From positions 24,849-88,848 of the forward strand of contig JAGVYH010000001.1 of NCBI GenBank assembly GCA_018303325.1: a DNA stretch of 64,000 nt. Reading direction: 5' to 3'. Position numbers and translations under genes: made by a program. Of this stretch, positions 1 through 64,000 are shown piece after piece. Numbering within the stretch: position 1 is the stretch's first letter; the number at the start of each line of letters is the position of its first letter. This stretch comes from Candidatus Woesearchaeota archaeon. Its GTDB lineage: Archaea > Nanobdellota > Nanobdellia > Woesearchaeales > DSVV01. Under the pieces are notes generated by a model. That model saw only the letters and a list, made by a program, of their open reading frames with translations. It had not been told where the DNA came from and made no database searches.

Positions 1-1
1 T

Positions 2-1987
2 TATTTATCGCCTCATTTAACAAGAATAGGATTAAGCGCAACAATTGCTCCGCTTGAAGAGGTTGGGAGTTTTCTCGTCGGCGCAAATAGGGAATGTAAA
101 ATAGTGAATGTGCAGTTCATAAAAGAAATGGACTTGAAAGTGCTTTGTCCTGTTAAAGATTTAATTGGTGTAGAGCATGCCCTTATGCACCATTCAATGT
201 ATGAAATGATGGATAAATTAATACAGGAGCATAAGACTACACTGATTTTCACGAATACAAGAAGCGCAACTGAGCGTGTTGTTGATTTTCTTAAAGAGAA
301 ATTTCCTGCAAAATATACTGAAAATATTGGAGCGCATCATGGCAGCCTGAGCGTTACTCACCGCAGAAAGATAGAAACACAATTGAGAGAGGGAAAGCTT
401 AAAGTTTGCGTAAGCTCAACTTCCTTGGAATTAGGGATTGACATTGGTTATGTTGACTTAGTTCTTTGCTTAGGCAGCCCGAAGTCAGTTGCAAGAGCAC
501 TTCAAAGAATAGGGCGTTCAGGGCACAGGCTGCATGAAACCACAAAAGGGAGAATAATTGTTCTAGACAGGGATGATTTGGTGGAATGCGCAGTATTGCT
601 AAAATCAGCAATCGAAAGAAAGATTGACAAGATTCATATTCCCACAAATGCATTGGATGTTCTCGCGCAGCAGATTCATGGACTGTGCTTAGAACAGAAA
701 TGGAATGTAAATGAATTATATAATTTGATCAAGCAAAGTTACTGCTATAAATATCTTCAAAAAAAAGATTTTATAGAAGTTCTTGAATTTCTGAGCGGCA
801 AATTTGCAAGCCTTGAAGACAGGCATGTTTATGCAAAGATTTGGTTTGATGAAGTTTCACAGGAAGCAGGGAAGAGAGGGAGAATGAGCAGAGTTATTTA
901 CATGACAAATATAGGTACAATTCCCGACGAGACATTTATAACTGTAAAAGTTGGAGAGGCAGTTATCGGCAAATTAGACGAAGCATTTTTGGAAAGGCTA
1001 AAAAGAGGGGATGTTTTTGTTCTCGGAGGAGAGCAGTATGAATTTCTCTATGCAAAAGGTATGGTTGCACTTGTCAAACCAGCTCTTCAGCGCCCGCCGA
1101 ATATCCCTTCATGGTTCAGCGAAATGCTGCCACTCAGCTTCGACTTGGGGCTAGAAATTGGAAGATTCAGAAAATTAATGGAAGAAAAGTTCAAGGCAGA
1201 AAAACCAGAGAAGGAAATAAAGGATTTCATAAACACCTATCTCTATGTCGACGAAAACAGCGCAAATGCAATTTATAATTATTTTAAAGAGCAGTATGAT
1301 TATATCGGCGAAATACCAACAGACAAAAAGATAATTATTGAACATTATGAAGACCAATACGGAAAAAAGATGCTGTTTCATTCTTTATACGGCAGAAGGG
1401 TTAATGATGTTTTAAGCAGGGCAATAGCACTTGCAATTTCCAGAACAGAGCATAAGGATGTTGAGATTGGGATAAATGACAATGGCTTTTATATCAGCGC
1501 TGAGAAATCAATCCACCCGAAAAAAGCATTGGAATTGCTAAAGAGCGAAAAGATGGAGCTGGTGATGAGGGCTGCTATTGACAAGACAGAAGTTCTTAGG
1601 AGAAGATTCAGGCATTGCGCAGCAAGAGCGCTGATGATATTAAGAAGTTATAAGGGGCATACAAAACATGTTGGAAGACAGCAGGTAAATTCAATGCTGT
1701 TATTAACTGCTGTCAAAAGAATAAGCGATGATTTTTGCATTCTTAAAGAGGCGAGAAGAGAAGTTCTTGAAGATTTGATGGATATTGAAAACGCAAAAAA
1801 GATCATTAAAGGCATTGAAGACAAAAAAATTGCGGTAATTGAAATCCATACGAAAATACCGACGCCGTTTGCATTTAATCTTGCTCTGCAGGGATATGTT
1901 GATGTTTTGAAAATAGAGGAGAAGGTTGAATTCTTGAGAAGAATGCATCAGTTGGTTTTAGCGAAGATTGGGTTGGGGAAGAAGTGA
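2..1987 (+). CDS. Lhr-type (DEAD/DEAH) ATP-dependent helicase, C-terminal part; the 5' end lies outside the window
   Basis: The frame is open from position 2 (…RIGLSATIAPLEEV… helicase motif III). Helicase C motifs are present (HHGSLSV…RRKIE, RIGRSGHR) and the long C-terminal region is typical of Lhr. Confidence 0.75.
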   Translation, partial: YLSPHLTRIGLSATIAPLEEVGSFLVGANRECKIVNVQFIKEMDLKVLCPVKDLIGVEHALMHHSMYEMMDKLIQEHKTTLIFTNTRSATERVVDFLKEKFPAKYTENIGAHHGSLSVTHRRKIETQLREGKLKVCVSSTSLELGIDIGYVDLVLCLGSPKSVARALQRIGRSGHRLHETTKGRIIVLDRDDLVECAVLLKSAIERKIDKIHIPTNALDVLAQQIHGLCLEQKWNVNELYNLIKQSYCYKYLQKKDFIEVLEFLSGKFASLEDRHVYAKIWFDEVSQEAGKRGRMSRVIYMTNIGTIPDETFITVKVGEAVIGKLDEAFLERLKRGDVFVLGGEQYEFLYAKGMVALVKPALQRPPNIPSWFSEMLPLSFDLGLEIGRFRKLMEEKFKAEKPEKEIKDFINTYLYVDENSANAIYNYFKEQYDYIGEIPTDKKIIIEHYEDQYGKKMLFHSLYGRRVNDVLSRAIALAISRTEHKDVEIGINDNGFYISAEKSIHPKKALELLKSEKMELVMRAAIDKTEVLRRRFRHCAARALMILRSYKGHTKHVGRQQVNSMLLLTAVKRISDDFCILKEARREVLEDLMDIENAKKIIKGIEDKKIAVIEIHTKIPTPFAFNLALQGYVDVLKIEEKVEFLRRMHQLVLAKIGLGKK

Positions 1988-2140
1988 TGATTTTCGTTTT
2001 AATTAACTACTAGAATTAGATAATTTCTTTTAAAAACAATTAACTTATCTGTATCTATACCCTCTAAACTATAAATCTTTTAAAACTAGCCCCTTTTTTA
2101 TATTAATATTAATGATTTTTTACTATAAAAAGGTGTTAAG

Positions 2141-3571
2141 ATGGCCAAGATACTTTTTGAACATAAAGGATTAAATTACAAGGTTCCAGGATTACCATAT
2201 GAAAATAAGTTTGAATATGTCCGCCCTATTGTGTTAGATAGTGTTCCAACTATGGATGAACTGGAAAAATTAATTCTTAATTCTGATGTAACAACGTTAG
2301 TCAATCCTTGGACAATTGACGTGTTAAGAGGTTTTAGAGATTATATACCCACTACTTTTATGAGAGTTGCACAAAATATGAATCCTGATGCAATGCAGCA
2401 ATATTTTGGTAGTGATGAAAATTATATTCCGGAGAAAGAAAGAGTCTTGCTTCAATTACAAACAGAAATTGAGGCAAAAGCAGCAACTATTGATGCAGCC
2501 ATTATTCACAAACGAAAAGAATTGGGAACAGTAGTTAACAAAGCTCACATTGCTAATCGTTTATATGTGATAGGCAGATTTTACGGTCATTTAAAAGAAA
2601 GAGAATATCCTTTTTTATTTGGAAATTTATTGGATCCTACAACATGGGATGATGCTCTTTCTCAAATAAAAAGACAATTTATAGAATATATGTTGGAAAT
2701 TCCTGTTGGAAAGAGAAACTATGAGAGGAGAGTACGTAAAATTGATGTGCCAAAGAAAGATATTCAGAAAAGGTTTGTTTATGTTGAATGGCTGAAACAA
2801 AAATTAGGTGATGATTTGGCAGGAGTATTACTTTATGGCTCAGCTGCAAGAACAGATAATCCTGAAGGTTATTCTGACTTTGATAATTGGGTGATGGTGA
2901 GAGATATTGCAAGAGCTCATCAAATTTTAAAGAATACTTGTCCGGCAGTTTATGATGGTAAAGTAATAGAAGCACATAATGATTCAGAACTACCACATGG
3001 AGCCAAGCATTTAGGTATTCATCTTTTCCCTGCAAATGAAGAATATGTAATAAGACATATACGCTTTTTGCATGATCCTAGAGAATTCTTAATGCACACT
3101 AAAGTTTTATTTGGAGAATTCCCTTTCCTTAAAGTTGGTCAGGATGAAGTCATTGAAAGAGGCATATCACAAGCATATATGAAATTAAAAACTATTGCGG
3201 GTTCACTAAACTGGGCATATTTCGCTCCAGAAAGTATTTTGGGTAAACCAAGCTTGTTTGAATTTATAGTTAAAAATGTACGCTTTTTTATTCAGCATTC
3301 ACTTAATGCAACAGAAGGTCCACATTTCAGAGATAAAGATGAATTAAATAGACGGCTTAAAGAGAGAGACCTGCATATTCCGGAATATAAAGAAGACATT
3401 GATTATATTAAAAAATCATTATTATATGCAACTGTTAGTGTTCTGCAACTCCAAAAAGAATTTGTTGATTCAGGAAGAAAACCAAATTTAGATTTCTTAG
3501 TGGATAATCATTTTTATGAATGGAATGATCCTAAAGTAGATAATTGGGAAAGTGCTGCAGCAGATGATTAG
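2141..3571 (+). CDS. Pol-beta superfamily nucleotidyltransferase-domain protein with an approximately 220-aa N-terminal extension of unknown function
   Basis: GS…D.D signature LLYGSAARTDNPEGYSDFDNW. I recognise no other domains. Confidence 0.5.
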   Translation: MAKILFEHKGLNYKVPGLPYENKFEYVRPIVLDSVPTMDELEKLILNSDVTTLVNPWTIDVLRGFRDYIPTTFMRVAQNMNPDAMQQYFGSDENYIPEKERVLLQLQTEIEAKAATIDAAIIHKRKELGTVVNKAHIANRLYVIGRFYGHLKEREYPFLFGNLLDPTTWDDALSQIKRQFIEYMLEIPVGKRNYERRVRKIDVPKKDIQKRFVYVEWLKQKLGDDLAGVLLYGSAARTDNPEGYSDFDNWVMVRDIARAHQILKNTCPAVYDGKVIEAHNDSELPHGAKHLGIHLFPANEEYVIRHIRFLHDPREFLMHTKVLFGEFPFLKVGQDEVIERGISQAYMKLKTIAGSLNWAYFAPESILGKPSLFEFIVKNVRFFIQHSLNATEGPHFRDKDELNRRLKERDLHIPEYKEDIDYIKKSLLYATVSVLQLQKEFVDSGRKPNLDFLVDNHFYEWNDPKVDNWESAAADD

Positions 3572-3937
3572 TAAGTAATAAGTCTGCCAGTCAGCTTTGG
3601 CGAAAACGCGAAAAATGATGCGTAGAAGAACAGCTGAGTTTCCAATTGTTTTCGCTTCCTTTATAGTCTTACGAGACAAAACAGCAAAGCTGACAAATTG
3701 TTTCAGATTAAATGAAAAATTAGTTATTAAGTCAATATTTAATCTGAAACAACAGAATTCCACCAATCATTGGTTTATGGTCGGGTGGGATTCTGTGTGC
3801 TCAAGAACCACCGCTTGATTGGTGTAATTCTGAGCATCAAGAACCACATATTTGTTGTATCATTGTACCATCATGCTACTTAAACCAAAATAGATAAATC
3901 GAGTTAAATTTACAATAGAGGCAGACTTATTACTTAC
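3571..3937. repeat. Composite hairpin element bounded by an 18-bp perfect inverted repeat (gtaagtaataagtctgcc at 3571-3588, reverse complement at 3920-3937). It contains an imperfect-palindrome module at 3582-3700 (family P) and a 'cagattaaatg…atttaatctg' hairpin module.
   Basis: Both arms are read directly from the sequence. The internal module matches the one at 34367-34500 and, in part, 24162-24190. Confidence 0.7.
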
Positions 3938-3964
3938 GATGATTAAAATGTTTCATTTATTTTT

Positions 3965-4936
3965 CTATTGTTGAATATGTGTTAAAAGAGATTTAACTAA
4001 GCCTATTTTCTGTTTTACAATTGTTTCTGCAAGTAGTAATAATGATTTATCTGTTTTAGGAATAGGCACAAAACAAGTATCAACACCGATTTCTTTTAAT
4101 TTAGTATAAACCTTATTGGGATCACCCTTAATTCTTAATGGGTTAAAATTTAAGTCAAATAAGCTTTCTTCATAACCCATGACAAAGTAAATTAAATGAT
4201 GATTAGGAAAAAGAGATTTGAAAGGGTCAAAAACTCTTTCTTCAATTCCATTAGTATGCCTGTTTTTGTTCCATGAATGAAGATTAAATTCTCTCTTAGT
4301 AAATGATTCGCCAATTAAGAGGTATCTCTCATCACCTACGTGAAGATATCCTAACCCATCTATTTCTGTAGAAATCAAACCAAATCGTTCTTGTTGGTAT
4401 GAGGTTACAACATCTGTATGCGTATCTTTCTTTAAGATAACAAAATTACTTACTCCTTTGAAACGAAGAAGATAATCATTATTAAAGCGAGCGATATAAC
4501 CTTTACCTCGATGTTTACGAGGTTCTCTTAAAACACCACTTATTATGTTATTCTCTTTAAAAGAAGATTCTCCTTTTTTTTCTTCTTCATAATGGGAAAC
4601 AACCTGTAAAAAATATTCCATAAGTAAAGAGAGCATTCTTTCACCCATTACTCCTTTAATTCCTCTAACTAGTTCATCTTCAGGAATATCTTGCTCTTGT
4701 TTCTTTTTAGCCCACCACAAAATATCTGTAGCATCATACAAAATAGTAGTAATCCCACCAATAGTAACACTTACACACTCACCTTCTGATAAGTCATGTA
4801 ATTTAGCTGATGGTAAAAATAAATGTGAAATGCTTAAATAGTCTTTTTCACAAGAATGAGATTCGTCAACCAACGTATCCAATGCAGGACAATATCTTCT
4901 TGGGATATACTCTGCAAAATGGTTCACTGTGTCCAT
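3965..4936 (-). CDS. hypothetical protein
   Basis: A 323-aa ORF convergent with the NTase gene. It has no recognisable motifs. Confidence 0.45.
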   Translation of the reverse strand: MDTVNHFAEYIPRRYCPALDTLVDESHSCEKDYLSISHLFLPSAKLHDLSEGECVSVTIGGITTILYDATDILWWAKKKQEQDIPEDELVRGIKGVMGERMLSLLMEYFLQVVSHYEEEKKGESSFKENNIISGVLREPRKHRGKGYIARFNNDYLLRFKGVSNFVILKKDTHTDVVTSYQQERFGLISTEIDGLGYLHVGDERYLLIGESFTKREFNLHSWNKNRHTNGIEERVFDPFKSLFPNHHLIYFVMGYEESLFDLNFNPLRIKGDPNKVYTKLKEIGVDTCFVPIPKTDKSLLLLAETIVKQKIGLVKSLLTHIQQ

Positions 4937-5039
4937 CTAAACTGCGAATAGTTATGGATATAAAAACATTTCCATTGTTTTTTGCTCTTGTTTTTTCCAA
5001 AAAATAATTTTATAATAAATAGTTATATAGTAAGTAACT

Positions 5040-5400
5040 TAAATTATTGTACATCTCGTGTTACTTACTATATATACTAAAAGTCCTTAGCTTCCGAACA
5101 AAAAACAAGGACTTTTGTATATACAAATGGAATTAGTTTGTTCGAAAACTAATTCCATTTAGTATATAACAAACACAGTAACTTTCAGTAATATAGCAAA
5201 CCACAAACATCTTATCCATTTAGTTGTGGTCTGCTGAATATTCAACCAACAAATTTATACTTAACTATTGGTTGGTTGAATATAACTCGTTGTGTTTGTT
5301 ATATTGAACGAACTAAACAATATTGATAAGTAGTTTTAGTTCGTTAGCTATTCGTGGACTTTAAGTAAATGGATAAAGATATTAAAGTCCACCACTATAT
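5040..5400. repeat. Cluster of at least five different hairpin modules, including a 'tatactaaaagt' double-hairpin element at 5071-5168 and a 'ggactttaa' hairpin at 5353-5398
   Basis: The inverted repeats are read directly. The same module families recur elsewhere in the window. Confidence 0.65.
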
Positions 5401-5429
5401 TTATAAAATCCTGAAATTATCTGTTAATA

Positions 5430-6221
5430 ATGCAAATCTTCAAAAACATTGAAATTATTGACCTCTGCCTATTTCTAACGAAATCAAAAACTTTGGTTAT
5501 TCCAGACGTTCATATTGGATATGAAGAAGCATTAAATAAACAGGGCATTCTTATTCCAAGAACACAGTTTAAAGAAATAATGATTAACATCGAAAAGATA
5601 ATAAAAGAAGTAATATTTAGGTTTAATAGTATTAACCAGATAATAATTCTTGGAGATTTAAAGCATGAATTCGGCAGGATTTCAGAGACAGAATGGAGAC
5701 AGACATTAAGGTTTCTTGATTTTCTTTCTAAATTCTGCAATAACATTATTCTCATCAAAGGAAACCACGATACAATTCTCGGGCCAATTGCAAAAAAAAG
5801 AAATTTAGAGATAGTTGATAATTGTTTAGTTGATGATATACTTTTTGTCCACGGCGACAAAATACCGACAGAAATTTCAAAACAAACAAAAACAATAATT
5901 ATTGGCCACGAACATCCAGCAATATCACTTAAACAAGGTCCACGGGTAGAGAAGTACAAATGTTTTTTGAAAGGCAATTGGATAATGAATAAAAAGATAA
6001 TAAGTAAATTGGAAAAATACGCATTTAAAGAGCAGAGAATATATAATCTGATTGTAATGCCTTCTTTTAATCCGTTAATTGAAGGTACAGACATTCTCAA
6101 AGAAGAGTTATTAAATCCTTTGCTTAAACAAGCAGACATAGGTAAACTCGACGTTTTTATTGTAGGGGATAATGTTTATAATTTCGGAAAGATAAAAGAA
6201 ATAGTTAAACATATGAAATGA
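5430..6221 (+). CDS. SbcD/Mre11-related calcineurin-like metallophosphoesterase (archaeal short form)
   Basis: Metal-binding motifs GDLKHEFG, GNHD and GHEHP. Confidence 0.65.
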   Translation: MQIFKNIEIIDLCLFLTKSKTLVIPDVHIGYEEALNKQGILIPRTQFKEIMINIEKIIKEVIFRFNSINQIIILGDLKHEFGRISETEWRQTLRFLDFLSKFCNNIILIKGNHDTILGPIAKKRNLEIVDNCLVDDILFVHGDKIPTEISKQTKTIIIGHEHPAISLKQGPRVEKYKCFLKGNWIMNKKIISKLEKYAFKEQRIYNLIVMPSFNPLIEGTDILKEELLNPLLKQADIGKLDVFIVGDNVYNFGKIKEIVKHMK

Positions 6222-6286
6222 AAAAATGAATTAATAAAACAAGTTAATAAGATAAATAGAATAAATAATAAAGCAAAAAAACAGGA

Positions 6287-6394
6287 TTACAATGACTTTT
6301 TGACTCTCTTTCTCTTTTCTTTCTTCATTCTCTTACGCTGCCATTTCCATCTCATTTGGCCTTTTTTCTTCCATCTTCTCGAACTTCTTTTCAT
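6287..6394 (-). CDS. Tiny lysine/arginine-rich protein that resembles ribosomal protein L41e (35 aa: MKRSSRRWKKKGQMRWKWQRKRMKKEKRKRVKKSL)
   Basis: I translated it by hand. A GAGGT-like motif lies upstream and the composition resembles L41e. It falls below the ORF-table length cutoff. Confidence 0.35.
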   Translation of the reverse strand: MKRSSRRWKKKGQMRWKWQRKRMKKEKRKRVKKSL

Positions 6395-6561
6395 TTAGCA
6401 TACCTCGGTTGTTAAGTTCTTTGTAAAATCAATCATTAATTGATAATTAGATAAGTGGGTATATAATCTATTTATAAATCTTTTGTTCAACGAAATATTT
6501 ATAAACTCGTATAAAATCTTCAGATTAAAGATTAAAATTAGGGTGATAAGGCTAACTAATC

Positions 6562-6707
6562 GGGCCCGTAGCTTAGCCTGGAGAAATTAAGCTTAAAATA
6601 AGACTATTTCAGGCAATGGAGCACTGCTCTTATATGACTGTGCTGCATACAAAAAATAGCACTCCTATGATAAGCAGGGGTCGTGAGTTCGAATCTCGCC
6701 GGGCCCA
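6562..6707 (+). tRNA. tRNA gene with multiple introns (acceptor GGGCCCG/CGGGCCC, T-arm GTGAG-TTCGAAT-CTCGC). The isotype is not resolved; the anticodon may be UAU.
   Basis: The acceptor and T-arm are canonical. About 70 nt of extra sequence lies between the D-arm and the T-arm, which fits an intron at 37/38 plus a non-canonical intron. Confidence 0.6.
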
Positions 6708-6997
6708 TTTAGATTACATTTAATTAATGACCAGCGAATACTCAGAAACAAGCGGATACTCAGAGAAAAATAGATAATGTGACCGAGCAACGAAGTTGCG
6801 TAGGTCGCATGATTTTTTCCGAGGTTTTGATAAAAAGCTCGTGGGAATCTCGCCGGGCCCATTTAGATTACAGTTAATTAATGGCTAGCGAATACCCAGA
6901 AAAAATAGATTATGTGACCGAGCAACGAAGTTGCGTAGGTCGCATGATTCTTTTCCGAGGTTTTGATAAAAAGCTCGTGGGAATCTCGCCGGGCCCA
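6708..6997 (+). repeat. Two tandem units of about 140 bp. Each ends by recreating the tRNA 3' terminus (gaatctcgccgggccca) with a degenerate T-loop, and each contains a GCAAC-GAA-GTTGC hairpin.
   Basis: Direct comparison of 6719-6861 with 6862-6997. The 17-nt tRNA 3' end occurs three times (6691-6707, 6845-6861, 6981-6997). Confidence 0.7.
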
Positions 6998-7183
6998 TTT
7001 TTAGCTCATTTAGCTTTAAATAGTTAGGTTATAATTAGTTTATACACAATTATATAGTAAGTGACGTAAATTTTTATACAAATCGTGTCACTTACTCTAT
7101 TTGTCGGACATAACAAATGTATAACTATTTATGTCCGACATTATAATAAATTTATATATTACTAATAAAATCATGTTCATATT

Positions 7184-7317
7184 GCCTCGGTAGTGTAGTC
7201 CGGCCCATCATTTTGCCCTTTCGAGTTTTATTGAATAGGCAAAGAAAGGCAAAGACCCGGGTTCAAATATTCCAAAGGAGATCAAATCCTTCGGATTTGA
7301 AAGTCCCGGCCGAGGCA
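7184..7317 (+). tRNA. tRNA with introns, including a 36-nt intron at the T-loop/T-stem junction. The likely anticodon is UUC (Glu), with a 13-nt intron at 37/38.
   Basis: Acceptor GCCTCGG/CCGAGGC plus A. T-arm CCGGG-TTCAAAT-[intron]-CCCGG. Anticodon stem TTGCC/GGCAA with loop CTTTCG|A. Confidence 0.55.
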
Positions 7318-7406
7318 TTTTTTTATGTTATTGGGTTAAAAAAAACATAACTTTTATAAAATAACCCCCTTTTTTAATAAGTAACACATAAATTTGAGGT
7401 TATAAT

Positions 7407-7700
7407 ATGACAAAAAGAATTGGCGGAGCAAGAAGAAAAACAAGACATATATTTATGAAGAGCTATAAGAAAAAAGGTAAATTAAGTCTGACAAAGTATT
7501 TTCAATCATTTGAAGTAAAAGATAGGGTTAAACTTATGACAGAATCCTCTGTTCAAAATGGAATGTATAATAGAAGATTCCATGGAAAAATGGGGAATAT
7601 AATAGGCAAAAGAGGAGAATGCTATAAAGTTGAATTATATGACGGAGAAAAAAGAAAAGTATTAATTGTTCATCCTGTTCATCTTACCAAGATGAATTAA
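7407..7700 (+). CDS. rpl21e: 50S ribosomal protein L21e
   Basis: N-terminus MTKRIGGARRKTRHIF…, the size (97 aa), and its position upstream of rpoF. Confidence 0.85.
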   Translation: MTKRIGGARRKTRHIFMKSYKKKGKLSLTKYFQSFEVKDRVKLMTESSVQNGMYNRRFHGKMGNIIGKRGECYKVELYDGEKRKVLIVHPVHLTKMN

Positions 7701-7724
7701 TAGAAAGTTTAATGGAGATAAAAC

Positions 7725-8114
7725 ATGGCACAACCAAAAATTCTTGAGGAAAAACCAATTACAATGGTTCAATTAAAGGCAGATTTGGAAAAAAATAAGA
7801 AAAATTTGGGCGAATTAAATTTCAGAGCTGCAAAAACAGAAGAATATCTTGATCAATTCTTATCAATCAAAGTAAAGGGTGGAGAAGAATTAATAAACAA
7901 GCTTAATGCCTTAAAGATACCAAGATTAAGAGATGCCCATATTTATAAGATTGTTGATCTAATGCCAACAAAGGTTGAGCTGGTTAAATTATTGTTCCAA
8001 GGTTCGCCTTTGACAATAAGTGAAGACAGCTGTAAGAAGATTGTCAAGGTTGTAGAAGATCATCTTCCAAAGAAAAGCAAGAAAGAAGAAAGTGCAGAAG
8101 AAGCAAAGAAGTGA
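7725..8114 (+). CDS. rpoF: DNA-directed RNA polymerase subunit F (Rpo4/Rpb4-like)
   Basis: It sits in the conserved L21e-RpoF operon, and the size and charged C-terminal tail fit. Confidence 0.6.
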   Translation: MAQPKILEEKPITMVQLKADLEKNKKNLGELNFRAAKTEEYLDQFLSIKVKGGEELINKLNALKIPRLRDAHIYKIVDLMPTKVELVKLLFQGSPLTISEDSCKKIVKVVEDHLPKKSKKEESAEEAKK

Positions 8115-8188
8115 TTTGTTTATTTTCTATATTTGTTTTTTAGTTCCTATTTCTTAATATTCTTTTTTTTATTTATAATCCGATTTCC

Positions 8189-8372
8189 CGCTCTCAACTA
8201 GTTTGTGGGACGCAGTCCCCCGTCCCATGAAAAGTTTTTTACGTTTTTTAATCGTTATATAATTCGTTTAAGTTTAAAATAATAAATCCTTAATTAAATC
8301 ATCATGAACGTGTCCAATCAGGTAGGAAATAAAAAAAGAATTATGGAAAGGGTGGCTTCGCCCATGAACTAA
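8189..8372 (+). repeat. GC-hairpin-terminated intergenic element (family E), copy 1
   Basis: Left end cgctctcaac…GGGACgcaGTCCCccgtcccatga. Right end …gtgtccaatcaggtaggaaataaa…ggtggcttcgccc. These match the copies at 41237, 43928(-), 50085, 53537, 55226 and 58781. Confidence 0.75.
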
Positions 8373-8385
8373 TAAAACAGTTTAT

Positions 8386-10497
8386 TTAATAATTCTTAAT
8401 CAAGCTTTCAATAACTTCTTCCTTCCATCCTGCTTTGATTAATGCTGATTTAATTGACTCTTTTGGCATACCTTTCGCAGTATAATATCTGATATAATTT
8501 AATATTTGTTCACGCTCGTTTTTGTCCATAAACATTGCGTTATATTTTGTAAACAATTGCTGGATTGTGGGTTTATCCCAGCCTAAATTAATTAGCTGAA
8601 CAATGACTTGGTCTTTTGTCAGCCCGTTTTCTAACTGTGACTCAACATAATTAACAAAATTCTGTTCTATTGCCGATGTTTGCTGCGCAAGCTGCAGCGT
8701 CATTGGCTGAGCGAACATCGCTGACTGAACATTTTGGGGTTTTGTTTGCTGCATAGCCATATTATTTTGCTGTAAAAAACTAGGAGATTGCATAGAGGTT
8801 GTGTCTTGTTTTGTTGGTTGAGTTGTCTGATTTGTTGTTTGATTTGTTGATTGACTTCTTAATGCAAGCTCTCGTTTATGCATAAAAATTAATGAAGCAA
8901 TTAAACTTCCAATTAAAACAAATATAACAACACCCCACCAGTATGTTTTTCCTTTTGCTAATATGCTTATATTAGGTTGTTTTGTTAACGCTTTTCCAAC
9001 AACACCTTTTTCTGCTCCAAATTTTTGTTCTTGCTTCTGTTGTTTGGATGCAGCCATTTGTTGTGTTTGCTGCTGCGAAAATGTTAATTCTTCTGATGGC
9101 TCTGATGGTTCTAGCGCAGATTCATCATAAGTTTGTTCGCCGGATAAATCATTAATTTCTTCTCCACCAGCTAAACCATCCGAAGCAATTCCTTCAGGAG
9201 GTAACTGTCCTGATAATTGTTGTGTTGATGGAACCGATGGTTGTTGTAAGAAAGGTGGTTGTTGCAATCCTGTTTGTTGAGGTGGTGTTCCTTGTTGTTC
9301 ATCTTCTTCATAATCTTCTTCTTTATATCCTGCAGGCTGGCAAACGCCCATGCTGCTGCATACATAATTTTTTGCGCATTTATGCTGCTCATCGCATTGT
9401 ATACAGATTAAATAGTCTTGACTGCAAAACATTCCTGTTGTGCATTTAGTGTTGTCTGGTTCTCCATTATCATTCATGCAATCAATAATATCTAAATCAC
9501 ATATTCCTTCAAAACATAAAAACCCTTGCTGGCAATCTGCAGGTGTTTGCTCTGAGCAGGATGTTTTGCATTTGCCTGTATTGTCACAAGCAAAACCTGC
9601 TGTGCAGTCTTTTGATTGTGTTGATATGGTACATTCTGGCGTTGGAATAATTGGTGGTGGTGATGGTGAAGGAAGAGTTGAACCTAAAAGATTAGATGCT
9701 GATGCTGGAATAGTTTTGGCTAGTGGTGGTGTAGTTGGCGTGGAAACACATTCGCCTGTTGCTTTATTGCATATTTCATTTTCTGCGCAGTTTAAATCGT
9801 CAGTACATCCTAACGGTGTTTCGCAGATGCCTTCGTTGCATATCTCTCCTTGTGCGCAGGCAGGAACACATTCTGTCGGCGACAGAGGAACAGGAACACA
9901 TACATTATTCTCGCAGGTTTCTGTTTCTTCGCAGGCAGGAACACATTCTGTCGGCGACAGAGGAACAGGAACACATACATTATTCTCGCAGGTTTCTGTT
10001 TCTTTGCACGCAGGAACACATTCTATCGGCGACAGAGTAATTGAAGACACGCATATATTATTCTCGCAAGTTTCTGTTTCTTTGCACGCAGGAACACATT
10101 CTGTCGGCGACAGAGAAATAGGAACACATACATTATTCTCACAGGTTTCTGTTTCTTCGCAGGCAGGTGTACATTCTATTGATTGTGTTACAACATCTTC
10201 AACACATACATTATTCTCGCAATGCTGCCCTTCAATACATTCTGGAGTACAGCCAGTAAGAGTTTGTCCTTGTGTTCCGTCTGTTCCTTCTTTCGGCGCA
10301 TTCTCAGCACATATACTATTCTCGCAGTGCTCATTCACCCCGCAATCTTCATCTGCTTGGCATACTTCTCCAACTGCCTTTCCAAAGAAATCTTGGTTTA
10401 ATGTGCTAAATAAAAAGACAGAACTAACTAGTATAAGGATAATAGTAAGATATATTGCTATTTGCAATGGTTTTGTGAGCTGGATTTCTTTTGGCAT
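8386..10497 (-). CDS. Secreted Cys-rich surface protein: signal/TM, five tandem Cys-rich modules, a Thr/Pro/Gln-rich stalk, a TM helix, and a conserved cytoplasmic tail
   Basis: The N-terminal hydrophobic segment, the repeated ECVPACxETETCENNxCVP modules, the TM YWWGVVIFVLIGSLIASLIF, and a tail homologous to the tails of the 1574-aa and 2260-aa proteins. Confidence 0.7.
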   Translation of the reverse strand: MPKEIQLTKPLQIAIYLTIILILVSSVFLFSTLNQDFFGKAVGEVCQADEDCGVNEHCENSICAENAPKEGTDGTQGQTLTGCTPECIEGQHCENNVCVEDVVTQSIECTPACEETETCENNVCVPISLSPTECVPACKETETCENNICVSSITLSPIECVPACKETETCENNVCVPVPLSPTECVPACEETETCENNVCVPVPLSPTECVPACAQGEICNEGICETPLGCTDDLNCAENEICNKATGECVSTPTTPPLAKTIPASASNLLGSTLPSPSPPPIIPTPECTISTQSKDCTAGFACDNTGKCKTSCSEQTPADCQQGFLCFEGICDLDIIDCMNDNGEPDNTKCTTGMFCSQDYLICIQCDEQHKCAKNYVCSSMGVCQPAGYKEEDYEEDEQQGTPPQQTGLQQPPFLQQPSVPSTQQLSGQLPPEGIASDGLAGGEEINDLSGEQTYDESALEPSEPSEELTFSQQQTQQMAASKQQKQEQKFGAEKGVVGKALTKQPNISILAKGKTYWWGVVIFVLIGSLIASLIFMHKRELALRSQSTNQTTNQTTQPTKQDTTSMQSPSFLQQNNMAMQQTKPQNVQSAMFAQPMTLQLAQQTSAIEQNFVNYVESQLENGLTKDQVIVQLINLGWDKPTIQQLFTKYNAMFMDKNEREQILNYIRYYTAKGMPKESIKSALIKAGWKEEVIESLIKNY
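9790..10210. repeat. Intragenic tandem repeats of about 75 bp (five units) that encode the Cys-rich modules
   Basis: Near-identical DNA units are visible (…ggaacacattctgtcggcgacagaggaacaggaacacatacattattctcgcaggtttctgtttctt…). Confidence 0.8.
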
Positions 10498-10648
10498 CTA
10501 TTCACCGCTTTTTTTGATTTCCCTAATTTAAATGATTTTTCTACATCTTAGTTTGGATATGTAATCTTGTTATATATAATTATTTTGTTTTTTGCAAATT
10601 TAAAATTTAAATGTGAAAAAAATAGGGAAGATAAACCTTCCTTGATAA

Positions 10649-11185
10649 TTATAGCAATTTCTTCATCTCAAATACAAATCCTTTTGCTCTCTCCAAAGAG
10701 GTTACTGCTTTGCCTTGTTTTGCCTGCTCATCCATTTGGTATTGAAATTTTGAGCGTTTTTCCCGCTCTTCATCAAGAGATTTCAACAAGGCATCTGCTC
10801 GTTGAGACATTAATTCCATTGCATCTTCTTGGGCATTTTCATATTCTTCCAATAGGTTTTTCTTGAGTTTATCTCGAACAAAAACAATAATTGCATCTGC
10901 TGTTACTTTATGGCTAACCTTATCTCCTACTTTATATCCTAAATTCAATAGAACAGCATTGGCAATGTAATACATTGAATAGTATGAAGCAACAATTACC
11001 CAAAGAAAAGGGTGATATTCTTTACTTTCCAATGCAAGAAGTTTTTTGGCTGTTTCCAAAGAAATATCAGCATTCACTATATACATTGCTTTGGCAGTTT
11101 CATTTGTCTGTTTCTTCAGCAGACTATCTTGTAGATACTGCCTTACATTTGACTCCGCTTCTTTAATACGTTTTTGGTCAAGCAT
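10649..11185 (-). CDS. HEPN-domain protein, the toxin-like partner of a HEPN/MNT module
   Basis: Helical protein of about 180 aa. Its start overlaps the stop of the upstream MNT gene by 8 nt. Confidence 0.55.
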   Translation of the reverse strand: MLDQKRIKEAESNVRQYLQDSLLKKQTNETAKAMYIVNADISLETAKKLLALESKEYHPFLWVIVASYYSMYYIANAVLLNLGYKVGDKVSHKVTADAIIVFVRDKLKKNLLEEYENAQEDAMELMSQRADALLKSLDEEREKRSKFQYQMDEQAKQGKAVTSLERAKGFVFEMKKLL

Positions 11186-11753
11186 TTTTCAGTTTATAGT
11201 AAGTTTCAATTCCATACAAGATTATATTATTTTCTATTGCCTCTTGTATTACATTTGAGGTTTTGGAATCTTTCATCCGTATAAATTCCTCTTCTGTAAA
11301 TACCAAAACATGAGTGTTTAGAGGAATTAAAGAGAGAATATCTGAAATTTTAGGTTCAAAATTGCTCTCATTAGATATAAATAAGATGTCAATATCAGAT
11401 GAGGTTGTTTGTTTACCTTTTGAATAAGAACCAAATAAAAGTAAGGTAAACAAACTTGTTTTTACTTTTGACATAATTTCTTTGTAGAGTTGGTTAATAT
11501 TCTTGTTTTTAAGGATGTTTTCTCTTCTTTCATTTTCTGCTTCATAAATTTCAATGCAGTAACACTTTTCGTTTAATTCACATAAAGAGCTTTTTCCTAC
11601 TGTTTGAACTTTGAGAACCTTTTTTTCGATGAGTCTTTGTACTGCGGTATAGGTTATTCTATAATCTGCTTTAATTTGTTTAGCAATTTCTCTAATTGTT
11701 TTTGGTTTTTTGTTTCCGATAAAATGCCTAACTATTTTTAGCTCTGTTTTCAT
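11178..11753 (-). CDS. Minimal nucleotidyltransferase (MNT) with an N-terminal wHTH, the antitoxin-like partner of HEPN
   Basis: Motif LLLFGSYSKGKQTTSSDIDILFIS, an N-terminal HTH (TIREIAKQI…), and overlap with the HEPN gene. Confidence 0.7.
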   Translation of the reverse strand: MKTELKIVRHFIGNKKPKTIREIAKQIKADYRITYTAVQRLIEKKVLKVQTVGKSSLCELNEKCYCIEIYEAENERRENILKNKNINQLYKEIMSKVKTSLFTLLLFGSYSKGKQTTSSDIDILFISNESNFEPKISDILSLIPLNTHVLVFTEEEFIRMKDSKTSNVIQEAIENNIILYGIETYYKLKNA

Positions 11754-11799
11754 TATGTACTACGATACATCATATTATGTATATAAATCTTTCTGTTAA

Positions 11800-14700
11800 T
11801 TACCTCACCAAAAACTTGTCAATAACATTATCGCTCCATCCCTGAGCTTTAAGTTTTTCCCTGATTTCCTCTGGTGTGTTTCCTTTGTCAAGATAATATG
11901 CAACATACTTCCTTATTTGCTGCTCATATTCCTTTGGCAGCGCATTGTGGAGCTCTTCGTCAAAGATTTGATTAATGTTTTCTATGTTGTAGCCAATTCT
12001 TTCAAGGTTCTTGGTTATTTCTTCTCTGTCTTTTCCTTGACTAAGCTCTTTTTTAATAAAATCTTTTAGCTCATCTTTTTTCATAGAAGTTTCTTCTCTT
12101 GTTTCTTTTGGCGGCTCAGCTCCTTTAAAGGGTTTACGCAGTTCTTCTGGCTGTTCTATTCCTGCGATTACTTCTTCGTGCGGATGTTGTTTTCTTGTTA
12201 TAAGGAATACAATCAATCCTATTAATAGCAAGAAAGGTATTAATGTCCACCAGTATCCTTTTATTTTGTCAAACAAAGGTGTTTCGACAACAGGCGGTAT
12301 TACTTGTGTTGGTAATGTTATCGGTGGTGTGATTATAGGCGCTTCTTTAATCATTGGCTCTTCGCAAGGTTTGCACTTCTTGCCGCCACAGTCTATTCCG
12401 TATTCATCTGCATCTTTTTTATTATTGAAGCAATAATCAGGGCATTTTAATGCACATTTGCCACCACAGTCAACACCTTCTTCGCCAATATCTTTCATTT
12501 TATTGTTGCAACCCGGCGCATAACTCGGCGTGTTGCCTTTGCAGTCATACTGGAACAATAAAGACGTGCCACACTTGCTTAAGCATTTGTAGATTATCTT
12601 GTCTTGAACGCAAGGCGTGTAAGCTTTTTGTGCGTGGCATTTGGCTGAATCCTGCGGGAGCATGCATTCGTTGCTACCACCGCTACTACTTCCACCACTA
12701 GATTGAGCTTGTCCTTGGTCTGGTGGTGGTGTATCTGTGTCAACTGCTGTTGCTTCTGCACAAATGTTGTTAACACAATATGATTTGGTTGTATCTGTGC
12801 AGTCTGTGTTAGATAAACATTCATACATTGGGTCAACACAAACACCTTCTTTTACACACTTGTTATTAGAATTACATTGATAATCTGCTCCACAACCAGA
12901 AGTTGTTGTACTAGTATCACAAACAACTTCTTTACCATCTGCTTTTTCTATATCTGTTATTAAACATTTTTTAGCGATACTATTTTGTTCACAAACAGAG
13001 TTGTCAATACAATTTACTGATTGTAAACAGACACCTAGTTTACACTGTCCATTTGGACAATAATCAGAAAATGGTGATGTTGCTTCTAGTTGTGGTGTGA
13101 TTTCATTTCCATTCTCGTCAAATAATGTCGCAATTACTTTCCAGTCTTTGCATTCTTTGTTTTCTTGGACGACGAGGTGGTTGTATGCGTTTGTTAAGGC
13201 ATCTTGTTTTGGTGTTATTGTAATAACTCCATCACTTGTTGTTGTTTCCATCACGCTGTCATAATTTGCTTTGATTTGTTCTGGTGTTAAGGCGCGGGAG
13301 TAGAGTTTGAATTCGTCGATGACTGTAGATTTGAGGTAACTATCTACTTTAATTGTATTGATATACATAATTTCACTATGTCCAAGATAAAGCTCTTCAA
13401 ATATTAATGGTGTTGAGATTGTTAGTAAGTTAGTTTCACAATATAATTCATTGTTAACATAGACACTTGCTTTAGTTCCATCATAAATTAGATTAACATA
13501 ATTCCATTCAACATTTAAAGGTTTGTTACCAGTACAACTAATTGTGATATCCCCCACTTTTAGATTTATTTTTAATAAAGGCTGTCCATTGTTATTAATA
13601 ATTTCAAATATATCTTGTGGTTTTTCATCGCTACTAAATGGTGTTCCAAATAAAGGACCTTCACTAGTAGATTTTATATTTGCCCAGAATTCAATAGTAA
13701 ATTCATTTAAGTTTGACAATTTATTTGAAATAATATCAACAAAGTAATTATATTCAGTACCACTTGTAGCTATTACTTTTCCTAAATTTTTACCCTTTCC
13801 TATTATTCCATCTATTATTGTTATTCCTGGTTGTAATACCACACCATGAAGATTTAAAGTATTATGACTGTTTCCAGAAATATCCATCAACTCAGCTTCC
13901 AACGGCAAATTCAATAAAGTAATTGATTCATAATTTGATTCTGTTCCATCATACCAATTATAGTGAACACTTCCAACTGTTGGTGTGAATCCTTCAGGAA
14001 TAGTTGTTTCTGCAACAAAGTCGCCATTATTTTCTCTTATTAGTGTTAATGTTGGTGGTGTTACTTCTGCTTCACACTCGCTGATTTCAAAGTCGAAAGT
14101 GTCGTCTGTGACTACTTTAGTTCCTTTATTATCTATCTTTGTTAATGTAACTTTCATACAAGTATCGTCGGCAAGAGTAAATTCTTTAGGTATGTTTAGT
14201 TCAAGACCATCAATGCAAGTTCCTTGAACACAAAATTGGTCTGAAGTACATTCAGATTTACAGGTTTGTTCTTCCTCTTCAACACAAACACCTTTTTGAC
14301 AAACACTCCCATCTGAACATAAAGTATCTAATTCATTCGTCGTAAGCATTTCATCAAATGCTCCACTTTCTCTAAACCAATACCCATCTACTTCCCACTT
14401 TCCACATTCTTTGTTCATGCTTGGAACTAAAGTGTTGTATGAGGTGTAATGTGCTGTATCTTTTACATTACCTTGAGCGTCTATTACACTGTCATAATTA
14501 GCTTGAACTTGTTCAGGTGATAAGGCGATGTCGTAGAGCTTGAATTCGTCGATGAGGCCTAAATAATTTGCTGTTTTTCCAAGATAAAAAGGTGCAGCTA
14601 ATTGTCCAAACGTAAATTCTAAAGAAGTATAATCTATTTCACCTTTATTCTCATCATTTAGATATACAGTTAATTTATTATTTGTTTTGTCATAAACAAC

Positions 14701-16524
14701 AACAAGGTGATTCCATATCTTTTGTGTATATTCAATACTAACTTTATTATCCCATGGGATTTGTTTGTCTTGATTATCTTTACCAATCCAACCTATAATG
14801 AGATTAGGTTTATCATTAACATTCTCTTGTCCAATAATGAATGAGTTTTTATCTGCTATCTCGTTTATCATATTAACTTTTTCAAATAAATATCCTAAAT
14901 TTTCACTATTAAACCACATCTCTATCGTAAAATCATTGTCTAAAACTAAGTTTTCATCGCCAATTTCAACGTAATCATTAACGCCGTCAAAACTAAGAGC
15001 ATGTCCGACAATACCTTTTGATTGAGTAATAATATCATTAACTGTACTGTCAATATTAAGAGTACCACTTATTTCATATAATTGGGTGGTTGTAGTGGAT
15101 TTTTTTTCCATCGGCAGATTAACCACAGTGATTGATTTACTACTACCAACTACTCTTTTTTTCCAGTTGTAATGCATACTGCCCATGAAATCTGATGGTT
15201 GAGATGGTTCTGGAAATAATGAGACAATGAGGTCTTCATTATCTGTTTTATCTAGAATAATAGATGAAAGTGTATATTCTCCACACTCTTTTATAGAAAA
15301 ATCAATATTATCATTAGTATCAATATCTAAAATAGTAACTTCAAAACAAGTATTATCATCTGTATATAGTTTATATGTTTCACCAATGCCTAAAGAATCT
15401 ATTGGCTCACCAACACACTTTGCTTCTTCGCAAGAAGAACTCCCAGAAGGACAACTTGTCATTTTTTCAACTAAACATTGCTGGCCAAATTGGCAATCAG
15501 AGTTTGCTAAACAATTCAAACTTATTGTTTTGCCAATTACAGAAACAAAATCTCCTGTTTGTTTACCAAACAGATTTTCTTTAATTGTCCATGTGGGGAG
15601 AACAGGTCCACCAACAAAGATATTATTTGCATGTAATGTTTCAAAGCTTTTTCCATTTTTCATATCTTGATAATTTGCTTCTATTTGGCTTAAAGACAAA
15701 GCACGAGGATAAATTCTAACTTCATCAACAATGAGGTTACCATTTAGAGAATTTAAACGTTTAGGTAATATATTTAAGTTATATTGTGTTAAAGAATTAA
15801 TAGGGTGATATCCAATATATTTTGTTTGTAACTTATCATCTGTTTTCAAGAACAGAGATTGTTTGTCATATCCAAAAACAACATAAACAAAATCATCTTT
15901 GGGAAGAGGATTGCAATCAAAGGAGTTGATTGTATACAACGTATCATACTCATCATAAAAACCAGCATTAATTTTATAACCTAATTGAACTCCAAAACCA
16001 GTAGAGATAAAACACATTTCTAAACTCAAAAAGTATTGATCTCGATTAGATAATAAGTTTATTTTTGAATTAGATTCAAGATTTTTGATTTTAAACCTTG
16101 TTTCTATTGTAAATTCATTTTTACCTGACAATAAATTCTTAAAATGGTCATCAGTAAAAACTAAACTTTGTTCTTTGTCGCTAAGATCAAACTCAATCGC
16201 TGTTCCTACAACCGTCTCATCAAGAAAAGGAATATATAAAATGGGTGGATTATCTTGTGGGAATAATTGTCCTTCCATTCCTGAAACAATATCCTTTGTC
16301 TTACCATTTGGATTGAGTACCATAGGTAAATTAAGCAGTGCCAACGAGCCATAGATAATTGGTGACTCCCAATTAAGAGCAACCATAATATCATTGCTTT
16401 CAATAGGATTTACCTTAACACCATCTTTAGTCACAGTAAAATAATTGTTATCCGCAACTACAAAAACAAAACTTAAAACAAGGATTAATATAATTAAAAT
16501 TATAATTATCCCTTTATTTTTCAA
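11800..16524 (-). CDS. Giant (1574 aa) surface protein with three LamG/ConA-like lectin domains, Cys-rich EGF-like modules, a C-terminal TM helix and a conserved cytoplasmic tail
   Basis: N-terminal signal/TM. LamG_3-type motifs (DEVRIYPRALSLSQIEANYQD, IDEFKLYDIALSPEQVQANYDSV, IDEFKLYSRALTPEQIKANYDSV). TM YWWTLIPFLLLIGLIVFLI. The tail aligns with those of the 703-aa and 2260-aa proteins. Confidence 0.75.
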   Translation of the reverse strand: MKNKGIIIILIILILVLSFVFVVADNNYFTVTKDGVKVNPIESNDIMVALNWESPIIYGSLALLNLPMVLNPNGKTKDIVSGMEGQLFPQDNPPILYIPFLDETVVGTAIEFDLSDKEQSLVFTDDHFKNLLSGKNEFTIETRFKIKNLESNSKINLLSNRDQYFLSLEMCFISTGFGVQLGYKINAGFYDEYDTLYTINSFDCNPLPKDDFVYVVFGYDKQSLFLKTDDKLQTKYIGYHPINSLTQYNLNILPKRLNSLNGNLIVDEVRIYPRALSLSQIEANYQDMKNGKSFETLHANNIFVGGPVLPTWTIKENLFGKQTGDFVSVIGKTISLNCLANSDCQFGQQCLVEKMTSCPSGSSSCEEAKCVGEPIDSLGIGETYKLYTDDNTCFEVTILDIDTNDNIDFSIKECGEYTLSSIILDKTDNEDLIVSLFPEPSQPSDFMGSMHYNWKKRVVGSSKSITVVNLPMEKKSTTTTQLYEISGTLNIDSTVNDIITQSKGIVGHALSFDGVNDYVEIGDENLVLDNDFTIEMWFNSENLGYLFEKVNMINEIADKNSFIIGQENVNDKPNLIIGWIGKDNQDKQIPWDNKVSIEYTQKIWNHLVVVYDKTNNKLTVYLNDENKGEIDYTSLEFTFGQLAAPFYLGKTANYLGLIDEFKLYDIALSPEQVQANYDSVIDAQGNVKDTAHYTSYNTLVPSMNKECGKWEVDGYWFRESGAFDEMLTTNELDTLCSDGSVCQKGVCVEEEEQTCKSECTSDQFCVQGTCIDGLELNIPKEFTLADDTCMKVTLTKIDNKGTKVVTDDTFDFEISECEAEVTPPTLTLIRENNGDFVAETTIPEGFTPTVGSVHYNWYDGTESNYESITLLNLPLEAELMDISGNSHNTLNLHGVVLQPGITIIDGIIGKGKNLGKVIATSGTEYNYFVDIISNKLSNLNEFTIEFWANIKSTSEGPLFGTPFSSDEKPQDIFEIINNNGQPLLKINLKVGDITISCTGNKPLNVEWNYVNLIYDGTKASVYVNNELYCETNLLTISTPLIFEELYLGHSEIMYINTIKVDSYLKSTVIDEFKLYSRALTPEQIKANYDSVMETTTSDGVITITPKQDALTNAYNHLVVQENKECKDWKVIATLFDENGNEITPQLEATSPFSDYCPNGQCKLGVCLQSVNCIDNSVCEQNSIAKKCLITDIEKADGKEVVCDTSTTTSGCGADYQCNSNNKCVKEGVCVDPMYECLSNTDCTDTTKSYCVNNICAEATAVDTDTPPPDQGQAQSSGGSSSGGSNECMLPQDSAKCHAQKAYTPCVQDKIIYKCLSKCGTSLLFQYDCKGNTPSYAPGCNNKMKDIGEEGVDCGGKCALKCPDYCFNNKKDADEYGIDCGGKKCKPCEEPMIKEAPIITPPITLPTQVIPPVVETPLFDKIKGYWWTLIPFLLLIGLIVFLITRKQHPHEEVIAGIEQPEELRKPFKGAEPPKETREETSMKKDELKDFIKKELSQGKDREEITKNLERIGYNIENINQIFDEELHNALPKEYEQQIRKYVAYYLDKGNTPEEIREKLKAQGWSDNVIDKFLVR

Positions 16525-16584
16525 GAAAATCCCCTCCTCTTTTTTAGTATTATCATTTCAATCATTTTTTATTTTTTAAAAAAT

Positions 16585-17046
16585 TTATTTAGCATCATTA
16601 CCAGAACTGCCACTACTACCAGTTTCACTGCCTGTTCCTGTTCCACTCCCACTCGCTACTGGTAAGATACAATCATTATCTGCTTTATCTATCTTCTCAT
16701 CACAATCATCATCTTTGTTGTTGTTACATATCGTTTCTTTTTGCTCACATGTATCAACTTTTATTTCACTTAATGCTTTAGAATTATCAGCTAATGTTTT
16801 GACAGAACCAAGACTTAATAAATAGTTTTTATCGTTATAACTAAATTTATATGTTGTTGAGGGAGATTTATCATTCACATTTAATTCGTTATCTGAAACT
16901 ACCCCTATTGATGTGTATGCTTTTCCAATAAGATCAGTAGGGTTAAGCAAATTAAACAACTGGTATGCACCAACTAAAACAAGCAGAACAATTAAGATTA
17001 ATATGACTTTTTCGTATGTTTTTTTATACCCTTTCATTAAAATCAC
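16585..17046 (-). CDS. Small N-terminally anchored secreted protein ending in a Gly/Ser tract and NDAK; paralogue of 21386..21943
   Basis: TM ILILIVLLVLVGAY. C-terminus …GSGTGTGSETGSSGSSGNDAK. Confidence 0.55.
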   Translation of the reverse strand: MILMKGYKKTYEKVILILIVLLVLVGAYQLFNLLNPTDLIGKAYTSIGVVSDNELNVNDKSPSTTYKFSYNDKNYLLSLGSVKTLADNSKALSEIKVDTCEQKETICNNNKDDDCDEKIDKADNDCILPVASGSGTGTGSETGSSGSSGNDAK

Positions 17047-17150
17047 CTTTTTGTTTAGACATAAATATATATCTCTATGATTTTTATATCTTCTACTATA
17101 TAAAGTTTATTATTTAATTTATATAAATAATTTATAGATAAAATATAATA

Positions 17151-17861
17151 TTAATCATATTTAGAAAACAAATCATTCCATCTAATTCTTGTGATATCTA
17201 AAAACATTTTAACACCATCTTTTAAAAGAGTGACTTTTGTATCTTTGTTGTTGAGCCATCTGACTGGCTGTTCTTTTATGTTATAACCATATTTTTTTGC
17301 AAGGTAAATTACTTCAACATCAAAACTAAATCCATCTAATCTTTGTTTGGTAAAAATCCCATGTGCCACGCCTTTTTTAAATAATTTAAATCCGCATTGT
17401 GTATCTTTAATTCCTCTTATAACAAAGAGTTGAACTATTAAATTAAAAACCTTACCGCTAAATTCTCTAAAAAAAGGCTGATGTATAATTACATTTGATT
17501 CCTTTAAGCCTCTTGAACCTATTACAACATCATATTGTTTAATAATGTCCAAAAATACATCTAATTCATCAATTGGTGCTGATAAATCTGCATCAGTAAA
17601 TAATATTAACTCCTTTGTTGCAGATAAAATACCTTTTCTAACTGAATAACCTTTGCCCTTATTTACATTGTTTTTGAGAACGTTAATCTTTTTATTTTTT
17701 AAAGAATTTGCAACTTCAATAGTTTTATCAGAAGAACCATCATCTACTATAATAATCTCATAATTATGTTTTCTCAATTTCAAGAATTGAATAATTTTTT
17801 TGAGAGAATCTAAAATACGCTTTTCTTCATTATATACGGGGATTACAATTGAAATATCCAT
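17151..17861 (-). CDS. GT2 family glycosyltransferase (dolichyl-phosphate sugar synthase-like)
   Basis: ISIVIPVYNEE…IIIVDDGSSDKT…DADL motif pattern and a size of 236 aa. Confidence 0.75.
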   Translation of the reverse strand: MDISIVIPVYNEEKRILDSLKKIIQFLKLRKHNYEIIIVDDGSSDKTIEVANSLKNKKINVLKNNVNKGKGYSVRKGILSATKELILFTDADLSAPIDELDVFLDIIKQYDVVIGSRGLKESNVIIHQPFFREFSGKVFNLIVQLFVIRGIKDTQCGFKLFKKGVAHGIFTKQRLDGFSFDVEVIYLAKKYGYNIKEQPVRWLNNKDTKVTLLKDGVKMFLDITRIRWNDLFSKYD

Positions 17862-17896
17862 CTTATTGTAATAATTTTTGTGAAGTTTATATTTTT

Positions 17897-19318
17897 TTAG
17901 TTTTTACAGACCATTATTTGCCCAATACCGCCAGTTAGGATATCATTTTGAACATCAATCGTGAGATTATATTCACCTTTTTTAAGGTTAATTGACTCTT
18001 TTAACGGTATGTACACATCATTATGGTAAACAGAATAATTACCTATACTAATAATTCCGCTATCATCTATATACGCTGCATATATTTTTGAATAGTCTTT
18101 ATCAATGTTTATCCTTGTCGCATATATACAATTAGATAACGGTTCTTGGCTAAAATAAGGTGTTGTTATTTCATTAGCAGATTTATCTAATCTATTTTTA
18201 CACGATATATTAAACTTTTTTATATCCTGACACCCATCTTTAGCTAGATAATAGTTCTGTGAATATAGTTGTGGAATATTTGGAAGTTTTGCAGCAAAAG
18301 AAACTATAATCACAAAAATCATAAGCAATCCAATAATCTTGTAATATCTCGTCTTAAGGTGTGTGATAAATTCCAGTGAGATTAGTGATAAAAAAGGTAT
18401 CGCTACAAAGAAGTATCTTGGAAAAATTATGTTTACCAAAAGCATTAATAATAATATATAACATATTACAAAATATTTCAGATAATTTACTAACCTCTGT
18501 CTTGTATAGTAAAACAATGCAGTTAACGATAATACGCAGAATAAGGGATTAAAATAATATATTATATTAAACAACAGCTCTTTATTGAACATAATTGTGG
18601 TTGGATTAATTTTCATAACAATAAAATTAAACGACTTAAAAATAAAAAAAAGAGTTGTGATAATTATATATGGAAATAAAAAGAGAATATATCTTTTAAT
18701 AAGCATTAAATTTATTTTGTAATTATTTACTACAAAAAACATAATCAAAAAGAATAACACTAAATAAACACCAATCACCCTCGTTAATGATGCTAAACCA
18801 ACCAATATTCCTAAGATAATATAATCCATTTTGTTCTCGCTGAAATTATCATTGGTAATCTTTCTAAAATAAAAGTATAAAGATAATATTACAAAGAAGA
18901 TAAATAATGTGTCCGTGAATAATAATGAAGAAAGAGTAATGGTTTCAGGATTGGTTAAAAATAAGAGGGTCGTTAGTATAGAGTATTTATCGTCCATAAT
19001 CAAACGTGATAATTTAAATAGAAAAAATACAGAGAGAGACATAAAAAAAGCATTAATCATTCTTAATATTATCAATACAGATTTAAAAAATGATAAAATA
19101 AGAGGATATAAGACACTTGATGTATGTTCAAACCAAACAAACTCACCACTCTTAAGATACTGCGCTTGAAAATAGTAAAAAACTTCATCGCCGGTAAGAG
19201 TGTCATGTGGTGTATTAAATAGGATTACAAAAGTATACAAAACAAAAGCAATTATTGCTAGTCCAATACCTATCTTGTTATCACTTATTTTTTGTTTAAT
19301 ATTATTTAAATTATTCAT
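17897..19318 (-). CDS. GT-C type membrane glycosyltransferase (PMT/ArnT, GT39/GT83-like)
   Basis: Polytopic membrane protein with an N-terminal D-E containing loop (TLTGDEVFYYFQAQ) and an ArnT-like topology. Confidence 0.5.
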   Translation of the reverse strand: MNNLNNIKQKISDNKIGIGLAIIAFVLYTFVILFNTPHDTLTGDEVFYYFQAQYLKSGEFVWFEHTSSVLYPLILSFFKSVLIILRMINAFFMSLSVFFLFKLSRLIMDDKYSILTTLLFLTNPETITLSSLLFTDTLFIFFVILSLYFYFRKITNDNFSENKMDYIILGILVGLASLTRVIGVYLVLFFLIMFFVVNNYKINLMLIKRYILFLFPYIIITTLFFIFKSFNFIVMKINPTTIMFNKELLFNIIYYFNPLFCVLSLTALFYYTRQRLVNYLKYFVICYILLLMLLVNIIFPRYFFVAIPFLSLISLEFITHLKTRYYKIIGLLMIFVIIVSFAAKLPNIPQLYSQNYYLAKDGCQDIKKFNISCKNRLDKSANEITTPYFSQEPLSNCIYATRINIDKDYSKIYAAYIDDSGIISIGNYSVYHNDVYIPLKESINLKKGEYNLTIDVQNDILTGGIGQIMVCKN

Positions 19319-19322
19319 TAAT

Positions 19323-21374
19323 CTACACCTTTAGTTGAGAATTGTTAAAATTACTGATAACAAGAGTAATAAACCAAATTAATCCAATTAAACTTAATAT
19401 AATCCCTACATAATCAATGAGGATCATCTTGTATACTATCTCAATCTCGCCTTTAGCATATATAAGCATTAAATAAGGTGTTGCTTTGAAAACCTCTATT
19501 TCTTTTTTATTACCTGCATTGTCATAAACATATGCTTTCCAATTTAGGAAATAGGTCATTTTTATTAAAATTGGAACCTTTTCTTCTGAGTCAACAAAAA
19601 ATCGAATATAATCTTCATTCTTTGTTTTTTTAATATATGTAATCTTTTCTTCTCCATTTCCTTTCAATTTGGGTAATTTTTCATGATTATGATTAAATAC
19701 TTTTACTCTAAGATTATCATAAGACAAAAACCATTTTATGCTTTCATAATCCCAATATAATTTTTTATCATTCTCTTCCAAAGAAAGTTCTTGTGGTGTA
19801 TAATTTAATACCTCAATCATTGAGGAATTATCTATTTGATATAATGAATAATTTAATCCCTTATATTTTACATCTGCCTCTTTAACAAGAGTTAATTGTT
19901 CATATTCTGTGTAACTGTCATTAAAATTCTCTAATGGTTTTGCAGATAAAAGATAGTTCACATTGTATAATCTTAATTGATTTTTTAGAATATCTTTTGT
20001 GATGTTAGGATTATCAGTATATGTGCCCCATTGTATATAGCTTCCATTAAATGCTATTCTAATATCCTGCAGATATCTTCCATTTGGAGATGATTCAACA
20101 AATAACCCAATAGTTCCTTTGTTTTTCGTCATCATTACATATTGATGTTCAGAAAGATGCACTGAAGATTGCTCTCCAATCTCCACCAAACTTAATGTTC
20201 TTCCATCTGCCAGATTATTTAAGTTACTAAATTCTGACATATCCACGTCTTTAACTCCTTTAGGTATTGTTTGAGGAATACTTATCTTAAGGGAGATAAA
20301 ACAAATAAGAACAACAACGAGAAGTATAATATTCCAGTCTACTCTATGTATGTGCTTGTCTAATATCTCTAATATAAAAACAAGCATAATAGGAATAAAC
20401 AAATAAAAAAAGAGAAAAAATCTGTAATAATGAATAGATATACCTAACAATCTTCCACCAACAATGAAGAATAACAAACATAACAAAAAGATGATGATTG
20501 GAATATATTTTTGTTCATAATAAAAACAAACTAAAAGGATAAGAATAAGAAAAATTACAGAAATAATAAATAAGAGTAGTGGAAAATATGCTCCAATTGT
20601 TATTGAGGTTAGATATTTTAACTTAAATATAAATGGAATTGTCCAGAATGAAGTTAGTAATCCAGTTAATATTAAATGCTTGCACATAAACATTGCCTTT
20701 TCTCTTTTAAGCCATAGTACATAAACAAAAAATGAGAAAAAGACAAAGAAAGCAGCTAATGCAGTAAAGATGTGTGTTAAAATAATTAAACTGAATAAGA
20801 CACTAATCAAAATATATTCTTTGTTTTCTTTCTTTTCAAGAGATGTATTTAAGATAGAAACATAAAAGAAAAATATATGTAAGGCCATAATGTTTGTAAC
20901 CAAACCAACATTAAAAATTCCTTTATAACTTCCACCAATGCCTTGTTCCAGAATATATAATATAGAAAACATAATCAATGTGATTATAGAGGATTTTAGT
21001 TTATCCCATTTAAAGCTTCTCGCAAAATAATAGAAAGAAAATGGAATCAACACTAATGTTATTACAATAGTAAGCTTAAATGCCCATTCTAATCCAAAAA
21101 TATAACTTAATGCCGCTGTTAAATATGAATGCAATGGAGGATAAAATTGATTTTGTGGGTATCCTGCATAAAACATATGATTCCACCCAAAAACGTGAGG
21201 AAATAAATATTCTTTAGTAAACCATGCAGAAAAATAATGTCCAGCCATATCCCAAACAAAAAGATTATTATACCTCAAAAAAGGAATAATTTGAAATACC
21301 AAAATTATTAATTGAATAAAACCAAGCAGGATTAGATAAAAATATTTTTCTAAGAAATATTTAAATGAGTTCAT
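19323..21374 (-). CDS. Large polytopic membrane protein with a C-terminal extracytoplasmic domain (YfhO/DUF2079-like; a putative GT-C glycosyltransferase, not AglB)
   Basis: At least 12 predicted TM helices followed by a soluble domain of about 300 aa and a terminal TM. No WWDYG motif is present. Confidence 0.45.
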   Translation of the reverse strand: MNSFKYFLEKYFYLILLGFIQLIILVFQIIPFLRYNNLFVWDMAGHYFSAWFTKEYLFPHVFGWNHMFYAGYPQNQFYPPLHSYLTAALSYIFGLEWAFKLTIVITLVLIPFSFYYFARSFKWDKLKSSIITLIMFSILYILEQGIGGSYKGIFNVGLVTNIMALHIFFFYVSILNTSLEKKENKEYILISVLFSLIILTHIFTALAAFFVFFSFFVYVLWLKREKAMFMCKHLILTGLLTSFWTIPFIFKLKYLTSITIGAYFPLLLFIISVIFLILILLVCFYYEQKYIPIIIFLLCLLFFIVGGRLLGISIHYYRFFLFFYLFIPIMLVFILEILDKHIHRVDWNIILLVVVLICFISLKISIPQTIPKGVKDVDMSEFSNLNNLADGRTLSLVEIGEQSSVHLSEHQYVMMTKNKGTIGLFVESSPNGRYLQDIRIAFNGSYIQWGTYTDNPNITKDILKNQLRLYNVNYLLSAKPLENFNDSYTEYEQLTLVKEADVKYKGLNYSLYQIDNSSMIEVLNYTPQELSLEENDKKLYWDYESIKWFLSYDNLRVKVFNHNHEKLPKLKGNGEEKITYIKKTKNEDYIRFFVDSEEKVPILIKMTYFLNWKAYVYDNAGNKKEIEVFKATPYLMLIYAKGEIEIVYKMILIDYVGIILSLIGLIWFITLVISNFNNSQLKV

Positions 21375-21385
21375 GATATCCTTAT

Positions 21386-21943
21386 TTATTTTGCATCATT
21401 AATGTTTCCATTACCACTTCCAGAGCCAGTTCCACTTCCAGTAAATTGTGACAAAAGAGGATTCATACAATCTACACATACTTCTAAACTAACTGATAAT
21501 TGTTGTGTAGTAGTGTCATAAGATCCAACTATTAGTTTATACCATACACCATTATATAAAAATGTGTTTTCACTATTTGGTTCAACATTTGTAAGCATAT
21601 TATTTTGGTCTAATGTTATTTGTGTCGCCTTCCCCACCACCACATCACCATACTTCACCAACATCAATACACCTAATAGTATTATCAGTATCAGCGCAGC
21701 ATACAGGAATATTCCCCAGTAATGTATCTGGGTTTGCGGATTGGTAACGCTTACTGGTGTTTTGGGCGCTTTTGATTTGGTTTGCGCTCTTGTAAAGCTT
21801 ACTGAGGTTTTGGGCGCTTTTATTCGAGTTTGTTGATTAACGCTTAATGGAGTTTGTGGCGCTGTTATCTTGGTTTGTTTAGAAAGATTTAATTTCTTTA
21901 CTTGTGTTTGTTTTATTTTAGCCTTTTTTAGTATAATATTCAT
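21386..21943 (-). CDS. Small N-terminally anchored secreted protein ending in a Gly/Ser tract and NDAK; paralogue of 16585..17046
   Basis: C-terminus TGSGTGSGSGNGNINDAK. TM YWGIFLYAALILIILLGVLML. The N-terminus is Lys/Thr/Pro-repeat rich. Confidence 0.55.
   Translation of the reverse strand: MNIILKKAKIKQTQVKKLNLSKQTKITAPQTPLSVNQQTRIKAPKTSVSFTRAQTKSKAPKTPVSVTNPQTQIHYWGIFLYAALILIILLGVLMLVKYGDVVVGKATQITLDQNNMLTNVEPNSENTFLYNGVWYKLIVGSYDTTTQQLSVSLEVCVDCMNPLLSQFTGSGTGSGSGNGNINDAK
21629..21922. repeat. Direct repeat, copy 1 (294 bp), covering the 5' half of gene 21386..21943. Copy 2 lies at 23717..23962.
   Basis: Near-identical sequence. Copy 2 lacks one 48-bp internal unit. Confidence 0.85.
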
Positions 21944-22121
21944 TTATTTTATTTATTCATTTATATATCTTTTTATTATTTTTTTTAATTTTTATATTAC
22001 TTCATTGTATTTCTGGCATTAAAAGAGGGTATCAATAAAAATTTACGTCACTTACTATACATACAAAAACAACCGAAAGATTTATATATTATATGTAATA
22101 AACATTACCTATTAAGTATTA

Positions 22122-22922
22122 ATGATGACAAAAAAAACAAGAAAAGGATTAGGAGAGAAATCTGCGATAGTATTATCTACACTCTCTGAAAAAAACAAGA
22201 ATATCTTTAATGTAGATGATGTTGCAGCGATTCTTCATGAGAAAAGATCGTCAATAATTAAACTTCTTCATGATTTAACTAAGAAAAGATGGCTTTTTCG
22301 CATAAGTAAAGGAATATATCTTATTCTCCCATTAGAAGCTGGGGCAATGCCAAAGTTTACTGAACATGAATTTATACTTGCATCCAGACTAATTTCACCA
22401 TATTACATCTCTTATTGGTCAGCTCTGAATTATTATGGCTTAACTGAACAGGTCTCCAAAACTATTTTCATCGCTACACTTAAAAGAAAATTAGAAAAGG
22501 AAATAATGGGATTAAAATTCAGGTTTATCACCCTCAACAAAAATAAATTTTTTGGATTCAAAGCGATGCAGTTAAACAATCATATTATCAAAATCGCAGA
22601 AGTAGAAAAAGCTATTATTGATTGTTTGGATTTGCCTCGAAATTGCGGGGGGATAGTTGAAGTAATTAAAGCTATTGATGAAGCTAAAAAAGAAATAGAT
22701 TTTAATAAATTAATAGCTTACGCAAAAAAAATGCAGAATGCAGCAATTCTTAATCGTTTGGGATATATATTAGAATTATTAGGGATTAAAGCTAATATAA
22801 AGCCAAGCAAACATTATGTTATGCTTGATACTATCAGTAAAAAGAAAGGAATATATAACAAAAAATGGAAAATTGTTGAGAATGTTTCAAGGGAAGAACT
22901 ATTATCTTGGAGGGAGCATTAA
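22122..22922 (+). CDS. abiEi: AbiEi-family antitoxin/transcriptional regulator (type IV TA)
   Basis: The architecture and size fit, it overlaps the downstream AbiEii gene, and it is similar to the other two AbiEi-like ORFs at 32838 and 61752. Confidence 0.6.
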   Translation: MMTKKTRKGLGEKSAIVLSTLSEKNKNIFNVDDVAAILHEKRSSIIKLLHDLTKKRWLFRISKGIYLILPLEAGAMPKFTEHEFILASRLISPYYISYWSALNYYGLTEQVSKTIFIATLKRKLEKEIMGLKFRFITLNKNKFFGFKAMQLNNHIIKIAEVEKAIIDCLDLPRNCGGIVEVIKAIDEAKKEIDFNKLIAYAKKMQNAAILNRLGYILELLGIKANIKPSKHYVMLDTISKKKGIYNKKWKIVENVSREELLSWREH

Positions 22923-23713
22923 TGATACCTCTTGCTGAACTAAAACGGATTGCTGCTAAGAATAGTGTAGCTTTAAGTGTAGTTGAGAAAGATTATGCGA
23001 TTACATGGATATTATATGCTTTGGCAGAAACAATGTTCAAAGAGTGTTTTATTTTTAAAGGGGGTACTGCATTAAGAAAAGTATATTTCCCTGCATGGCG
23101 CTACTCTGAAGATTTAGATTTTACAGCAACTAAACTTTTGAATGAAATAGAAGTTAAAGAATTAATTAGCTCAGTTAATTACTATCTTTATGAAAAAATT
23201 AAGATGAGTATAACATATAAATCTTTGTATCTTAATCCAGAATATGCTCAGCTTAAAATTCAGTTTTTGGGACCATTAAATCGCGAAAATACTATAAAGC
23301 TAGATATCAGCTTTAGTGAATTCCTAGTTTTGCCACCAGAAAATAAGCTTATCCACTCAGAATATTCAGATAAAGAAAAACACTTCTTGTATGTTTATTC
23401 ATTGGAAGAAAGCTTAGCAGAAAAAATTAGAAGTATTTTACAGCGAGGAAAAACAAGAGATTATTATGATGTATGGAGAATATTAAAGTGGCATTATAAG
23501 TTGATAAATAAAACAAAAACCAAAGAAATTTTAAATCAAAAGTGCAAATTCAAAAATATTATATGTAATGAAAAACTTCTTTTTGGCCAAGAAAAAGTGG
23601 ATAATGCAAAAAAACATTGGGAAAAAGGATTAGGATACCAAATTAATGATTTACCAGATTTTGATATTGTTATAACTGAATGTAAATACTTACTAATGCA
23701 ATTTTTGAAGTGA
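22907..23713 (+). CDS. abiEii: AbiEii/AbiGii-family nucleotidyltransferase toxin
   Basis: Motif FKGGTALRKVYFPAWRYSEDLDF. Confidence 0.75.
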   Translation: MEGALMIPLAELKRIAAKNSVALSVVEKDYAITWILYALAETMFKECFIFKGGTALRKVYFPAWRYSEDLDFTATKLLNEIEVKELISSVNYYLYEKIKMSITYKSLYLNPEYAQLKIQFLGPLNRENTIKLDISFSEFLVLPPENKLIHSEYSDKEKHFLYVYSLEESLAEKIRSILQRGKTRDYYDVWRILKWHYKLINKTKTKEILNQKCKFKNIICNEKLLFGQEKVDNAKKHWEKGLGYQINDLPDFDIVITECKYLLMQFLK

Positions 23714-23716
23714 CCT

Positions 23717-23962
23717 CTTCCCCACCACCACATCACCATACTTCACCAACATCAATACACCTAATAGTATTATCAGTATCAACGCAGCATACAGGAATAT
23801 TCCCCAGTAATGTATCTGGGTTTGCGGATTGGTAACGCTTACTGGTGTTTTTGGCGCTTTTGTTCGAGTTTGTTGATTAACGCTTAATGGAGTTTGTGGC
23901 GCTGTTATCTTGGTTTGTTTAGAAAGATTTAATTTCTTTACTTGTGTTTGTTTTATTTTAGC
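23717..23962 (-). pseudogene. Duplicated 5' fragment (promoter-proximal region and N-terminal codons, but no start codon) of the 185-aa NDAK-protein gene; copy 2 of the direct repeat
   Basis: About 95% identical to 21629-21922. It diverges just before the ATG. Confidence 0.7.
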
Positions 23963-24118
23963 ATTTTATTTATTTATTTATATATTTTTATGTTATTTTT
24001 CATTCTTCATAGTTTTGGCATTAAAAAATGATACTAAATAGAAATATTTAAATAATAGTATGCATTCATACTGCATAATTTACATAAAAAGTATGCAGTG
24101 GTGATTTTGGGGATTATA

Positions 24119-24158
24119 TATTCACTTACTGAATATTTAATTATTCACTTAGTGAATA
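24119..24158. promoter_or_regulatory. Pair of 17-bp palindromes (tattcacttactgaata and tattcacttagtgaata) downstream of the ATPase gene. A matching pair sits at 25639-25669 just upstream of its start codon.
   Basis: The palindromes are read directly from the sequence. Four sites in all bracket the gene in inverted orientation. Confidence 0.7.
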
Positions 24159-24161
24159 TAT

Positions 24162-24190
24162 AGCAAAGCTGACAATTTAAGAGCATGCCC
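24162..24190. repeat. Partial (3' half) copy of the imperfect-palindrome module, family P
   Basis: agcaaagctgacaatttaagagcatgcc matches the 3' arm of 34367-34500. Confidence 0.55.
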
Positions 24191-24205
24191 AATACATAAC
24201 TTTTT

Positions 24206-25630
24206 TTATTGCCTTCTCAGCTCTTTTGCCATATCCTTTAGGTCAAATAAAAGAACATTTTTCTGCCCAACTTTTTTCTTAAATGATTTTGCAATGATGC
24301 AAAAATGCTCTTCCCGTTTATTTTTATGCCAGTTTACATAAGCAGATTTCTCTTTCAATTGTTTCAATATTTCTTCTGCGTCTACATTCTCTTTCCATTT
24401 GCATTCTACAAACAGTATTTTGCCCTGCTTTGAAACACCCAAAAAATCAATTTCTATTTCTTTTCTCTCATCCCATTCACGCTTATATCCCCACCAATTG
24501 CTGAGATATTCAATAGTGAATGGCAGTTTTTTATTTGTGTTAAGATGAATAAGAAACTCCCTGCATATCTCTTCAAATCTTCGCCCAAAAAAAGCATTAA
24601 ATTGGTGCGTTATATTTTCAATTAATTGCTCAGTATTCTGCAATGAATAATAAGAAAACTGGTCATAGACAAAAACAAACCAAAATTCTATTAATGGGTG
24701 ATTCAGAAAATACCTTGTGTTTTTTTTGTTATCTATTGGTTTTACTGATTTTATTAAGCTAAATCTCTCTTCAAGCTCGCGCAAATGCCTTGTTATTGAG
24801 CTTTCTTTCATATGAACATTGCTGGCAATTTCATTTAATTTTGCTTTTCCTACAGCAATAGAATGGATTATAGAATAATATAAAGAGCTGCGTTTACCAA
24901 ATTCCTGTTTAAGAATATCACTAACTTCTGTTCCAAGGGGAGCGTTTTCTTGTATAAACAAATATTTGATGACACTGGCATAGTCTTTATCAAACAATTC
25001 AAACTGTTCCATAGCAGCATAATACTTAGGAAAACCGCCAAATATGCCGTAAATCCGCAGCATTTCAGCAAAATTTTTATATTTTAAAATCTGAAGTGTT
25101 TCAATGCTGTATTGGAGGGTAAACGGCTGCAGGTTTATTTTTGCTGATATTCTTCCGTAAAGAGGCTGTTTCTTATCCTCAAATATCTTTCTAAAGAGCC
25201 CAATAAGCGAGCCGAGCATGATCAAATTCAAAGGAGTTTCTTTGTATTCATCGCAATTCTTTTGAAGTATTGAGAAGACTGTTTTGTCCGCATTCTGAAA
25301 GTTTTGAAATTCATCAAAAACAATAACATATTTTTTGCATCTTGTGAATATTACCTCAAAAAAAGTATACCATGAGGTGATTGCTTCAAGAGGAGCAATA
25401 ATCTTTTGTTTCCTCAATTCTTCGCTGAATTCTCTAAGAAGTTCTAACGATGTTTTTGAGTCATAGACAAAGAAATAAAGTGCTTTCTTGTCTTTGATAA
25501 ACTCTTTTATCAATGTTGTTTTTCCTACTCTTCGCAATCCAGAGACTGCTACTGTAAAAAGCCGCTTTTGTGAAAAGCTGTAATATTCATTTAATATCTT
25601 CAATTCCTGTTTTCTATTTATGAATTTCAT
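24206..25630 (-). CDS. AAA+ ATPase of the archaeal ATPase (Arch_ATPase plus DUF234) family
   Basis: Walker A VSGLRRVGKTTL, Walker B IVFDEFQN, and a C-terminal DUF234-like region. Confidence 0.7.
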   Translation of the reverse strand: MKFINRKQELKILNEYYSFSQKRLFTVAVSGLRRVGKTTLIKEFIKDKKALYFFVYDSKTSLELLREFSEELRKQKIIAPLEAITSWYTFFEVIFTRCKKYVIVFDEFQNFQNADKTVFSILQKNCDEYKETPLNLIMLGSLIGLFRKIFEDKKQPLYGRISAKINLQPFTLQYSIETLQILKYKNFAEMLRIYGIFGGFPKYYAAMEQFELFDKDYASVIKYLFIQENAPLGTEVSDILKQEFGKRSSLYYSIIHSIAVGKAKLNEIASNVHMKESSITRHLRELEERFSLIKSVKPIDNKKNTRYFLNHPLIEFWFVFVYDQFSYYSLQNTEQLIENITHQFNAFFGRRFEEICREFLIHLNTNKKLPFTIEYLSNWWGYKREWDERKEIEIDFLGVSKQGKILFVECKWKENVDAEEILKQLKEKSAYVNWHKNKREEHFCIIAKSFKKKVGQKNVLLFDLKDMAKELRRQ

Positions 25631-25638
25631 AGATATAT

Positions 25639-25669
25639 ATTCACCTACTGAATATTCAGTTAGTGAATA
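25639..25669. promoter_or_regulatory. Two overlapping 17-bp palindromes (tattcacctactgaata and tattcagttagtgaata), 9 bp upstream of the ATPase start codon
   Basis: Read directly from the sequence. Confidence 0.7.
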
Positions 25670-25752
25670 TTTATAAAGTTTTCTGTTTTATATGATTTTA
25701 ACGTTAAGATGCCACTCTTCCTTTCCCAAACACATCATTAATTATCTCCTAT

Positions 25753-28700
25753 TTATCCTTTAAACACGCCATCAATAATCTTCTTATTCCATCCCTTTTC
25801 AAGCAATGCTTCTTTTATCGCTGTCTTGGACATGCCTCTTGATAAATAATAATTAATGTACTTTTTTAGCTGCTCATCATAAGTCTTTGGCAGCAGCTCA
25901 TGAAGAGAATTCTCAAAAAGATAATTCACTTTCTCATGCGGATATCCTTTGGCTTTAAGCGCTTCATTTATTTCATGCTTTGATTTGCCTTCATCCAGCA
26001 ATTTCTTGATTTCATCTTTGATTACATTGTCAAATTCAGTAAATATTTCTTTTTTCAGTGGCATTGGCTTGTTAGATAGTTTAGACGGCTTTCCAAACTC
26101 TGCCTCTAATTCTTTTGAAAGCTTTAAGCCCTCAATTGGCGGCAAACCTTTTAATCCTTTGAGTCCATTTAATCCTTTGCTCATTGGAGGAATTGGCTTA
26201 TGCTGGGCTTGATATTGTGAATAACCGACGTAAAACAAAACACCAATTAAAGGAATTAATAATAATAATAATAACAGCCAGTAATAATTGAATCCTTTTG
26301 GCTGCTCAAGAATAGGTGTGCATGATTTGCAAGGTCCACCACAATCAACATCTGTTTCACCCTGATTAATTATATTGTCATAACACGTTGCTTCCTGCTT
26401 ACCTTGGCATGGCGCGCAGGTTTTCCCGCCGCAATCCACGTTAGTTTCATCCTGATTTTTGAATCCGTCGTAACAGGCAGCTTGTTTGCACCAACCATTT
26501 TTACAGAATCCAGACTTGCAGTTTTCATTTACAGAACATTTCTTGTCGTCGAGACATTTAGCGCAGTTATTAGCACCAGTGCCACCAGCGCCGCCTGCAG
26601 TACTGCTGCCTCCGCAATCAACATCTGTTTCGCCCTGATTTTGTTTCTTGTCAGTGCAGGTTGCAGGGCATTGAGCAGAGCATGGCCCTCCACAGTCAAC
26701 ACCTTCTTCAAACAAATCCTTAATTTTATTGTTGCATCCTTGCGCATAACTCGGCGCATTGCCCTCGCAGGGCTCAACAAACAGTCTCATGCCGCAGTCA
26801 TTTGTAGAATTGCAGGTAAATATTTTTGTCGGATAGCTTAAATTACCCTGCAAAACACACGGCGTGTATTTATATTTGAGTTTGCATTTGTCGTCAACCA
26901 AAGGCGAGCAAGTTTTCTCATAACTTGAGCCGCCACTGCCTGTCGAAGAGGATTGTGCTGCTGTACTTTCAAATACTTTTGGAATCTCAAATTCCTTGCC
27001 TGTGTCTAAATCTAATTTTTTGAATGTTGGTTCTTTTATAGTGAATGGCGCTGACACAGCAGGTTTTGCGCCTGATAATCCTGCTGCCTTAAACGCAGTA
27101 ATTGTGTATGGATTTAAGTCTTTTTTTGTGGTTGATTGAACTTTGTCTGTAATATTCGCCAAAAGATAGAGTAATGTTAATCCGTCTTTGTCTGTGTAAG
27201 AAACATCCTTGTCGTCAACAACATTGTCTTCATTAACGTCAACCATACCTCCAAATTGATTAAGCTCGTCAGCATTGCTGGTTATCTCAATGCTTGCGCT
27301 CTCGACAGGGCTCATTGTGTCAGTGCTTTTGACGACGTTAGCTGTTAATGTCCAGTATCTTTTGATGTTGGCGTTGGCAAGCTGTTTGTCTGTATCACTT
27401 AAACTTTCGTCTGTATAAAAATAAACGTCGTCGAAGAATGTGTCGTAGAATTTGAATATTGGAACATTTGTTGACTGTAATTTAATTATAATGTCTTTGT
27501 TATTTATTGATTTCAAGAAATTTAAATTATCATCAGTTATTGCTAAGTCAATTAAGTGTTTACTATTACTTAAATTAGAGAGAGAAATTGTTGCGCTGTT
27601 AAGTTCATTATCAGCAAATGAATTATATTGGTTATTGGTTATGTTTGAATTCAATATGTAGGGAGAAGTTTTCCCTTTCACTTTTAATCCAATCAGATTA
27701 TCATAAATAATATTATTCGACAATGTAATACTTTTTATATTGAAAATGTCAACAGCAACAGTATTATCTCTTAATCCATTTCTGTCAATTACAAACATAT
27801 TTGAATCTCCTGCGGCAATTCCTGTGTTAAATTTTGAGATATTGCAGTTTGAGATTACTGCATTTTTGCCAACTGCTGAAATACCTATACTTCCTTTTGA
27901 GATTGTTTTGTCATATTCAGTTTCTGGTCCAATAATATTTACATTATTTTGGCAGATTAATGCAACCTTGTCTTTTGTGATTTTTATTGCGCCGTCATTA
28001 TTTGCATCGTTAATAGTGTAAGTTCCAGCGCAGATAAGTGTTGGTTCTGTTATTTCCATGTCGTCTGTGACTTCATTATTTACCCCCTTTTTAAAACCTT
28101 TACATACAAGACATTTTCCAAATGCGCAAGATTCTCCAGCGCCACAATCAGCGTCGTTAGTGCATGGATTATAATCACAAACACTTACAAGTTTATCATC
28201 AATTATTTTATCAGAGAGCAAGCATTTCTTTGGTGCATCGCAGTCAGTATCTGTTGTGCATACTTCTAAACCGCATAAAAATGAATTATATTCTGCTTCT
28301 AATGCATCTGTTGATATCAAAAACCCTTCATTTGTCGTCAGATAACTTTTCACTTTCCAATTGCCGCAGTCGCCGTGGATTGAGGGCAGGATTATATTTT
28401 TCTTTAAGGCTTGACCACTTGCTCCAATTACACCTTTAAGTTCGCCCCCCAATTCGAATAAGTGGGCATAGTTTGCTTGGATTTGTTCGGGAGACAGCAC
28501 TTTGTTGTAGATTTTGAACTCGTCAATGAGACCTTTGAAACCATTATCTTGTTTCATATTTTCAGTTACATATTCTTTTGGAAACGTTCCTAAGTACAAT
28601 CCATTATTATTAAATATTAAATCTTCATTGCCTGTAAAATCATCATTATCTACATTTGTTATTTTAACATTATCAACATAAAATTCTAATTTACTTGTTG

Positions 28701-31700
28701 TTTTATCGAATATACCAACAAAGTGATGCCATGAATATAATGGATTCAATGTTGATTCAATTGTTTTGACAGGAATAGATGTTTTTTTGCCATTGATATC
28801 TACATTTTTAAAAAGCATAAAAACAAAATTATTCTTTATTATACCATCTTCTTCTTTTTTGTTTGCTCCTATTAAAAATCCTTCATTCTTATTTGCTCTT
28901 ACAATTAACATATTATCTTGCGTAATAGCAATATTAAACAAAAACTCAATACTTATTTCATCAACATTGTCTAAATTTTGTGTGGAAGGTATTTTGATAA
29001 ACTCATCACCACTAAACTTCATCGCCTTTCCAACACCATCATCTACTAATTCTGGAGCATTTTGTCCTGTTTCATCGCCTGCATAAGCGATTAAATTGTT
29101 GCCACTGATATCTTTTAACTTGTACATTTCATTTCCTGTTGTATCCCACTTATTCATAGGAAGATTTAACACCGTCAAAGATGTATAGTCAACAAACCAA
29201 TTGTATGCTACACCAGTTACAAAGGATTCATAATCTTTTGTTGTTGCAACAAGATTATTATTCTCGTTAACACTTAAAGAGACTGTTGCAGATGTTTTTG
29301 GAATAATTGTTGAGAAGTCGATAAGTGTTAAATGGGGATATTTGTCGAGTAAGTCATATTTAAGGTCATTATCATTAACTTTGAATTGGTAAGCCTTATC
29401 GCAGAATTCATCGTTGCCTTTATCTGCATCTTCATAAACATCTTTATAATTTTGAAATATATCCGAACAGGCAGTTTTAACTACATCAGAATAATCCTCC
29501 CAATAATTTCCGTATCCGTCTTTATACAACATTACTTGGCTATCAGGAGTATCAGCATTATTTTCAAGCAAATCAAATTGGACTGGTGGGTGATGGACAG
29601 TATTAGTATTCTTAAAAATATTGTTGAAAATATAACTCACGTCTGTGCTGCTTGGATTAATGAATAATAGATTCCAATCTTTATTAAATTCGAAAGTGTT
29701 TAATTTAATTTCTGCACTTATTCCTGTTTGCTCATCTTCCTGATTTAATTGCAGCCCAATATTATTCTCCTTAAATGTATTACCTTTGATTCCAACATTT
29801 TTAGAGCCAACTGCAAGCAAACCATTATCATAATTCGTTAATGTGCATCCTTCGACATTAACATTGTCTTTTTGGTTTATGTAGATACCTGCGCCTTGTT
29901 TATTTCCATTTATTTCATTACCTTTAAATTGTGTACCTTTGCATTTAAGGTTTATGGGTGTAATCGCATCTACATCAAATTGTATTATTCCTTTTTTTCC
30001 TTCTGTTTCAAAATCACCATCGTATATTTCATACAAACCAGAGCAGAAGGTTGTGTCTTTGTTGATGAGGATGTTTGTGTATTCGTTTTGCCCATTATCT
30101 GGATTGACTTTTATAGGAAGAAGAGGTATTAACTCTGTGTAAATTGAAGATGATGGTTCAAATATTTTATAGTTAATATTATAATCAACAGGAGGCGAGA
30201 TGCAGTCGTCGTTGAATTCAACTGCAATATTTTGCTGTGAAATTAAATCTGTTATTATGTTTTTATCTAATTTTATAACAATACCCTGATCATCCTTTCC
30301 ATAAGTTATAGAATATGTATATGATTTTTGAAGTTCTTTTACATTATTTACTTTTTTAGTGAAACCATAAAGATAAATATTCTGGTTCAATGGCACGTTT
30401 GCTATACCATATAAGGCTCGGACAACATCAATTTTATTGTTTGCAGTTGTATCATCAACATTAATCTGCGCCATTTCGAGAGGTTCTGTTTTTTCTGTAT
30501 TTGCTGCATCAATATATTTTCTTTTTATGTCGAAGGTGAGGGGGTAATACATGTAGGCAGAAGAAGGTTCATCGTTAATGTATATTAAACTATCTGCTAC
30601 ATTGTAAAGGTAATTATTCGTTGAACTACCAAATAAGATGAAATTATCTATTTGTGGAAAAAGGTTTTCATAAAATTTGTTGTTTAAACTATTACTAATT
30701 ATTATACCTACTTTCTTCAATAATAAATTAGGTGAAACTGGTTTTCCTTCATTCTGAATAAAATCGTTATTTGAAATTATGTTATTATCAGAATTTTCAA
30801 TTTCCAAAACCAATTTATTATTTTTAAATACATTTTTATCTATAACAAGATTATTCACATTATTCTTAACTGCAACTGCTTTGTTAAAACCATTTAAGTT
30901 ATTATCAACGAAATAGGATTCAGTTACAGTATGAAAGGAAACTCCTGTTGTTGTATCTGCTTGATCTACTATAGCAGAAGTAATTAAATTATTGCTTACT
31001 ATGATATTTGAGGAACTGCTCACAACAATACTGCCTTGTTGACTTTGCGCATTCTCTAATCTGTTTCCATAAACAGTTCCTTCATCCAAATTGAGCACAA
31101 TGATGTAAGTAGAATATGCAGGCATATTATTCGCAGATTTAAAATAATTCTTTGTAATTCTTATTTTAGGAACAGCATTTTCGTCAATAATTGGACCTGA
31201 TAAAGAAACTAATGAATTCGTAAATAAATTATTTGAAATTATTACTTCACCATCAAAGCTAGGAATAAAGATACCCATCAACTGTTCATTATTATTCTCA
31301 AAAGTGTTCCCTATAATTTTTGCAGTAGGGAATTCTAAACCTTGCTCATCGCCTGCATTTTCTTTGAGGTTATTAAGTTTTATAGCGGCAACATTGTTTT
31401 TGAAGGTATTATGAAAGATTTCTATATCACTAGTATCTGCAGTAAATGCACCATTAATTGCAGTATTAAACCCTTCAAATGTGCAGCCAGAGATTATAAA
31501 ATTACCGTGAGAACTTTCTTTTAATTCAACTGCAACATCATTGTAATTATTGGCTTTAATTATAGTACCTTTTTCACAAAAAAATTTGCCTTGATCAGCT
31601 AGTTTTATTGGTCCTTGTAGGTCATAAGTACCTGCACATATTGGTGTAATACTATCATCATTAGAACCTGTAAAATAATATCCGTTTGTTAAATCGTCTT

Positions 31701-32535
31701 TTGCATCATAATAAGTTTCTCCATTTGTTACTTTAATTTTATCAAGTTTAACACAATTTCCAAACACAACATTCCCAGTTAACATCTTCAACAACTTCTT
31801 AAATGCGTTACCTACCGGATTTCCTTTTTCATCTTTAAGCGTATTCAACGAATTAATATACGCTTTCAATTCACTTGAAAAACCCATCTCCTTTGGCTCT
31901 ATCGCCAAATCTAATTGCAATTTAGGTGAATCAATTGTATTCAAAAACACTGCATCATATCTTTTGGAATATTTATGCCATTCTGTAAATATAGTATCTT
32001 TAATGCTTGTATCTCCATTTAAATATTTGAGATGGTTAGTCATTAATGTATTCACATCTAACTTGTTATCTTTCAAATATTTCAAGAAATGTTCAAAAGT
32101 TCCAGGCACATTACTTAGCCCATTACCATCAAAAGAAACATCATTTTTTATTGCATTAGCATATACAAATTCACCAAAATCATCTTCGGTTAATATTCCA
32201 GACGATTTAAGAGTGTAAAACTCATTAACGTATTCTGGTTTTATGTCAATAATCCCTTCTTCTTGTTCTTCTAACACTGGATAGAGTGCATAATATTCTT
32301 TAATATTATCGAATGATAGTTGCGGAACCTCTTGTAATGGCTTCTCTATTTCTAATAATGAAGCTTCTTTATAATAGATAGGATTATATTTTATCACTTC
32401 CCCCACCAAATCCTTCACATCCTTAAAACTATCATATTTGCCATAAAGAATTGTAATATTGAGAGAAACAGCTGTAAGTAAGACTAAGAAAGCTAGAGTA
32501 AATGCTATTTTATGCTTGGGATGTATTCTCCCCAT
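25753..32535 (-). CDS. Giant (2260 aa) surface protein with right-handed parallel beta-helix (pectin-lyase-like) repeats, a LamG domain, Cys-rich EGF-like modules, a TM helix and a conserved cytoplasmic tail
   Basis: N-terminal signal. Beta-helix repeat signatures (…ISNN…, NISKFNTGIAAGDSNMF). The LamG motif IDEFKIYNKVLSPEQIQANYAHL. TM YYWLLLLLLLIPLIGVLFYVGY. The tail is homologous to the tails of the other two giant proteins. Confidence 0.75.
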   Translation of the reverse strand: MGRIHPKHKIAFTLAFLVLLTAVSLNITILYGKYDSFKDVKDLVGEVIKYNPIYYKEASLLEIEKPLQEVPQLSFDNIKEYYALYPVLEEQEEGIIDIKPEYVNEFYTLKSSGILTEDDFGEFVYANAIKNDVSFDGNGLSNVPGTFEHFLKYLKDNKLDVNTLMTNHLKYLNGDTSIKDTIFTEWHKYSKRYDAVFLNTIDSPKLQLDLAIEPKEMGFSSELKAYINSLNTLKDEKGNPVGNAFKKLLKMLTGNVVFGNCVKLDKIKVTNGETYYDAKDDLTNGYYFTGSNDDSITPICAGTYDLQGPIKLADQGKFFCEKGTIIKANNYNDVAVELKESSHGNFIISGCTFEGFNTAINGAFTADTSDIEIFHNTFKNNVAAIKLNNLKENAGDEQGLEFPTAKIIGNTFENNNEQLMGIFIPSFDGEVIISNNLFTNSLVSLSGPIIDENAVPKIRITKNYFKSANNMPAYSTYIIVLNLDEGTVYGNRLENAQSQQGSIVVSSSSNIIVSNNLITSAIVDQADTTTGVSFHTVTESYFVDNNLNGFNKAVAVKNNVNNLVIDKNVFKNNKLVLEIENSDNNIISNNDFIQNEGKPVSPNLLLKKVGIIISNSLNNKFYENLFPQIDNFILFGSSTNNYLYNVADSLIYINDEPSSAYMYYPLTFDIKRKYIDAANTEKTEPLEMAQINVDDTTANNKIDVVRALYGIANVPLNQNIYLYGFTKKVNNVKELQKSYTYSITYGKDDQGIVIKLDKNIITDLISQQNIAVEFNDDCISPPVDYNINYKIFEPSSSIYTELIPLLPIKVNPDNGQNEYTNILINKDTTFCSGLYEIYDGDFETEGKKGIIQFDVDAITPINLKCKGTQFKGNEINGNKQGAGIYINQKDNVNVEGCTLTNYDNGLLAVGSKNVGIKGNTFKENNIGLQLNQEDEQTGISAEIKLNTFEFNKDWNLLFINPSSTDVSYIFNNIFKNTNTVHHPPVQFDLLENNADTPDSQVMLYKDGYGNYWEDYSDVVKTACSDIFQNYKDVYEDADKGNDEFCDKAYQFKVNDNDLKYDLLDKYPHLTLIDFSTIIPKTSATVSLSVNENNNLVATTKDYESFVTGVAYNWFVDYTSLTVLNLPMNKWDTTGNEMYKLKDISGNNLIAYAGDETGQNAPELVDDGVGKAMKFSGDEFIKIPSTQNLDNVDEISIEFLFNIAITQDNMLIVRANKNEGFLIGANKKEEDGIIKNNFVFMLFKNVDINGKKTSIPVKTIESTLNPLYSWHHFVGIFDKTTSKLEFYVDNVKITNVDNDDFTGNEDLIFNNNGLYLGTFPKEYVTENMKQDNGFKGLIDEFKIYNKVLSPEQIQANYAHLFELGGELKGVIGASGQALKKNIILPSIHGDCGNWKVKSYLTTNEGFLISTDALEAEYNSFLCGLEVCTTDTDCDAPKKCLLSDKIIDDKLVSVCDYNPCTNDADCGAGESCAFGKCLVCKGFKKGVNNEVTDDMEITEPTLICAGTYTINDANNDGAIKITKDKVALICQNNVNIIGPETEYDKTISKGSIGISAVGKNAVISNCNISKFNTGIAAGDSNMFVIDRNGLRDNTVAVDIFNIKSITLSNNIIYDNLIGLKVKGKTSPYILNSNITNNQYNSFADNELNSATISLSNLSNSKHLIDLAITDDNLNFLKSINNKDIIIKLQSTNVPIFKFYDTFFDDVYFYTDESLSDTDKQLANANIKRYWTLTANVVKSTDTMSPVESASIEITSNADELNQFGGMVDVNEDNVVDDKDVSYTDKDGLTLLYLLANITDKVQSTTKKDLNPYTITAFKAAGLSGAKPAVSAPFTIKEPTFKKLDLDTGKEFEIPKVFESTAAQSSSTGSGGSSYEKTCSPLVDDKCKLKYKYTPCVLQGNLSYPTKIFTCNSTNDCGMRLFVEPCEGNAPSYAQGCNNKIKDLFEEGVDCGGPCSAQCPATCTDKKQNQGETDVDCGGSSTAGGAGGTGANNCAKCLDDKKCSVNENCKSGFCKNGWCKQAACYDGFKNQDETNVDCGGKTCAPCQGKQEATCYDNIINQGETDVDCGGPCKSCTPILEQPKGFNYYWLLLLLLLIPLIGVLFYVGYSQYQAQHKPIPPMSKGLNGLKGLKGLPPIEGLKLSKELEAEFGKPSKLSNKPMPLKKEIFTEFDNVIKDEIKKLLDEGKSKHEINEALKAKGYPHEKVNYLFENSLHELLPKTYDEQLKKYINYYLSRGMSKTAIKEALLEKGWNKKIIDGVFKG

Positions 32536-32665
32536 GACTCACCACTTTTATTAAATTATTCACACTTTTTTATTGATAGATATATCTTTCTATAAGTAAT
32601 ATATAAATCTTTTTTATTTGTTTATATATAATTTTGTTTCTTAATAGTCTTAATTCCGTTTTTTT

Positions 32666-32726
32666 CGCTCTCAATCCTGGGTTCCGCCCACAGCTCGTTT
32701 TAAGGACGAAGTCCACCGTCACATGA
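32666..32726 (+). repeat. Fragment (left end only) of the family-E element
   Basis: cgctctcaat…ggacgaagtccaccgtcacatgaa. Confidence 0.5.
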
Positions 32727-32837
32727 ATATAAGTCTCATTAAAAAGTAAATAATGCAATATATCTCGTTACAAAAAGTGTCAAAATGTGACACTTTTAAA
32801 AACAGAATGGAAAACTTTATATATAATACTATGTTAA

Positions 32838-33443
32838 GTGATAGTAATGGGCAAGATAATTAAGATTTATGAGGCATTACTTAATAGAAAAGAAAAGGTG
32901 TGCCACAGAACAGAAGTAGTTGAAATAATAAAGGAATATAATAAAAACCTAGGCCATATTGACTGTGAAAATACTTTAAAATATCTTTCAAGGCATAATT
33001 ATATAAAAAGAATTTTTCTAAATTTTTATTATGTAAATTCTTTGGATGAAAGAGAAAGGAAGTTTTGCAGCTATGAAGATAAAGAACTTCTGTTTACAGT
33101 ACTTAACGGGCTTGGCATAAAATGGTATGTTGGCCTAAATTCATCTTTATATCTTCTTGGGAAAATATGGCAGACACCAAGTGTTTTATCAATAATTAAT
33201 GATAAAATAAGTGGAAGGAAAAAAATATTAGGTTCGAATGTAAGATTTATGAAAATCAAAAGCAGCCTTATTTTTGGGCTTAAAAAAAATAAAACGAAAC
33301 ATAATATAATTTACTGCTATTCAGATTTAACAAAAACTTATCTTGATTTTGTTTATTTTAAAATATCAAAAAAACAGATAAATACAAAGGAAATAGGAAA
33401 ATATCTTAAGAGGTATCCTACTTGGTTCAAAAAATTAATATAA
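32838..33443 (+). CDS. abiEi: AbiEi-like antitoxin (short form)
   Basis: It sits upstream of an AbiEii gene and overlaps it. Its size and HTH-like N-terminus fit. Confidence 0.5.
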   Translation: MIVMGKIIKIYEALLNRKEKVCHRTEVVEIIKEYNKNLGHIDCENTLKYLSRHNYIKRIFLNFYYVNSLDERERKFCSYEDKELLFTVLNGLGIKWYVGLNSSLYLLGKIWQTPSVLSIINDKISGRKKILGSNVRFMKIKSSLIFGLKKNKTKHNIIYCYSDLTKTYLDFVYFKISKKQINTKEIGKYLKRYPTWFKKLI

Positions 33444-34342
33444 ATAAATATGTTGCAGATGTCAAAAAAAATCTTTGTATAGAAGCCCCGGATGAAATAG
33501 TTGAAAAAGATCTGTTGTTGACTCTGATTCTTGCTGAGTTTGAAAAAAGAAAGTTGGAAAAAGAACTGATATTTAAAGGAGGCACTCTTTTGTCAAGAAA
33601 CTATCTGAACTATCATAGATTTTCAGAAGACTTGGATTTTGTTCATAAGGACTCTAATAAATTGCGTGAATTAAAAAGAAATACGCGTGAAAAAAGAATC
33701 AAACAGTTTATAGATTATTTCGTTCCTGAATTAAAAGAAGTTGCAAATATATTAAATTTAGAATTTAGTACAGACAGAAGCAACACAAGATTTTGCACCA
33801 TTCTGCATGGAAGGGTTATTTATATTTTTAGGATTTATTATTCTGAAAATAATTTTATAAAAATTGAAATAAATTTTGTTGAAAAAATAATACACCCCCC
33901 TAAAAGAGTTTCAATAAAAGCGATAACGGACTTTTTTGATTCAAGAGAACTTTTATTTACTCTTGGCCTGAAAATTGAAAATTTTGTTGTTATGAGTTAT
34001 ACTTTAGAAGAAATAGTTCTCGAAAAATATCGTGCAATACTCACAAGAAGCGAGCTTAAGGAACGCGACCTTTTCGATCTTTTTTTAATAAAAAACATAT
34101 TTAATCCTAATATAAACCAGATAGTAGAAAAGATTAAGTGTTCCTCTTTGATAAGGAGAAATCTTAATATTATGATTAAGGAGAAACTCTTACTTCTTGA
34201 AAAAAATGAATTTTTCAGGAGTGATGAGAAAATAGAATATTTGACTATTATTCAGTATAATAAAATAGATTTTGAAAACTTAAAAGAAAAGATTAAACCA
34301 ATATTAATAGAAATTTGCAAGAAATTCTTGGAAATGTATTAA
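33422..34342 (+). CDS. abiEii: AbiEii-family nucleotidyltransferase toxin
   Basis: Motif IFKGGTLLSRNYLNYHRFSEDLDFV. Confidence 0.75.
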   Translation: MVQKININKYVADVKKNLCIEAPDEIVEKDLLLTLILAEFEKRKLEKELIFKGGTLLSRNYLNYHRFSEDLDFVHKDSNKLRELKRNTREKRIKQFIDYFVPELKEVANILNLEFSTDRSNTRFCTILHGRVIYIFRIYYSENNFIKIEINFVEKIIHPPKRVSIKAITDFFDSRELLFTLGLKIENFVVMSYTLEEIVLEKYRAILTRSELKERDLFDLFLIKNIFNPNINQIVEKIKCSSLIRRNLNIMIKEKLLLLEKNEFFRSDEKIEYLTIIQYNKIDFENLKEKIKPILIEICKKFLEMY

Positions 34343-34366
34343 AAGCACAAAATAATCGCAATTACT

Positions 34367-34500
34367 AAGCCTGCCAGTCAGCTTTGGCGAAAACCCACAG
34401 AATAAGTGTACTATAGAACCATAGAGTTTTTCAAATGTTTTCGCTTCCTTTTTTGTCTTACGAATATAATAGCAAAGCTGACAACTTAAGGGCAGGCTTA
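34367..34500. repeat. Imperfect-palindrome module, family P, full copy (taagcctgccagtcagctttggcgaaaac … gttttcgcttcc … agcaaagctgacaacttaagggcaggctta)
   Basis: The outer arms pair with an asymmetric bulge, and the inner ggcgaaaac/gttttcgc arms pair. It is homologous to 3582-3700. Confidence 0.75.
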
Positions 34501-34564
34501 ATACCTACTTATTTGTGAAAGAGTTATAACTGTTCATTTATTATTTCATTTTCTAAGTAATGGC

Positions 34565-35041
34565 CTAGGGTTTTCTTCTGCGCAGCCTAACCTTACTCCA
34601 TCCACTTTTAACTTGTTCTCCAATCTTAAAAGACCTTGCTATCGCTTTATTTTGTATATTCTTGGTCGCATCATAAGCAGTAAGAGTCATGCTTTTTGTT
34701 CTATCTTTAGCTTTGCTGGCAAATAGGTTGGTCTGATCTCGTGCGTGAACTGCAACTTTTCTCGTTCCGTCTCTTAGCGATTCATGATAAAAACGATAAC
34801 TAAGATAACGATTGATTTTATCTGCATATTCTTTTCCAACCCACCACAAACCCCATATTAAGATTAGCCAAGTTAAAAAATAAGATACAAGTAAAGCCCA
34901 CCATATCATCTGATTATTTAAGTATAATAGCAATAATATTTTAATTATCCCACCAGCAGTAAAACTAACTATAATTAACACAATTCCCACATAAAACTTC
35001 CACGAAAAGTTTCTTATCAATGATTCTGGTTTATTCATCAC
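34565..35041 (-). CDS. Membrane protein (two TM helices) with a basic C-terminal domain
   Basis: Hydrophobic segments YVGIVLIIVSFTAGGIIKILLLLYL and WALLVSYFLTWLILIWGLWWV. Confidence 0.4.
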   Translation of the reverse strand: MMNKPESLIRNFSWKFYVGIVLIIVSFTAGGIIKILLLLYLNNQMIWWALLVSYFLTWLILIWGLWWVGKEYADKINRYLSYRFYHESLRDGTRKVAVHARDQTNLFASKAKDRTKSMTLTAYDATKNIQNKAIARSFKIGEQVKSGWSKVRLRRRKP

Positions 35042-35105
35042 TTACCTTCCCCCTCATAATGTTCCTTTAATCACTTTTGTTTGTTACAGATGATTATAAT
35101 GTTTT

Positions 35106-35708
35106 TTATCCAACATAATGCTTCCTCAACAAGTTCAGGAAATGCTCTGCACCATATAAAACTATGTGTTTTTTAAGTAATTCATTGCCGACATTGAATT
35201 TTGCTGGATTTGACAGCATTTCATGCAGGCTTTCATCAAAAGCAATATTAATATCAAGTTTTCCTCTTGCTATTAAAGCATAACGGACTTCTTTTTCAAA
35301 ACTTCCATAATCATACTCTTTAGGAATAAGGAATAATAAGTCTATATCTGACTTTAATTTTGGTTTTTTCACTTGGCTCCCGAAAAGTATGCAGACAAAT
35401 TGTTTATTAATTCTTTTAATATCTTCTGTGACAAGTTTTACAGATGTGTTTTTTTTGCATATATTATTAGTTCTTTCAATTTCAGCGATAATATAATTAG
35501 TATTGTATTTTGCAATGTCAAGCTTCACAACATTGCTTTTCCCAACATTTTTAATAATTACATCACCAGATTTAGCCAGATTTTTAATTGTCATATAAGT
35601 TTGAAAATACTTTTGTTTAAGAATTCTTGCAATATCCATTATAGTCAAGTCTGTAGTTAAATCATCAAATAAACTTTTCAAAACTTTTAATTCATCTTTC
35701 TTTAACAT
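35106..35708 (-). CDS. wHTH-MNT nucleotidyltransferase (solo; antitoxin-like)
   Basis: Motif ILFGSQVKKPKLKSDIDLLFLIP. Its N-terminal HTH resembles that of 11178..11753. Confidence 0.6.
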   Translation of the reverse strand: MLKKDELKVLKSLFDDLTTDLTIMDIARILKQKYFQTYMTIKNLAKSGDVIIKNVGKSNVVKLDIAKYNTNYIIAEIERTNNICKKNTSVKLVTEDIKRINKQFVCILFGSQVKKPKLKSDIDLLFLIPKEYDYGSFEKEVRYALIARGKLDINIAFDESLHEMLSNPAKFNVGNELLKKHIVLYGAEHFLNLLRKHYVG

Positions 35709-35810
35709 TTTATTTTATTTATTTAATATTCTTTCTGTGATAATGTTACAATAAGTATTTTCTTATAAGCGTATAATAAAAAACTTATATATAAATTTTC
35801 TGCTTTTTTT

Positions 35811-35870
35811 GCTCTCAATCATGTTTCACGCTCTAAACTAGTATTATGGCGAAGCCATCTGTCTCATGAA
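35811..35870 (+). repeat. Short hybrid copy of the family-E element (a left-end-like block joined directly to a right-end-like block, ggcgaagccatctgtctcatga)
   Basis: Read directly from the sequence. Confidence 0.45.
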
Positions 35871-35926
35871 GAATTTTTTAAAGTTTTTAAAGGCAGATTT
35901 ATTGTCAAAGAACCAAAATAGCAACT

Positions 35927-36148
35927 TTAGTGCCTAAAGCTGGGATTAGTATGCTGCCTGTAAGGATCAAGCGGCTTTTTCTTTTTATGAAGGCAGCTTT
36001 CGCAGAATATAAAGAATTTTGGAGAATCAGGAACCTGTGTTTTAATCAAATGATCATCGCAAAAATAAAGCCCGCAGGCATCACAGAAGTACATAGCTGA
36101 TTTTCCGCATTTTCTGCAAAGCCCGTCAACAAAAAATCTGTATCCCAT
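35927..36148 (-). CDS. Small zinc-ribbon protein
   Basis: CxxC…CxxC…C…C pattern (CRKCGKSAMYFCDACGLYFCDDH…CESCL). Confidence 0.45.
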   Translation of the reverse strand: MGYRFFVDGLCRKCGKSAMYFCDACGLYFCDDHLIKTQVPDSPKFFIFCESCLHKKKKPLDPYRQHTNPSFRH

Positions 36149-36293
36149 TTTTACATCTGACTTCTTTTTTTGGATTTTTTAGTTTTTTTAAATTTCTTGG
36201 TGTTACACTATGTTACAGATTATATTATTAACATTATACTATTAACATTAAAACCTGCAAAATAAAAAAATATAACAAAAAAAACATAAAAAT

Positions 36294-36650
36294 TTACAAT
36301 AATTTATCCAAATCTTTTGCTGGCTTTTTTTCTTTGCCTTCTGATTTAGCCTTGCTTATAGCATCTTTTGCCTGAGCCTCTAAATCAACACCTAACTCTT
36401 TCAATGCCTTTATGTGCATCTGCATTAACTGCTCAACAATTTGGACAATTTTCAGCATTTCTTCCCTTTCTTTTGCAAGTGTTGATAAAGCGCCTTTATG
36501 AAAGCCAACCTGCTCATCCTTGCTGACATTAATCTTTTCCTTACCTTCAGTTTTTGTCATAAATATCACCTTTAGTATTAATGATAGAGGTTTTAGTTTG
36601 GTTATATATAAAATTATTGGAAAAATCAGCTTCAACCAAAAAGTAATCAT
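36294..36650 (-). CDS. Hypothetical coiled-coil protein. The true start may be the internal Met (MTKTEGKEK…).
   Basis: Charged helical sequence. The N-terminal part of the long ORF is hydrophobic and may not be translated. Confidence 0.35.
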   Translation of the reverse strand: MITFWLKLIFPIILYITKLKPLSLILKVIFMTKTEGKEKINVSKDEQVGFHKGALSTLAKEREEMLKIVQIVEQLMQMHIKALKELGVDLEAQAKDAISKAKSEGKEKKPAKDLDKLL

Positions 36651-36659
36651 GCATTAGGT

Positions 36660-36800
36660 TTCAGTGCAAAAAATAACAACAATGGCACAGGCGAGGCGGG
36701 GGTTGCCCCCGTCGGGGTGCCGAGTAGGACATTTTCCATAGGAAAATGGCCGTCTGTTGCCATTGTTGTTGTTATTTTTTGCAAATAATAAACAAAATTA
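36660..36800. ncRNA. Candidate structured RNA: a GC-rich 140-bp region closed by a near-perfect stem of about 25 bp (gcaaaaaataacaacaatggca / tgccattgttgttgttattttttgc), with internal hairpins CGGGGG-ttg-CCCCCG and GGACATTTTCC-atag-GGAAAATGGCC
   Basis: Read directly. GC content is well above the local background, and it lies in a divergent intergenic region. Confidence 0.4.
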
Positions 36801-36870
36801 AGAAAACTGAATAATGGATGAAGCGTTTTGTTTAACAAACTTTATAAAAATAGAATTTACTTAAAGAACC

Positions 36871-37278
36871 ATGAACGTCAAAGATCATGTAATTGTATCA
36901 GCGATAATAACAGTGTTTATATTCCCTGTTTACAGCTGGCTATCTTTGTTAGTCTTTCTAGGAGGAGTATTAATAGACATTGACCATTATTTGTGGTGGA
37001 TTTTTAACAAAAAAAACTTCTCGCTGAAAACAGCATATAAGTTTTTCAAAGATGATTATAATGGAAAAGAGGATTTGACTTTAATTTTCCACAGCATAGA
37101 ATTTTGGGCGTTAAGTTTAGTAATGGTTTATTTTTTTCCAGTCATCTTTCCATATTTCATCGGTCTGGCATCGCATATAACAATGGATTTATTCTTTTTT
37201 TTCAAATTCAGAAAGACGCATCCTCATCCTGTGGCGTATTGTCTGACGAGGAAGTATTTGTTAAACAAGCATTATTAA
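36871..37278 (+). CDS. Small integral membrane protein (hypothetical)
   Basis: About four hydrophobic helices. Confidence 0.4.
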   Translation: MNVKDHVIVSAIITVFIFPVYSWLSLLVFLGGVLIDIDHYLWWIFNKKNFSLKTAYKFFKDDYNGKEDLTLIFHSIEFWALSLVMVYFFPVIFPYFIGLASHITMDLFFFFKFRKTHPHPVAYCLTRKYLLNKHY

Positions 37279-37348
37279 AAACAAGAAATTCACCAAATGA
37301 ATTACCCAATCGCCTCAAGGGGCGGGGTAAAATTAGGCAAAAATTTAA

Positions 37349-37867
37349 TCACATTAATATTCTTTCAACAAACCCTCTCACTTTCTTCTCGCTTAGATTC
37401 TGCATCACTTCTTTTGTCGTCAGTTCAAGCAATGCAACTGGCTTTTTTCCGCACACCTTTTCCATCTCCCTAAATGTTCTTTCACTTCCAGATCCGCCCT
37501 GTGTGCAGAAGAATGCTGCCTTTGCAGAGGGGTTTAGTTTAGCTTTATTTTGCAGGATATACGTCCTTATCGGCGTTGACATTGTAAATGCCCAGACAGG
37601 CGTGCCAATTATAATTAGATCATATTTTGCAGAATTATACCTCGATTTTTTTATCCTCGTTAGGCTTTTCAGTGTCGCATCTTTTCCCGCGAACAAATAT
37701 CCTATTGCGCCTGACCTGTCTTTTGTGTCAATTATCTCTTCAATATCAACATTAATCTTTTTTGATTTAATAAAGGAAGTTAGACTATTTAATATTGCCC
37801 ATACAGCCTTTTTTGTTGTACCTGTTCTTGAATAGAACACAATTAATATTTTTGGGTTAGATTTCAT
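37349..37867 (-). CDS. Flavodoxin-like fold protein (NADPH-dependent FMN reductase/flavodoxin family)
   Basis: N-terminus KILIVFYSRTGTTKKAV. Confidence 0.65.
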   Translation of the reverse strand: MKSNPKILIVFYSRTGTTKKAVWAILNSLTSFIKSKKINVDIEEIIDTKDRSGAIGYLFAGKDATLKSLTRIKKSRYNSAKYDLIIIGTPVWAFTMSTPIRTYILQNKAKLNPSAKAAFFCTQGGSGSERTFREMEKVCGKKPVALLELTTKEVMQNLSEKKVRGFVERILM

Positions 37868-37907
37868 ACCATTACTGTTAAATTAACAAAAATTTAAATA
37901 CTTTTTC

Positions 37908-38681
37908 ATGTTATCACCATTAAATACAATCTCAAAAGGAAAAATAGAGAATAAAACTATTCAGGTGAATAAAATTACATCCGAATTTAAAATACTGAAA
38001 CACATCGCAATAATCATGGACGGAAACAGAAGATATGCCAAAAAACTTAAATTATCATCAGGAAAAGGCCATGAAAAAGGCGCAGAGAAACTGTTTGATG
38101 TAGTTGACTGGTGCTTAGAATTTAAAATCAAAGAACTGACACTTTACACATTTTCTATGCAGAACTTTAACAGGCAGAAAAGCGAAGTGAAAACATTATT
38201 CTTTTTGTTTAAAAAATATTTCACTAAACTTAAAGACGACAAAAAAATTCATAATAACAGAATCAGAATAAGAATTATTGGCAGAACCCATCTTTTTCCC
38301 CCTGACTTGCAGAAAAGCATAAGAGAAATAACTGAAAAAACAAAAGATTACGATAATCTCATCATAAACTTTGCAATGGCATACGGCGGAAGGGAAGAGA
38401 TTGTTGACGCTGCAAAACAAATTGCAGAGGAAGTAAAATTCAGCGATTTAAATATTGAAGAAATAAATGAAAAATTATTTTCAGAAAAGCTTTATCTTAA
38501 TTCAGATCCTGATATTGTAATAAGAACAGGCGGAGACACAAGAACATCTAACTTTCTGCCATGGCAGACAATTTATTCTGAATGGTTTTTTACCAAAAGC
38601 TTATGGCCTGAGTTTTCCAAAGAAGAGTTTACAGGCATCTTAAACGAATTCAGAGAAAGGCAGAGACGGTTTGGGAAGTAG
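37908..38681 (+). CDS. uppS: Undecaprenyl/di-trans,poly-cis-prenyl diphosphate synthase (cis-prenyltransferase)
   Basis: Motifs HIAIIMDGNRRYAKK and …RTGGDTRTSNFLPWQ. Confidence 0.85.
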   Translation: MLSPLNTISKGKIENKTIQVNKITSEFKILKHIAIIMDGNRRYAKKLKLSSGKGHEKGAEKLFDVVDWCLEFKIKELTLYTFSMQNFNRQKSEVKTLFFLFKKYFTKLKDDKKIHNNRIRIRIIGRTHLFPPDLQKSIREITEKTKDYDNLIINFAMAYGGREEIVDAAKQIAEEVKFSDLNIEEINEKLFSEKLYLNSDPDIVIRTGGDTRTSNFLPWQTIYSEWFFTKSLWPEFSKEEFTGILNEFRERQRRFGK

Positions 38682-38933
38682 AGATATATACAGGAGATTT
38701 ATACAAAAGCAACTAATTTATCAGAAAAGTAGTTGCTGTGTGTATATGTTTAAGTTCATACATTTATATTTTTTATATGTTTATATTTAAATGTCATCGC
38801 AAATAATTTGAATATTTTCTAGAGCTATTTAAACTGTTTCGGTCTCAGTTGAAAACTTTTCGGTTCTCGTCGGAAAACATGCGGAAAATCTGGCGATGGG
38901 TTTATTAAGGAGTTATGTCTTATATATTAGTCT

Positions 38934-39257
38934 ATGTTACCATCAAGAATAAAATATGCTGATGAAAAAGTACAAAAAGAGTTTGAAAGACTAAAAGAAA
39001 AGAATCCCGAATTATATAAATGGATTAACAATGCAATGGATATATTAGAAGAAGATGCACATTCAGGAATACAGATACAAAAAAGATTAATCCCTTATGA
39101 ATATATTAAAAAATATTCAGTTGATAATCTATGGAAATACAACTTACCAAAAGGGTGGAGATTAATATATTTTATAGGACATGAAGAGATTGTTGTCATT
39201 TGTATTATACTAGAATGGTTTGATCATAAAAGATATGAAAGAAGATTCAGATATTAA
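38934..39257 (+). CDS. RelE/ParE-like toxin-fold protein (putative)
   Basis: C-terminus WRLIYFIGHEEIVVICIILEWFDHKRY resembles the core strand of RelE/ParE. Confidence 0.35.
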   Translation: MLPSRIKYADEKVQKEFERLKEKNPELYKWINNAMDILEEDAHSGIQIQKRLIPYEYIKKYSVDNLWKYNLPKGWRLIYFIGHEEIVVICIILEWFDHKRYERRFRY

Positions 39258-39577
39258 TCATAATTTCTTCTAAATAAATGTTTGTCCTTAAGCCACTCTT
39301 TTACTTTCTCAGGATAATAAGCCCAACCAATCTTTCCCACTGCATCAATAGATATTCTTCTGTTTTCATAAAGATAATCAATTATCACACAAAAGGTTTG
39401 ATACATCATCTTTTTCGGAAGATGCTCCCACAATGCTCTCTTTTTAAATTCACCGTCATACTTTTTTATAAATTTCTCTACCATCAGCACAGTATCTAAT
39501 CTGGGATATCTTAAAACCTGCCTCGTGCAAAGCGCTGTTTCTTTCTTTTTGCTTTTAATAGGTTTAATATTCTTCAT
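39254..39577 (-). CDS. hypothetical protein
   Basis: ORF only. It is convergent with 38934..39257 and overlaps it by 4 nt. Confidence 0.35.
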   Translation of the reverse strand: MKNIKPIKSKKKETALCTRQVLRYPRLDTVLMVEKFIKKYDGEFKKRALWEHLPKKMMYQTFCVIIDYLYENRRISIDAVGKIGWAYYPEKVKEWLKDKHLFRRNYD

Positions 39578-39682
39578 GTTATATCAACTGATATAACAAG
39601 TAATATATATATTTTTCTGAAAAGAGTGGTTTTTTACCCTCAAACAAAAAGATTTATAACCCTTTTTCAATTACCTCAATAG

Positions 39683-41200
39683 ATGAATGAACAAAATCTT
39701 AAAAAAGAAGACATAAAAGAATTAGTGAAAAACAGCAAAATTAAACTTTACGAGTTAGAGGAATATCTCTTTCAGAATATTTTTAATTCTGACAGCGAAT
39801 ATTTTCAGCAGGCTGTTGAAATTAGCGAAAGGCTTCGCGCAGAAATTTTCGAAGAAACATTAGGAATTACATTAGACACAATAAAAGATGCTAATTATGG
39901 TTTATTAGTCAATAATTCGCGGTTAAAAGACGGCAACATCCTTAAAGGCACAGAATTAAAAATTGGCACTGCAAAGATACCATTAAGCATAGCGGGTCCT
40001 GTTAAAATTAACAGCCAGCAAAATAATGATAATAATAAGAATAGTAATAATTATAACAATGTAAACAATGAATTTTATATTCCAATCGCAACAAATGAAG
40101 CTGCTTTAGTCGCTGGTCTTAATAGGGGAATAAAAGCAATAAATTTAGCTGGAGGTGCAGCTGCTTCTGTTGTATACAATGGAATGACAAGAGCGCCATT
40201 ATTGGAAGCGCCTGATATTTTTTCTGCGCAAAAGTTTTCTGAAAATATTAATACTGGAAAATACAACGAGCTTTTCGCTAAAATCGTCGAGGAAAACGCA
40301 GAATACTCCAGATTTATGGACGTGAAAGCATTTCAGATTCAAAATAAGGTTTGGTTGCGGTTTAGATATAACACTGGCGAGGCAATGGGCATGAACTCTG
40401 CTGTAAAATACACAACATTAATCATGCAGGAATTATTAAATTCAGAGAAACATCCAGAAACAAAAGGTTTCAAACTTTTGGCATTGAGCGGCAATTTATG
40501 CTCTGACAAAAAAGCAGCAATGATAAATATTCTTGAAGGCAGAGGCTACAAAGCAGAAGCTTCAGTTATTATTTCTAATGAAATCCTTGAAAAAGTTTTC
40601 AATGTAAACGCTGAGAGAATAATCAAATTAAATTTTTGGAAAAATCATGTCGGCTCAAGCCTTGCGGGCTCATTAACAGGATGCAATGCAAACGCCGCAA
40701 ATACCATCGCAGGAATTTTCGCAGCAACCGGACAGGATCTTGCGCAGATTGTTGAAAGCTCTACTTGCTACACTTTTGCAGCGCCTGCATCTGCTTCATT
40801 CAATAATACACTTGGAGTTAATAATGCACTTAAATTTAGTATTACTTTACCATGTCTTGAAATCGGAACAATTGGCGGAGGCACTCAATTTGGAACTGCA
40901 AAAGAAGCGTTTGATATTATGTTCACAAACAACAGAAACAACAGCGTGAAAAACAGCGAAAACAACTGCACAAACTTAGAAGAAATAGAAATAAAAGAAA
41001 ATAGAAAAAATAATATAAATCATGAAATAGAAGAAAAGAGCGGAAATAATATAAATAATACCTGTACCAACCCACTCACAAGAACATTTGCAGAAGTTAT
41101 AGCTGCAGCAGTATTAGCACAGGAGCTTAATCTGCTTGCAGTATTGGCAAATGAGTACGCATTATGTAATTGTCATATGAAATTAGCGAGAGGAGAGTAA
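39683..41200 (+). CDS. hmgA: HMG-CoA reductase with Asn-rich low-complexity insertions
   Basis: Motifs IPLSIAGPVKIN, ATNEAALVAGLNRG, and GYKAEASVIISNE through to CNANAANTIAGIFAATGQD. Confidence 0.8.
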   Translation: MNEQNLKKEDIKELVKNSKIKLYELEEYLFQNIFNSDSEYFQQAVEISERLRAEIFEETLGITLDTIKDANYGLLVNNSRLKDGNILKGTELKIGTAKIPLSIAGPVKINSQQNNDNNKNSNNYNNVNNEFYIPIATNEAALVAGLNRGIKAINLAGGAAASVVYNGMTRAPLLEAPDIFSAQKFSENINTGKYNELFAKIVEENAEYSRFMDVKAFQIQNKVWLRFRYNTGEAMGMNSAVKYTTLIMQELLNSEKHPETKGFKLLALSGNLCSDKKAAMINILEGRGYKAEASVIISNEILEKVFNVNAERIIKLNFWKNHVGSSLAGSLTGCNANAANTIAGIFAATGQDLAQIVESSTCYTFAAPASASFNNTLGVNNALKFSITLPCLEIGTIGGGTQFGTAKEAFDIMFTNNRNNSVKNSENNCTNLEEIEIKENRKNNINHEIEEKSGNNINNTCTNPLTRTFAEVIAAAVLAQELNLLAVLANEYALCNCHMKLARGE

Positions 41201-41236
41201 AAAGTGTATTTGTTTAGTTGGTTAATGTTTTTTGAC

Positions 41237-41470
41237 CGCTCACAACCCGTAACTAGGGACGCAGTCCCCCGTCCTATGAAAAGTTTAAGTTTTTTCGAAG
41301 AGTTTATTAAAAAATTAAATTTCGAAAAACAAACTAAATTAAATCATGAGACGTGTGGCTTCGCCCAGGAACTATAGCAAAGGCACCAAATTTCCGTAAT
41401 TAATAATGCCTTTGCTATATACGTGGACTTTAACAAAAAAGATACGAATATTAAAGTCCACCATTATAAA
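41237..41470 (+). repeat. Family-E element (short form, 41237-41371) followed by a gcaaaggca hairpin and a 'ggactttaa' hairpin (41422-41470)
   Basis: Conserved termini. The 'ggactttaa' hairpin matches those at 5353-5398 and 44045-44092. Confidence 0.75.
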
Positions 41471-41524
41471 CAAAGACTAAATGTTTAAATAGATTAAATG
41501 TTGGTTGAATGACTTAGTATATTT

Positions 41525-42697
41525 ATGGTGTTAAGAATGCTTCAAAAACTAAACATTGGTATTGTCGGATTTGGATGCTATATTCCTAAATTCAGAATAA
41601 AAATAGAAGATATTGCTGCTGCCAATAATCAGAATGTTGAATTGTTAAAATCAGCTTTGCTTATTTCTGAAAAATCAGTTCCTAATAAAGATGAAGACGC
41701 AGTTACAATCGCTGTGGAAGCTGCAAAGACTGCAATTGCCAGAGCAGAGCAAGTATCAAAATTATTAAAAAATAATTCAAAAACAGAGAATAATATTTCT
41801 AGTGAATCAAATACTTCCAATGACGCTGTTAATAATTTTAACAAAACAAAAATCGGCGCAATTTACATGGGGAGTGAATCACATCCTTACGCAGTTAAAT
41901 CAAGCGCATCAATTCTTGGAGAAGCATTAGGTATAGGAAATAATTTTACTGCTGCTGATTTAGAATTTGCATGCAAGGCAGGAACAGCTGCACTGCAGAT
42001 GATATCAGGAATGGTCATGTCTGGAATTGTAGAATATGGCCTTGCAATCGGCGCAGACACTTCTCAGGGCGCGCCAGGAGATGCGTTAGAATATAGTGCG
42101 TCAGCAGGAGGCGCTGCATTTATCGTAGGAACCTCAGGCAAAGACAACGCAGGAAATGAAAAAACCGCAGCAAACATTCTCTACACATTATCAAAAACAA
42201 CAGACACACCTGATTTCTGGAGAAGGAACGCACAGAAATATCCAACACATATGGGTAGATTTACAGGCGAGGAAGCTTATTTCAAGCATGTAATCGAGAC
42301 GACACAGGCAATGCTTCAAGAAACAGGGTTTAAGATTAATGATTTTGATCATATTGTATTTCATCAGCCAAACGGAAAATTCCCGCTCACAGCAGCAAAA
42401 ACATTATGTGCAACAAAAGAACAATTAAAATTTGGAATTGTCGTGCATGAAATAGGAAATACTTATTCAGGCAGCTGCCTGTTAGGATTGACGAATGTGT
42501 TAGAAAATGCTCTTCCTAATCAAAGAATATTGCTTACATCATATGGTTCTGGCAGTGGCTCAGACTGTTTTGTTATTGAAACAACAGACCTTTTGCCTGA
42601 AACCCAGAAAATAGGCAAAAAGTTATTAAACCACCTAAGCAATAAGGTGTATGTCAATTATACTCAATACAGACAAATGGTTGAGATGATACATTAG
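41525..42697 (+). CDS. Hydroxymethylglutaryl-CoA synthase (archaeal type)
   Basis: Thiolase-fold condensing enzyme (…GSESHPYAVKSSA…, CKAGTAALQ) that sits next to the thiolase and DUF35 genes. Confidence 0.75.
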   Translation: MVLRMLQKLNIGIVGFGCYIPKFRIKIEDIAAANNQNVELLKSALLISEKSVPNKDEDAVTIAVEAAKTAIARAEQVSKLLKNNSKTENNISSESNTSNDAVNNFNKTKIGAIYMGSESHPYAVKSSASILGEALGIGNNFTAADLEFACKAGTAALQMISGMVMSGIVEYGLAIGADTSQGAPGDALEYSASAGGAAFIVGTSGKDNAGNEKTAANILYTLSKTTDTPDFWRRNAQKYPTHMGRFTGEEAYFKHVIETTQAMLQETGFKINDFDHIVFHQPNGKFPLTAAKTLCATKEQLKFGIVVHEIGNTYSGSCLLGLTNVLENALPNQRILLTSYGSGSGSDCFVIETTDLLPETQKIGKKLLNHLSNKVYVNYTQYRQMVEMIH

Positions 42698-42748
42698 AAA
42701 TTAGTAGAATAAATGTTATATAGAACACATTAAAAAAGGTAAAATAAT

Positions 42749-43897
42749 ATGAAAGTAGGTATAATCGGCGTCGGAGCAACAAAGTTTGGAGAGTTATGGA
42801 GATATGGGATTAAAGATTTATTAGCTGAATCACAACTGCTTGCATTAGAAGACGCTGGTTTAAGCGAGAGAGATATAGATATGATAGTCACAGGCAATAT
42901 GTGCTCAAGCACTTTTTCCGGACAAAGCCATCTTGGCAGCATGGCAAGCGAAATTTTAAATATCAATGTTCCTTCTATCCGCGTCGAGGCTGCCTGCGCT
43001 TCTGGCAGCGTTGCAATAAGACAAGGCATTCACGCAATAAATTCAGGAGAAGCTGATATTGTTATGGTTAACGGCGTGGAAAAAATGACAGATGTGCAGA
43101 CAAGACAGGCAACAACAGGATTAATGGGTGCAGGAGACGAGGAATGGGAAGGCACACAAGGATTAACATTTTGCGGATTGTATGCAATGATGGCAAGAGC
43201 TTATATGCACAAATATAGCTTAACCAGAGAACAGCTTGCTTTAGTGAGCGTAAAAAATCATAAGCATGCAACACTTAACCCCATTGCTCATTTTCATAAT
43301 GAAATCACAGTTGATCAGGTAATCAACAGCTCAATCATTGCAGATCCTTTAACATTATTAGACTGTTCGCCAATTACAGACGGAAGTGCTTCAATAATCT
43401 TAGCCAGCGAAGAGGTTGCTAAAAAATTTGAGAAACCAGTATGGATAATTGGAAGCGGACAGGCAAATGATACATTAAGCCTGCATGCCCGTAAATCATT
43501 GACAGAAATCACAGCAACAACACAGGCAGTGCAAAGAGCATTATTACAGGCAAAGATGGGTATTGACAAAGTGGATGTTACAGAGGTTCATGATTGCTTT
43601 TCAATTGCAGAAGTTATGGCTATTGAAGATTTAGGGCTTATTCCTAGAGGAGAAGCAGGAAAAATAATGGAAGAAGGACAAACTTATTTCGACGGAAAAA
43701 TTCCAATCAATAGCTGCGGCGGATTAAAAGCCTGCGGCCATCCAATCGGCGCAACTGGAATAAAACAGGCATGGGAAATTGTCAAACAATTAAGGGGAGA
43801 AGCAGGAAAACGGCAGGTAAAAGGAGCGCAGATAGGATTAACGCACAATGTCGGCGGAACCGGAAGCACTGTTGTTGTTCATGTGTTTTCGAAATGA
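42749..43897 (+). CDS. Acetyl-CoA C-acetyltransferase (thiolase)
   Basis: MKVGIIGVGATKFGE…, active-site Cys region VEAACASGSVAI, and C-terminus NSCGGLKACGHPIGATG. Confidence 0.85.
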   Translation: MKVGIIGVGATKFGELWRYGIKDLLAESQLLALEDAGLSERDIDMIVTGNMCSSTFSGQSHLGSMASEILNINVPSIRVEAACASGSVAIRQGIHAINSGEADIVMVNGVEKMTDVQTRQATTGLMGAGDEEWEGTQGLTFCGLYAMMARAYMHKYSLTREQLALVSVKNHKHATLNPIAHFHNEITVDQVINSSIIADPLTLLDCSPITDGSASIILASEEVAKKFEKPVWIIGSGQANDTLSLHARKSLTEITATTQAVQRALLQAKMGIDKVDVTEVHDCFSIAEVMAIEDLGLIPRGEAGKIMEEGQTYFDGKIPINSCGGLKACGHPIGATGIKQAWEIVKQLRGEAGKRQVKGAQIGLTHNVGGTGSTVVVHVFSK

Positions 43898-43927
43898 AAT
43901 ACAAATAATAGTATTCGTTTTTGTTTA

Positions 43928-44157
43928 GTTCCTGGGCGAAGCCACCCGTCTCATGATGAAGTTTAGGTTTTTTTATTTTAAACTTGAACAGTTTATGTAT
44001 AGGCACGGACATTAATTTTTATATATCCTATCCGTGACTATATTCGCGGACTTTAACAAAATTAATACGAATATTAAAGTCCGCCACTATAACGATTAAA
44101 AAAACGTAAAAAACTTTTCATGAGACGGTGGACTGCGTCCCACAAACGTGTTGGGAG
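43928..44157 (-). repeat. Family-E element in inverted orientation, carrying an internal 'ggactttaa' hairpin (44045-44092) and a cacggataggata…gtccgtgcc hairpin
   Basis: The reverse complement gives a left end gtttgtgggacgcagtccaccgtctcatgaaaag and a right end catcatgagacgggtggcttcgcccaggaac. Confidence 0.75.
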
Positions 44158-44249
44158 TAAATAATATGTTACAAAAGCACATAAATTGAAATAATCTATT
44201 GCAAATAGTGATAAGGAAAAGTGGCATCTAAGCACAACAAGGTGAAATA

Positions 44250-44663
44250 ATGTACAGAGAAAGCCCAATAATCAGATGGAGAAGATATCCTGAAAGGTAC
44301 AGATTAGAAGGAAACAAGTGCGCACAATGCAGCAAGATTTATTTTCCTAAGACATACTTGTGCGAATGCGGTTCAAAGAAGTTTTTACCTCATCAATTAA
44401 AACCAAGAGGAAAGATATTAACTTACACAGAAATAAAATCTTCTCCAGAAGAATTCTCAGAAATGACTCCTTATTGTGTCGCCATAATTGAACTGAATGA
44501 AGGGCCGAAAATAACAACACAGATAGCAGATTGTGATGTTTCTGAAATAAAAATTGGTGATGAAGTGGAAATGGTGTTTAGAAAATTTCTCGCGTCAGGA
44601 GAAGAAGGAATTATACATTATGGGTTTAAGTTTAAGAAGGTTGAAGAGAATATAGTAAATTAA
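44250..44663 (+). CDS. DUF35 Zn-ribbon/OB-fold scaffold protein of the thiolase/HMGCS complex
   Basis: CxxC…CxC zinc ribbon (CAQCSKIYFPKTYLCECGS) plus an OB-fold. It is in the canonical position. Confidence 0.75.
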   Translation: MYRESPIIRWRRYPERYRLEGNKCAQCSKIYFPKTYLCECGSKKFLPHQLKPRGKILTYTEIKSSPEEFSEMTPYCVAIIELNEGPKITTQIADCDVSEIKIGDEVEMVFRKFLASGEEGIIHYGFKFKKVEENIVN

Positions 44664-44674
44664 AGTGTTATACT

Positions 44675-46114
44675 TTATAAAAATTCAACTGCTTTTCCTG
44701 TTCTGAAATCTTGTAACTTTGAATCTTTTCCTGGTTTTTGTATATATTGGATGTTTGAAGAGCTAAGATCTATATTTTTAACCCTGCTGCCACCTATTAT
44801 AAACCCGGTTTCAGAAGTAGTTTCAGCAATAGAAAATAATTTATTGTCTATTATTAATCCTAATCCATTAGGTGAACTATATTTCCATTCTACTGCAACA
44901 GATATATGATGATCATAATAAACCAACCTATAATCAACTCCTGCTTGTTCCAATAAAGAAGCATAAAGAATGACTTTTCCACTGCAATCAGAACCTCTTG
45001 ACATCAGCACTTCGTTAGGTCTTTTTAAAACTTCAGTACCGCCTGTTACTTCTGATTGATCATATTTTACTTCACGTGTTACAAAATCCAAAAGCCGCTG
45101 AGCAGTATGCTCGTTAGATATTGGAGAAGGAACTAATGAAGTTACTAATCTTTCCAATGATGGCTCGCCTTTTTTTGCAACAAAAGCACCATGATTATGT
45201 ACAATCTCGATGGCACCATTACCATTTTTTCCTAAATTAATCCTGAGAGAACCACCATGAATACTTCTGTTTTCAGCAAAATCTTCTAATTCTTTTAAAG
45301 AAAAGGTGTATGTTGCACTTTTATAAGGAACACTGATCTGTGCTGACGGATTAACCCTAAAATCAACTGAAGGAAATCTGAAAATATAATGCCCTGGTTT
45401 TCTAAATCCATATTTTTCAAGTAATAGAACACTACCATCATATTTTCCATCCTGTGTTTGACCCCATCTAATTGCACTTGGATTTTTTGACAATCTTTGT
45501 AAATCCTGTTTATTATATTTGTTAACGGGTATTGAAAAATAGACCATTCCTTCGGTTAAGTCATACATCATTAATTCTGCGCTTGTTCCAGTTATCTGTC
45601 CTGTAAAGTTAGAGCTTGTAAATCTTGGTTGTGCCATATAACTTAAGACAATAGAAGTGATATCATCCATTTCTGCAGTTCTTGGCTCTGATTTTGGAGC
45701 TGGTTTTTGTGTGGTTGTATGATTTGTAGAAGGGGAAGGGGCGGTGGTAGGATGATTAGTTGTAGGATGAGATGTTGTAGATGAAATAGGTGCTTGTGCT
45801 TTTTTACTTCCTTTACTTCCTTTTTTTTGTGGTGATTGTTTTCCTTTTTGAGTTCCTGAGTTTTGAGTTCCTGAATCTTCAAATAAAGGATTTTTTGGTG
45901 GCTCTGGATTTGCAACTGATTGTTCTATTGCCTTTGTTGGTTTTTGCCATTCTCTATATGCATCTTTATAAAAATCAACTGCGTTTTCACCTAACAATAC
46001 AGTAGAAAATATAGATAAAAATCCACCAGAAGCTAACCAAATCAATTTTACAAGTCTTGATTCTTTCGCCTTTCTTATTCTTTCATTATCTTCTTCAGCA
46101 TTATATTGTACCAT
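44675..46114 (-). CDS. Membrane-anchored protein with a Thr/Pro-rich linker and a transglutaminase-like Cys-protease core
   Basis: N-terminal TM. Core motifs GSDCSGKVILYASLLEQAGVDYRLVYY and HHISVAVEW. Confidence 0.45.
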   Translation of the reverse strand: MVQYNAEEDNERIRKAKESRLVKLIWLASGGFLSIFSTVLLGENAVDFYKDAYREWQKPTKAIEQSVANPEPPKNPLFEDSGTQNSGTQKGKQSPQKKGSKGSKKAQAPISSTTSHPTTNHPTTAPSPSTNHTTTQKPAPKSEPRTAEMDDITSIVLSYMAQPRFTSSNFTGQITGTSAELMMYDLTEGMVYFSIPVNKYNKQDLQRLSKNPSAIRWGQTQDGKYDGSVLLLEKYGFRKPGHYIFRFPSVDFRVNPSAQISVPYKSATYTFSLKELEDFAENRSIHGGSLRINLGKNGNGAIEIVHNHGAFVAKKGEPSLERLVTSLVPSPISNEHTAQRLLDFVTREVKYDQSEVTGGTEVLKRPNEVLMSRGSDCSGKVILYASLLEQAGVDYRLVYYDHHISVAVEWKYSSPNGLGLIIDNKLFSIAETTSETGFIIGGSRVKNIDLSSSNIQYIQKPGKDSKLQDFRTGKAVEFL

Positions 46115-46282
46115 AACACATTATATGGAGGAACTAGTATATAAATCTTTTGTTTTTGTAACCCCTTATTAGTAGTTAAAATATAAACGAAATATACTTT
46201 TATCAGTTAATGTCAAAACTATATTCTAAAACTTTTCAATTTTCAGAAATCTTATCACTAAATATGAATTTTACTGAAAACA

Positions 46283-47344
46283 CTACCTGCAATAAGTCCT
46301 AACCAACTCTTTAGCAATTTTACGCAGATGTGGATTTTGTATTAAACCCAAATTACAAGGAATTAACCCACCGTTTAATTGATCAATAGATTTTATTCCT
46401 TGTGTATACCACTCTGCAACGTAATCTTTTGTTCTTTGAATTACGTTTGAAAGATATGCAGGAACTCTATGTGGTTCAGACAACAGTCTCATTATTTCTA
46501 AAGTACCATGCTCATGGTTTGCATCAGTATCATAATCAACAGGAAATGCTGCAACTGCATACTCCATTCCTAACTGCATTGCAAACTGCGCTTCAGGGTT
46601 AGCTGTCATGCCAATAATATCTGCATAAGTTGATCTTTTCATCCCCTCTGCTGATGAGCTAAATCTATCGCCAGGGATTGTTACATAAATACCATGCTCA
46701 TGAACATTATTAAAATAATTTCCCTCTTTTGCGCAGTCAATTAAGATTTTTCTTAATCCTTCAGAAAATGCAGGTCTTGGATTAAAATGTATTACTAACC
46801 CAACACCCCAAATATTATCATTTCTTCCTGTTTCATCAATATAATCATGGGGAACAACCAGCTCTTCCAATTTTATTGTATTTTGTCTGAGGCTTCCAAC
46901 TGCGCTGGTTGCAATAACCACATTTGCGCCGAGACTTTTCGCTGCGATTAAATTAGCTGCATATTGTGAGCATGAAGGCCCATATCTTACACTATGACCA
47001 TGTCTTGGAATGAATATAACACCATCTCTTTCTTTGTATTCAATTACACCAGGCAGAAGGAAATCATCTTCTGATTGAAACTTAACCACCCCGGATGCTT
47101 GTTTATCTTCTGTAAAAATAGTTATAGGAACTATGGAATTATGAATGTTACCTTTACGGCAGCAGCCATTTAATTCAACACCCATTCGTTTCCACACCTC
47201 TTCAACTCTCGGCTCAACATATTGCGTGTCAAATCTCTTAAATTCACCTAAACCTTCGAGGCTGTCACCTATGCCAGAACCGCCAATAATTGCGATCTTG
47301 ACATCATGTGTATTTACATCATTTGTTTTTCTTACAGTTACCAT
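46283..47344 (-). CDS. Purine nucleoside / 5'-methylthioadenosine phosphorylase (PNP family 2) with insertions
   Basis: IAIIGGSGIGD and FIPRHGHSVRYGPSCSQYAANLIAAKSLGANVVIATSAVGSL. Confidence 0.7.
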   Translation of the reverse strand: MVTVRKTNDVNTHDVKIAIIGGSGIGDSLEGLGEFKRFDTQYVEPRVEEVWKRMGVELNGCCRKGNIHNSIVPITIFTEDKQASGVVKFQSEDDFLLPGVIEYKERDGVIFIPRHGHSVRYGPSCSQYAANLIAAKSLGANVVIATSAVGSLRQNTIKLEELVVPHDYIDETGRNDNIWGVGLVIHFNPRPAFSEGLRKILIDCAKEGNYFNNVHEHGIYVTIPGDRFSSSAEGMKRSTYADIIGMTANPEAQFAMQLGMEYAVAAFPVDYDTDANHEHGTLEIMRLLSEPHRVPAYLSNVIQRTKDYVAEWYTQGIKSIDQLNGGLIPCNLGLIQNPHLRKIAKELVRTYCR

Positions 47345-47509
47345 CTTATGTGTGAATTTAAGCGCTGCTTATAAAGATTTATAGAGTTTAATAAATATGT
47401 GCAAAGTGCTATAAATTTAGGTAATAACTATAACTAACAAGTGCTGCCAGTTAACACATACAAGAATACCACAACAACATTTAAAAACAGCCTTGCTTTT
47501 TTCTAGTCT

Positions 47510-49306
47510 ATGCCTAAAGAAATCATTAGACAGCCGATTGTAACAGTATTGGGCCATGTTGATCATGGAAAAACAACTTTGTTAGATAAAATTAGGCACA
47601 GCTCTGTAACTGAAAGAGAAGCTGGAAAGATTACACAGGCAATCGGCGCATCAATTATCCCTGCTGAAACTATAAACAGAATCTGCGGAAATTTACTAAA
47701 AAAACTTGGCTTAACTCTTGTAATCCCTGGTTTATTATTCATTGATACACCTGGTCACGCTGCATTTTCTAATCTGAGAAAAAGAGGGGGAAATTTAGCT
47801 GACATTGCAATAGTTGTTATCGACATAAACGAAGGATTTAAGCCGCAGACAATTGAAGCTATTGAAATCCTAAAAAATTCCAAAACACCATTTATTGTCG
47901 CTGCTAATAAAATAGATATGATTTTCGGCTGGAAATCGCAAGGCACTCAGGGCACTGCATTGCTGGAGAACATTTCTAAACAAGGCGTTTCAACGCAGGA
48001 ACAGATAGAGAAAAAGATGTATGAACTCGTCGGTAGATTATACGAGCTTGGTTTTGAAAGTGAAAGATTTGACAGAGTTGGTGATTATACCAAACAAATT
48101 GCTATTGTGCCTATATCTGCAAAAGCAGGCGAAGGTTTGCCGGAATTATTAATGGTTTTAGCTGGTTTATCGCAAAAATATCTTTCAAACAACTTAAAAT
48201 GCGACGTCACCAAAGGCGCAAAAGGAAGTATTCTTGAAGTAAAAGAAGAGCCAGGCTTGGGAAAAACTGTCGACGTTATTATCTATGAAGGATTTATTAA
48301 AGTCAATGATACAATAATAATAGGCGGTCTTGATAAGCCAATTGTCACAAAAGTAAGGGCATTGCTTGAGCCTGCCCCTCTTTCAGAGATGAGAGATAAA
48401 AAAAGCAAGTTCAAAAATGTCAAGCAGGTTTGCGCTGCAACCGGCGTGAAGATTTCTGCGCCAGAATTAGATAAAGCAATTGCCGGAATGCCGTTGTGTG
48501 TTCTCGGAAAAGAGGATTCTTTGGAAGAAACCAAACAGAAAATTCAGGAAGAGATACAACAAGTGATTATTGAAACTGACAATGAAGGTGTTATAATTAA
48601 GGCTGATGCTCTTGGTTCTTTGGAAGCATTGATAATTTTATTGAAAGAAAAGAAAGTATCAATAAGAAAAGCGCAGATAGGCAATATCACTAAAAAAGAT
48701 ATAATGGAAGCAGAAGCAAACACAAAGCCAGAATTAAAAGTGGTGATTGGATTTAATGTCTCAACAAACAGCGACGCACAGTCATATTTGCAATCTCTGC
48801 AGGAAACAGGCATGAAAATTTTAACAAGCAATGTAATTTACCAGTTAATAGAAGATTATGAATTATGGAAAGGAAATGAAAAGAAACGAATAGAAAAAGA
48901 AGGTTTGGATAAATTAACAAGAGGCGGCAAATTCCAAATCCTGCCAAACCACACTTTCAGGCAGCTAAATCCTGCTATTGTCGGCGTAGAGGTCATGGCA
49001 GGCATTATTAAGGTTGGTGTTCAATTGATGAAACTTGACGGCGTGGTAATCACGAAAGTTAAATCTATGAAATCAGGAAAAGATAATGCTTCAGAAGCTA
49101 AACGCGGAGAGCAGCTGGCTGTTGCAATGGATGGGGTAACTGTCGGTAGGCAGATTCATGAACGCGACATATTATATGTTTCTATCACAGAGGAAGAGTT
49201 TAGAAAATTAAAAAGTTACAAAGAGTACTTATCTCCTGACGAGAAAGAGATTCTCAACGAGATTGCAGAAATAATGAGGAAGAGTAATCCTGTCTGGGGC
49301 GTTTAG
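47510..49306 (+). CDS. infB: Translation initiation factor aIF5B (IF2 homologue)
   Basis: G-domain motifs VTVLGHVDHGKTTLLD, DTPGH and NKID. The length (598 aa) fits. Confidence 0.9.
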   Translation: MPKEIIRQPIVTVLGHVDHGKTTLLDKIRHSSVTEREAGKITQAIGASIIPAETINRICGNLLKKLGLTLVIPGLLFIDTPGHAAFSNLRKRGGNLADIAIVVIDINEGFKPQTIEAIEILKNSKTPFIVAANKIDMIFGWKSQGTQGTALLENISKQGVSTQEQIEKKMYELVGRLYELGFESERFDRVGDYTKQIAIVPISAKAGEGLPELLMVLAGLSQKYLSNNLKCDVTKGAKGSILEVKEEPGLGKTVDVIIYEGFIKVNDTIIIGGLDKPIVTKVRALLEPAPLSEMRDKKSKFKNVKQVCAATGVKISAPELDKAIAGMPLCVLGKEDSLEETKQKIQEEIQQVIIETDNEGVIIKADALGSLEALIILLKEKKVSIRKAQIGNITKKDIMEAEANTKPELKVVIGFNVSTNSDAQSYLQSLQETGMKILTSNVIYQLIEDYELWKGNEKKRIEKEGLDKLTRGGKFQILPNHTFRQLNPAIVGVEVMAGIIKVGVQLMKLDGVVITKVKSMKSGKDNASEAKRGEQLAVAMDGVTVGRQIHERDILYVSITEEEFRKLKSYKEYLSPDEKEILNEIAEIMRKSNPVWGV

Positions 49307-49460
49307 ATAAGTAAATGTAAAGTAAATAAATATACTAAAAGCACAAAATAATCGAACATTATTTTGTGCTTTTGTATATCTAGGGAATCAGAGATTCCTG
49401 AGAAGTTAGAAAGCTTTGCTTTCCAACTTACAAATTAATAATAATTTATAATAAAAAAAC

Positions 49461-50009
49461 ATGGCACAACTGCATTTTTTAAACAGGAAAAGAATCAAAG
49501 AGATTTTTGAAGTTCTTAAAACACAGTATGGGCTAAAAAAAGGATATGAAGAGAAACTTAATTATGTGTTTATGATTAATGGAGATAACAAAATAAATAT
49601 AATAGACCCTTCTGTAGCAAGTATCAATCTGGATGTATTGCACATATCTTCTCTTGGCCTTTATTTAGGAGAGCTGAAAGAGAATGAAAATAATAAAGAG
49701 GATGAAATCAGATTAAGTATTGAAGGCTCGCAGATTATCGGCCCATTTGCAACAAAAAATGTTGTGGAAATCAGCGAAGGACTGATGAGATTATGGATAA
49801 GGGGGTATGATATTGAAATTAAGATTAATGACAAATCAGAAAGCGATAAACCAGACAAACAAATAACTGCAAAACAGAAAAATACAAAGCAAGAAAATGC
49901 GTTTGTAATAGTGAAATATAAAAATGATTTCTTCGGTTGCGGCAGATTAAAGGACGGAATAATTCTTAATCATATACCAAAAGAAAGAAGAATAAAGTGT
50001 GAAGATTGA
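49461..50009 (+). CDS. NIP7-like pre-rRNA processing protein (N-terminal domain plus a PUA-like C-terminus)
   Basis: The size fits, and the C-terminal FVIVKYKNDFFGCGRLKDGIILNHIPKERRI is PUA-like. Confidence 0.4.
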   Translation: MAQLHFLNRKRIKEIFEVLKTQYGLKKGYEEKLNYVFMINGDNKINIIDPSVASINLDVLHISSLGLYLGELKENENNKEDEIRLSIEGSQIIGPFATKNVVEISEGLMRLWIRGYDIEIKINDKSESDKPDKQITAKQKNTKQENAFVIVKYKNDFFGCGRLKDGIILNHIPKERRIKCED

Positions 50010-50084
50010 ATAATGTTGAGAATAATCATTTTTGTGTTTGTTTAACTGAGTTTGCAGATTTCCTGTTTCTTAATATTTTTATTC

Positions 50085-50256
50085 CGCTCTCAACTCGTAA
50101 CTAAGGGCGAAGTCCACCGTCCTATGATTTTAGTTTAGAGTTTTTTAAGAAAGGTGTAATTAAATTAACAGAAAAAACTAAATCATCATATACGTGTCCA
50201 ATCAGGTAGGAAATAAACTAATTAAAATAGTGAGACTGGTGGCTTCGCCCAGGAAC
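50085..50256 (+). repeat. Family-E element
   Basis: ccgctctcaac…gggcgaagtccaccgtcctatga … gtgtccaatcaggtaggaaataaa … ggtggcttcgcccaggaac. Confidence 0.75.
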
Positions 50257-50322
50257 GAAACAAAAAAAAGTTTAAAATTAGTACAATAAAAAATATCAAA
50301 ACTACACAAAACAACAATTCAT

Positions 50323-52197
50323 CTACTTAGTAATAGATCCTGTTGGATGCGCTCCTTTCGTATCTAAGCCAGTGAGAACATAATCAGGGTTGTGCTTATA
50401 ACTATAACCTAATGTTTTGGCTGCCAAAGCTGCCCAGAACATATTAATTTTATTGGAATATAATTCATCAAGCCTTGTATCTTCTCCTTTTACCTTAGCA
50501 TCAATAAACATAACAATAAGTCCGTCTGGTGTTTCAAGTGATTTTCTTGTGCCATTGACTAAATGCACCCTTAATTCACCATCCTCTTCACTTTTCTCTA
50601 TTTCTACTGTTGAATCAGACGGAAGGGTTACAAAGTCATATCCTTTTGCATGTATATAACTTCTGTTTCTTTCTAAAATATCAACAACCTTCTGCGGGGT
50701 TACCTGCGGATGATAACTAACTAAATGATCAAGAATGGCTTTTGCGCAATCTTTGTTTCTTTTAATTAATGCTTCTTCAAGTAATTCGAGAGTATCTCTT
50801 ACTCTCATAAACTCTTTTGATTCTCGCGCATACCTTTGAATAACCACGCCAAGCTCGTCAACATTTTGAATATACCTGAAATAACCTGATTTAACACATC
50901 TATGAACAAAATTACGCCTTTCTTCTGGTTCACTTAACATATATTGGGCGTCGACCTCTCCTGAAAACAGTCTCAAAGTTTCTAAAGCTCTAAATAAATT
51001 ACCTTCTTGCACTCCTGCAATGTTTTTATGCTTGTAATAATTGTCAGTAAGTTTTATCATATCTTCCAATAAGCCTTCTCCAACCATTGCTCTTTCCAGA
51101 AGCCCTTGAGTTACTAATTGATTAAAAACATTAGAAATATGCATGTGATGTTTATAAGTTCTGAAAGAATTTATCAGGAAATAATTTTTGAATATTCTGT
51201 ACACTCTTTTATGCCCCAATACTCTTCCTGTTTTGTCCTCTTCTTTATGTCTTTTATTTGCTTCTCTTGTCAATTTGGCAAATTCTTCCATTGATGTTGT
51301 ATCATTTGATCTTACAGCTTCTACTAAGGATTTAAGCGCATAAACTTTGTCGTCGACAATCTCTGTGTTAACCAAACAATCTGAGAATTTAGCCAGCACA
51401 CCCCTAAACTTTGTTTCAGGTGAAAGTTCATCACGTGGTGATATGATTTTATCAATTGCTTTGTAATAGTTATCATCAACATTTCTTGTTAGTGCAGAAA
51501 CTGTTAATGCAAGTTCTTTACTGATTGCTTTTGCTCTTTCCTCGCCAATTCCGCGCGAAATTAAACCTGTACTGAAATCCTGTTCTAAATTAACTAAGTA
51601 TTTTCTTACTGATTCCGGCTCTTGGGAAAGGAATTTTGTCTTTGCTCTCTCTGCTTGTTCTCTGATATGGGTTATATCTTTTTTAATTGATTTTCTGATA
51701 ACTTTTCTCTGTCTTTCTTTTAAAAGACTCCAACTTCTGCTAAATGCTTCTTTTGCTTTTGATTCATATAATAAATTAATACGCTTACTAACAGAATCAG
51801 TTTGCTCACGAATAAATCTTCTATGTTCTCTTTCAGTATATTCTTCAGCAGTATCATGGTATAATGCAGCGAGAACATCTATTGTATCTCCTGTTAAAGC
51901 AGCAACCCTCGCAGCAGAAATTGGATGATTTACATATAGAGCACCGCTTTTTCTATTCCTGCTTTCTTCATATCTTTTAGAAATGTCTTCTAAAGCATAA
52001 AAAATAATTTCTTTATCTTCGCCTTCTGGTTTTGATTCTTGGCCTTGATAAACCACTTTGAGAATATCTTCAAGAAGTTTTCTTTTTTCATCTGATGGTG
52101 TAGCCTCATTTGTAATTAAATTAGATATTCTCTCATCTACAGGTGTCACTATAGGCTTTCTCAATACCACGTTTGACATAGTGCCTTGGGAAAGCAA
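50323..52197 (-). CDS. HD-domain phosphohydrolase-family protein (624 aa)
   Basis: HD signature …YVNHPISAARVAALTG…VLAALYHDTAEE. Confidence 0.5.
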   Translation of the reverse strand: MLSQGTMSNVVLRKPIVTPVDERISNLITNEATPSDEKRKLLEDILKVVYQGQESKPEGEDKEIIFYALEDISKRYEESRNRKSGALYVNHPISAARVAALTGDTIDVLAALYHDTAEEYTEREHRRFIREQTDSVSKRINLLYESKAKEAFSRSWSLLKERQRKVIRKSIKKDITHIREQAERAKTKFLSQEPESVRKYLVNLEQDFSTGLISRGIGEERAKAISKELALTVSALTRNVDDNYYKAIDKIISPRDELSPETKFRGVLAKFSDCLVNTEIVDDKVYALKSLVEAVRSNDTTSMEEFAKLTREANKRHKEEDKTGRVLGHKRVYRIFKNYFLINSFRTYKHHMHISNVFNQLVTQGLLERAMVGEGLLEDMIKLTDNYYKHKNIAGVQEGNLFRALETLRLFSGEVDAQYMLSEPEERRNFVHRCVKSGYFRYIQNVDELGVVIQRYARESKEFMRVRDTLELLEEALIKRNKDCAKAILDHLVSYHPQVTPQKVVDILERNRSYIHAKGYDFVTLPSDSTVEIEKSEEDGELRVHLVNGTRKSLETPDGLIVMFIDAKVKGEDTRLDELYSNKINMFWAALAAKTLGYSYKHNPDYVLTGLDTKGAHPTGSITK

Positions 52198-52288
52198 AAC
52201 GCTTTATAAAGTTTATGTTTACCCCCACCTTGAAGTAACAAATAGGTAGTGAAAGAACCCAGTTAAAGTATAAAATTATTTCTATGTT

Positions 52289-52774
52289 TTAACTGCTTTT
52301 CCACACAGAATCGCCAACAAAATGAATGTTTTTTAAGGCTTTACCATGTGTCATTGCCTTTAACTCTTCTGAGGATGCTTCAGAAACACAGATAGAAATC
52401 GGTTTTTTGTGCGTTTCTTCCAGTATAACAACTATCTCGCCTTTTTGTATCCCTTCGTCAATCTTAGTGATACCTGGCCTCATTATATCTGCGCCGTTTA
52501 CAACGAATTTAACAGCGCCTTTATCAACAATTATTGTTTTGATAGTGGTTCCTTTTATTCTTTCGCCTAATTCAAGAACAAGTTTAAGTGTTGGAGTTAA
52601 TTTCTCCACTTTATCTTCTTTATAAAAAAAGAATAAAACTTTGTTGTTAACTTTGAGCAGGTTCTCTTCTTTAATAACAATATCTTTCTTGTTTATGACT
52701 TCTTTAAGAAGATAATTAGTTTCAAGAGATTTAATTAATTCTTTTACCTCGCTGTTACTTAATTGGATTTTCAT
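52289..52774 (-). CDS. PUA-domain RNA-binding protein
   Basis: PUA-like core GADIMRPGITKIDEGIQKGEIVVILEETHKKPISICVSE. Confidence 0.5.
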   Translation of the reverse strand: MKIQLSNSEVKELIKSLETNYLLKEVINKKDIVIKEENLLKVNNKVLFFFYKEDKVEKLTPTLKLVLELGERIKGTTIKTIIVDKGAVKFVVNGADIMRPGITKIDEGIQKGEIVVILEETHKKPISICVSEASSEELKAMTHGKALKNIHFVGDSVWKSS

Positions 52775-52788
52775 GTTTAATAATTTGT

Positions 52789-53199
52789 TTAATCTGTTTT
52801 TTCTATTTGAATTTTAATTATAGTCTGCGGATCTTTTAGTTTCTCAATTAATTCACGTTTTATATCTTTCGCTGCCTTTGACGCATTTATTGCAAACGTT
52901 CTTTTATCCTTAAACTCTGTTTTTCTTACAACAAGTTCATGAGGATCATTAAATTCTTCATTGATTTCAGCGGTTAATTCATCAGAAATCAATTTGCCGT
53001 GAATATCAGAAACAGATATATCAATTTTAATCTTGCCTTTTAATTTTTTCAGTTCTTCCAGCGAAAAATCACTATCAACGCCAATAATACAGTCTCCTCT
53101 CTTTGTAAGATTGGTATCTTTGGTAAATTCTAAAGTGTTTCTGTGTGTGCCTAACAAATTTTCATGCCCTTTTGCTTTAAATCCAATTGAAAAAACCAT
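52789..53199 (-). CDS. Conserved archaeal hypothetical protein (DUF371-like)
   Basis: N-terminus MVFSIGFKAKGHENLLGTHRNTLEFTKD…GDCIIGV. It is co-directional with the PUA gene and abuts it. Confidence 0.4.
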   Translation of the reverse strand: MVFSIGFKAKGHENLLGTHRNTLEFTKDTNLTKRGDCIIGVDSDFSLEELKKLKGKIKIDISVSDIHGKLISDELTAEINEEFNDPHELVVRKTEFKDKRTFAINASKAAKDIKRELIEKLKDPQTIIKIQIEKTD

Positions 53200-53252
53200 A
53201 AATCAGAGAATTAAAGGTAAAATATATAAATATTCTGAATAAGAAACATAGT

Positions 53253-53492
53253 ATGGACCCAATAAAGAAGTTTTATGTCGCTGCAGCCATTATTTTGCTT
53301 TTCATAGTGGGATTTGCAATTTATTTAGGATACAATGTCAAACAATCGCTTCTTTACCAGCAGGTTGAAGGGTATGACTTAAAATATGAAACGTGTATGA
53401 GCCAGTGTTCTTCGCCAAACTTAATTGAAACGCAGGAACAATGCGAACAGAAATGTTTTGATGATTATGAAGAGAGAAAAGGGATAGAGTGA
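53253..53492 (+). CDS. Small membrane protein with four Cys (hypothetical)
   Basis: TM AAAIILLFIVGFAIYL. C…C…C…C pattern. Confidence 0.35.
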   Translation: MDPIKKFYVAAAIILLFIVGFAIYLGYNVKQSLLYQQVEGYDLKYETCMSQCSSPNLIETQEQCEQKCFDDYEERKGIE

Positions 53493-53536
53493 TATAATGT
53501 TGTTTGTATTTGTTTAGCTGATTAATGTTTTTTGAC

Positions 53537-53975
53537 CGCTCTCAACCCGTAACTAGGGACGCAGTCCCCCGTCCTATGATTATTTTTTAAGTTTTTTAAG
53601 AAATGTGTATTATTGCAGATTAAATGAAAAATTTCTTATTAAGTCGTATTTAATCTGCAAGATTATATACTAAAAGTGATTAATTTTCGTACAAATTAAT
53701 CACTTTTGTATATACAAAAGTGTAAAATAATGTTCGATTATTTTACACTTTTAGTATATTTCAGATTAAATGTAATTTAAGTTTGTTAAATAGTATTTAA
53801 TATGAAAAATTGAAAATTTAATCAATTTATTTTAATTTTCAATAAATTTAAATGAGACTATTTTAATTAAATTTACAATAAACTAACAGAAAAAAATAAA
53901 TCATCATATACGTGTCCAATCAGGTAAGAAATAAATAAATTAATAATAGTAAGACATGTGGCTTCGCCCAAGAAC
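53537..53975 (+). repeat. Family-E element, long form (about 440 bp). It carries a 'cagattaaatg…atttaatctg' hairpin and a complete 'tatactaaaagt' double-hairpin module (53674-53759).
   Basis: The termini are conserved with the other copies. The internal modules match 3700-3750 and 62466-62560. Confidence 0.75.
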
Positions 53976-54037
53976 TGAATAAATCTATTTTTTCTGCAAA
54001 ACAATCTATAATATTTATAAATCAACGTCAATTTTCC

Positions 54038-55153
54038 ATGAAAATGCCAAACAAACTGCCTTTAACAATAGACGACAATGAGTATCTTGAAGCACTGAGA
54101 AAGAAAAAAACCTTCCCGCTTCACTTGCATATAGACGGCTCTATACCTGTAGGTACTCTTTTTTCAATGGCAAAGAAAAGAGGAAGGGTATTGAAACTGC
54201 CGAAAAAAGACGCTAATGAACAAGAAATAAGTTATAGTTCTGAGAAAGAAAGAATAATTGATTCAGAAGAAAAACTAAGAGAATTTCAATATGGTCTTTT
54301 AAGTAAATATCACATTAATGATGTTTTTGACATTCCCATCTCATTTATGCAGACGAGAGATGATATTGTTGAAACCTGCGTTGCTCTTAGCCATTATTTA
54401 AGAACGCAAAATTCACCTTATGCTGAGGTAAGATTTGCACCGCAGTATCATCTAACACAAGGATTAAGTTTAACACAAGTGATAGGATATGCTCTTGAAG
54501 GACTTGCAAAAGGCAGGGAAGAGACAGGTGTTACAACAAGGCTTATTGCCAGCATTGACAGAAAAGTTGATGTAGAAAGGGCAATAGATATAGTTAACGC
54601 TGTACTTTGTTTTAGAAATGAAGTGTTGGGCATTGATCTTGCTTGTGTTGAAAATGGCAACCCTCCTGAAAAACATTATGAGGCTGTTAAGCTCACATTC
54701 GGCACACAATTAAAAAGAACGTTTCACGCAGGAGAAATGTGCTCAGAAGAAGAAAATCTGAAAAACATTTACACGTCGCTTACACTTTTACAGGCGCATG
54801 GAATCAGCCACGCAATACAATTGCACAAGCGCTTTTATAGGGGCTATGATTTAATTGAAATGATGGTAAGAAATGGTGTAAGGCTCGAATCTAACCCAAT
54901 CTCTAATTATAATTTTTTCATAAATTCTGTTGCAGACCTGCATTTGGACCAATTATTAGACAAAGGTGTTTTCGTGACAATAAACCCTGATGACCCTGCC
55001 ATGTGGCCGCAAGGAGATTTGGTATATGGACTTTATCATCTTGGAAAATTATATGGGCTTAAATTTGTTGACAAGGTTATTAGAAATTCTGTTCTTTGCG
55101 CGTGGGGATTGAAGACAGAAGAGAAAATGTCATATCTTAAAGAAGTGATGTGA
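54038..55153 (+). CDS. Adenosine/adenine deaminase-family amidohydrolase
   Basis: Motifs HLHIDGS, FHAGE and NPDDP. Confidence 0.7.
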   Translation: MKMPNKLPLTIDDNEYLEALRKKKTFPLHLHIDGSIPVGTLFSMAKKRGRVLKLPKKDANEQEISYSSEKERIIDSEEKLREFQYGLLSKYHINDVFDIPISFMQTRDDIVETCVALSHYLRTQNSPYAEVRFAPQYHLTQGLSLTQVIGYALEGLAKGREETGVTTRLIASIDRKVDVERAIDIVNAVLCFRNEVLGIDLACVENGNPPEKHYEAVKLTFGTQLKRTFHAGEMCSEEENLKNIYTSLTLLQAHGISHAIQLHKRFYRGYDLIEMMVRNGVRLESNPISNYNFFINSVADLHLDQLLDKGVFVTINPDDPAMWPQGDLVYGLYHLGKLYGLKFVDKVIRNSVLCAWGLKTEEKMSYLKEVM

Positions 55154-55225
55154 GTTTCGGTTTTCACGAGTAGTTATAGAATATATGGATTAAGGTATTT
55201 ATATTTGTTTAGCTGAGGTCTTTTT

Positions 55226-55382
55226 CTGCTCTCCACCTGTTTGTGGGACGCAGTCCACGAATAAAGGTAAGATGGTAATATGGTTTGATGGTCTGAAGGT
55301 ACGACGGAAATAAGTCGCTGCCATCAAACCATCCGACCTTCAAACCTTCTTACCTTTTTTAGTGAACGGGTTGGACATGCCA
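55226..55382 (+). repeat. Family-E element with a long internal hairpin (ggtaagatggtaatatggtttgatggtctgaaggt … accttcaaaccttcttacc)
   Basis: Left end gctctccacctgtttgtgggacgcagtccacg. The internal hairpin is shared with the copy at 58781. Confidence 0.7.
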
Positions 55383-55455
55383 AAAACGAGTAAAAACAAA
55401 TAAGTTTATGTTAATTCACAAGCTTTAAAAAGAAGAAAAAGAAAGATTTTCTTTA

Positions 55456-56022
55456 ATGAAAGAGATTTTCGAAATAAGAATTCACGGACGAGGCGGCCAA
55501 GGAGCGAAGACAGCTGCGCAGTTTATTGCAGAGGCAGCCTTGGAAAAAGGCAAATTTATTCAATCATTTCCAGAGTATGGTCCAGAGCGCTCAGGCGCGC
55601 CAATGAAGGCATTTGCAAGAATTTCTGACAAAGAGATTAAAACATACGCACCTGTTACAAATCCTGACGTGGTATTAGTGCTGGATCAGACATTGGTTGG
55701 CACTATAAATATAACTGATGGGCTTGCTAAAGAAGGCATTCTAATTGTAAACACTTCAAACACACAAGAATGGCTGAAGAAAAAGACAAACTTTTCCGGC
55801 AACTGCATTACAATTGATGCAACAAAGATTTCATTAGAAACAATTGGTATAAATATGCCAAACACGCCGATGATTGGCTCGTTAATTAAGGCGACAAATA
55901 TTGTAACACTTGACGCTGTTGAAAATATTATTAAAAAGAAATTTTTAAAGAAAATTGGAGAAAAGGCAACAAATGCAAACATTGAAGCGATAAAAAGAGC
56001 ATTTAAGGAAACAAAAAAGTAA
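55456..56022 (+). CDS. porG: Pyruvate/2-oxoacid:ferredoxin oxidoreductase gamma subunit
   Basis: RIHGRGGQGAKTAAQ motif and its position in the operon. Confidence 0.85.
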   Translation: MKEIFEIRIHGRGGQGAKTAAQFIAEAALEKGKFIQSFPEYGPERSGAPMKAFARISDKEIKTYAPVTNPDVVLVLDQTLVGTINITDGLAKEGILIVNTSNTQEWLKKKTNFSGNCITIDATKISLETIGINMPNTPMIGSLIKATNIVTLDAVENIIKKKFLKKIGEKATNANIEAIKRAFKETKK

Positions 56023-56174
56023 AGACGATGAAACAAAAGCATAAAGATAAAACAAAAAAACGTAAACAACATAAACTATTCAAACAAAATATCAAAACAC
56101 AAAAGAAAGAAAAAAAGAGACTAAACAATAAAACGAGTGGTAATAATAAAATAAATGATAGAACAAACACAAAG

Positions 56175-56531
56175 ATGGCAAAATTAACTTACAAGCAAAT
56201 ACCAATCGGCGGCATGATAGAAAATCCAGGTAGCTCTTTAGATTTCAAGACAGGAGACTGGAAAGTGTTCAGGCCGTGCTGGGATAAAAAGAAATGCATA
56301 CACTGTATGTTCTGTGTTGTTTACTGTCCAGATAATTGTATTCCTGTTGCTAATGAAGGATATGACGAATCTAGAAATAACTCATCAAAAAAAGAAATAA
56401 GAAAAGAGATTAAACAAGAGGTAAATAATCTAAAAAGAAAAGAAACTGATTTTGATTACTGCAAAGGATGCGGCATTTGCGCAAAAGTATGCCCTGTAAA
56501 ATGTATTAAGATGGAAGAGGACAAAGAGTGA
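56175..56531 (+). CDS. porD: Pyruvate:ferredoxin oxidoreductase delta subunit (2x[4Fe-4S] ferredoxin). The ORF extends upstream to 56028 with a Lys-rich low-complexity leader that is probably not translated.
   Basis: CIHCMFCVVYCP and CKGCGICAKVCP clusters. The internal Met gives a typical size of about 118 aa. Confidence 0.75.
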   Translation: MAKLTYKQIPIGGMIENPGSSLDFKTGDWKVFRPCWDKKKCIHCMFCVVYCPDNCIPVANEGYDESRNNSSKKEIRKEIKQEVNNLKRKETDFDYCKGCGICAKVCPVKCIKMEEDKE

Positions 56532-57811
56532 ATATCATGAGTAAAAATCAAACAAATAAAAAAGATGAAATAAAAGAAAAAGCAGGAACAACTTTAACTA
56601 GTTCTAAACAAAAAATTACAGCTCTCACCGGCGCGCATGCTGTCGCTGAAGCAATGAGACAGATAAATCCAGATGTCGTCGCTGTATTTCCTATCACGCC
56701 ACAGACAGAAATCATGGAGCAGTTTGCACAATACCATGCTGACGGAATTGTCGACAGCGAAATAATACGCACAGAGTCAGAGCATTCTTCTATGAGTTGT
56801 GTCGTCGGAGCAAGCGCAGCGGGTGCAAGAGCAATGACTGCAACCTCTTCAGCTGGTTTAGCTTATATGTGGGAAGTGGTTGGGATTGCTTCTGGACTAA
56901 GGCTGCCAATAGTCATGCCTGTCGTCAACAGAGCGTTGTCTGCGCCGATTAATATTCATTGTGACCATTCAGATGCAATGGGATGCAGAGATCACGGCTG
57001 GATTATGCTCTTCTGTGAAAATGCGCAGGAAGCTTACGACGCTACTATTCTCGCAGTGAAATTAGCAGAACATCCTGAAGTAATGCTGCCTGTAATGGTT
57101 TGCCAGGATGGTTTTATCACAAGCCATGCAATACAAAACATTAAGGTTTATGACGACAAAATTGTAAAAAACTTTGTTAGAGAATACAAACCGAGGAAAT
57201 GGCTCCTTAACACAGATGAACCTGTGACAGTTGGCCCTTTACAATTAACTGATTATTATTTTGAATCGCAAAAACAAAGGGCAGATGCAATATTCAGGGC
57301 AAAAGAGATTTATCTTGAGGTTGGAAAAGAATTTAGTGGAATAACAGGGAAGAAACATCTTTTGTTTGAATCGTATATGCTCGATGACGCCGAGGCAGTT
57401 GTTGTTGTAATGAGTTCAACTGCTGGCACAACAAAAGCAGTTATTGACAAACTAAGAAAAGAAGGGAGAAAAGTGGGTTTGCTGAAACCAATATTATTCA
57501 GGCCATTTCCTTATGAAGAAGTAAGCAAAGCATTACAGGGGAAAAAATATATTGCAGTTCTTGACAGATCAGAAAGTTACGGCGCAAATGCGCCTTTGTA
57601 TGGAGAAGTAAAGAATGCTATTTACGATTTGACTAATAATAAATCTGAAAATAATAAAGAAATGCCTAAGTTAAAAAGTTATATCTTTGGCCTTGGTGGA
57701 AGGGATATATTTGAAGACGACATAGAAAAAGTTTTCAAAGATTTAATTAATGGTAATATCGAAGAAAAGAAAGTAGGATACATTGGTCTAAGAGGAGAAA
57801 AGGTGGAATAA
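56528..57811 (+). CDS. porA: Pyruvate:ferredoxin oxidoreductase alpha subunit
   Basis: ALTGAHAVAEAMRQINPDVVAVFPITPQTEI and its position in the operon. Confidence 0.85.
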   Translation: MNIMSKNQTNKKDEIKEKAGTTLTSSKQKITALTGAHAVAEAMRQINPDVVAVFPITPQTEIMEQFAQYHADGIVDSEIIRTESEHSSMSCVVGASAAGARAMTATSSAGLAYMWEVVGIASGLRLPIVMPVVNRALSAPINIHCDHSDAMGCRDHGWIMLFCENAQEAYDATILAVKLAEHPEVMLPVMVCQDGFITSHAIQNIKVYDDKIVKNFVREYKPRKWLLNTDEPVTVGPLQLTDYYFESQKQRADAIFRAKEIYLEVGKEFSGITGKKHLLFESYMLDDAEAVVVVMSSTAGTTKAVIDKLRKEGRKVGLLKPILFRPFPYEEVSKALQGKKYIAVLDRSESYGANAPLYGEVKNAIYDLTNNKSENNKEMPKLKSYIFGLGGRDIFEDDIEKVFKDLINGNIEEKKVGYIGLRGEKVE

Positions 57812-58735
57812 ATGAATTTAAAACAGCTAGCCAACAAACCGCAAAGATTTGCACCAGGGCATCGTTCATGCTCAGGCTGTGGATTCCCTCAAATAGTTAG
57901 AACTGTTCTTGCATCAACTGATAATCCTGTTGTTGTAGCTAATGCAACCGGCTGTTTAGAAGTAACTTCTACAATATATCCTTTCACGTCATGGAAAGTT
58001 CCTTATATTCATTCTGCCTTTGAAAATGCAGCAGCGACAATAACTGGTGTTGAGTCAGCATACAAAGCATTGCAAAAGAAAGGTAAATTACCTAAAGACA
58101 AAAAAATAAAATTTGTTGCATTCGGAGGAGATGGCGGCACTTATGATATAGGATTACAATCTTTGTCTGGAGCGCTTGAAAGAGGCCATGATTTTTTGTA
58201 TGTTCTATACGATAATGAAGCTTATATGAACACAAATATACAAAGAAGCTCGTCGACACCACTTGGTGCAACAACAACTACAACTCCAGACGGAACAATT
58301 CACCATGGAAAAGAAGAATGGAAAAAAGATATTATGAAAATTGTCGAAGCGCATCATATTCCGTATCTGGCGCAGGCATCTGTCCATAATTTAATTGATC
58401 TTTCAATGAAAGCAGAAAAAGCATTCAATACAGAAGGGCCTTCGTTTATTGTTGTATTGCAGCCCTGCACACTTGGTTGGAAATTTCCAACAGATATGAC
58501 TATTGATATAGCAAAATTAGCTGTTGAAACAAAATTCTGGCCGTTGTATGAAATAGAGAATGGAAAATATAAGATAAATTACAAGCCAGCAAAAGATGTT
58601 CCAGTAACTGAATATCTAAAAACACAGGGCAGATTCAAGCATTTATTCAGGCCAGAAAACAAAGGAATTCTTGAGCAGATACAAAAAACAGTTAATGAAA
58701 GATGGAATGATATTGTGAAGAAGTGCGAAGGGTGA
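57812..58735 (+). CDS. porB: Pyruvate:ferredoxin oxidoreductase beta subunit (TPP-binding)
   Basis: CSGCG…GCLE, GGDGGTYDIG. Confidence 0.85.
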   Translation: MNLKQLANKPQRFAPGHRSCSGCGFPQIVRTVLASTDNPVVVANATGCLEVTSTIYPFTSWKVPYIHSAFENAAATITGVESAYKALQKKGKLPKDKKIKFVAFGGDGGTYDIGLQSLSGALERGHDFLYVLYDNEAYMNTNIQRSSSTPLGATTTTTPDGTIHHGKEEWKKDIMKIVEAHHIPYLAQASVHNLIDLSMKAEKAFNTEGPSFIVVLQPCTLGWKFPTDMTIDIAKLAVETKFWPLYEIENGKYKINYKPAKDVPVTEYLKTQGRFKHLFRPENKGILEQIQKTVNERWNDIVKKCEG

Positions 58736-58780
58736 ATTGGTTTTATTGTTCATCTTTTTTTTTGCTCATAGCACGTTATT

Positions 58781-58935
58781 CGCTCTCAACCCGTTTGTGG
58801 GACGCAGTCCCACGTCTCATGAATATAAAAGTAAGAAGGTCTGAAGGTCAGATGGTTTGATTATAACGGCTAATTTCTGTCGCAACATTTCGTAGTACCT
58901 TCTTACCTTCAAACCATCTAACTCTCTTACTTTTA
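58781..58935 (+). repeat. Family-E element with a long internal hairpin (aagtaagaaggtctgaaggtcagatggtttg … caaaccatctaactctcttactt)
   Basis: Left end cgctctcaacccgtttgtgggacgcagtcccacgtctcatgaa. Confidence 0.7.
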
Positions 58936-58976
58936 TTTGTGAATGCGTGACTGTGCCCAATGTTAAACAAATACTG

Positions 58977-59528
58977 TTACAGTCTTATCCTTGGGCATCT
59001 GGTTAATTCTAAAGATTGATATTCAGAAGTAAAACACACATTTCTCCCTTTTGCTTCCAACATGCATTCTCTCGATAAATATACATCAAGAATAACCAGT
59101 TTTGGCTTGTCTTGAAAAGGTAAAATATGATAATGAGATCTTACTAAATTTAGGTCGTATGTGCCCCCTGCATAAACTGTTTTACCAACATTTAATGCTT
59201 CACAAACATTACAGCGATAAAAAATAAATGCGCCTTTTTTTACAAGAGCAACCAATCCTTCAGGAGTTACTTTCTCGTCAGGTTCTTTATCATCATCTTG
59301 GTCATCACTCTCATCTATCTCATCACTATCCTCATCAAACTCTCCAGTTCCAAGTATATATGATGCACCATAATTTTCATTATATGATTCTGTTTCTCCT
59401 TCATCTAATCCGTTAACTGATTTAGGAAGAAAGATTAGATTGCCAGACTCATCAAAAGACACGTCAGCTAAGTCACTTAGTGAAACTGGTTGAATTAATT
59501 TTTTCTTTGAAGTTGAGGTTTTCGCCAT
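58977..59528 (-). CDS. Hypothetical protein with an acidic low-complexity middle region
   Basis: ORF only. The sequence includes DEDSDEIDESDDQDDDKEPDE. Confidence 0.35.
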   Translation of the reverse strand: MAKTSTSKKKLIQPVSLSDLADVSFDESGNLIFLPKSVNGLDEGETESYNENYGASYILGTGEFDEDSDEIDESDDQDDDKEPDEKVTPEGLVALVKKGAFIFYRCNVCEALNVGKTVYAGGTYDLNLVRSHYHILPFQDKPKLVILDVYLSRECMLEAKGRNVCFTSEYQSLELTRCPRIRL

Positions 59529-59614
59529 TGATACATGTGTTTTTAGTTTTTTTATAAAGTTTTTGGAATAGCTTTTTTACCTGATTAAATTTATAAACTC
59601 AACTTCCATCTTTT

Positions 59615-61540
59615 GTGTATATGATTTCAAATAAAGCATACTTCAATGAGTTAATATCCCTTTTAACCCAAAAACCTTTGCCAGAGAAAGCAGTCAACAG
59701 GCTAAAGATGGATTTATGTAAAAAATATAAGATTAAAGAGATGCCAACAAATATTCAGATTCTTTTAAATGCAGACGAGAAAGACCTGCCAAAATTAACA
59801 TATTTACAAGTAAAGCCAACACGAACAATTTCTGGTGTAAGTGTTATTGCATTGATGACAAAACCATATCCATGTCCGCATGCTAAAAAAAGTTTAAAAG
59901 TTAGAAAGCTTGAAAGTTTGAAAGAGAAAAAACCATCAGCACTTTCAAGCTGTCAAGCTGTCAGGCCATCAAACTTTAAAGCCGTTGGACCCTGCATCTT
60001 CTGTCCCGGCGGACCAAACAGCGAATTTGGAGATGTTCCCCAGTCATACACAGGCAGAGAGCCGTCGACAATGAGAGGAATAAGAAATAAATTTGACAGC
60101 TATTTGGAAACAATGAACCGACTTGAGCAGTATGTTGTTCTTGGCCATAATTTTGACAAGATTGAATTAATAATAATGGGCGGGACATTCACAGCAATGC
60201 CAAAAAGATATTGCGAAGAGTTTATAATGTATGCATTTAAGGCATTGAATGATTTCAGCGGGATGTTTTTTGACAAAAATGAAAAGTTCAAATTAATTGA
60301 ATTCAAAACTTTCTTTCTTCTTCCCGGCAATGTTGGCGACGAGAAAAGAACAAAAGCAATACAGAAAAAATTATTAGTGCTTAAGAAAAAAGGCAGGCCT
60401 TCTTTAAAAGCAGAACAGAGGAAAAACGAGAATGCAAAAATCAGATGTGTTGGCTTAACCATTGAAACAAGACCTGATTGTGTTTCATTAAAAGAAGCAA
60501 ATGAAATGCTCAGATTAGGGGCAACAAGGGTTGAGTTAGGTGTGCAGACAGTTTACGACGATGTTTTAAAGAAAATAAACCGCGGACACACAATAAAAGA
60601 ATCAATTGCTGCAACAAAACTTCTCAAAGATTTAGGTTTTAAAATTAATTATCATATGATGCCTGGTTTACCTGGTGTGAATTATCTCAAAGATTTGAAC
60701 TCATTAAAAACATTGTTTAAAGACGAGAATTACAGGCCAGATATGCTGAAAATTTATCCGTGCATGGTCATGAAAGGCACAAAACTGTATGAAGAATGGA
60801 AACAGGGAAGATTTAAGCCGATAACAACAGAATCTGCTGCAAGATTAATTGCAGAATTCAAGAAATATGTGCCAACTTATGTAAGGATAATGAGGGTACA
60901 GAGAGATATTCCAACATATTTGACAGAAGCAGGTGTTGATAAGACTAATTTAAGGCAATATGTTGAAAAGCTCATGAACGAAAAAAGGAGCGAAAAAGGA
61001 AACAAAAAAGGAATAAAATGCAGATGTATAAGATGCAGAGAAGTCGGCCATGTCTTTAAAAAAACAGGAGTTTCACCAAAAAAAATTAAATTAATTGTAA
61101 AAGAATACAGCGCAAGCAAAGGCAAAGAATTCTTTATCAGCTGTGAAGATGTTGAGCAGGATATATTGTTAGGATTCTGCAGATTAAGATTTCCTAGCAA
61201 AGATATACATCAGGATACGCATAAATTATTTGGAAAATTTAAATCATTTGGAAAATTGAGAAAAGAAATAACCAAAGATTCTGCATTAATAAGAGAACTG
61301 CATGTATTCGGCGAAGCAGTTGAGATTAGCGGAAAAGGAAACAAAAAAGCAGAAACAGAAGAAAATGCAACAGCTACACAGCACAAAGGTTTGGGAAAGA
61401 AATTGTTAGAAAAAGCTGAATCCATCGTAAAAACACACGAAAAAAACAAAATGATTGTAATCTCAGCCATAGGCACAAGAGAATATTATAAAAGGTTAGG
61501 TTATAAACTGGAAGGTGTGTATATGGTGAAAGATATCTGA
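59615..61540 (+). CDS. elp3: Elp3-family tRNA uridine(34) acetyltransferase (radical SAM plus GNAT)
   Basis: Radical-SAM Cys cluster CIFCPGG, an Elp3-typical core, and a C-terminal GNAT (…HKGLGKKLLEKAE…). Confidence 0.8.
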   Translation: MYMISNKAYFNELISLLTQKPLPEKAVNRLKMDLCKKYKIKEMPTNIQILLNADEKDLPKLTYLQVKPTRTISGVSVIALMTKPYPCPHAKKSLKVRKLESLKEKKPSALSSCQAVRPSNFKAVGPCIFCPGGPNSEFGDVPQSYTGREPSTMRGIRNKFDSYLETMNRLEQYVVLGHNFDKIELIIMGGTFTAMPKRYCEEFIMYAFKALNDFSGMFFDKNEKFKLIEFKTFFLLPGNVGDEKRTKAIQKKLLVLKKKGRPSLKAEQRKNENAKIRCVGLTIETRPDCVSLKEANEMLRLGATRVELGVQTVYDDVLKKINRGHTIKESIAATKLLKDLGFKINYHMMPGLPGVNYLKDLNSLKTLFKDENYRPDMLKIYPCMVMKGTKLYEEWKQGRFKPITTESAARLIAEFKKYVPTYVRIMRVQRDIPTYLTEAGVDKTNLRQYVEKLMNEKRSEKGNKKGIKCRCIRCREVGHVFKKTGVSPKKIKLIVKEYSASKGKEFFISCEDVEQDILLGFCRLRFPSKDIHQDTHKLFGKFKSFGKLRKEITKDSALIRELHVFGEAVEISGKGNKKAETEENATATQHKGLGKKLLEKAESIVKTHEKNKMIVISAIGTREYYKRLGYKLEGVYMVKDI

Positions 61541-61550
61541 ACTTTCACAT

Positions 61551-61590
61551 TATACTAAAAGTGCAAAAAATAAGCGCAAAACTTAGAAAA
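61551..61590. repeat. Partial 'tatactaaaagt' module
   Basis: tatactaaaagtgcaaaaaataagcgcaaaac. Confidence 0.4.
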
Positions 61591-61751
61591 AGCAGACATT
61601 CAATCTTTCTATTCCATCATAATTATCATTTTTGCTAATTATAATCATATAAATAGTATAAATAAACTATTTCAGTAGCTCAAAGTAATCAAATTTGATT
61701 ACTTTGTATAATCGAAAAGTTTAAATAGCTGTAATAAATTATAGTACAAAT

Positions 61752-62465
61752 ATGCAAGCCATCACGTTTCTAAAAGAAATAGAACAGTTTCAGTCTCCTG
61801 TTTTATCATTCAATGATGTAATTAGAATTATAGGAAAAAGCAAAGAATATTCAAGAGTGTATATTCATCGCCTTAAACAAAAGAATATTATAACTGAAAT
61901 AGAAAAAGGGAAATATGCGCTATCTGAAGAGCCCTTTGAGATTGCCTCGAACCTTGTCTTTCCTTCATATATCTCATTCATGGGTGCATATTATATTTAT
62001 GGGTTCACTACACAAATCCCCATAATTGCTCAAATAGTTTGCCAAAACCCTAAAAAAGAAATGAACATAGGGAATATTAAGGTAAACTTTATTTCTTTTA
62101 AGAATAAAAGAATATTTGGTTATAAAAGAGAACGATTTAGAGATAAATATATCTTCATTGCTGAACCAGAAAAGGCCATAATAGATTCTTTATACCTTCC
62201 AAAATACTGCCCAATAAGTGAAAGTTATGAAGCACTTGAAAATAAAGAGTTAGACATAAATAAACTTTTAGAATACGGATTAAGGATGAATTCAATTATA
62301 ACTCTAAAAAGGTTAGGTTATCTTTTGGAACTACATGGTATAGATATTTATGAAAAAGTAAAGCACAAATTAAACAAAAGATATGACTTATTAAATCCAT
62401 TTATGAAAACCTCTAAAAAGAATTCATCAAAGTGGAAACTCAACATAAATGATGTGTTTGAATGA
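61752..62465 (+). CDS. abiEi: AbiEi-like antitoxin
   Basis: It sits upstream of an AbiEii gene. The fold resembles the other AbiEi ORFs (…KAIIDSLYLPKYC…, RLGYLLEL). Confidence 0.55.
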   Translation: MQAITFLKEIEQFQSPVLSFNDVIRIIGKSKEYSRVYIHRLKQKNIITEIEKGKYALSEEPFEIASNLVFPSYISFMGAYYIYGFTTQIPIIAQIVCQNPKKEMNIGNIKVNFISFKNKRIFGYKRERFRDKYIFIAEPEKAIIDSLYLPKYCPISESYEALENKELDINKLLEYGLRMNSIITLKRLGYLLELHGIDIYEKVKHKLNKRYDLLNPFMKTSKKNSSKWKLNINDVFE

Positions 62466-62560
62466 TATATACTAAAAGTCATTAATTTTCGAACAAATTA
62501 ATGACTTTTGTATATACAAAAGACCAAAATAAAGTACGATTATTTTGGTCTTTTAGTATA
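62466..62560. repeat. 'tatactaaaagt' double-hairpin module inserted between abiEi and abiEii
   Basis: tatatactaaaagtcattaattttcgaacaaattaatgacttttgtatatacaaaagaccaaaataaagtacgattattttggtcttttagtata. The stems covary with the copies at 53674 and 5071. Confidence 0.8.
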
Positions 62561-62580
62561 ATCAAAAATGAGGTGTTTGT

Positions 62581-63351
62581 GTGATAATCAAAACTGAACT
62601 TGTAAAATATTGCAATGTATTGGGGTTAAACCTTGGACAAGCAGAGATAGATTATATTCAGCATTTATTCCTTATCTTTTTTTCAAAGCATTCTGGAAAC
62701 AGTTATATATTTAAGGGAGGAACAGCACTACAAAAAGGTTATGGGTTGAACAGATTTAGTATTGACCTTGATTTTACACAAGTCCATGAAAATAATATAA
62801 ATGAGATTATTAATAAAATCAGCAGTGATATAAGTGATTTTGGCTATAAAACAGAAGTAGAGGAAAAGAAAACAATAGGTAAAACATTTATTCTCAAGAT
62901 AAATGGACCATTATACATTGGCACCAAAATGAGTATTTGTAATCTAAAAATTGAGATTAGCCAGCGGGAAAGCATTTTGCTTAAGCCACAATTTAAGGAG
63001 ATTATGCCTAGATACAATGATCTACAACCTTACACCATAATGATCATGGATGAGGAAGAAATACTTGCGGAGAAAGTAAGAGCAATTATGACAAGGAATA
63101 AACCGAGAGATGTGTTTGACTTAGGATTTATTTTAAAAAGAGGGGCTAAATTTCAGTTGGAGTTCATAAATAAAAAATTAGAGTATTATAAAGAGCAATT
63201 TGAGATGAAGAGATTTATTGATAAATTAAAGGAAAAAGAAAATATATGGGAAAAAGAAATGAGAAATTATGTTAAGGACGTTCCAGAGTTCAAAACAATT
63301 TTAAAAGAGATAACGAACGCAATAAATAATAATAAGGATAAATATAAATGA
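62581..63351 (+). CDS. abiEii: AbiEii-family nucleotidyltransferase toxin
   Basis: Motif IFKGGTALQKGYGLNRFSIDLDFT. Confidence 0.75.
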   Translation: MIIKTELVKYCNVLGLNLGQAEIDYIQHLFLIFFSKHSGNSYIFKGGTALQKGYGLNRFSIDLDFTQVHENNINEIINKISSDISDFGYKTEVEEKKTIGKTFILKINGPLYIGTKMSICNLKIEISQRESILLKPQFKEIMPRYNDLQPYTIMIMDEEEILAEKVRAIMTRNKPRDVFDLGFILKRGAKFQLEFINKKLEYYKEQFEMKRFIDKLKEKENIWEKEMRNYVKDVPEFKTILKEITNAINNNKDKYK

Positions 63352-63550
63352 GAATAATAATCAGAAGGATAATTATAATAATATCACTTATATGAGAAAG
63401 ATTATTAGAAAAGAATATATTCATATACTCAAGAAGATACACAAAAAAAACTCTGCACAAGCGTAGCGAAGCAGAGCATAAAGTGGTCGGATTTGTAGGA
63501 TAAACAATTTTTAATTAAGAACTTATAAAATAAATTAAGAAAGGTGATAT

Positions 63551-64000
63551 CATGAAAATAAGCGTTAAAGAAAGCATTGTTAAAAACTTAAATGAAGATG
63601 TACTAATAATACCTGTGTTTAAAGATACTCATAACACAGAGACATTGTTTCTCGAGCTTGATAATATTCTTAACAAATTATTAACACAGACCATTTATGA
63701 GAATAAAGATATCTGCGAAGAATACAAGCTCAATCTTTTTTATACACCAGCCAGAATAAAATTAAGGCGCATATTATTGGCCGGAGTTGGCAAGATTGAG
63801 GAAATGGATCAGGAAAAGATAAGATTATTAGGCGGGAAATTAGCCGGCTTTTGCACCTCCAACTCAATGTCTAATGTCGCGTTCCTTAATTTCGGTTACA
63901 GCCTGAAAAATATTGCAATAGATGATGCAACAAAGGCATTTGTTGAAGGATTTCTGCTGGGTGCATATTCTTATGATGAATTAAAAACAAAGAAAAAAGA
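63551..64000 (+). CDS. Leucyl aminopeptidase (M17), N-terminal domain; the 3' end lies outside the window
   Basis: I translated it by hand; the frame is open to the end of the window. It has a PepA-like N-terminus (…LLAGVGKIEEMDQEKIRLLGGKLAG…). Confidence 0.55.

Follow-up and report, generated by a model that had tools for sequence, protein, structure and literature searches.

Units ending in copied tRNA termini at five tRNA genes of groundwater Woesearchaeota: a possible non-autonomous insertion element

What makes archaeal tRNA genes so prone to interruption, fragmentation and splitting, and whether mobile elements are behind it, is a long-standing question, on which the support has so far been mostly indirect. 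The locus analyzed here raises it in a compact form, as the 3' end of an intron-containing tRNA gene recurs twice downstream of the gene, each time at the end of a tandem unit. The original prediction took the units either for the trace of integrative elements that target tRNA genes, with the repeats as att cores and integrase-bearing relatives to be expected, or for 3' halves of trans-split tRNAs, with complementary 5' halves to be expected. What, then, are the units, and how did they come to carry the end of the neighbouring tRNA?

The tRNA-Ile gene and the units beside it

The window, i.e., the whole 64-kb stretch of DNA that was analyzed, is AT-rich (GC content ~32%) and comes from a DPANN archaeon. 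Proteins identical to those encoded in the window are assigned to Candidatus Woesearchaeota in public records, and the contigs derive from aquifer metagenomes. Archaeal housekeeping genes for the Lhr helicase, L21e and RpoF/Rpb4 surround the tRNA-Ile array. At least eight independent contigs, assembled from the metagenomes of several samples, contain the array locus, which rules out an assembly artefact. The features of the locus are as follows:

6562..6707, plus strand: tRNA-Ile(UAU) gene, 146 nt, exons 6562-6581, 6617-6634 and 6672-6707
6582-6616, plus strand: D-loop intron of tRNA-Ile(UAU), 35 nt
6635-6671, plus strand: anticodon-loop intron of tRNA-Ile(UAU) at the canonical position 37/38, 37 nt
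6691..6707, plus strand: core copy 1, tRNA positions G57-A73 inside the intact tRNA, the left copy of the duplication; identity runs through TTT to 6710
6708..6776, plus strand: variable 5' part (spacer) of unit A, with an internal duplication of ~19 nt relative to unit B
6777..6844, plus strand: conserved module of unit A, comprising hairpin 1 (6777-6810), T6, hairpin 2 and the end GCTCGTGG
6845..6861, plus strand: core copy 2, a displaced fragment of the tRNA-Ile 3' end
6862..6911, plus strand: variable 5' part (spacer) of unit B, 76% identical to the spacer of L012
6912..6980, plus strand: conserved module of unit B, its T tract with one extra C
6981..6997, plus strand: core copy 3, a displaced fragment, followed by a T5 flank at 6998-7002
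7184..7317, plus strand: tRNA-Glu(UUC), interrupted by one intron in the anticodon loop and another in the T loop (59/60; BHB 4/5/1), not hit by the element

No tRNA was called in the window by ARAGORN with default settings or by Rfam at gathering thresholds; a low-score Rfam match to tmRNA/tRNA-like ends was noted at the tRNA-Ile gene. The intron mode of ARAGORN proposed a His(atg) tRNA with one 70-nt intron, a mis-assignment, as manual intron removal led to tRNA-Ile: excision of both introns left a 74-nt sequence that ARAGORN called tRNA-Ile(tat). The multi-intron tRNA with about 70 nt of extra sequence, postulated from the sequence alone, was thus resolved into a gene with two introns of 35 and 37 nt, both of relaxed bulge-helix-bulge (BHB) geometry. 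Its acceptor stem and T arm, described before as canonical, are a perfect GGGCCCG/CGGGCCC stem and a GTGAG-TTCGAAT-CTCGC arm. In a more distant relative (L017, with an L21e protein 66% identical), the tRNA-Ile exons are the same and only the anticodon intron is present.

The last 17 nt of tRNA-Ile, GAATCTCGCCGGGCCCA, occur exactly three times, at 6691, 6845 and 6981, against an expectation of zero occurrences (100 shuffles, up to three mismatches allowed). The second and third copies, at 6845-6861 and 6981-6997 as predicted, close unit A (6708-6861, 154 bp) and unit B (6862-6997, 136 bp), respectively. The two units, for which about 90% identity had been claimed, proved to be 96% identical over aligned columns and 84% identical over all columns, with one 19-nt and one 1-nt indel. 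The predicted GCAAC-GAA-GTTGC hairpin was found in both of them.

The module at other tRNA genes

The right-hand two thirds of each unit correspond to a module, ATGTGACCGAGCAACGAAGTTGCGTAGGTCGCATGATTTTTTCCGAGGTTTTGATAAAAAGCTC. Its 64-nt two-hairpin part spans ATGTGACC...AAAAAGCTC: hairpin 1 is imperfect, 34 nt in length and carries a GA/GUA internal loop, next comes the T6 tract and then the second hairpin, and the module ends with ...AAAAAGCTC and four purine-rich nucleotides. A scan of public collections with the first hairpin of the module led to five further loci (the tRNA-Val and tRNA-Trp assignments are our own readings):

L012 (related MAG JACQSP01): orthologous tRNA-Ile locus with a single unit
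L013 and L015: tRNA-Thr(CGU), a spacer of 16 nt, the module, then GATTCTCATCAGGGGCT, equal to Thr 57-73
L014: intron-containing tRNA-Val(UAC), four tandem 136-bp units, each ending with GAATtCGGTAGGGCCCA, equal to Val 57-73 with one change
L011: tRNA-Pro(CGG), on the opposite strand, the module, then an 18-nt copy of the tRNA-Pro 5' end, positions -1 to 17

About 600 bp off the tRNA-Pro site of L011, a profile search detected a diverged module beside one more tRNA gene:

L011, 6104->5870: tRNA-Trp(CCA), a diverged module, T, AATCCCTCCGTCCCCA, equal to Trp 58-73, then TTTTT

The module is 100% identical at tRNA-Ile (the window and L012), tRNA-Thr (L013/L015), tRNA-Val (L014) and tRNA-Pro (L011), 64 consecutive columns being invariant across the copies at these four tRNAs. 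The tRNA-Trp subfamily keeps the two-hairpin fold and the same GCTCGTGG end, with at least three compensatory stem changes in hairpin 1. Common to both subfamilies are the motifs CYGAGC, CGAAG and TTTTCCGARG and the end AAAAAGCTCGTGG. Altogether, the module was found at five of the seven tRNA genes seen in the clade, the module-free ones being tRNA-Glu in the window, which has an intron in its T loop, and the second tRNA in L014. An nhmmer profile search revealed no further module copies in the window, and no additional tRNA was encountered in the 10 kb beyond its right end.

With the module on the top strand, the order at the five sites is the same: the tRNA with its terminal segment, the variable part, the module, four nucleotides, the segment copy and the flank. 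The variable 5' part is 16-69 nt long, and the four purine-rich nucleotides between module and copy are GTGG, AGAG or GCAG. The variable parts of the Ile and Val units can be weakly aligned, and those at Thr and Pro look shorter, sharing only 8-25 nt adjoining the module; the element accordingly has a fixed 3' end and a variable 5' part. At all five tRNAs, the module precedes a copy of the end of the very tRNA beside it. As the copied end is always that of the adjacent tRNA, pre-existing homology is not required. The Ile, Thr and Val copies comprise positions 57-73, the Trp copy 58-73 and the Pro copy, in inverted orientation, the 5' end up to the D loop (-1..17). The junction between module and copy is sharp (56/57 three times, 57/58 once and 17/18 once); on the far side, identity between the copies fades 1-6 nt past the gene end. 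The duplications at the five sites amount to 20, 18, 23, 21 and 18 bp, and part of this variable length of 18-23 bp could reflect chance matches among T-rich trailers. No DNA motif common to the T-loop and D-loop targets was found. The element contains neither terminal inverted repeats nor an ORF. It does not qualify as a MITE (a DDE transposon derivative), which would carry such inverted repeats and be flanked by a short duplication whose length is constant. As for the integrase-bearing elements expected under the original prediction, no integrase or recombinase Pfam family was detected, either among the scanned ORFs of the 64-kb window or next to the L011 and L014 insertions, and the same holds for the transposase and reverse transcriptase families. 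The number of independent insertions known is five.

The number of units per locus varies, being 1, 2 or 4, and one contig (L002) carries only one unit at tRNA-Ile. In the tRNA-Val array, a C-to-T change not seen in the tRNA itself is common to the three internal fragments, with one more change in the last fragment; the change common to the internal fragments indicates that the units were copied from one another rather than freshly inserted. In more distant relatives the element is absent from tRNA-Ile (L017) and tRNA-Thr (L020 and L021), although the same tRNAs are present. An empty tRNA-Pro site was sought via the neighbouring gene for a CDP-alcohol phosphatidyltransferase, and none was found: the closest homolog lies on an 821-bp contig and the next relative lacks synteny. 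The exact module was absent from viral contigs; a degenerate pattern gave a single chance hit within a phage polymerase gene, which was rejected.

Two contigs (L006 and L008) break inside the module and a third (L009) chimerises at it, as expected of a dispersed repeat, so that the family accounts for the assembly breaks at these tRNA loci. In L009 (1-2890, a Rifle contig), a tRNA-Thr locus is fused to a tRNA-Ile array exactly within the module. This fusion is probably an assembly chimera caused by the dispersed repeat, the alternative being a real recombinant.

Between the window and L012, the module is identical at 68/68 positions, the spacer at 76% and the flanking intergenic DNA at 75-89%, so that the module is as conserved as the tRNA exons. 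Such identity next to decayed neighbours needs copies acquired recently and in parallel, homogenisation by gene conversion, or a function at each locus. Relative to shuffles, folding z-scores of the module strand lay between -2.7 and -4.2, compared with -0.9 for the complementary strand. Rfam (15) gave no match to the module even at E<=10, and the similarity of the module to the resident tRNA introns was insignificant.

Several known types of structured sequence were considered for the module and set aside. C/D-box and H/ACA readings were rejected on inspection, as no fitting CUGA/RUGAUGA spacing was present. An integron attC reading failed since the R-box-like GCAAC/GTTGC lies at the tip of the hairpin and not at its base. 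Against a TnpB/omega-RNA-like scaffold with a 3' guide, the targets in T and D loops showed no consistent upstream motif, and no gene for a nuclease turned up.

Explanations of the units

The reading that we prefer, with a chance of being right that approaches one in two, is that the units are copies of a small, gene-less, non-autonomous element which enters the loop nearest the end of a tRNA gene, duplicates its target and keeps the tRNA intact. The element would be about 85-120 bp long (roughly 110 bases) and confined to a narrow clade of groundwater Woesearchaeota. Its anatomy, the five targets, the duplications, the copy-number variation and the absence in outgroups are matters of direct observation; its mobility, the order of nicking and an enzyme acting in trans are what we infer. 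As its target it would use either gene end, irrespective of strand, entering the T loop at 56/57 on one side and the D loop at 17/18 on the other. A precise nick in the loop could be joined to the fixed 3' end of the element, the stretch from the nick to just past the gene end (18-23 bp) would be recopied by fill-in or displacement synthesis, and the recopied stretch would be joined imprecisely to the 5' side of the element. The insertion would leave the tRNA gene intact, accompanied by the element and a displaced fragment of the tRNA terminus. Arrays might later grow or shrink via unequal recombination or slippage between units, and this expansion and contraction would lead to one or two units at tRNA-Ile and four at tRNA-Val. 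Only duplications reaching past the gene end would survive, since shorter ones would destroy an essential tRNA, hence a minimum length of 17-18 bp. Candidates for the trans-acting enzyme include a Y1/HUH nickase like those of IS200 and RAYT elements, and a reverse transcriptase. Several points count against the insertion model: the internal T6 and T5 tracts of the module would hinder a full-length RNA intermediate in archaea, a selfish insertion in decay should show less conservation than the module does, the independent insertions number only five and no enzyme gene was found in the ORFs scanned, the targets in T and D loops have no DNA motif in common, part of the variation in duplication length may be due to chance, and the relaxed BHB that can be drawn at 59/60 would allow a role at the RNA level.

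Integrative elements and islands that target tRNA genes rely on tyrosine integrases, P4-like islands and the archaeal elements of SSV/pNOB8 type being examples. Like them, the units sit at a tRNA gene that is regenerated, with a displaced terminal fragment at the far end; the repeat runs from the T loop to the 3' end and tandem occupancy is possible. The 17-nt repeats could accordingly be att cores, and the units miniature circles mobilised in trans (CIME/IMEX-like) or what deletion has left of integrated plasmids or viruses whose target is the stretch between the T loop and the 3' end. A regenerated tRNA with a displaced 3' fragment is the textbook mark of tRNA-targeting islands (PMC4383910), the phage Ms6 targets the T loop and 3' end of tRNA-Ala and can be retargeted by edits of the attP core (PMC1762012), the L002 allele corresponds to a precise core-by-core loss of unit B, and tandem units resemble accretion. 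We nevertheless consider this origin unlikely. One identical 64-nt arm stands beside four different cores, with a fifth core next to the diverged subfamily, and a circle with the Ile core entering another tRNA, e.g., tRNA-Thr, would leave a chimeric, dead tRNA. One core is the inverted 5' end of tRNA-Pro. The identity starts at G57/A58, so that the TTC and the 5' strand of the T stem, and with them the T-loop crossover region, are missing, unlike in the 26-bp core of Ms6 (PMC1762012), which takes in the whole 7-nt T loop and the T-stem strands on both sides of it. The bracketed DNA is gene-free, without cargo and only 102-154 bp long (an insert of the order of 100 bp); no integrase was found in the scanned ORFs of the window or at the four other loci, the module is missing from the viral collection, and five independent deletions all sparing the same 64 nt would be implausible. 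Thus, of the predicted reiterated att cores there remain the direct repeats of a tRNA end that bracket inserted DNA and the regenerated intact tRNA, whereas the integrase, the gene content, a single common core and the T-arm crossover are lacking. The other half of the original prediction, 3' halves for trans-spliced split tRNAs as in Nanoarchaeum and Caldivirga, we regard as scarcely credible. The DPANN lineage is noted for disrupted tRNA genes, and every unit ends with a perfect acceptor 3' strand and discriminator; yet an intact cognate gene adjoins the fragment in 5/5 cases, the fragment is only 17 nt long and lacks T54-C56 (the TTC of the T loop), the tRNA-Pro fragment is an antisense 5' end and the Val fragments carry disabling mutations. 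The expected 5' halves did not appear either, as the window contains a single GGGCCCG and a scan of it for a complementary leader (a stretch of at least 16 nt) found none.

It could also be argued that the units are giant BHB introns or alternative 3' exons, in which case the endonuclease would cut at 59/60 twice and release a unit-length (circular) RNA with the same mature tRNA as the outcome; the 5' strand of the T stem of the tRNA would pair with the downstream copy. A giant intron cut exactly at 56/57 failed the strict BHB search. The repeat makes the junctions equivalent, so that a 3-nt shift of the boundary gives a relaxed BHB at 59/60, in which the T-loop UUCG pairs with the module end UGGG and is flanked by the T stem paired to the downstream copy (central helix 4/4, exon helix 5 bp). 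In position and score this motif equals the genuine T-loop intron of the neighbouring tRNA-Glu, the tRNA-Pro arrangement also permits a motif (H=4, inner helix of 6 bp), and D- and T-loop introns are clearly spliced in this lineage. The exon helix, however, is an automatic result of the duplication, 3/4 of the central pairs are G-U, Val and Trp reach only 3/4, the T6 tract should stop read-through, and the module is dissimilar to the resident introns. Splicing would moreover be unnecessary because the upstream gene is already intact. The relaxed motif weakly suggests that read-through transcripts could be spliced with release of unit-length RNA, and as an account of the units we rate this reading as quite improbable. 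Somewhat more weight, though still well within the unlikely range, is given to a host-level role, in which the module would be a structured RNA or single-stranded DNA signal at tRNA loci (a protein-binding, L7Ae/K-turn-like sRNA, or a terminator or insulator set free along with the tRNA transcript), its spread and the tRNA-end copies being secondary. The module is conserved like tRNA exons while the adjoining spacer and intergenic DNA diverge by 11-25%, its fold is retained in two subfamilies through compensatory changes and is stable in a strand-specific manner, the T6 after hairpin 1 is terminator-like, and 5/7 tRNA genes of the clade carry it. Against such a role speak the missing Rfam match and the absence of a conserved promoter, as well as the reversed orientation relative to the tRNA at tRNA-Pro; at four tRNAs the tail has the sense of the 3' end, at tRNA-Pro it is antisense to the 5' end, and no single RNA-pairing role would accommodate both. 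The tandem arrays of 2-4 units, the copy-number polymorphism and the need for a tRNA-end copy are left unexplained by a host function.

When the preferred insertion element is compared with other mobile sequences, its five insertions resemble SINE/LINE-type target-primed insertion in being non-autonomous, with a precise, fixed 3' end, a variable 5' end, long variable duplications and no inverted repeats. In contrast to SINEs and LINEs, the module element has no poly-A or 3' repeat, its internal oligo-T tracts speak against a full-length transcript, and no reverse transcriptase partner was found in the scanned ORFs; to our knowledge, no elements of the SINE/LINE type have been described in archaea. 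IS200/IS605 and REP/REPIN sequences, the latter with RAYT Y1 transposases, are single-strand elements with hairpin ends; they have gene-less derivatives mobilised in trans and insert beside a fixed tetra- or pentanucleotide, without target duplication and without specificity for tRNA. Conserved imperfect, bulged hairpins without genes, whose structure is kept via compensatory changes, are shared by the module with IS200/IS605 and REP/REPIN sequences, but its left flanks have no common motif and its targets are duplicated. Among related Nanobdellota, a RAYT has been reported in one order (bioRxiv 10.64898/2026.05.13.725050). Split and multi-intron archaeal tRNA genes (Nanoarchaeum, Caldivirga, and the intron transposition of Thermoproteales) offer the same type of genome, breakpoints at the loop positions of non-canonical introns and a drawable BHB-like motif; they differ in that here an intact gene is present, the fragments are unneeded and the module is unrelated to the resident introns.

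The nearest published cases are an insertion in Caldiarchaeum and the casposon and integrase systems. In Caldiarchaeum, a 1.8-kb recombinase-bearing insertion left a tRNA-Thr fragment (PMC3293823). The casposon of Aciduliprofundum boonei resides at tRNA-Pro, where the 3' end target is recognised via the T-loop region, and casposons have terminal inverted repeats, a fixed duplication of 14-15 bp, cas1 and polB (PMC5137440). This casposon demonstrates that duplication-generating integration on the T-loop region of a tRNA, with tandem arrays, exists in archaea. Like casposons, the module element lies at a tRNA end with a long duplication, an intact tRNA and tandem arrays separated by duplicated segments; unlike them, it has neither inverted repeats nor genes, and its duplication is variable (18-23 bp).

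In the searchable literature, no description of such an element was found. It would be the first archaeal element to enter the T or D loop of a tRNA gene by copying that is one-ended and nick-primed, through SINE-like retroposition or HUH-nickase-primed DNA synthesis, and the tRNA splicing machinery could also excise a circular RNA from it; this we regard as unlikely, though not remote. There is likewise a real, if minor, chance that the insertion mechanism is of a kind not yet known in archaea. If such nick-primed copying did take place, the element would be a live agent of archaeal tRNA-gene disruption, i.e., of ectopic introns, fragments and splits. One tiny element is found at five tRNA genes, at the loop positions of non-canonical introns and in genomes with intron-rich tRNAs, and a family so compact, recurrent and polymorphic makes the mobile-element hypothesis of tRNA disruption testable. 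It also warns that tRNA-end fragments in DPANN genomes are not by default split-tRNA halves or prophage borders.

Other small repeats and introns nearby

The T-loop intron (59/60) of tRNA-Glu(UUC), which has a good BHB, was compared between the window (7184-7317) and L012 (3130-3330). In L012 the intron occupies the same position with a completely different, longer body, only the last TGAAAG being common; different bodies at one site point to rapid intron turnover. ARAGORN misses or mis-calls tRNA-Trp(CCA) with its D-loop intron (L011 6104-6000, minus strand) and tRNA-Val(UAC) with its 53-nt intron (L014 8176-8052, minus strand). The tRNA-Trp and tRNA-Val genes have been reported missing in many complete genomes of Woesearchaeales and Pacearchaeales, which may be explained by overlooked intron-bearing genes without the need for split genes.

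Other families of small repeats were noted at the following sites:

Window 8189-8378, 41205-41381, 43918-44157 (minus strand), 50053-50265, 53505-53984, 55227-55269 and 58781-58823; L011 5630-5770; L013 6345-6475: two-box intergenic repeat
Window 5004-5171, 7031-7143, 49328-49379, 53663-53807 and 62463-62560: long AT-rich palindromes
Window 5346-5400, 41415-41469 and 44038-44092: hairpin repeat GTGGACTTTAA...TTAAAGTCCAC, sites other than tRNA-Ile

The abundant two-box repeat consists of box 1, CCGCTCTCAAC.CGTTTGTGGGACGCAGTCC.CCGTC.CATGA, and box 2, ATGAGACGGGTGGCTTCGCCCAGGAAC, placed 60-200 nt apart with variable AT-rich DNA in between; the inner ends of the boxes are complementary and each box contains a GC hairpin. 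It looks like a REPIN/BIME-like or sRNA family. The AT-rich palindromes form families of the type TATATAC...hairpin...GTATATA, whose copies differ by compensatory stem changes, e.g., GTGATTAAT/ATTAATCAC versus GTCATTAAT/ATTAATGAC. One palindrome pair is located between the Ile array and tRNA-Glu, within more than 100 bp of DNA for which L012 has no counterpart. The hairpin repeat GTGGACTTTAA...TTAAAGTCCAC is found directly upstream of tRNA-Ile in L012 (2680-2775) and not in the window (6545-6560); it is a further small element polymorphic at the tRNA-Ile locus.

Repeats were also seen in and around protein-coding genes of the window. A 75-nt in-frame tandem repeat (9821-10179) lies in ORF 8386-10497 (minus strand), which encodes a 703-aa protein; the counterpart in other contigs of the population has 678 aa, exactly one repeat fewer. 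A segment of ~340 bp (21622-21957) recurs ~2 kb downstream (23710-23997) with 87-94% identity, the two copies flanking an AbiEi/AbiEii toxin-antitoxin pair (22122-23713). A second AbiEii gene and a HEPN/nucleotidyltransferase pair are located near the AbiEi/AbiEii pair (32838-34342; 10649-11753), and a third AbiEii gene is present at 62581-63351.

Follow-up and report, generated by a model that had tools for sequence, protein, structure and literature searches.

The nine palindromic repeats of the window (the whole stretch of 64,000 nucleotides analysed here, from Candidatus Woesearchaeota archaeon) belong to a sequence family that probably represents lineage-specific, modular and non-autonomous mobile DNA of a MITE- or REPIN-like kind. 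The MITE-like reading fits the terminal inverted repeats of the elements, their lack of coding capacity, their number (62 copies in 358 kb), and the presence/absence of copies and replacement of cargo at orthologous sites. DPANN genomes are very small and streamlined, yet about 3% of the DNA is occupied here by a single palindromic repeat family (about 120–170 copies per Mb), and several families of smaller mobile hairpins add to that load.

The family offers a well-bounded system to study the persistence of selfish or semi-domesticated DNA in reduced genomes as well as the exchange of modules between copies, and it bears on the question whether the bacterial REPIN/RAYT systems have an archaeal counterpart. 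The repeats are also a sensitive lineage marker for this Woesearchaeota clade, split the HMGCS-thiolase-DUF35 operon and probably break metagenome assemblies. If they were merely ordinary MITEs, their description would be a useful annotation and not a discovery. A full-text literature search found no description of the family.

Identity and distribution of the family

Nine copies had been placed and oriented in the window by the first-pass annotation, a proposal borne out by the alignment of nine left and five right ends. The left core GCTCnCAAC-nCGTTTGT-GGGAC GCA GTCC-CCGTCyCATGA is common to 9/9 sites, which confirms the sequence family; eight copies lie on the + strand and one (c5) on the - strand. 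A right end is recognisable in seven of the nine, either as the canonical block described earlier (five copies) or as a diverged variant that had been overlooked (c8 and c9). An 18-mer out of the left block, GGGACGCAGTCCCCCGTC, has matches with up to 3 mismatches at 8207, 32703, 41256, 44141 (-), 53556 and 58799 (0 expected from 100 shuffles), and a 14-mer out of the right block, GGTGGCTTCGCCCA, has matches with up to 2 mismatches at 8351, 41354, 43946 (-), 50238 and 53957 (0.07 expected).

The thiolase and PorA of the window match proteins named Candidatus Woesearchaeota archaeon at 100% identity, and its DNA is also present on groundwater metagenome contigs. The standing of the family had been made to depend on copies elsewhere in the genome, and these are abundant: nhmmer profiles of the left and right blocks, made from the window copies, detect 62 distinct left blocks in 358 kb of non-redundant sequence of the lineage, fairly evenly spaced at about one copy per 6–7 kb. 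The source contig has 9 copies in 75 kb, the 11 kb that it adds beyond the window containing neither more copies nor a transposase.

With 21 bases specified, a pattern of the left block is present in 35 stretches from only 4 JGI samples among 241 million metagenome records, and in the genome collection, searched with GGGACGCAGTCCNNCGTC, it is found among the matches listed at four loci of one GTDB MAG, JACQSP01. The remaining matches listed are chance occurrences in high-GC bacteria. About 77 kb from relatives whose thiolase is 85–87% or 72% identical contains no family copy, and one diverged copy occurs in a relative at 83% PorA identity. Four patterns retrieved no elements from viral contigs, a single match (L167) being a chance one inside a gene. 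Since copies are plentiful in the lineage and none occurs in the ~77 kb of relatives, the family is abundant yet confined to a narrow clade. A census places a "Woesearchaea genome", which may not be of this lineage, among the most MITE-dense archaea with 105 MITEs/Mb (PMC11602168).

Architecture of the elements

Each element, about 170–480 bp in length and devoid of ORFs, has the form of an extended imperfect palindrome with TA-TTTGTTTAG ... CTAAACAAA-TA as its limits. The outer ends read TATTTGTTTAG and CTAAACAAATA, and in nine copies of one subfamily aligned with their flanks the similarity starts at the former and stops at the latter; the true units are therefore longer than first delimited and carry terminal inverted repeats. 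The flagged copy (c1), for instance, extends over 8130–8380 instead of 8189–8372. Exact matches of the terminal motif are confined to element ends. A role of TATTTGTTTAG as a general gene-end signal was considered and discarded, as its exact and 1-mismatch matches are mostly at element ends, with a few 1-mismatch occurrences elsewhere. TA is present at both ends of the elements and around nested modules, in a DNA (33% GC) where this dinucleotide is ubiquitous.

A small C-GNA-G mini-hairpin lies close to each end and precedes a stretch with CGTC (CCGTCyCATGA / TCATGrGACGG), and the left arm has in addition a highly conserved box, GCTCnCAAC. The nine left ends align as a T-run, (C)CGCTCnCAAC, nCGTTTGT (or GTAACTA), GGGAC GCA GTCC(C/A) and CCGTCyCATGA, and the consensus of the left core over 62 copies is ttTtttccGCTCnCAACncGTttgTGGGACGCAGTCCacCGTCtcATGAa. 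The right block reads (A)TCATGAGACGnGTGGC TTC GCCCAGGAAC-TAAACAAA in five copies, while the diverged right end of c8 and c9 contains a TTGGAC ATG CCAA hairpin and ..AGTGAACGGGTTGGACATGCCAAAAAC... Both blocks had been credited with a GC hairpin closed by a GNA triloop; this applies as such to the left block, and in the right block the GNA loop lies on the opposite strand (TTC on the + strand). Likewise, the left hairpin (hp1) exists, with a 4-bp stem GGAC/GTCC in place of the proposed GGGAC/GTCCC, its putative fifth pair being unpaired in 40/62 copies; the loop is GCA in 54 copies and GAA in 8. The partial inverted repetition of the two blocks, also noted at first pass, holds over 23 nt at 78% complementarity in c5 and over 31 nt at 71% in c6. 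Either strand of a whole element folds, at equal energy (MFE), into a single extended and imperfect hairpin.

Conservation is concentrated on one side of the element. The left core shows at least 80% identity at most of its ~45 positions among the 62 copies, far exceeds the right block and the interior in conservation, and has no counterpart at the right end. The hairpin hp1 is almost invariant across the 62 copies, so that there is no covariation and the pattern is one of sequence conservation; the long-range CATGA stem varies without compensating changes. More than one GCTCnCAAC box occurs in only 7/62 copies, and for this reason an interpretation of repeated boxes as phased binding sites was abandoned. 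Both strands have runs of T5–T9 close to the ends and immediately past CATGA.

The nine copies of the window

The flagged copy c1 (8130–8380, +) lies between rpoF(Rpb4) and a convergent 703-aa gene, and its ends carry the terminal motif (TATTTGTTTTT.. to ..GAACTAATAAAACAG). The left profile scores 64 bits at 8155–8232 and the right profile 86 bits at 8287–8399. Its left core (8189–8232, +) reads CCGCTCTCAAC-TAGTTTGT-GGGAC GCA GTCCC-CCGTCCCATGA and includes hp1 at 8207–8219. The right block (8300–8372, +) consists of two right ends in tandem, first ATCATCATGAACGTGTCCAATCAGGTAGGAAATAAA and then ..GGGTGGCTTCGCCCATGAAC, with the second mini-hairpin (hp2, GGC TTC GCC) at 8354–8362; the extra 45-nt right-end module is also present in L135_9800. 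Two copies are left arms that lack a right block: c2 (32615–32727, +), located between divergent genes, contains the GCTCnCAAy box twice and has AGGAC GAA GTCCA as its variant of hp1, and c3 (35792–35872, +), which abuts a small Zn-ribbon ORF, has hp1 replaced by an hp2-type hairpin, ATGGC GAA GCCAT.

Two copies are associated with the genes of HMG-CoA reductase, HMGCS, thiolase and DUF35. Copy c4 (41207–41476, +), between HMG-CoA reductase and HMGCS, consists of a core element (41207–41374) and two extra palindromic modules (41373–41470) inserted between GGAAC and the terminal AAACAAAG, and the inverted copy c5 (43918–44194, -), between the thiolase and DUF35 genes, has two nested palindromic modules in its interior. 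The next copy, c6 (50035–50266, +), separates a PUA-methyltransferase gene from a convergent HD-domain gene. The longest one is c7 (53507–53985, +), whose interior has at least four nested palindromic modules, one of them 97% identical to positions 4789–4885 of the related locus L163. In c8 (55202–55402, +), which separates an adenosine deaminase gene from porG, a foldback with arms of tandem 8-nt units (GGTAAGAT x3.4 / TCAAACCT x3.2) comes directly after the left core, and c9 (58744–58973, +), located after porB, combines the left core with a foldback cargo of period 8 and a right end that has diverged. The gene context reported earlier (HMGCS-thiolase pair, por operon, HD/PUA block, rpoF) is correct, and the neighbours include L21e, RpoF(Rpb4), the HD protein, PUA, DUF371, adenosine deaminase and porGDAB in addition to the HMG-CoA-related genes.

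Cargo modules

The interiors comprise short AT-rich hairpins, TATA(G)...(C)TATA palindromes and foldbacks. The arms of the latter consist of 4–5 tandem units of 7–8 nt (GGTnnGAn, TrGGTGC, TTTGACG, TTnTTCG or GAAAGnTT), with the G/T-rich arm first in every foldback inspected. These arms are about 70–80% complementary and can be aligned in several registers, so the frame of the units is more conserved than their pairing.

The same foldback types are also found outside the elements. They occur as solitary copies right after stop codons in relatives without the family, one type surrounds a gene in L163, and the Elp3 gene of the window contains an in-frame 99-nt period-8 foldback (59888–59986). By alignment to solved Elp3 structures, the resulting insertion of 33 residues splits the radical-SAM cysteine motif precisely at the junction of CPH(G) and (K)CIFCPGG. 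Found alone, beside a gene, inside Elp3 and within one another, the modules therefore represent nesting palindromes with a mobility of their own, and these smaller palindromes insert into the elements. The interchangeable hairpin modules recognised at first pass are thus a real property of the family, with the addition that they move on their own.

Turnover at orthologous sites

A comparison of orthologous intergenic regions, recommended when the repeats were first noticed, shows that copies are gained and lost between close relatives. On the JACQSP01 contig L163, syntenic with the window at 39–52 kb with ~88% nucleotide identity, the c4 site is empty (64 bp), the c5 site has a 23S-rRNA-IVP gene inside a foldback, and the c6 site is occupied by a HEPN/MNT gene pair; PNP and IF-2 are separated by an element on this contig but not in the window. 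The c4 site of L165 contains a different variant with an uninterrupted GGAACGAAACAAAG, and the c9 site is empty in L166. In more distant relatives the c4 and c5 sites correspond to 8–159 bp, with 8–79 bp for c5, or to overlapping genes, and the HMGR-HMGCS-thiolase-DUF35 cluster is otherwise compact. Among the relatives compared neither a clean target-site duplication nor an exactly alignable empty site could be made out, because the intergenic flanks are too diverged.

The interior and the right end are exchanged between copies. At one orthologous site (L076 and L124) the flanking gene is ~90% and the left arm ~95% identical, and the interior and right block are of two types; identical cargo, a GGTGCTAG-type foldback, occurs at unlinked loci (L136, L142, L149 and L150), and right-end hairpin types are mixed between otherwise near-identical copies. 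Such swapping with retention of the left arm, together with the failure to find a transposase partner, is what would be expected if the repeats were not mobile units and had arisen by recombination or gene conversion and local duplication of AT-rich palindromes, as hairpin debris spreading by ectopic recombination in the absence of a transposase. This explanation is considered very unlikely: the copies occupy dozens of unlinked sites with unrelated flanks and have defined common ends, compact operons and even a coding sequence are broken up by insertions, and recombination alone requires a pre-existing homologous target at each new site.

Position and orientation relative to genes

According to the first-pass annotation the elements punctuate operon boundaries. 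No specific marking of this kind is seen, since within the family-bearing loci an element is present in 24% of the convergent intergenic spaces, in 17% of the tandem and in 15% of the divergent ones. With respect to element orientation, the flanking genes are convergent in 16 cases, tandem co-oriented in 13, tandem anti-oriented in 16 and divergent in 8. Copies multiply within the lineage, occur in any type of intergenic space and in either orientation to genes, and split otherwise compact operons such as thiolase/DUF35. Adjacent copies of a contig tend to share their orientation (23:6, p=0.002), independently of gene strand. GC skew tracks gene strand only, hence the direction of replication cannot be inferred from it.

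Some of these data would agree with elements that act as RNA, that is, with GC hairpins that belong to bidirectional terminators or insulators, 3′-UTR stabilisers or small RNA genes. Every copy is intergenic, many begin 1–60 nt past a stop codon, the folding is stable, and the T-runs of both strands are suggestive, as archaeal RNA polymerase terminates at oligo-T. However, the orientation to genes is random, divergent (promoter-side) spaces contain elements at nearly the frequency of convergent ones and gene 3′ ends are not preferred, compact operons are split, folding energy does not differ between strands, neither hp1, with its mostly unpaired fifth pair, nor the CATGA stem shows compensated pairing, and orthologous sites are empty or filled differently in close relatives. 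The proposal that the termini might be parts of known RNAs was examined as well: Rfam 15 covariance models, which cover C/D sRNAs, tRNA-derived RNAs, ribozymes and omega/bridge-type RNAs, give no matches at gathering score and 3 weak hits at E<=1, none of which overlaps an element, and ARAGORN detects no tRNA or tmRNA genes. A function at the RNA level is accordingly quite improbable, and of the options initially listed (MITEs, sRNA genes, terminators or insulators) the MITE-like one fits, with sRNA and terminator unsupported by orientation, folding, Rfam and covariation.

Individual motifs were scrutinised in the same respect. A terminator or 3′-UTR element would have a fixed orientation and a downstream position, neither of which is observed; the ATGATGA/CTGA of the right block has the wrong order and spacing for C/D boxes and no Rfam support; and the two sides of the CATGA stem are perfectly complementary, so it lacks the bulge of a K-turn.

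Search for a mobilizing enzyme

The window encodes no transposase, and the autonomous partner with the same termini that had been suggested as a target of search is not found in the window, in ~0.5 Mb of related loci or in viral contigs. The related loci (~0.5 Mb) contain no high-identity multi-copy ORF; the multi-copy ORFs taken as IS candidates proved to be paralogues (PEP-utilising enzymes and HEPN/MNT pairs). The search for long elements with a gene between terminal motifs yielded only chance pairs or adjacent elements.

A motif scan revealed one Y1 (IS200-like) transposase gene (L138, 2775–3242; PF01797, E 1e-13), which has the genes of arginine decarboxylase and agmatinase on its two sides; the contig also carries two family copies. 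It was rejected as the direct partner, given that its structured flanks match neither the left nor the right profile. Its homologues are 65–77% identical, and most of them come from contigs of ~1 kb. Among them is an IS200-like element of 834 bp, present with 99.9% identity at two loci of other Woesearchaeota, both without family copies. This gene and the near-identical IS200-like copies thus show that hairpin-recognising single-strand transposases are present and active in Woesearchaeota. Such enzymes are putative movers of the family.

Origin and possible mechanism of movement

The elements are most likely selfish mobile DNA whose conserved ends would be recognised by an enzyme supplied in trans. 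A single-strand, hairpin-recognising and replication-coupled mechanism of the HUH/Y1 type, as in REPINs and IS200/IS605, may be favoured on account of the GNA mini-hairpins, which are stable in ssDNA, the asymmetric ends and the co-oriented neighbours. C-GNA-G mini-hairpins are exceptionally stable in single-stranded DNA. The occurrence of IS200-type Y1 transposases in the population points in the same direction, and a TA-targeting DDE transposase would be nearly as likely. The end hairpins are inverted and not direct, and the outer terminal inverted repeats ending in TA resemble those of a DDE-type MITE; both features speak against the single-strand mechanism. The insertion of IS608 and ISDra2 (IS200/IS605 family) takes place into the lagging-strand template (PMC6006769). 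RAYT-type classes are not seen in Archaea, for which a survey of Y1 (HuH) enzymes found only the typical IS200 subclass (PMC6006769). Whatever the elements do to neighbour genes (T-runs of both strands, split operons) is probably a by-product and not their raison d'être.

The conservation of the left core far beyond that of the right block and the interior is not what simple neutral decay of transposon copies would give, and such one-sided conservation could reflect host-level selection or ongoing gene conversion. The co-orientation of neighbours could equally be explained by a polar function at the level of the host. It may accordingly be asked whether the left core is a polar, protein-bound DNA signal for replication, chromosome organisation or DNA uptake, comparable perhaps to KOPS/AIMS, Ter sites or DUS/USS, which would be kept by selection instead of transposition and beside which cargo would have accumulated. 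Neisseria DUS (GCCGTCTGAA) also form inverted pairs in intergenic DNA. The uniformity of the core among the 62 copies, its greater identity (~95%) at orthologous sites than that of the flanking genes (~90%; L076 vs L124), the co-orientation of neighbours independently of gene strand (23:6) and the fairly even spacing of one copy per 6–7 kb are in line with such a host signal. On the other hand, orthologous copies are gained or lost between close relatives, and the family is absent from relatives at 85–87% thiolase identity, so the signal would need to be very young; moreover, the core is always accompanied by terminal inverted repeats and usually by a matching inverted right block, both superfluous for a simple binding site, and replication direction is not assignable as GC skew follows gene strand. 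A host signal is therefore rated as unlikely.

A wider version of the same idea, to which a similarly small probability is given, takes the left core either as the site of a trans-acting and possibly domesticated ssDNA enzyme or as a polar replication/chromosome signal, with the cargo shuffled as a passenger. The former, if true, would make the family the first REPIN/RAYT-like vertically inherited replicator in Archaea, and under either version the palindromic cargo, including the in-frame insertion of Elp3, would be a passenger of that machinery. Such a reading draws on the one-sided conservation of the core and on the strand coherence of neighbouring copies.

Comparison with known systems

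MITEs (e.g., Neisseria Correia/NEMIS and archaeal MITEs) are, like the present elements, small, non-coding, AT-rich inside, intergenic, multicopy, bounded by terminal inverted repeats, polymorphic between relatives and provided with TA at both ends. The family has such repeats (TATTTGTTTAG/CTAAACAAATA) and shows insertion polymorphism (c4, c5, c6, c9 and PNP/IF-2). In contrast to MITEs, its best-conserved part is subterminal and on one side only, neighbours are co-oriented, and a parent IS, an autonomous element with the same ends, is not found in the window, the ~0.5 Mb of related loci or the viral contigs.

IS200/IS605 elements and PATEs share with the family the subterminal hairpins and asymmetric ends, as well as the strand-coherent orientation expected for insertion into the lagging-strand template, but the hairpins of IS200/IS605 are direct and without terminal inverted repeats whereas here they are inverted and accompanied by such repeats. 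An assignment to PATEs was rejected on these grounds (GCA/GAA loop on the + strand at the left and on the - strand at the right, terminal inverted repeats) and for the lack of shared ends. Integron attC sites, whose complementary core sites R''(RYYYAAC)/R'(GTTRRRY) enclose single-gene cassettes beside an integrase, and CRISPR repeats were likewise discarded: GCTCnCAAC has no complementary GTTGnGAGC at the right end and the neighbours are housekeeping operons, and the array search found no spaced arrays in any family-bearing locus that would point to a CRISPR or solitary repeat unit.

Other systems are similar in modular construction. The BOX elements of Streptococcus pneumoniae are organised as boxA-boxB(n)-boxC, with internal modules that are one repeated unit. 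They too have conserved end modules that frame a variable interior and are intergenic and hairpin-forming, but their sequence is unrelated and the interior is built here from several unrelated palindrome families. Rickettsia palindromic elements (RPEs) also insert in frame into protein-coding genes, as the cargo-type palindrome does in Elp3, and eukaryotic Foldback transposons also have long inverted arms made of short tandem sub-repeats, here of 7–8 nt; there is, however, no sequence relation to either, the arms are only ~40 nt long in the family, and the hosts and presumably the enzymes differ.

The CGTC-tagged REP super-family of bacteria, which is without an identified transposase as is the present family (Di Nocera et al. 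2013, PMC3733652), is defined by an unpaired CGTC tag, a CCA-like tail and mostly head-to-head dimers (PMC3733652). Its stems are of 8–9 bp with loops of 4–5 nt, as opposed to 4–5 bp stems and 3-nt GNA loops here (PMC3733652), and the tags of the woesearchaeal elements face inward, a "TT" arrangement that is rare among CGTC REPs (PMC3733652). Membership is thus rejected on stem, loop and tag orientation even with CGTC beside hp1 in most copies. Association with a RAYT can likewise be dismissed for the one Y1_Tnp gene detected (L138), which belongs to a family of mobile IS200-like elements and is not flanked by the repeats described here.

REPs and REPINs, the CGTC-tagged ones in particular, are the nearest concepts, with classical MITEs and BOX elements also close. 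They are short GC-rich palindromes of bacteria, intergenic and in high copy number, usually arranged as inverted pairs 20–100 bp apart that can form a larger hairpin; they have a conserved unpaired tag beside the stem, and their families are lineage-restricted. The woesearchaeal family is similarly restricted, its hp1 and hp2 are inverted with the whole element forming one hairpin on either strand, and its tag is CGTC after hp1 and GACG before hp2. To this plan it adds the outer terminal inverted repeats, a long asymmetric left arm, a large modular cargo and an archaeal host.

Foldback Hairpins and Palindromic Modules

A class of foldback hairpins, in which each arm is made of 4–5 tandem units of 7–8 nt, occurs within two window copies of the intergenic palindromic family, c8 at the adenosine deaminase/porG junction (foldback at 55262–55350) and c9 after porB (58826–58936), and at the comparison loci L159 (8780–8860), L157 (11165–11235), L165 (5260–5348) and L163 (8470–8560), the last being a JACQSP01 contig syntenic with 39–52 kb of the window. 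The G/T-rich arm was the 5′ arm in all examples inspected, and the arms pair at only ~70–80% but the unit frame is kept. Foldbacks of this class lacking the left and right blocks lie immediately 3′ of stop codons in relatives without the family.

The Elp3 gene of the window (59621–61540) carries in frame a 99-nt foldback of period 8 (59888–59986) with units AAAGTTTA/GAAAGCTT ... CTTTCAAG. Compared with solved Elp3 structures, the encoded protein has 33 extra residues here, placed exactly between the Cys1 and Cys2 positions of its radical-SAM motif, and the interrupted motif reads CPHa[33 aa]GpCIFCPGG. Two more insertions relative to these structures are located at ~60254–60376 and ~61205–61264.

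At the thiolase/DUF35 gene junction of L163, two period-8 foldback arms enclose a gene for a 23S-rRNA-intervening-sequence protein (PF05635, E 4.5e-29) together with a TATA-ended palindrome; this insertion (4475–5011) looks like a foldback element with a gene as cargo.

Small palindromic modules that start with TATA(G) and end with (C)TATA (e.g., TATATACTAAAAGTG..., TATAGCAAAGGCA...), or that have a GTGGACTTTAA stem, are repeated both within family elements and in intergenic DNA (window 5004–5173, 41373–41470, 43990–44090, 53600–53780, and 62463–62567; L163 4789–4885 and 7048–7142). Their identity across genomes reaches 97% and their presence or absence varies at given sites.

Other Repeats and Strain Differences

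The window includes 1.2 kb without a called gene (6221–7407) that contains an inverted pair of ~115-bp repeats (~6751–6864 and ~6887–7000) and further repeats within 6691–7100; comparison of this stretch with Rfam returned nothing except a weak tmRNA-like match (6562–6710, 13 bits). A coding tandem array of ~4 copies of a 75-nt unit (9855–10222, 89% matches) lies in a gene for a 703-aa product (8386–10497), the strain variant of which (L173) has 678 aa, consistent with a copy-number change of one unit. Where one genome has a 0.67-kb segment with tRNA-like T-arm sequences (L124 5730–6399), another genome ~90% identical to it has 3.5 kb that hold three genes and one family element (L076 1819–5372).

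Toxin-Antitoxin Genes and Mobile Elements

Toxin-antitoxin pairs of the HEPN/MNT nucleotidyltransferase type and two AbiEii genes are dispersed across the region (window 10649–11753, 35106–35708, 33422–34342, and 62581–63351; L163 11264–12463), and in L163 one HEPN/MNT pair takes the site at which the window has family copy c6.

The stretch L138 2660–3620 holds a lone Y1 transposase gene of the IS200 type, coding for 155 aa, which is preceded by 376 bp of GC-rich, highly structured DNA and followed by a hairpin (GTAGCGA...TCGCTAC), the whole inserted in an argDC-agmatinase-deoxyhypusine synthase cluster. Its homologs are very numerous on metagenome contigs of ~1 kb, and many are annotated as RayT by JGI. 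The IS200-like element also occurs on a Woesearchaeota contig (L168 1–12438) that encodes an integrase, T4SS/TraG-like proteins, a reverse transcriptase (RVT_1) and an MNT/HEPN-like pair, and which resembles a conjugative or mobile island integrated in a DPANN archaeon.

Follow-up and report, generated by a model that had tools for sequence, protein, structure and literature searches.

The locus lies in a window of 64,000 nucleotides from a Woesearchaeotal contig, the window being the whole stretch of DNA that was analysed. It holds a surface-protein gene, an AbiEi/AbiEii gene pair bracketed by a direct repeat, and an ATPase gene (Table 1). The surface-protein gene heads an operon in the order anchor protein, 683-aa membrane protein, PMT-type mannosyltransferase, and GT2 glycosyltransferase. 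No RNA genes were found in the window with ARAGORN and Rfam.

Table 1 Features of the locus; positions are those of the window
Feature	Position	Strand	Remarks
Membrane-anchored surface-protein gene ("NDAK")	21386–21943	−	185 aa as read in the window (ORF list)
Repeat copy 1, coding part	21629–21921		Codons after the missing 50-bp block (codons 1–15) to ~codon 111
Extra 48-bp (16-aa) unit, copy 1 only	21775–21822		15-bp internal repeat at its bounds; alignment, marker table
Repeat copy 1, upstream part	21922–22045		TATA box and promoter region
Cassette leader	22046–22121	+	Left junction region, predicted AbiE promoter (TATA-like 22081–22094), imperfect palindrome
abiEi, predicted antitoxin and transcriptional regulator	22122–22922	+	Pfam AbiEi_1, PADLOC
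abiEii, predicted nucleotidyltransferase toxin	22922–23713	+	263 aa from ATG; Pfam PF08843, PADLOC
Right junction	23712–23718	+	GACCTCT, remnant of codons 4–6 of a third gene; comparison with L046 and L049
Repeat copy 2, coding part	23717–23961		In the population a minus-strand ORF of 103/114 aa
Copy 2 promoter, then ancestral far-upstream flank (~24040–24100)	23962–24100		Homologous to L211 352–411
Paired 15-bp palindromes (ATTCACTTASTGAAT), downstream copy	24115–24166		
ATPase (ATPase_2 + DUF234), second inserted cassette	24206–25630	−	Full-length match to PADLOC PDC-S27
Paired palindromes, upstream copy	25634–25677		Overlaps the ATPase ribosome-binding site and promoter

Surface protein: the protein has a Lys-rich N-terminus and one TM helix. 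Proteins of 526–1008 aa match it with their N-termini, over its anchor and first ectodomain. The gene is a mosaic, with the anchor closest to P0149 and the ectodomain closest to P0150 and P0153. A word-indexed protein search with the anchor protein returned only the protein itself and the fragment encoded by repeat copy 2, with no further family member in the population; P0149 and the outgroup described below were then reached by an exhaustive HMMER search. A first scan of GTDB genomes with the 683-aa neighbor gave no relatives. Homologues of this neighbor are at most 40% identical, and hence there is no close empty site to compare. The locus of its 99%-identical variant P0003 was not found.

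AbiEi: the product of the first cassette gene matched PF09407 (AbiEi_1) with 31 bits (cutoff 22.2) and the PADLOC AbiEi profile over its full length (residues 9–263, 2.1e−84). The N-terminal PF13338 reached 20.5 bits, under its cutoff of 25. AbiEi proteins (COG5340) combine an N-terminal wHTH with a C-terminal antitoxin domain and bind inverted repeats in their promoter for autoregulation (PMC3985639). In the leader, an imperfect palindrome (ATTACCTATTAAGTAT, 22104–22119) is located between the TATA-like box and the abiEi ATG. It is perfect in the relatives L064 and L068 (ATTACTTAnTAAGTAAT) and is a candidate AbiEi site.

AbiEii: PF08843 was matched at E = 6.8e−34 (118 bits, cutoff 22.5) over profile positions 1–234 of 238, and the PADLOC profile at 3.1e−74 over its full length. 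The motif scheme of this toxin family is hG[G/S]x15DhD plus a motif-II arginine, K...R in motif III, and +DxxD in motif IV (Dy et al. 2014, PMC3985639). Motifs I–IV are intact here, as FKGG(47–48) is followed after 15 residues by D64-L-D66, with R60, K168, R170, and R175, and with R179-D180-Y-Y-D183 as motif IV. These residues are invariant among 25 homologues. The abiEi stop codon TAA (22920–22922) overlaps the abiEii ATG (22922) by 1 nt. [quoted passage not shown] It differs in its archaeal host (Woesearchaeota) and from its closest relatives, which carry a third overlapping double-HTH gene that is absent here. The cassette is predicted to be an AbiE TA/phage-defence module.

The coding parts of the two repeat copies are near-identical in the alignment. 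They are separated by 2–3 substitutions and a 48-bp indel (~21775–21822), which corresponds to one 16-aa KAPKT-type unit flanked by a 15-bp repeat (GTTTTGGGCGCTTTT). A 42-mer of the repeat occurs exactly twice in the window, at 21632 and 23720, with 0 occurrences expected from 100 shuffles. The coding part of copy 1 ends in the TM helix and KYGDVVVGK and is identical in 11 other records. The copy 2 ORF consists of the N-terminus, the TM helix, and an RSLQKLH tail, and overlaps the abiEii 3′ end by ~21 nt. Beyond the coding parts, the copies remain similar up to ~22045 (copy 1) and ~24035 (copy 2), with identity dropping from ~92% to ~70% and a 15-bp indel; here, copy 1 is nearer to the outgroup than copy 2. 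In total, ~450 bp of the target are duplicated, beginning ~105 bp before the ATG and ending at codon ~111. A preliminary description of this DNA had proposed that the AbiEi/AbiEii cassette is bracketed by a direct repeat of 250–295 bp that duplicates the 5′ end and promoter region of the surface-protein gene. The alignment and the 42-mer bear this out, and the coordinates were right, but the repeat is longer, as the similarity runs ~100 bp into the promoter. Copy 2 does begin 4 nt past the abiEii TGA (23711–23713), as had been noted. The 48-bp unit is real as well, but is accompanied by the substitutions and is not the only difference.

The identity profile is uneven, with ~99% in the coding parts and 92% down to 70% upstream, which speaks against a simple recent duplication, so that either gene conversion or selection has to be invoked in addition. 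The left boundary of the repeat lies within 1–2 nt of the point at which nucleotide similarity between the gene and P0149, its closest homologue, ends, which speaks against a random breakpoint.

Apart from two gaps, the window matches other assemblies from its groundwater population at 100% identity over >30 kb. Only the window has these gaps, of 50 bp after position 21921 and 73 bp after position 23961. All other assemblies have the missing blocks, in which each copy has its ribosome-binding site (GGTGA) and its ATG. The 50-bp block is present in 11 distinct records (copy 1) and the 73-bp block in 14 (copy 2), and the deletion junctions of the window, TTTTATTTTAG/CCTTTTTTAG and TTTTATTTTAG/CATTTTATT, occur in none of them. 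The ends of the two deletions show no microhomology, which leaves slippage as their origin unsupported. The authentic surface protein has 192 aa and starts with MAKKDVKS, as in L001, versus the 185-aa form starting with MNIILKK in the window, for which an exact look-up gave no record. The shorter form, taken from the window in the preliminary description, is not that of the population, since the authentic start of copy 1 was lost as well. The same description regarded copy 2 as a dead fragment without a start codon, which holds for the window sequence only. In the population, copy 2 comes with a start codon and a promoter of its own (called ORF of 114 aa, 103 aa from MAKK), and the ATG, ribosome-binding site, and TATA box are kept in all 14 other records. 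The lack of a start codon is a defect peculiar to this sequence; the two small deletions are the only part of the locus still suspect as sequence errors. They carry a practical warning: located inside the repeats, they remove the genuine start codons, and both copies were misread as a result.

Such defects (50 bp and 73 bp missing within the repeats) could be taken to favor a chimeric or collapsed assembly, which the preliminary description had allowed for as an artefact. However, the same layout recurs in at least 20 independent contigs, which stem from other assemblies of this groundwater population. The start-codon site of copy 1 is contained in 11 contigs; four of these, L001 included, extend from abiEi across the entire surface-protein gene and into the 683-aa gene. 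Copy 2 is spanned by 14. The spanning records are IDBA-type scaffolds and MEGAHIT, SPAdes, and Logan assemblies of different samples, and each copy has its own diagnostic markers and its own flanks. For the repeat as a whole, an artefact is refuted; we regard this explanation as practically without credit. Some contigs end at the positions where a repeat present twice is expected to interrupt a de Bruijn graph. None of the at least 20 contigs lacks the cassette; an allele without it would stay hidden in short-read graphs, as the stretches in which the two copies are identical exceed k.

The outgroup Woesearchaeote L211 has a single promoter and N-terminal anchor and neither AbiE nor the ATPase. 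The order is palindromes, far-upstream flank, promoter, GGTGA ribosome-binding site, ATG, and the anchor ending in VVVGK. The far-upstream flank matches copy 2 only, and the gene body continues from copy 1 only. In the 10 kb examined, L211 has one anchor copy; its identity to the locus is only 82–88%, and the gene differs 3′ of the anchor. In distant relatives, a giant surface-protein gene directly precedes the 683-like gene, and neither AbiE nor the ATPase nor an anchor gene lies between the two. Because L211 has this single arrangement without AbiE or ATPase, sequence comparison identifies both as insertions, each with duplicated target sequence on either side (~450 bp and ~45 bp, respectively). 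Neither a cassette-free allele nor an empty site in a close relative was found, and the event is reconstructed from L211 at only 82–88% identity, which weighs against a duplication-insertion.

The ATPase matches PDC-S27, a PADLOC phage-defence candidate, and sits between two copies of a palindrome region of ~45 bp; it is missing between the homologous flanks in L211. The suggestion that the locus is an insertion hotspot thus stands, as the adjoining gene is also absent from the outgroup. The description of this gene as bounded by terminal inverted repeats (TIRs) is not supported. On both sides of the gene lie paired 15-bp palindromes, which at the same time form direct repeats and look like operator sites rather than transposon TIRs.

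At the right junction, GACCTCT is all that is left of the third gene, which in the closest relatives follows abiEii with an overlap and encodes a 320-aa double-HTH protein. The remnant is joined to the repeat via a CCT/CT microhomology. DNA homology to L046/L049 extends over 22089–23692 at 70–71%, and AbiE modules ~70% identical in DNA are found in unrelated contexts in other Woesearchaeota. The earlier proposal is thus backed as far as the cassette is an insertion, by the single module in L211, the unrelated contexts elsewhere, and a junction that cuts the third gene. The left junction is fuzzy (~22033–22046), which also counts against a duplication-insertion.

Between the repeats, no integrase, recombinase, or transposase was found with the ORF list, Pfam, and PADLOC; the only two ORFs are both AbiE. 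An integrase-mediated element or genomic island was rejected, as there is no tyrosine or serine recombinase. The repeats were also rejected as att cores, as the right end lies inside the truncated third gene and the repeat consists of ~450 bp of promoter and coding sequence. A transposon or IS would require a transposase, which is lacking, and the duplication measures hundreds of bp. Terminal inverted repeats of the cassette were discarded too, since no more than 7 bp (GTCACTT/AAGTGAC) match near its ends. An integron gene cassette does not fit either, because the cassette ends 3 nt past the abiEii stop codon, leaving no room for attC; no inverted-repeat pair was found at the cassette 3′ end.

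We consider the founding event to have been, more probably than not, an illegitimate duplication-insertion joined by microhomology. A horizontally acquired AbiEi/AbiEii module would have inserted antisense in the leader of the surface-protein/glycosylation operon. It likely represents the first two genes of an AbiEi-AbiEii-HTH operon of related Woesearchaeota, with the third gene broken off after some six codons, and ~450 bp of the target would have been duplicated on insertion, by template switching or staggered-break repair. Copy 1 would leave the operon with an intact promoter, ribosome-binding site, and first gene. Copy 2 would represent a second promoter and N-terminal anchor stub on the far side, convergent with abiEii. 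Subsequently, the coding parts may have been kept ~99% alike, most simply by gene conversion, while the region upstream of the stub decayed. Homologous loop-out between the repeats would return the locus to its ancestral single copy, with the cassette and one repeat leaving as a circle. AbiE stabilizes mobile elements (PMC3985639, PMC11062541), and its TA/defence function would likely penalize loss of the cassette.

Repeat-cassette-repeat is also the exact product expected from Campbell-type integration of a circle that consists of the cassette and one ~450-bp copy. Such a circle would have been excised in another strain by recombination between repeats of this kind and taken up by a cell without the cassette, where one homologous crossover in the resident promoter and 5′ gene region would have integrated it. 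This would amount to recombinase-free, homology-dependent spread of the cassette among related strains. We take this to be a serious contender but a doubtful one. The ATPase has the same layout with its 45-bp repeat, and other AbiE loci have local host repeats of variable length, both of which would fit. Hybrid repeats in L013, L017, and L018, with copy 2 markers on the left and the copy 1 flank on the right, and 30-nt terminal overlaps in L017 that give a cyclic path of the cassette plus one repeat, point the same way. However, the hybrid contigs need no new k-mers and may be graph-walk artefacts. As evidence for an excised circle, these hybrid and cyclic contigs were set aside because the copies share identical stretches (up to ~210 nt) that exceed every k used by the assemblers. 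Moreover, the right junction is the illegitimate join itself, an earlier illegitimate event is still needed for the first repeat-flanked copy, and the cassette-free recipient allele was not observed.

Alternatively, the copies might be orthologues of a donor and a recipient, brought together by homology-facilitated illegitimate recombination and not by duplication. The donor would have had AbiE just upstream of the anchor-gene promoter. Its fragment, running from the third gene through AbiE, the promoter, and the anchor gene into 683/PMT, would have been anchored downstream by homology, and its other end joined illegitimately after the recipient anchor, replacing the recipient ectodomain. One junction is indeed microhomology-based, the gene is a mosaic of a P0149-like anchor and an ectodomain near P0150 and P0153, the repeat boundary is the anchor/ectodomain border at which nucleotide similarity to L211 stops, and the upstream parts of the copies differ by 8–30%. 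Orthologues with such promoter divergence would not be expected to differ by only ~1% in their coding parts, though. No donor-type haplotype was seen, as all assemblies are 100% identical through 683/PMT, and two events are required, which makes this course improbable. Even less credible, and very improbable in our view, are tandem paralogous anchor genes in which AbiE later replaced the body of the upstream paralogue. This type of anchor does belong to a surface-protein family with variable ectodomains, but the outgroup has only one copy in the 10 kb examined, and the protein search gave neither a third copy nor any further family member in the population. The left end of the cassette would also have to fall on the paralogue boundary.

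Bracketing by repeats was found at 11 of 81 other AbiE loci (~14%) versus 2 of 55 control gene pairs, an enrichment over like-for-like controls that is only suggestive (p = 0.07). The repeats are local host sequence of very variable length (e.g., 690 bp in L143, 371 bp in L155, 254 bp in L145, and 413 bp in L198). Repeats of tRNA type occur at L162 and L126, two related AbiE loci. No bracketing was found at the second AbiE pair of the window (32838–34342). Among Dehalococcoidia AbiE loci, no conserved cassette termini were found, and homology is confined to the two ORFs.

Prophages and islands that integrate into tRNA or protein genes leave an intact gene and a displaced fragment as direct repeats. 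The locus likewise has direct repeats around the insert, with the target gene intact on one side and partial on the other. It differs in that there is no integrase, the join is by microhomology in a truncated cargo gene, and the short att core of integrative elements is replaced by a repeat of ~450 bp including the promoter and 5′ end. IS26-type translocatable units form circles of cargo plus one repeat copy. Here, too, cargo between direct copies could loop out with one copy and re-enter beside a resident copy, but the repeat is host sequence without a transposase, and movement would rest on host homologous recombination. In a laboratory bacterial system, foreign DNA reportedly integrates via microhomology joints without homology or a recombinase; the joints are alike, whereas the setting is a bacterium in the laboratory. 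In a study of mycoplasmas (PMC8562856), direct repeats around another TA pair are read as recombination scars, and AbiE is cited inside the vpma surface-protein locus. The minimal genome, a TA cassette beside surface-protein genes, and the flanking direct repeats are shared with our locus; the organisms are unrelated, and here the outgroup identifies the repeat as a duplication of the target promoter and 5′ end. The locus is a tidy example of an already known type of scar.

It is a clean, outgroup-polarized case in which a DPANN archaeon with a tiny genome would have gained a defence cassette inside an operon and kept the operon, which would survive the insertion because its promoter and first gene segment were duplicated around the insert. 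Two adjacent cassettes with the same footprint and the ~14% of bracketed AbiE loci hint at a common recombinase-independent route of gain and loss. More broadly, recombinase-free cargo with one copy of a host segment may be the form in which small defence cassettes (AbiE, PDC-S27-like ATPase) pass between related DPANN archaea and perhaps beyond, inserting with or through long target duplications. The duplicated unit would then be a portable promoter and membrane-anchor module, and its boundary (VVVGK, G-rich tract) a switch point for ectodomains between genomes. We offer this general picture as a speculation that is unlikely to be true. If true, the locus would be both a landing pad for defence cassettes and a site of module swapping in surface proteins, and the TA pair would stabilize the repeat-bounded structure against loop-out.

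The gene carrying the repeat (21386-21943, minus strand; the anchor gene) encodes a Lys-rich N-terminus, a single transmembrane (TM) helix, and an ~85-aa ectodomain. It is followed on the minus strand by genes for a 683-aa membrane protein, a PMT-type mannosyltransferase and a GT2 glycosyltransferase, and a 2260-aa beta-helix/laminin-G surface protein is encoded upstream of the insertions. The window is archaeal: it holds genes for HMG-CoA reductase, HMG-CoA synthase, thiolase, aIF5B, and Lhr, and the identical AbiEii protein is listed at NCBI under "Candidatus Woesearchaeota archaeon". Both cassette genes classify as AbiE family members by every criterion testable on sequence. AbiEii keeps GG-x15-DLD with R60, K168/R175, and RDYYD, which are invariant in 25 homologues; these four motifs are required for GTP binding and toxicity (Dy et al. 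2014, PMC3985639).

The preliminary description placed a direct repeat around the cassette, with the second copy starting 4 nt past the abiEii stop codon, and the window sequence confirms both. A 42-nt repeat probe has exactly two matches (21632 and 23720) and none in 100 shuffles, and alignment of 21629-21921 (copy 1, in the anchor gene) with 23717-23961 (copy 2) reveals near-identity with 2-3 substitutions and a single 48-bp indel. The indel amounts to a single 16-aa unit in a tandem repeat of KAPKT type and, being bounded by a 15-bp internal repeat, is an ordinary slippage or unequal-exchange difference. Similarity extends upstream of the gene past the reported ends, to ~22045 in copy 1 and ~24035 in copy 2, dropping from ~92% to ~70% with a 15-bp indel.

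Exact-protein look-ups retrieved 43 loci of the same population from groundwater metagenomes, produced by at least four assembly methods. Four records run continuously from abiEi across the full anchor gene into the 683-aa gene, and 14 cover the ATPase gene, copy 2, and abiEii. Many further contigs stop at the points where a two-copy repeat forces a break in a de Bruijn graph; those from Logan stop 30 nt inside the repeat, and one MEGAHIT k141 contig set stops ~141 nt beyond a copy-specific SNP. Therefore, the repeat is real and fixed across samples. The layout is constant, with the full gene adjoining abiEi and the short ORF between the ATPase gene and abiEii, and no cassette-free arrangement was seen among the 43 loci.

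Over more than 30 kb, the window and these assemblies agree at 100.000% identity, save for two gaps in the window, one of 50 bp after 21921 and one of 73 bp after 23961. The copy-1 block is present in 11 distinct records and the copy-2 block in 14, and no other record contains the window's junctions. The two gaps have a common left end, at one and the same position of the repeat, and cost each gene copy its ribosome-binding site and ATG; no microhomology was found at their ends. Either they arose in assembly or curation, or they represent a rare allele. Within the block, AAAGGTGATTTC-ATG-GCA combines a strong archaeal ribosome-binding site with the first codons of a 192-aa protein (MAKKDVKS...); the window's 185-aa MNIILKK start is thus a by-product of the 50-bp gap. 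The population version of copy 2 carries its own TATA box, ribosome-binding site, and ATG, and its predicted product of 103 aa (114 aa as called) comprises the N-terminus, the TM helix, and a 7-residue tail. The view of copy 2 as a dead fragment lacking a start codon is therefore unsupported, as it rests on the flaw in the window sequence.

A word-indexed search with the anchor protein found no homologues. An exhaustive HMMER search yielded P0149 (526 aa) of another Woesearchaeote (GCA_016205905.1), encoded at locus L211. Across the TM helix and KYGDVVVGK, the N-terminus of P0149 agrees with the repeat module at every amino acid (100% identity), and L211 DNA is 82-88% identical to promoter, ribosome-binding site, and anchor. 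L211 is single-copy, in the order paired palindromes, spacer, far-upstream segment, promoter, ATG, anchor, and ectodomain. For the far-upstream segment (L211 352-411), homology is confined to the copy-2 flank (window ~24040-24100), and copy 1 matches L211 only from 408 on (window ~22045). The better-preserved promoter is that of copy 1 (87%, without the 15-bp deletion; copy 2, 82% with 18 gap positions). From the single copy in L211 and the split flank matches, the ancestral state is one promoter and anchor; ~450 bp was duplicated in this lineage, with the AbiE cassette (~22046-23716) between the copies. In distant relatives, a giant surface-protein gene lies immediately before the 683-like gene. 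The left repeat boundary (21629 / 23717; L211 ~751) lies directly after GTGGTGGTGGGGAA (codons VVVGK), and within 1-2 nt of it the nucleotide similarity of the gene to its closest homologue in another genome ends. The anchor module and the ectodomain appear to differ in their history.

The closest AbiEii relatives (67-69% amino-acid identity) occur in unrelated contexts, in a three-gene operon of AbiEi, AbiEii, and a 320-aa double-HTH protein with ATGA overlap. In L046 and L049, the loci of these relatives, the third gene (5789-6751 in both) overlaps abiEii by 4 nt, and its product has two AsnC/HTH_24-type domains; this may be a three-gene AbiE variant of Woesearchaeota/Nanoarchaeia. DNA homology to these relatives runs from 22089 to 23692 (70-71%). 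Past the abiEii stop, just GACCTCT (third-gene codons 4-6) precedes the repeat, and the right junction has CCT/CT microhomology to the target. The cassette is foreign and truncated, and the remnant and microhomology mark its right junction as illegitimate rather than site-specific.

The locus had also been called an insertion hotspot, and comparison with the outgroup agrees. L211 has one palindrome region, whose left flank matches the sequence upstream of the ATPase gene and whose right flank matches that downstream. The ATPase gene is therefore another insertion, again with duplicated target sequence on both sides. The ATTCACTTASTGAAT palindromes have nine window matches (0.6 expected), seven of them strand readings of four ATPase-flank sites. 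Their proposed role as transposon terminal inverted repeats is not supported; the two pairs also form a ~45-bp direct repeat. They overlap the ribosome-binding site and TATA region of the ATPase gene and are probably an operator. Similar ATPases (AAA_14/DUF4143) are found inside the equivalent L044 glycosylation cluster and near the L211 surface-protein genes.

Features of the AbiE locus, repeats bracketing other AbiE pairs (L-numbers, coordinates of the fetched locus), and dispersed repeats
Feature	Locus	Coordinates	Description
abiEi	window	22122-22922	AbiEi; Pfam; PADLOC full-length 2e-84
abiEii	window	22922-23713	AbiEii; Pfam; PADLOC full-length 3e-74
ATPase_2/DUF234 protein	window	24206-25630	full-length match, PADLOC phage-defence candidate PDC-S27, 1e-52
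Paired 15-bp palindromes ATTCACTTASTGAAT	window	24115-24166, 25634-25677	flank ATPase gene
Paired 15-bp palindromes	L211	148-180	once
Bracketed AbiE pair	L143	2219-5754	690-bp repeat including whole NUDIX-like gene
Bracketed AbiE pair	L198	2540-5278	413-bp repeat of part of EndoIII/MutY-like gene
Bracketed AbiE pair	L155	2585-5340	371-bp repeat of upstream region
Bracketed AbiE pair	L145	2449-5143	254-bp repeat, whole or partial host gene class
Bracketed AbiE pair	L126	39-2234	tRNA genes or tRNA 3' ends
Bracketed AbiE pair	L162	2896-5148	tRNA genes or tRNA 3' ends
Bracketed AbiE pair	L077		REP-like hairpins
Bracketed AbiE pair	L096		REP-like hairpins
Dispersed repeats	window	41205-41295 / 53505-53597	
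Dispersed repeats	window	50161-50259 / 53879-53979	
Dispersed repeats	window	53664-53758 / 62466-62560	
Dispersed repeats	window	3573-3696 / 34360-34484	
Dispersed repeats	window	8191-8259 / 44157-44088	

Bracketing was surveyed in 160 loci with AbiEii relatives. In a first count, direct repeats no shorter than 45 bp tightly bracketed a complete AbiEi/AbiEii pair at 11 of 92 non-redundant loci (0.42 expected from a sliding-interval control). For tightly spaced adjacent pairs, the proportion was 11/81 for AbiE versus 2/55 for neighbouring pairs of the same loci (Fisher p = 0.07). The hosts include Dehalococcoidia, Halobacteria, and others; the repeats are heterogeneous (Table), the long ones being duplications of local host sequence, with a whole tRNA and a tRNA 3' end among them, and no cassette ends conserved between genomes were found. 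AbiE pairs thus often lie in repeat-bounded islets, with neither a single mechanism nor an AbiE-specific process shown.

Other repeats occur in the window. An intron-containing tRNA, GGGCCCGTAGC...TTCGAATCTCGCCGGGCCCA, was recognized by eye at 6563-7000 and missed by ARAGORN and Rfam. Its 3' end plus ~30 nt is present in three tandem copies (~6688-6708, 6844-6862, and 6980-6998; units 95.7% identical), which look like a stack of att sites left behind by integrated elements. Another split tRNA-like sequence is present at ~7187-7310. At the cassette left junction, 22035-22059 matches 7053-7077 on the opposite strand perfectly over 25 bp (ATAAAAATTTACGTCACTTACTATA); the latter copy sits in the spacer right after the tandem tRNA ends, where it forms one arm of an inverted repeat, AGTAAGTGAC...GTCACTTACT. 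The match may reflect an operator or an element end shared by the two sites. Several dispersed intergenic repeat families (50-125 bp, 80-92% identity; Table) could be promoter/terminator modules or miniature elements. Tandem repeats of ~75 bp at 9855-10179 lie within the gene of a Cys-rich 703-aa protein; another assembly, L002, differs there (96.9% identity, 4 gaps), so they either vary in copy number or are hard to assemble.

For the founding event, we favour illegitimate duplication-insertion, as the foreign module is truncated, one junction has microhomology, no recombinase gene is encoded between the repeats, and the target duplication that would have accompanied insertion leaves the operon intact. 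A Campbell-type single-crossover re-integration of an excised circle (cassette plus repeat) would give the identical product and may allow strain-to-strain spread; the hybrid or cyclic population contigs L013, L017, and L018 are consistent with such a circle, but graph artefacts would produce them just as readily. The third option, homology-facilitated illegitimate recombination from a donor strain, is favoured by the gene mosaic, in which the anchor is nearest to P0149 and the ectodomain to P0150 and P0153, two further homologues. All models need an extra step because the coding parts are ~99% identical and the upstream parts have diverged by 8-30%; gene conversion, which would keep the coding parts of the copies alike, is the most likely addition to any of them.

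As to flanking structure, an integrase island, a transposon, and an integron cassette were rejected, as tests for the features that define them came out negative. The two closest resemblances are gene-end duplications of integrative elements and direct-repeat scars around TA modules, the latter on record in minimal genomes (PMC8562856). In mycoplasmas, AbiE is reported inside a variable surface-protein locus (PMC8562856). TA or defence pairs are interleaved with giant surface-protein genes in the window, L044, L045, and L211. In the window, a second AbiEi/AbiEii pair, distant kin with 27% toxin-toxin identity, lies on the far side of the 2260-aa gene, at 32838-34342, and a nucleotidyltransferase (NTP_transf_2) and 178-aa pair (10649-11753) follows a 1574-aa laminin-G protein.

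Overall, the preliminary reading of a cassette gained or losable by recombination between long direct repeats is partly supported, apart from the dead copy. We infer that the cassette could plausibly loop out by homologous recombination and that AbiE addiction would oppose such a loss; elsewhere, AbiE stabilises mobile elements (PMC3985639, PMC11062541).

Follow-up and report, generated by a model that had tools for sequence, protein, structure and literature searches.

Paired palindromes as probable self-operators of an archaeal PDC-S27-type ATPase-nuclease gene

Four 17-bp palindromes bound an ATPase_2/DUF234 gene in the DNA of a Candidatus Woesearchaeota archaeon, and are probably the cognate operators through which the encoded ATPase-nuclease represses its own gene, one pair filling the promoter and a second, conserved copy of the pair lying past the stop codon. 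The case is built on the observed position of the upstream pair, its conservation, its restriction to one gene family, the different repeats carried by other subfamilies and the domain architecture of the protein, from which we infer that the protein would bind these sites and that binding would repress the gene. An autoregulated operator set was one of two readings offered by the initial annotation; for the upstream pair it is well supported by a fixed place between TATA box and ATG, by recurrence in about 40 orthologues and by the subfamily-specific repeats, whilst the downstream pair would have a role of a more conjectural kind. All coordinates refer to the window, the whole stretch of 64,000 nucleotides (64 kb) that was analysed.

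The gene occupies 24206-25630 on the minus strand and encodes a protein of 474 aa, characterised with Pfam, PADLOC, AF2 and Foldseek. Pfam assigned ATPase_2 (PF01637, E=2.8e-15) and DUF234 (PF03008, E=1.8e-23), and the PADLOC profile for PDC-S27 (PDLC04985) matched nearly the full length of the chain (aa 2-454, E=1e-52). An AAA+/STAND-like NTPase domain (aa 3-203) is followed by a helical region with a winged helix (aa ~246-310; 24701-24895, minus strand), present in the AF2 model (pLDDT 91.9) at aa ~249-309, and by the DUF234 PD-(D/E)XK-like domain (aa 317-420; 24371-24682, minus strand). Across 32 homologues the Walker A residues G31, G36, K37 and T38, the Walker B residues D106 and E107 and the PD-(D/E)XK residues E393, D395, E409 and K411 are invariant. 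Foldseek matched the model to Cdc6/Orc1 proteins, Orc1/Cdc6-DNA complexes among them, and to NLR/STAND proteins, the best structural match being the Arch_ATPase structure 2qen. The initial annotation had credited DUF234 proteins with a wHTH; a winged helix is indeed predicted in the chain, but it lies between the ATPase and DUF234, and DUF234 itself is nuclease-like. We regard this winged helix as a putative DNA-binding domain on the basis of the model; its sequence matches to ArsR and Csa3 wHTH domains are weak and sub-threshold, and STAND NTPases often use a winged helix for regulation within the NTPase module, not for binding DNA. No paralogue of the ATPase was found within the 64-kb window.

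In its ATPase_2 plus DUF234 architecture, its near-full-length HMM match and the AbiE modules nearby, the gene resembles PDC-S27/COG1672. PDC-S27 is described as an ATPase fused to a PD-(D/E)XK domain (PMC12988326, PMC3424549), DUF234 being listed as a PD-(D/E)XK family (PMC3424549), and PMC12988326, with 3503 detected in Archaea, counts it as one of the core systems and candidates for defence in archaeal genomes. Its antiviral role is a prediction from genomic association, which makes it a candidate defence system. The literature searched held nothing on operators, regulation or self-regulation of PDC-S27.

Searching the window for TATTCACNNNGTGAATA with up to two mismatches returned exactly four matches, at 24119-24135, 24142-24158, 25638-25654 and 25653-25669, where dinucleotide shuffles predict 0.46 and none of 100 shuffles reached four. 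The palindromes were correctly recognised as bounding the ATPase_2/DUF234 gene, and there are none besides in the 64 kb. The motif first proposed, TATTCAC-N3-GTGAATA, holds as a palindromic 17-mer, but a perfect match to TATTCACNNNGTGAATA occurs only at 24142; the other three sites deviate at position 7 or 11 (C/G), and the true consensus is therefore TATTCAS-N3-STGAATA, which all four sites fit without a mismatch, as against three mismatches for the next closest sites of the window. Start-to-start spacing is 15 nt in the upstream pair, with a 2-nt overlap, and 23 nt in the downstream pair. Between the proximal palindrome and the ATG there are 7 nt, and between the stop codon and the distal pair 47 nt, in place of the 9 bp and 48 bp initially given. 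Aligned as direct repeats, the two modules agree over 29 nt at 90% (family D1); aligned as inverted repeats, they agree over 23 nt at 91% (I2) or 36 nt at 72% (I1). Because every site is itself palindromic, inverted and direct orientation of the modules are indistinguishable, and the label of terminal inverted repeat is not diagnostic.

The upstream pair is built into the promoter. On the gene strand (minus), site 1 (25653-25669) reads TATTCACTAACTGAATA and lies beside the TATA box, and site 2 (25638-25654) reads TATTCAGTAGGTGAATA and lies beside the ATG; together they form a 32-bp composite palindrome of four alternating half-sites (ATTCA/TGAAT) with the junction palindrome ACTGAATATTCAG. This composite fills the gap from the TATA box to the Shine-Dalgarno (SD) sequence and ATG. 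On its upstream side, the promoter block (25668-25689, minus strand) consists of a TTTATAAATA box and 12 conserved bases, AAAACAGAAAAC; the box, a putative archaeal TATA box by the known consensus, spans 25668-25677 and shares 2 nt with the start of site 1. At the other end, site 2 contains AGGTGA (25641-25646), which resembles a Shine-Dalgarno sequence and lies 10 nt upstream of the ATG; among 38 orthologues, position 10 of the site is G in 32 and position 11 in 37. A sigma-70 promoter and terminator scan was uninformative, the host being archaeal.

The same arrangement stands before about 40 orthologues of 37-89% aa identity, site 1 being conserved in them. Its layout is constant: a TTTATAAATA or TTTAAATATA box directly precedes site 1, site 2 comes next, and the ATG follows after 0-5 nt, in rare cases after up to 35. 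All ten relatives of at least ~37% aa identity that were picked by protein similarity alone (L007-L014, L020, L071) display it, as do four closer ones (L198-L201), whilst flanking DNA and neighbouring genes are unrelated between the loci that carry it. In the relative with 89% aa identity (L198, a contig from SRR22387754), the ORF is 87% identical at the nucleotide level, the upstream pair 32/32, the promoter block 20/20 and the downstream pair 39/40, so that each operator pair has diverged less than the ORF; DNA farther upstream of the promoter block is at random level, and the 3'UTR and the DNA beyond the modules are at shuffle level. Throughout the orthologues the half-sites are invariant, and the N3 centre and positions 7 and 11 vary with no compensatory changes, positions 7 and 11 being mostly non-complementary; most of the metagenome examples come from an exact-match pattern, so invariance at the specified positions is partly built in. 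This pattern of variation fits a protein-binding site and not a hairpin. An RNA or DNA hairpin role for the palindromes was rejected on the same grounds, invariant half-sites and no compensatory changes, together with an Rfam scan that returned no match.

We also searched metagenomes in reverse, starting from the double palindrome, and obtained 45 matches with 15/16-bp spacing. Directly before the start of an ATPase homologue lie 27 of them, with three more before truncated 5' remnants of the ATPase, four at one orthologous site with the ATPase ORF deleted, two orphans (L110, L197) and nine lacking the N3 core. This distribution bears on whether the sites might belong to a separate host transcription factor, for whose regulon the ATPase gene would be merely one target. 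The two orphan copies speak for such a factor, as do intact double palindromes found before NIF3, with no ATPase gene alongside, on four GC-rich archaeal contigs. However, an ATPase gene or remnant goes with 30/36 of the matches that have the N3 core, and loss of the ATPase ORF by deletion accounts for the NIF3 sites: another locus (L176) keeps operator, ATPase and NIF3 at the same place. Moreover, the motif follows the ATPase gene over hosts of 27-56% GC and several phyla, in unrelated neighbourhoods and with no second gene accompanying it, and each other subfamily has its own repeats. A separate factor is quite unlikely.

Repeats before the start codon are a feature of the family as a whole. 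Among 66 DUF234-ATPase genes, 61% have, in the 60 nt preceding the ATG, a palindrome or perfect repeat of 9 nt or longer, as compared to 20% of other genes in the same loci and 19% of shuffles (P~5e-12). Distant members, bacterial ones included, have different repeats at the same position, and the recognition helix of the winged helix differs in parallel with the repeats and is common within operator classes, a parallel that is confounded by shared descent. If each subfamily has its own promoter operator, the winged helix probably binds specific DNA and the protein probably restrains its own expression. What appears new here is a probable self-operator found throughout the family of an uncharacterised defence candidate, and the novelty is modest: as gene regulation a self-operator is unsurprising, because autoregulated HTH-bearing defence genes are common.

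Taken together, these observations suggest how self-repression could work. The composite palindrome begins inside the TATA box and ends in the Shine-Dalgarno sequence, so that binding of the protein there, probably by a dimer of dimers that contacts DNA through the winged helix, would block TBP, TFB or RNA polymerase. Negative autoregulation of this kind would keep a potentially harmful ATPase-nuclease low and buffered, and the nucleotide state of the NTPase may modulate operator binding. The controller (C) proteins of restriction-modification systems offer a precedent, two adjacent palindromic operators in their own promoter setting the level of the nuclease. Here, in contrast, regulator, ATPase and nuclease would be one polypeptide, with a winged helix in place of a small Xre-type HTH, an archaeal promoter (TATA/TFB) and no methyltransferase. 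AbiEi is a second precedent, a winged helix fused to a larger protein that binds two inverted repeats in the promoter of its own defence or toxin-antitoxin module; it belongs to a different protein family. AbiE modules do occur among the neighbours of the ATPase gene in the window, and the palindromes are located after abiEii, beyond its 3' end, and not in the abiE promoter.

The downstream pair comprises, in gene-strand order (minus), TATTCACTAAGTGAATA at 24142-24158, which is conserved in the 89% relative, and TATTCAGTAAGTGAATA at 24119-24135. Between them, the 6-nt spacer (24136-24141) gives rise to a TATA-box-like junction, AATAATTAAATATT. In the 89% relative this 40-nt module is 39/40 identical with both flanks at random level, which points to selection on the downstream pair, and homology between the two loci stops exactly at 24119. 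The pair lies in that relative 5 nt before the ATG of another ORF on the same strand, of which 23 codons are on the contig, with no match among the sequences compared. In the window, the DNA past the second module (23620-24118, minus strand) comprises AT-rich spacer DNA, an ORF of 27 aa at 23993-24076 and what is left of a longer ORF, which encodes 114 aa with a membrane helix at the C-terminus. Sister assemblies have this longer ORF whole, whereas here a 73-bp deletion after 23964 disrupts it; Pfam assigned it no family, and nothing recognisable follows the pair. Only the window lineage and the 89% relative carry the downstream pair: it is absent in all relatives of at most 75% aa identity that have downstream sequence, and missing in L007-L009, L012-L014, L020, L199-L201 and 15 metagenome loci with downstream sequence.

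The downstream pair would be a second site for the same protein in another geometry, with 23-bp spacing and a TATA-like spacer, and the closest relative has it in promoter position for the following ORF. Most likely it is a second operator/promoter module orphaned here, left from a gene since lost or replaced, possibly a deleted tandem copy of the ATPase. It could instead act as an auxiliary operator, cooperating with the promoter operator through a DNA loop that spans the 1.5-kb gene, or placing a protein roadblock at its 3' end. Conservation of 39/40 between two lineages whatever follows the pair is in keeping with this, and AAA+ oligomers could bridge two sites. Yet the pair is absent from all other orthologues, and hence not part of the basic mechanism, and its position 5 nt before an ORF in the relative is promoter-like. 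We consider an auxiliary operator unlikely, and less probable than an orphaned module as an explanation of the pair.

The second reading in the initial annotation was a self-contained mobile or defence cassette, in which the palindrome pairs would be terminal inverted repeats (TIRs). A transposase-like activity, perhaps of the PD-(D/E)XK domain, would then have to act on them. Sequences resembling inverted repeats on either side of a single gene do recall TIR transposons and MITEs. The gene has a different neighbourhood in every relative, the homology shared with the 89% relative stops precisely where the downstream pair has its outer edge, and the family is found on plasmids (159 records) and on five contigs labelled as phage. 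Unlike such elements, however, this gene comes with no transposase, integrase or target-site duplication, the ATPase being the sole ORF between the pairs, and there are no further copies in the 64 kb; the motif was absent from the viral contigs searched. The second end is mostly missing, relatives of at most 75% identity with downstream sequence having the upstream pair alone. The upstream boundary of homology lies 20 nt outside the palindromes and takes in the TATA box, the pair spacings are unequal (15 versus 23), and the modules' relative orientation is ambiguous. The initial annotation had tied the fate of the cassette to a gene that would be syntenic in all relatives without downstream sites: relatives largely do lack these sites, but the gene is not syntenic and behaves as a patchy accessory gene. 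Relatives carrying a single pair already largely refute the TIR reading, and a mobile cassette is very improbable. A partial P-module reported beside the gene could not be identified, and no tRNAs were found as integration-site context.

The palindromes might alternatively be recombination or cleavage sites for the protein's own nuclease domain, with operator-bounded ATPase ORFs gained and lost through recombination between such sites, regulation being secondary. Presence and absence of the ORF is precise and leaves the operator behind (L176 versus L165, L169, L088 and L093), the PD-(D/E)XK catalytic residues are invariant, and a second copy of the gene's own module follows directly after it in three independent lineages: the window with L198; L195, on a contig with ~240-bp direct repeats at either end; and L055, which has a different operator. 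Most loci have a single module, however, and L176 has no second site, so simple site-to-site deletion fails to explain the empty alleles. Duplicated modules span the whole promoter to the position of the start codon, which duplication with ORF loss fits equally well or better, and no circular or junction forms were observed. Recombination as the primary role is unlikely. A combined version, in which PDC-S27 self-operators are also places of breakage and recombination for their own PD-(D/E)XK domain, with ORFs inserted, duplicated and precisely lost there, is decidedly improbable; if true, it would amount to a new, transposase-free turnover of defence-gene cassettes, the operator-NIF3 arrangement being a scar and operator-ATPase-operator an intermediate.

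An origin-like region would pair an Orc1/Cdc6-like AAA+/winged-helix protein with ORB-like repeats and an AT-rich unwinding element. The fold does resemble Cdc6/Orc1, repeated dyads lie beside the protein's own gene as with archaeal Orc1/Cdc6 and ORB, and an AT-rich stretch (23930-24060) adjoins the downstream pair. The protein is, however, no Orc1/Cdc6 orthologue, given its best match to 2qen and its additional C-terminal nuclease-like domain; there is no GC-skew turn at 24 kb, the sites occupy an operator position between TATA box and ATG in ~40 orthologues, and the 89% relative does not preserve the AT-rich stretch. An origin is extremely unlikely.

With the self-operator as the preferred reading, the system offers a concrete and inexpensive experimental handle: the 32-bp site and the domain are both defined, and nature supplies matched variants of protein and site. 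Operator classes could provide a way to predict cross-regulating paralogues, and orphan palindrome pairs would be explained as scars of lost ATPase genes, which is relevant to the annotation of archaeal promoters. Loosening the metagenome pattern brought in about 75 unrelated loci, which were set aside, none of them adjoining an ATPase homologue. Most of these loci hold 39-nt elements of the form ...TGAATGATAATCATTCA..., which we take to be Fur-box-like, and tandem arrays were also seen (L124, L141).

The initial annotation's four palindromes flanking an ATPase gene were confirmed by motif search and by shuffling of the window (GC 32.8%): TATTCACNNNGTGAATA occurs at 24119, 24142, 25638 and 25653, with no fifth copy in the 64 kb at up to two mismatches, against 0.46 copies expected from shuffles, none of which (0/100) reached four. 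With TATTCAS-N3-STGAATA as working consensus, all four sites have zero mismatches and the next best in the 64 kb has three. The two upstream sites (25653-25669 and 25638-25654, hereafter sites 1 and 2) overlap by 2 nt, at a spacing of 15, and leave 7 nt to the ATG. The downstream sites (24142-24158 and 24119-24135) have a spacing of 23 nt, the first of them starting 47 nt past the stop codon. The 474-aa ORF enclosed by the two pairs (24206-25630, minus strand) has Pfam matches to ATPase_2 and DUF234 and, over nearly its full length, matches the PADLOC defence candidate PDC-S27 (E=1e-52). An AlphaFold model built with 32 homologues (pLDDT 91.9, pTM 0.89) gives the domain order NTPase, helical region, winged helix (aa ~249-309) and an alpha/beta domain corresponding to DUF234, which has been classed as a PD-(D/E)XK family (PMC3424549). 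Among solved structures, the Walker-type ATPase 2qen of Pyrococcus abyssi is nearest in fold (E=1.6e-13), followed by Cdc6/Orc1 proteins, including DNA complexes, and then by NLR/STAND modules. The Walker A and B residues do not vary across the alignment, nor do E393, D395, E409 and K411.

A protein-based search, limited to one genome per species, returned 71 loci. The double palindrome lies directly 5' of the start codon in 10/10 relatives of at least ~37% identity (L007-L014, L020 and L071), from records labelled Micrarchaeota, Nanohalarchaeota, Undinarchaeales, Burarchaeum and one 'Peregrinibacteria' bin, and no neighbouring genes common to the window and these ten were found. Four closer relatives (89, 75, 73 and 70% identity) display an identical arrangement. 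Alignment of ~40 promoters on the last half-site revealed one common layout of TATA box, site 1, site 2 (15 or 16 bp on), usually 1-5 nt, and ATG, in which the TATA box (TTTATAAATA or TTTAAATATA) overlaps the first two bases of site 1 and the DNA 5' of it is unconserved. In the reverse test, metagenome contigs were searched for the double palindrome, yielding at least 120 loci. Among the matches listed, 45 have the 15/16-bp spacing: counting the window itself, 27 stand directly 5' of where an ATPase homologue starts (38-100% identity), three 5' of truncated ATPase 5' ends, four at one orthologous locus between ELP3 and NIF3 genes, and two are orphans, while nine are without the N3 core and look unrelated. 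None of the other ~75 listed loci, with longer spacings, adjoins an ATPase, and the motif was absent from the viral contigs searched.

Across 38 operators, of which the metagenome-derived ones were picked with the exact pattern, leaving only the 14 protein-found loci unbiased, the ATTCA/TGAAT cores are invariant, whereas variation at positions 7/11 and in the N3 centre is free and uncompensated. This combination fits a site recognised by protein and argues against a hairpin. Positions 10-11 of site 2 are nearly always GG, placing GGTGA at Shine-Dalgarno distance.

Own-promoter repeats extend beyond this subfamily. Distant DUF234 ATPases, archaeal and bacterial, carry different repeats at the same promoter position, such as AATTCTA/TAGAATT, a doubled TATACAT-N3-ATGTATA, direct repeats (GTATGATACAAA or TAATTGTACAGTTAG) and palindromes (ATAATCAAACTCG). 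Of 66 DUF234-ATPase genes, 61% have an exact repeat or palindrome of 9 nt or more in the 60 nt 5' of the start, as compared to 20% of other genes of the same loci and 19% of shuffles (Mann-Whitney P~5e-12, for loci that are not phylogenetically independent). Promoter position, conservation in orthologues and these family-wide repeats support the upstream pair as a conserved, gene-specific putative operator, in line with the autoregulation originally proposed for it. On the simplest reading of these data together, the repeats in each promoter are recognised by the protein encoded behind it; a host factor would not follow one gene across phyla and change with each subfamily. The third helix of the winged helix begins SITR(H/Q) in the TATTCA class and begins differently in other operator classes, with a start common within each class, a parallel that supports self-recognition and is confounded by common descent.

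With the position and conservation of the sites, their exclusivity to the family and the domain architecture as its basis, we propose that a dimer of dimers occupies the 32-bp composite palindrome, its winged helices binding the ATTCA/TGAAT half-sites, and that the bound protein would keep out TBP, TFB and RNA polymerase, repressing its own gene. Nucleotide state or oligomerisation could possibly release this repression, and the same protein would also bind the downstream pair. The literature searched contained nothing on regulation of PDC-S27 by a self-operator. A putative family-wide self-operator on an abundant archaeal defence candidate of uncharacterised kind is modestly new, as is the evidence for ORF turnover leaving operator scars.

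Part of this evidence comes from the NIF3 locus. In GC-rich archaeal contigs (53-56%), L176 carries a divergent ELP3, the operator pair, the ATPase and NIF3, the ATPase stop overlapping the NIF3 start (ATGA). Four loci (L165, at 4500-4630, L169, L088 and L093) are homologous to it on both sides (72-94% nt) and lack exactly the ATPase ORF, keeping the operator pair 10-12 nt before the NIF3 ATG. ATPase ORFs thus appear to come and go, a picture in which the promoter/operator can stay and drive the next gene. Three remnants and two orphans fit the same picture. In L087 (246-278), L153 (321-352) and L191 (5055-5087), an intact double palindrome precedes 6-16 codons of the ATPase N-terminus (MKF(I/V)...) and then a stop; these are decayed gene copies with the operator retained. 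At neither orphan (L110, 7429-7461; L197, 1053-1085) is there a remnant of an ATPase. One is situated between convergent genes on a 236-kb contig, and 142 nt separate the other from a downstream 235-aa ORF that has no Pfam match.

The downstream pair is missing from every relative with downstream sequence, with the sole exception of L198 (89% aa), whose contig is 1789 bp long and comes from an unrelated run. Between the window and L198, similarity is at random level far upstream, then 20/20 in a 20-nt promoter block, 32/32 in the upstream operator and 87% (nt) in the ATPase ORF; it falls to random level in the 3'UTR (30 identical columns versus a shuffle mean of 29.9), rises to 39/40 in the downstream pair, at the same 23-bp spacing, and is random beyond, homology stopping exactly at 24119. 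A match of 39/40 between random-level flanks argues that the downstream pair is under purifying selection in its own right.

The alternative raised initially, a self-contained mobile or defence cassette bounded by terminal inverted repeats, was not supported. One end is absent in nearly all relatives, the two ends differ in site spacing, and the conserved block reaches into the promoter, past the upstream palindromes. Neither a transposase nor an integrase was found, nor a target duplication, a further copy in the 64 kb or any viral match. The modules align over 29 nt as direct repeats (90%) and over 23 nt as inverted repeats (91%); each site being itself palindromic, they match about equally in either orientation, so that sequence cannot confirm the label.

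In L198 the downstream pair lies 5 nt before a same-strand ATG, the spacing seen at its ATPase start, and the ORF behind it leaves the contig after 23 codons (MKRVRNKYYLFGKANTVTYLKCK). The spacer between the two sites forms AATAATTAAATATT, resembling the orthologues' TATA boxes, which suggests a TATA box flanked by the two sites, ~24 nt 5' of the L198 ATG. A second copy of the gene's own module just 3' of it was found in two other lineages. In L055 (Thermoplasmata, 30% identical, different operator), the module (TATATAATYACGATTAGCCTA...) occurs at 2950-2997 and 4369-4405, the second copy being separated by 2 nt from the stop codon and by ~70 nt from the next gene, with similarity ending at the start-codon position. 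The 2649-bp contig L195 ends in ~240-bp direct repeats with few differences (1-240 and 2410-2649), each comprising operator and 5' end of an ORF that, by eye, looks like mevalonate kinase; the stretch enclosed by them carries one intact ATPase and part of another, which is frameshifted and has a different operator (ATTATTGTA...TACAATAAT). Such a contig could have arisen by tandem duplication, from a circular form or through an assembly effect. In the window, there is no start codon at the L198-equivalent place. We take its downstream pair to be a second operator/promoter module, now orphaned; the main alternative is an auxiliary (looping) operator. The orphaned module may be the leftover of a tandem copy that lost its ORF, as at the NIF3 locus.

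Past the pair, the window has a 27-aa ORF as well as what is left of a 114-aa ORF. The latter is intact in the sister assemblies L001 (4667-5011) and L002; compared with them, the window's 23890-23964 region shows a 73-bp deletion that removes the 5' part of this ORF and shifts its frame. The 114-aa ORF, which has no Pfam family, is Lys-rich at the N-terminus, has a membrane helix at the C-terminus and also contains a 15-aa tandem repeat; its repeated peptide is encoded (minus strand) by a 45-bp tandem repeat at 23833-23922 (two copies, 76% identical).

The window is chromosomal, carrying aIF2/eIF5B, HMG-CoA reductase, ELP3 and Lhr helicase. The identical ATPase protein occurs on 21 metagenome contigs, among them a groundwater metagenome assembly. 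The ATPase is an accessory gene of patchy distribution, its family occurring on 159 plasmid records and five contigs labelled phage. In the window it is set among three paralogous AbiEi-like/AbiEii pairs (type IV toxin-antitoxin/abortive infection; 22122-23713, 32838-34342 and 61752-63351), of which the middle 'AbiEi' has no Pfam match and weak similarity to the third, and very large beta-helix proteins. Three very large ORFs, of 2260 aa (25753-32535), 1574 aa (11800-16524) and 703 aa (8386-10497), probably encode surface proteins; they have in common a C-terminal region of ~85-190 aa (20-30% identical), and the largest matches Pfam beta-helix, NosD and LamG and shares long internal regions with the 1574-aa ORF. 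Two paralogous Pol-beta-type nucleotidyltransferase genes (11178-11753 and 35106-35708), each with a small unannotated ORF just downstream (10649-11185 and 34565-35041), may form MNT/HEPN-like toxin-antitoxin pairs.

Loosening the motif search also returned elements unrelated to the ATPase: a widespread 39-nt element, TATTCAYGNNRTGAATGATAATCATTCAYNNNRTGAATA, at L080, L100, L104, L123, L184 and ~50 other loci among the matches listed, which we take to resemble Fur-box-type sites, and tandem arrays of TATTCAAG..TTGAATA units in L141 and L124.
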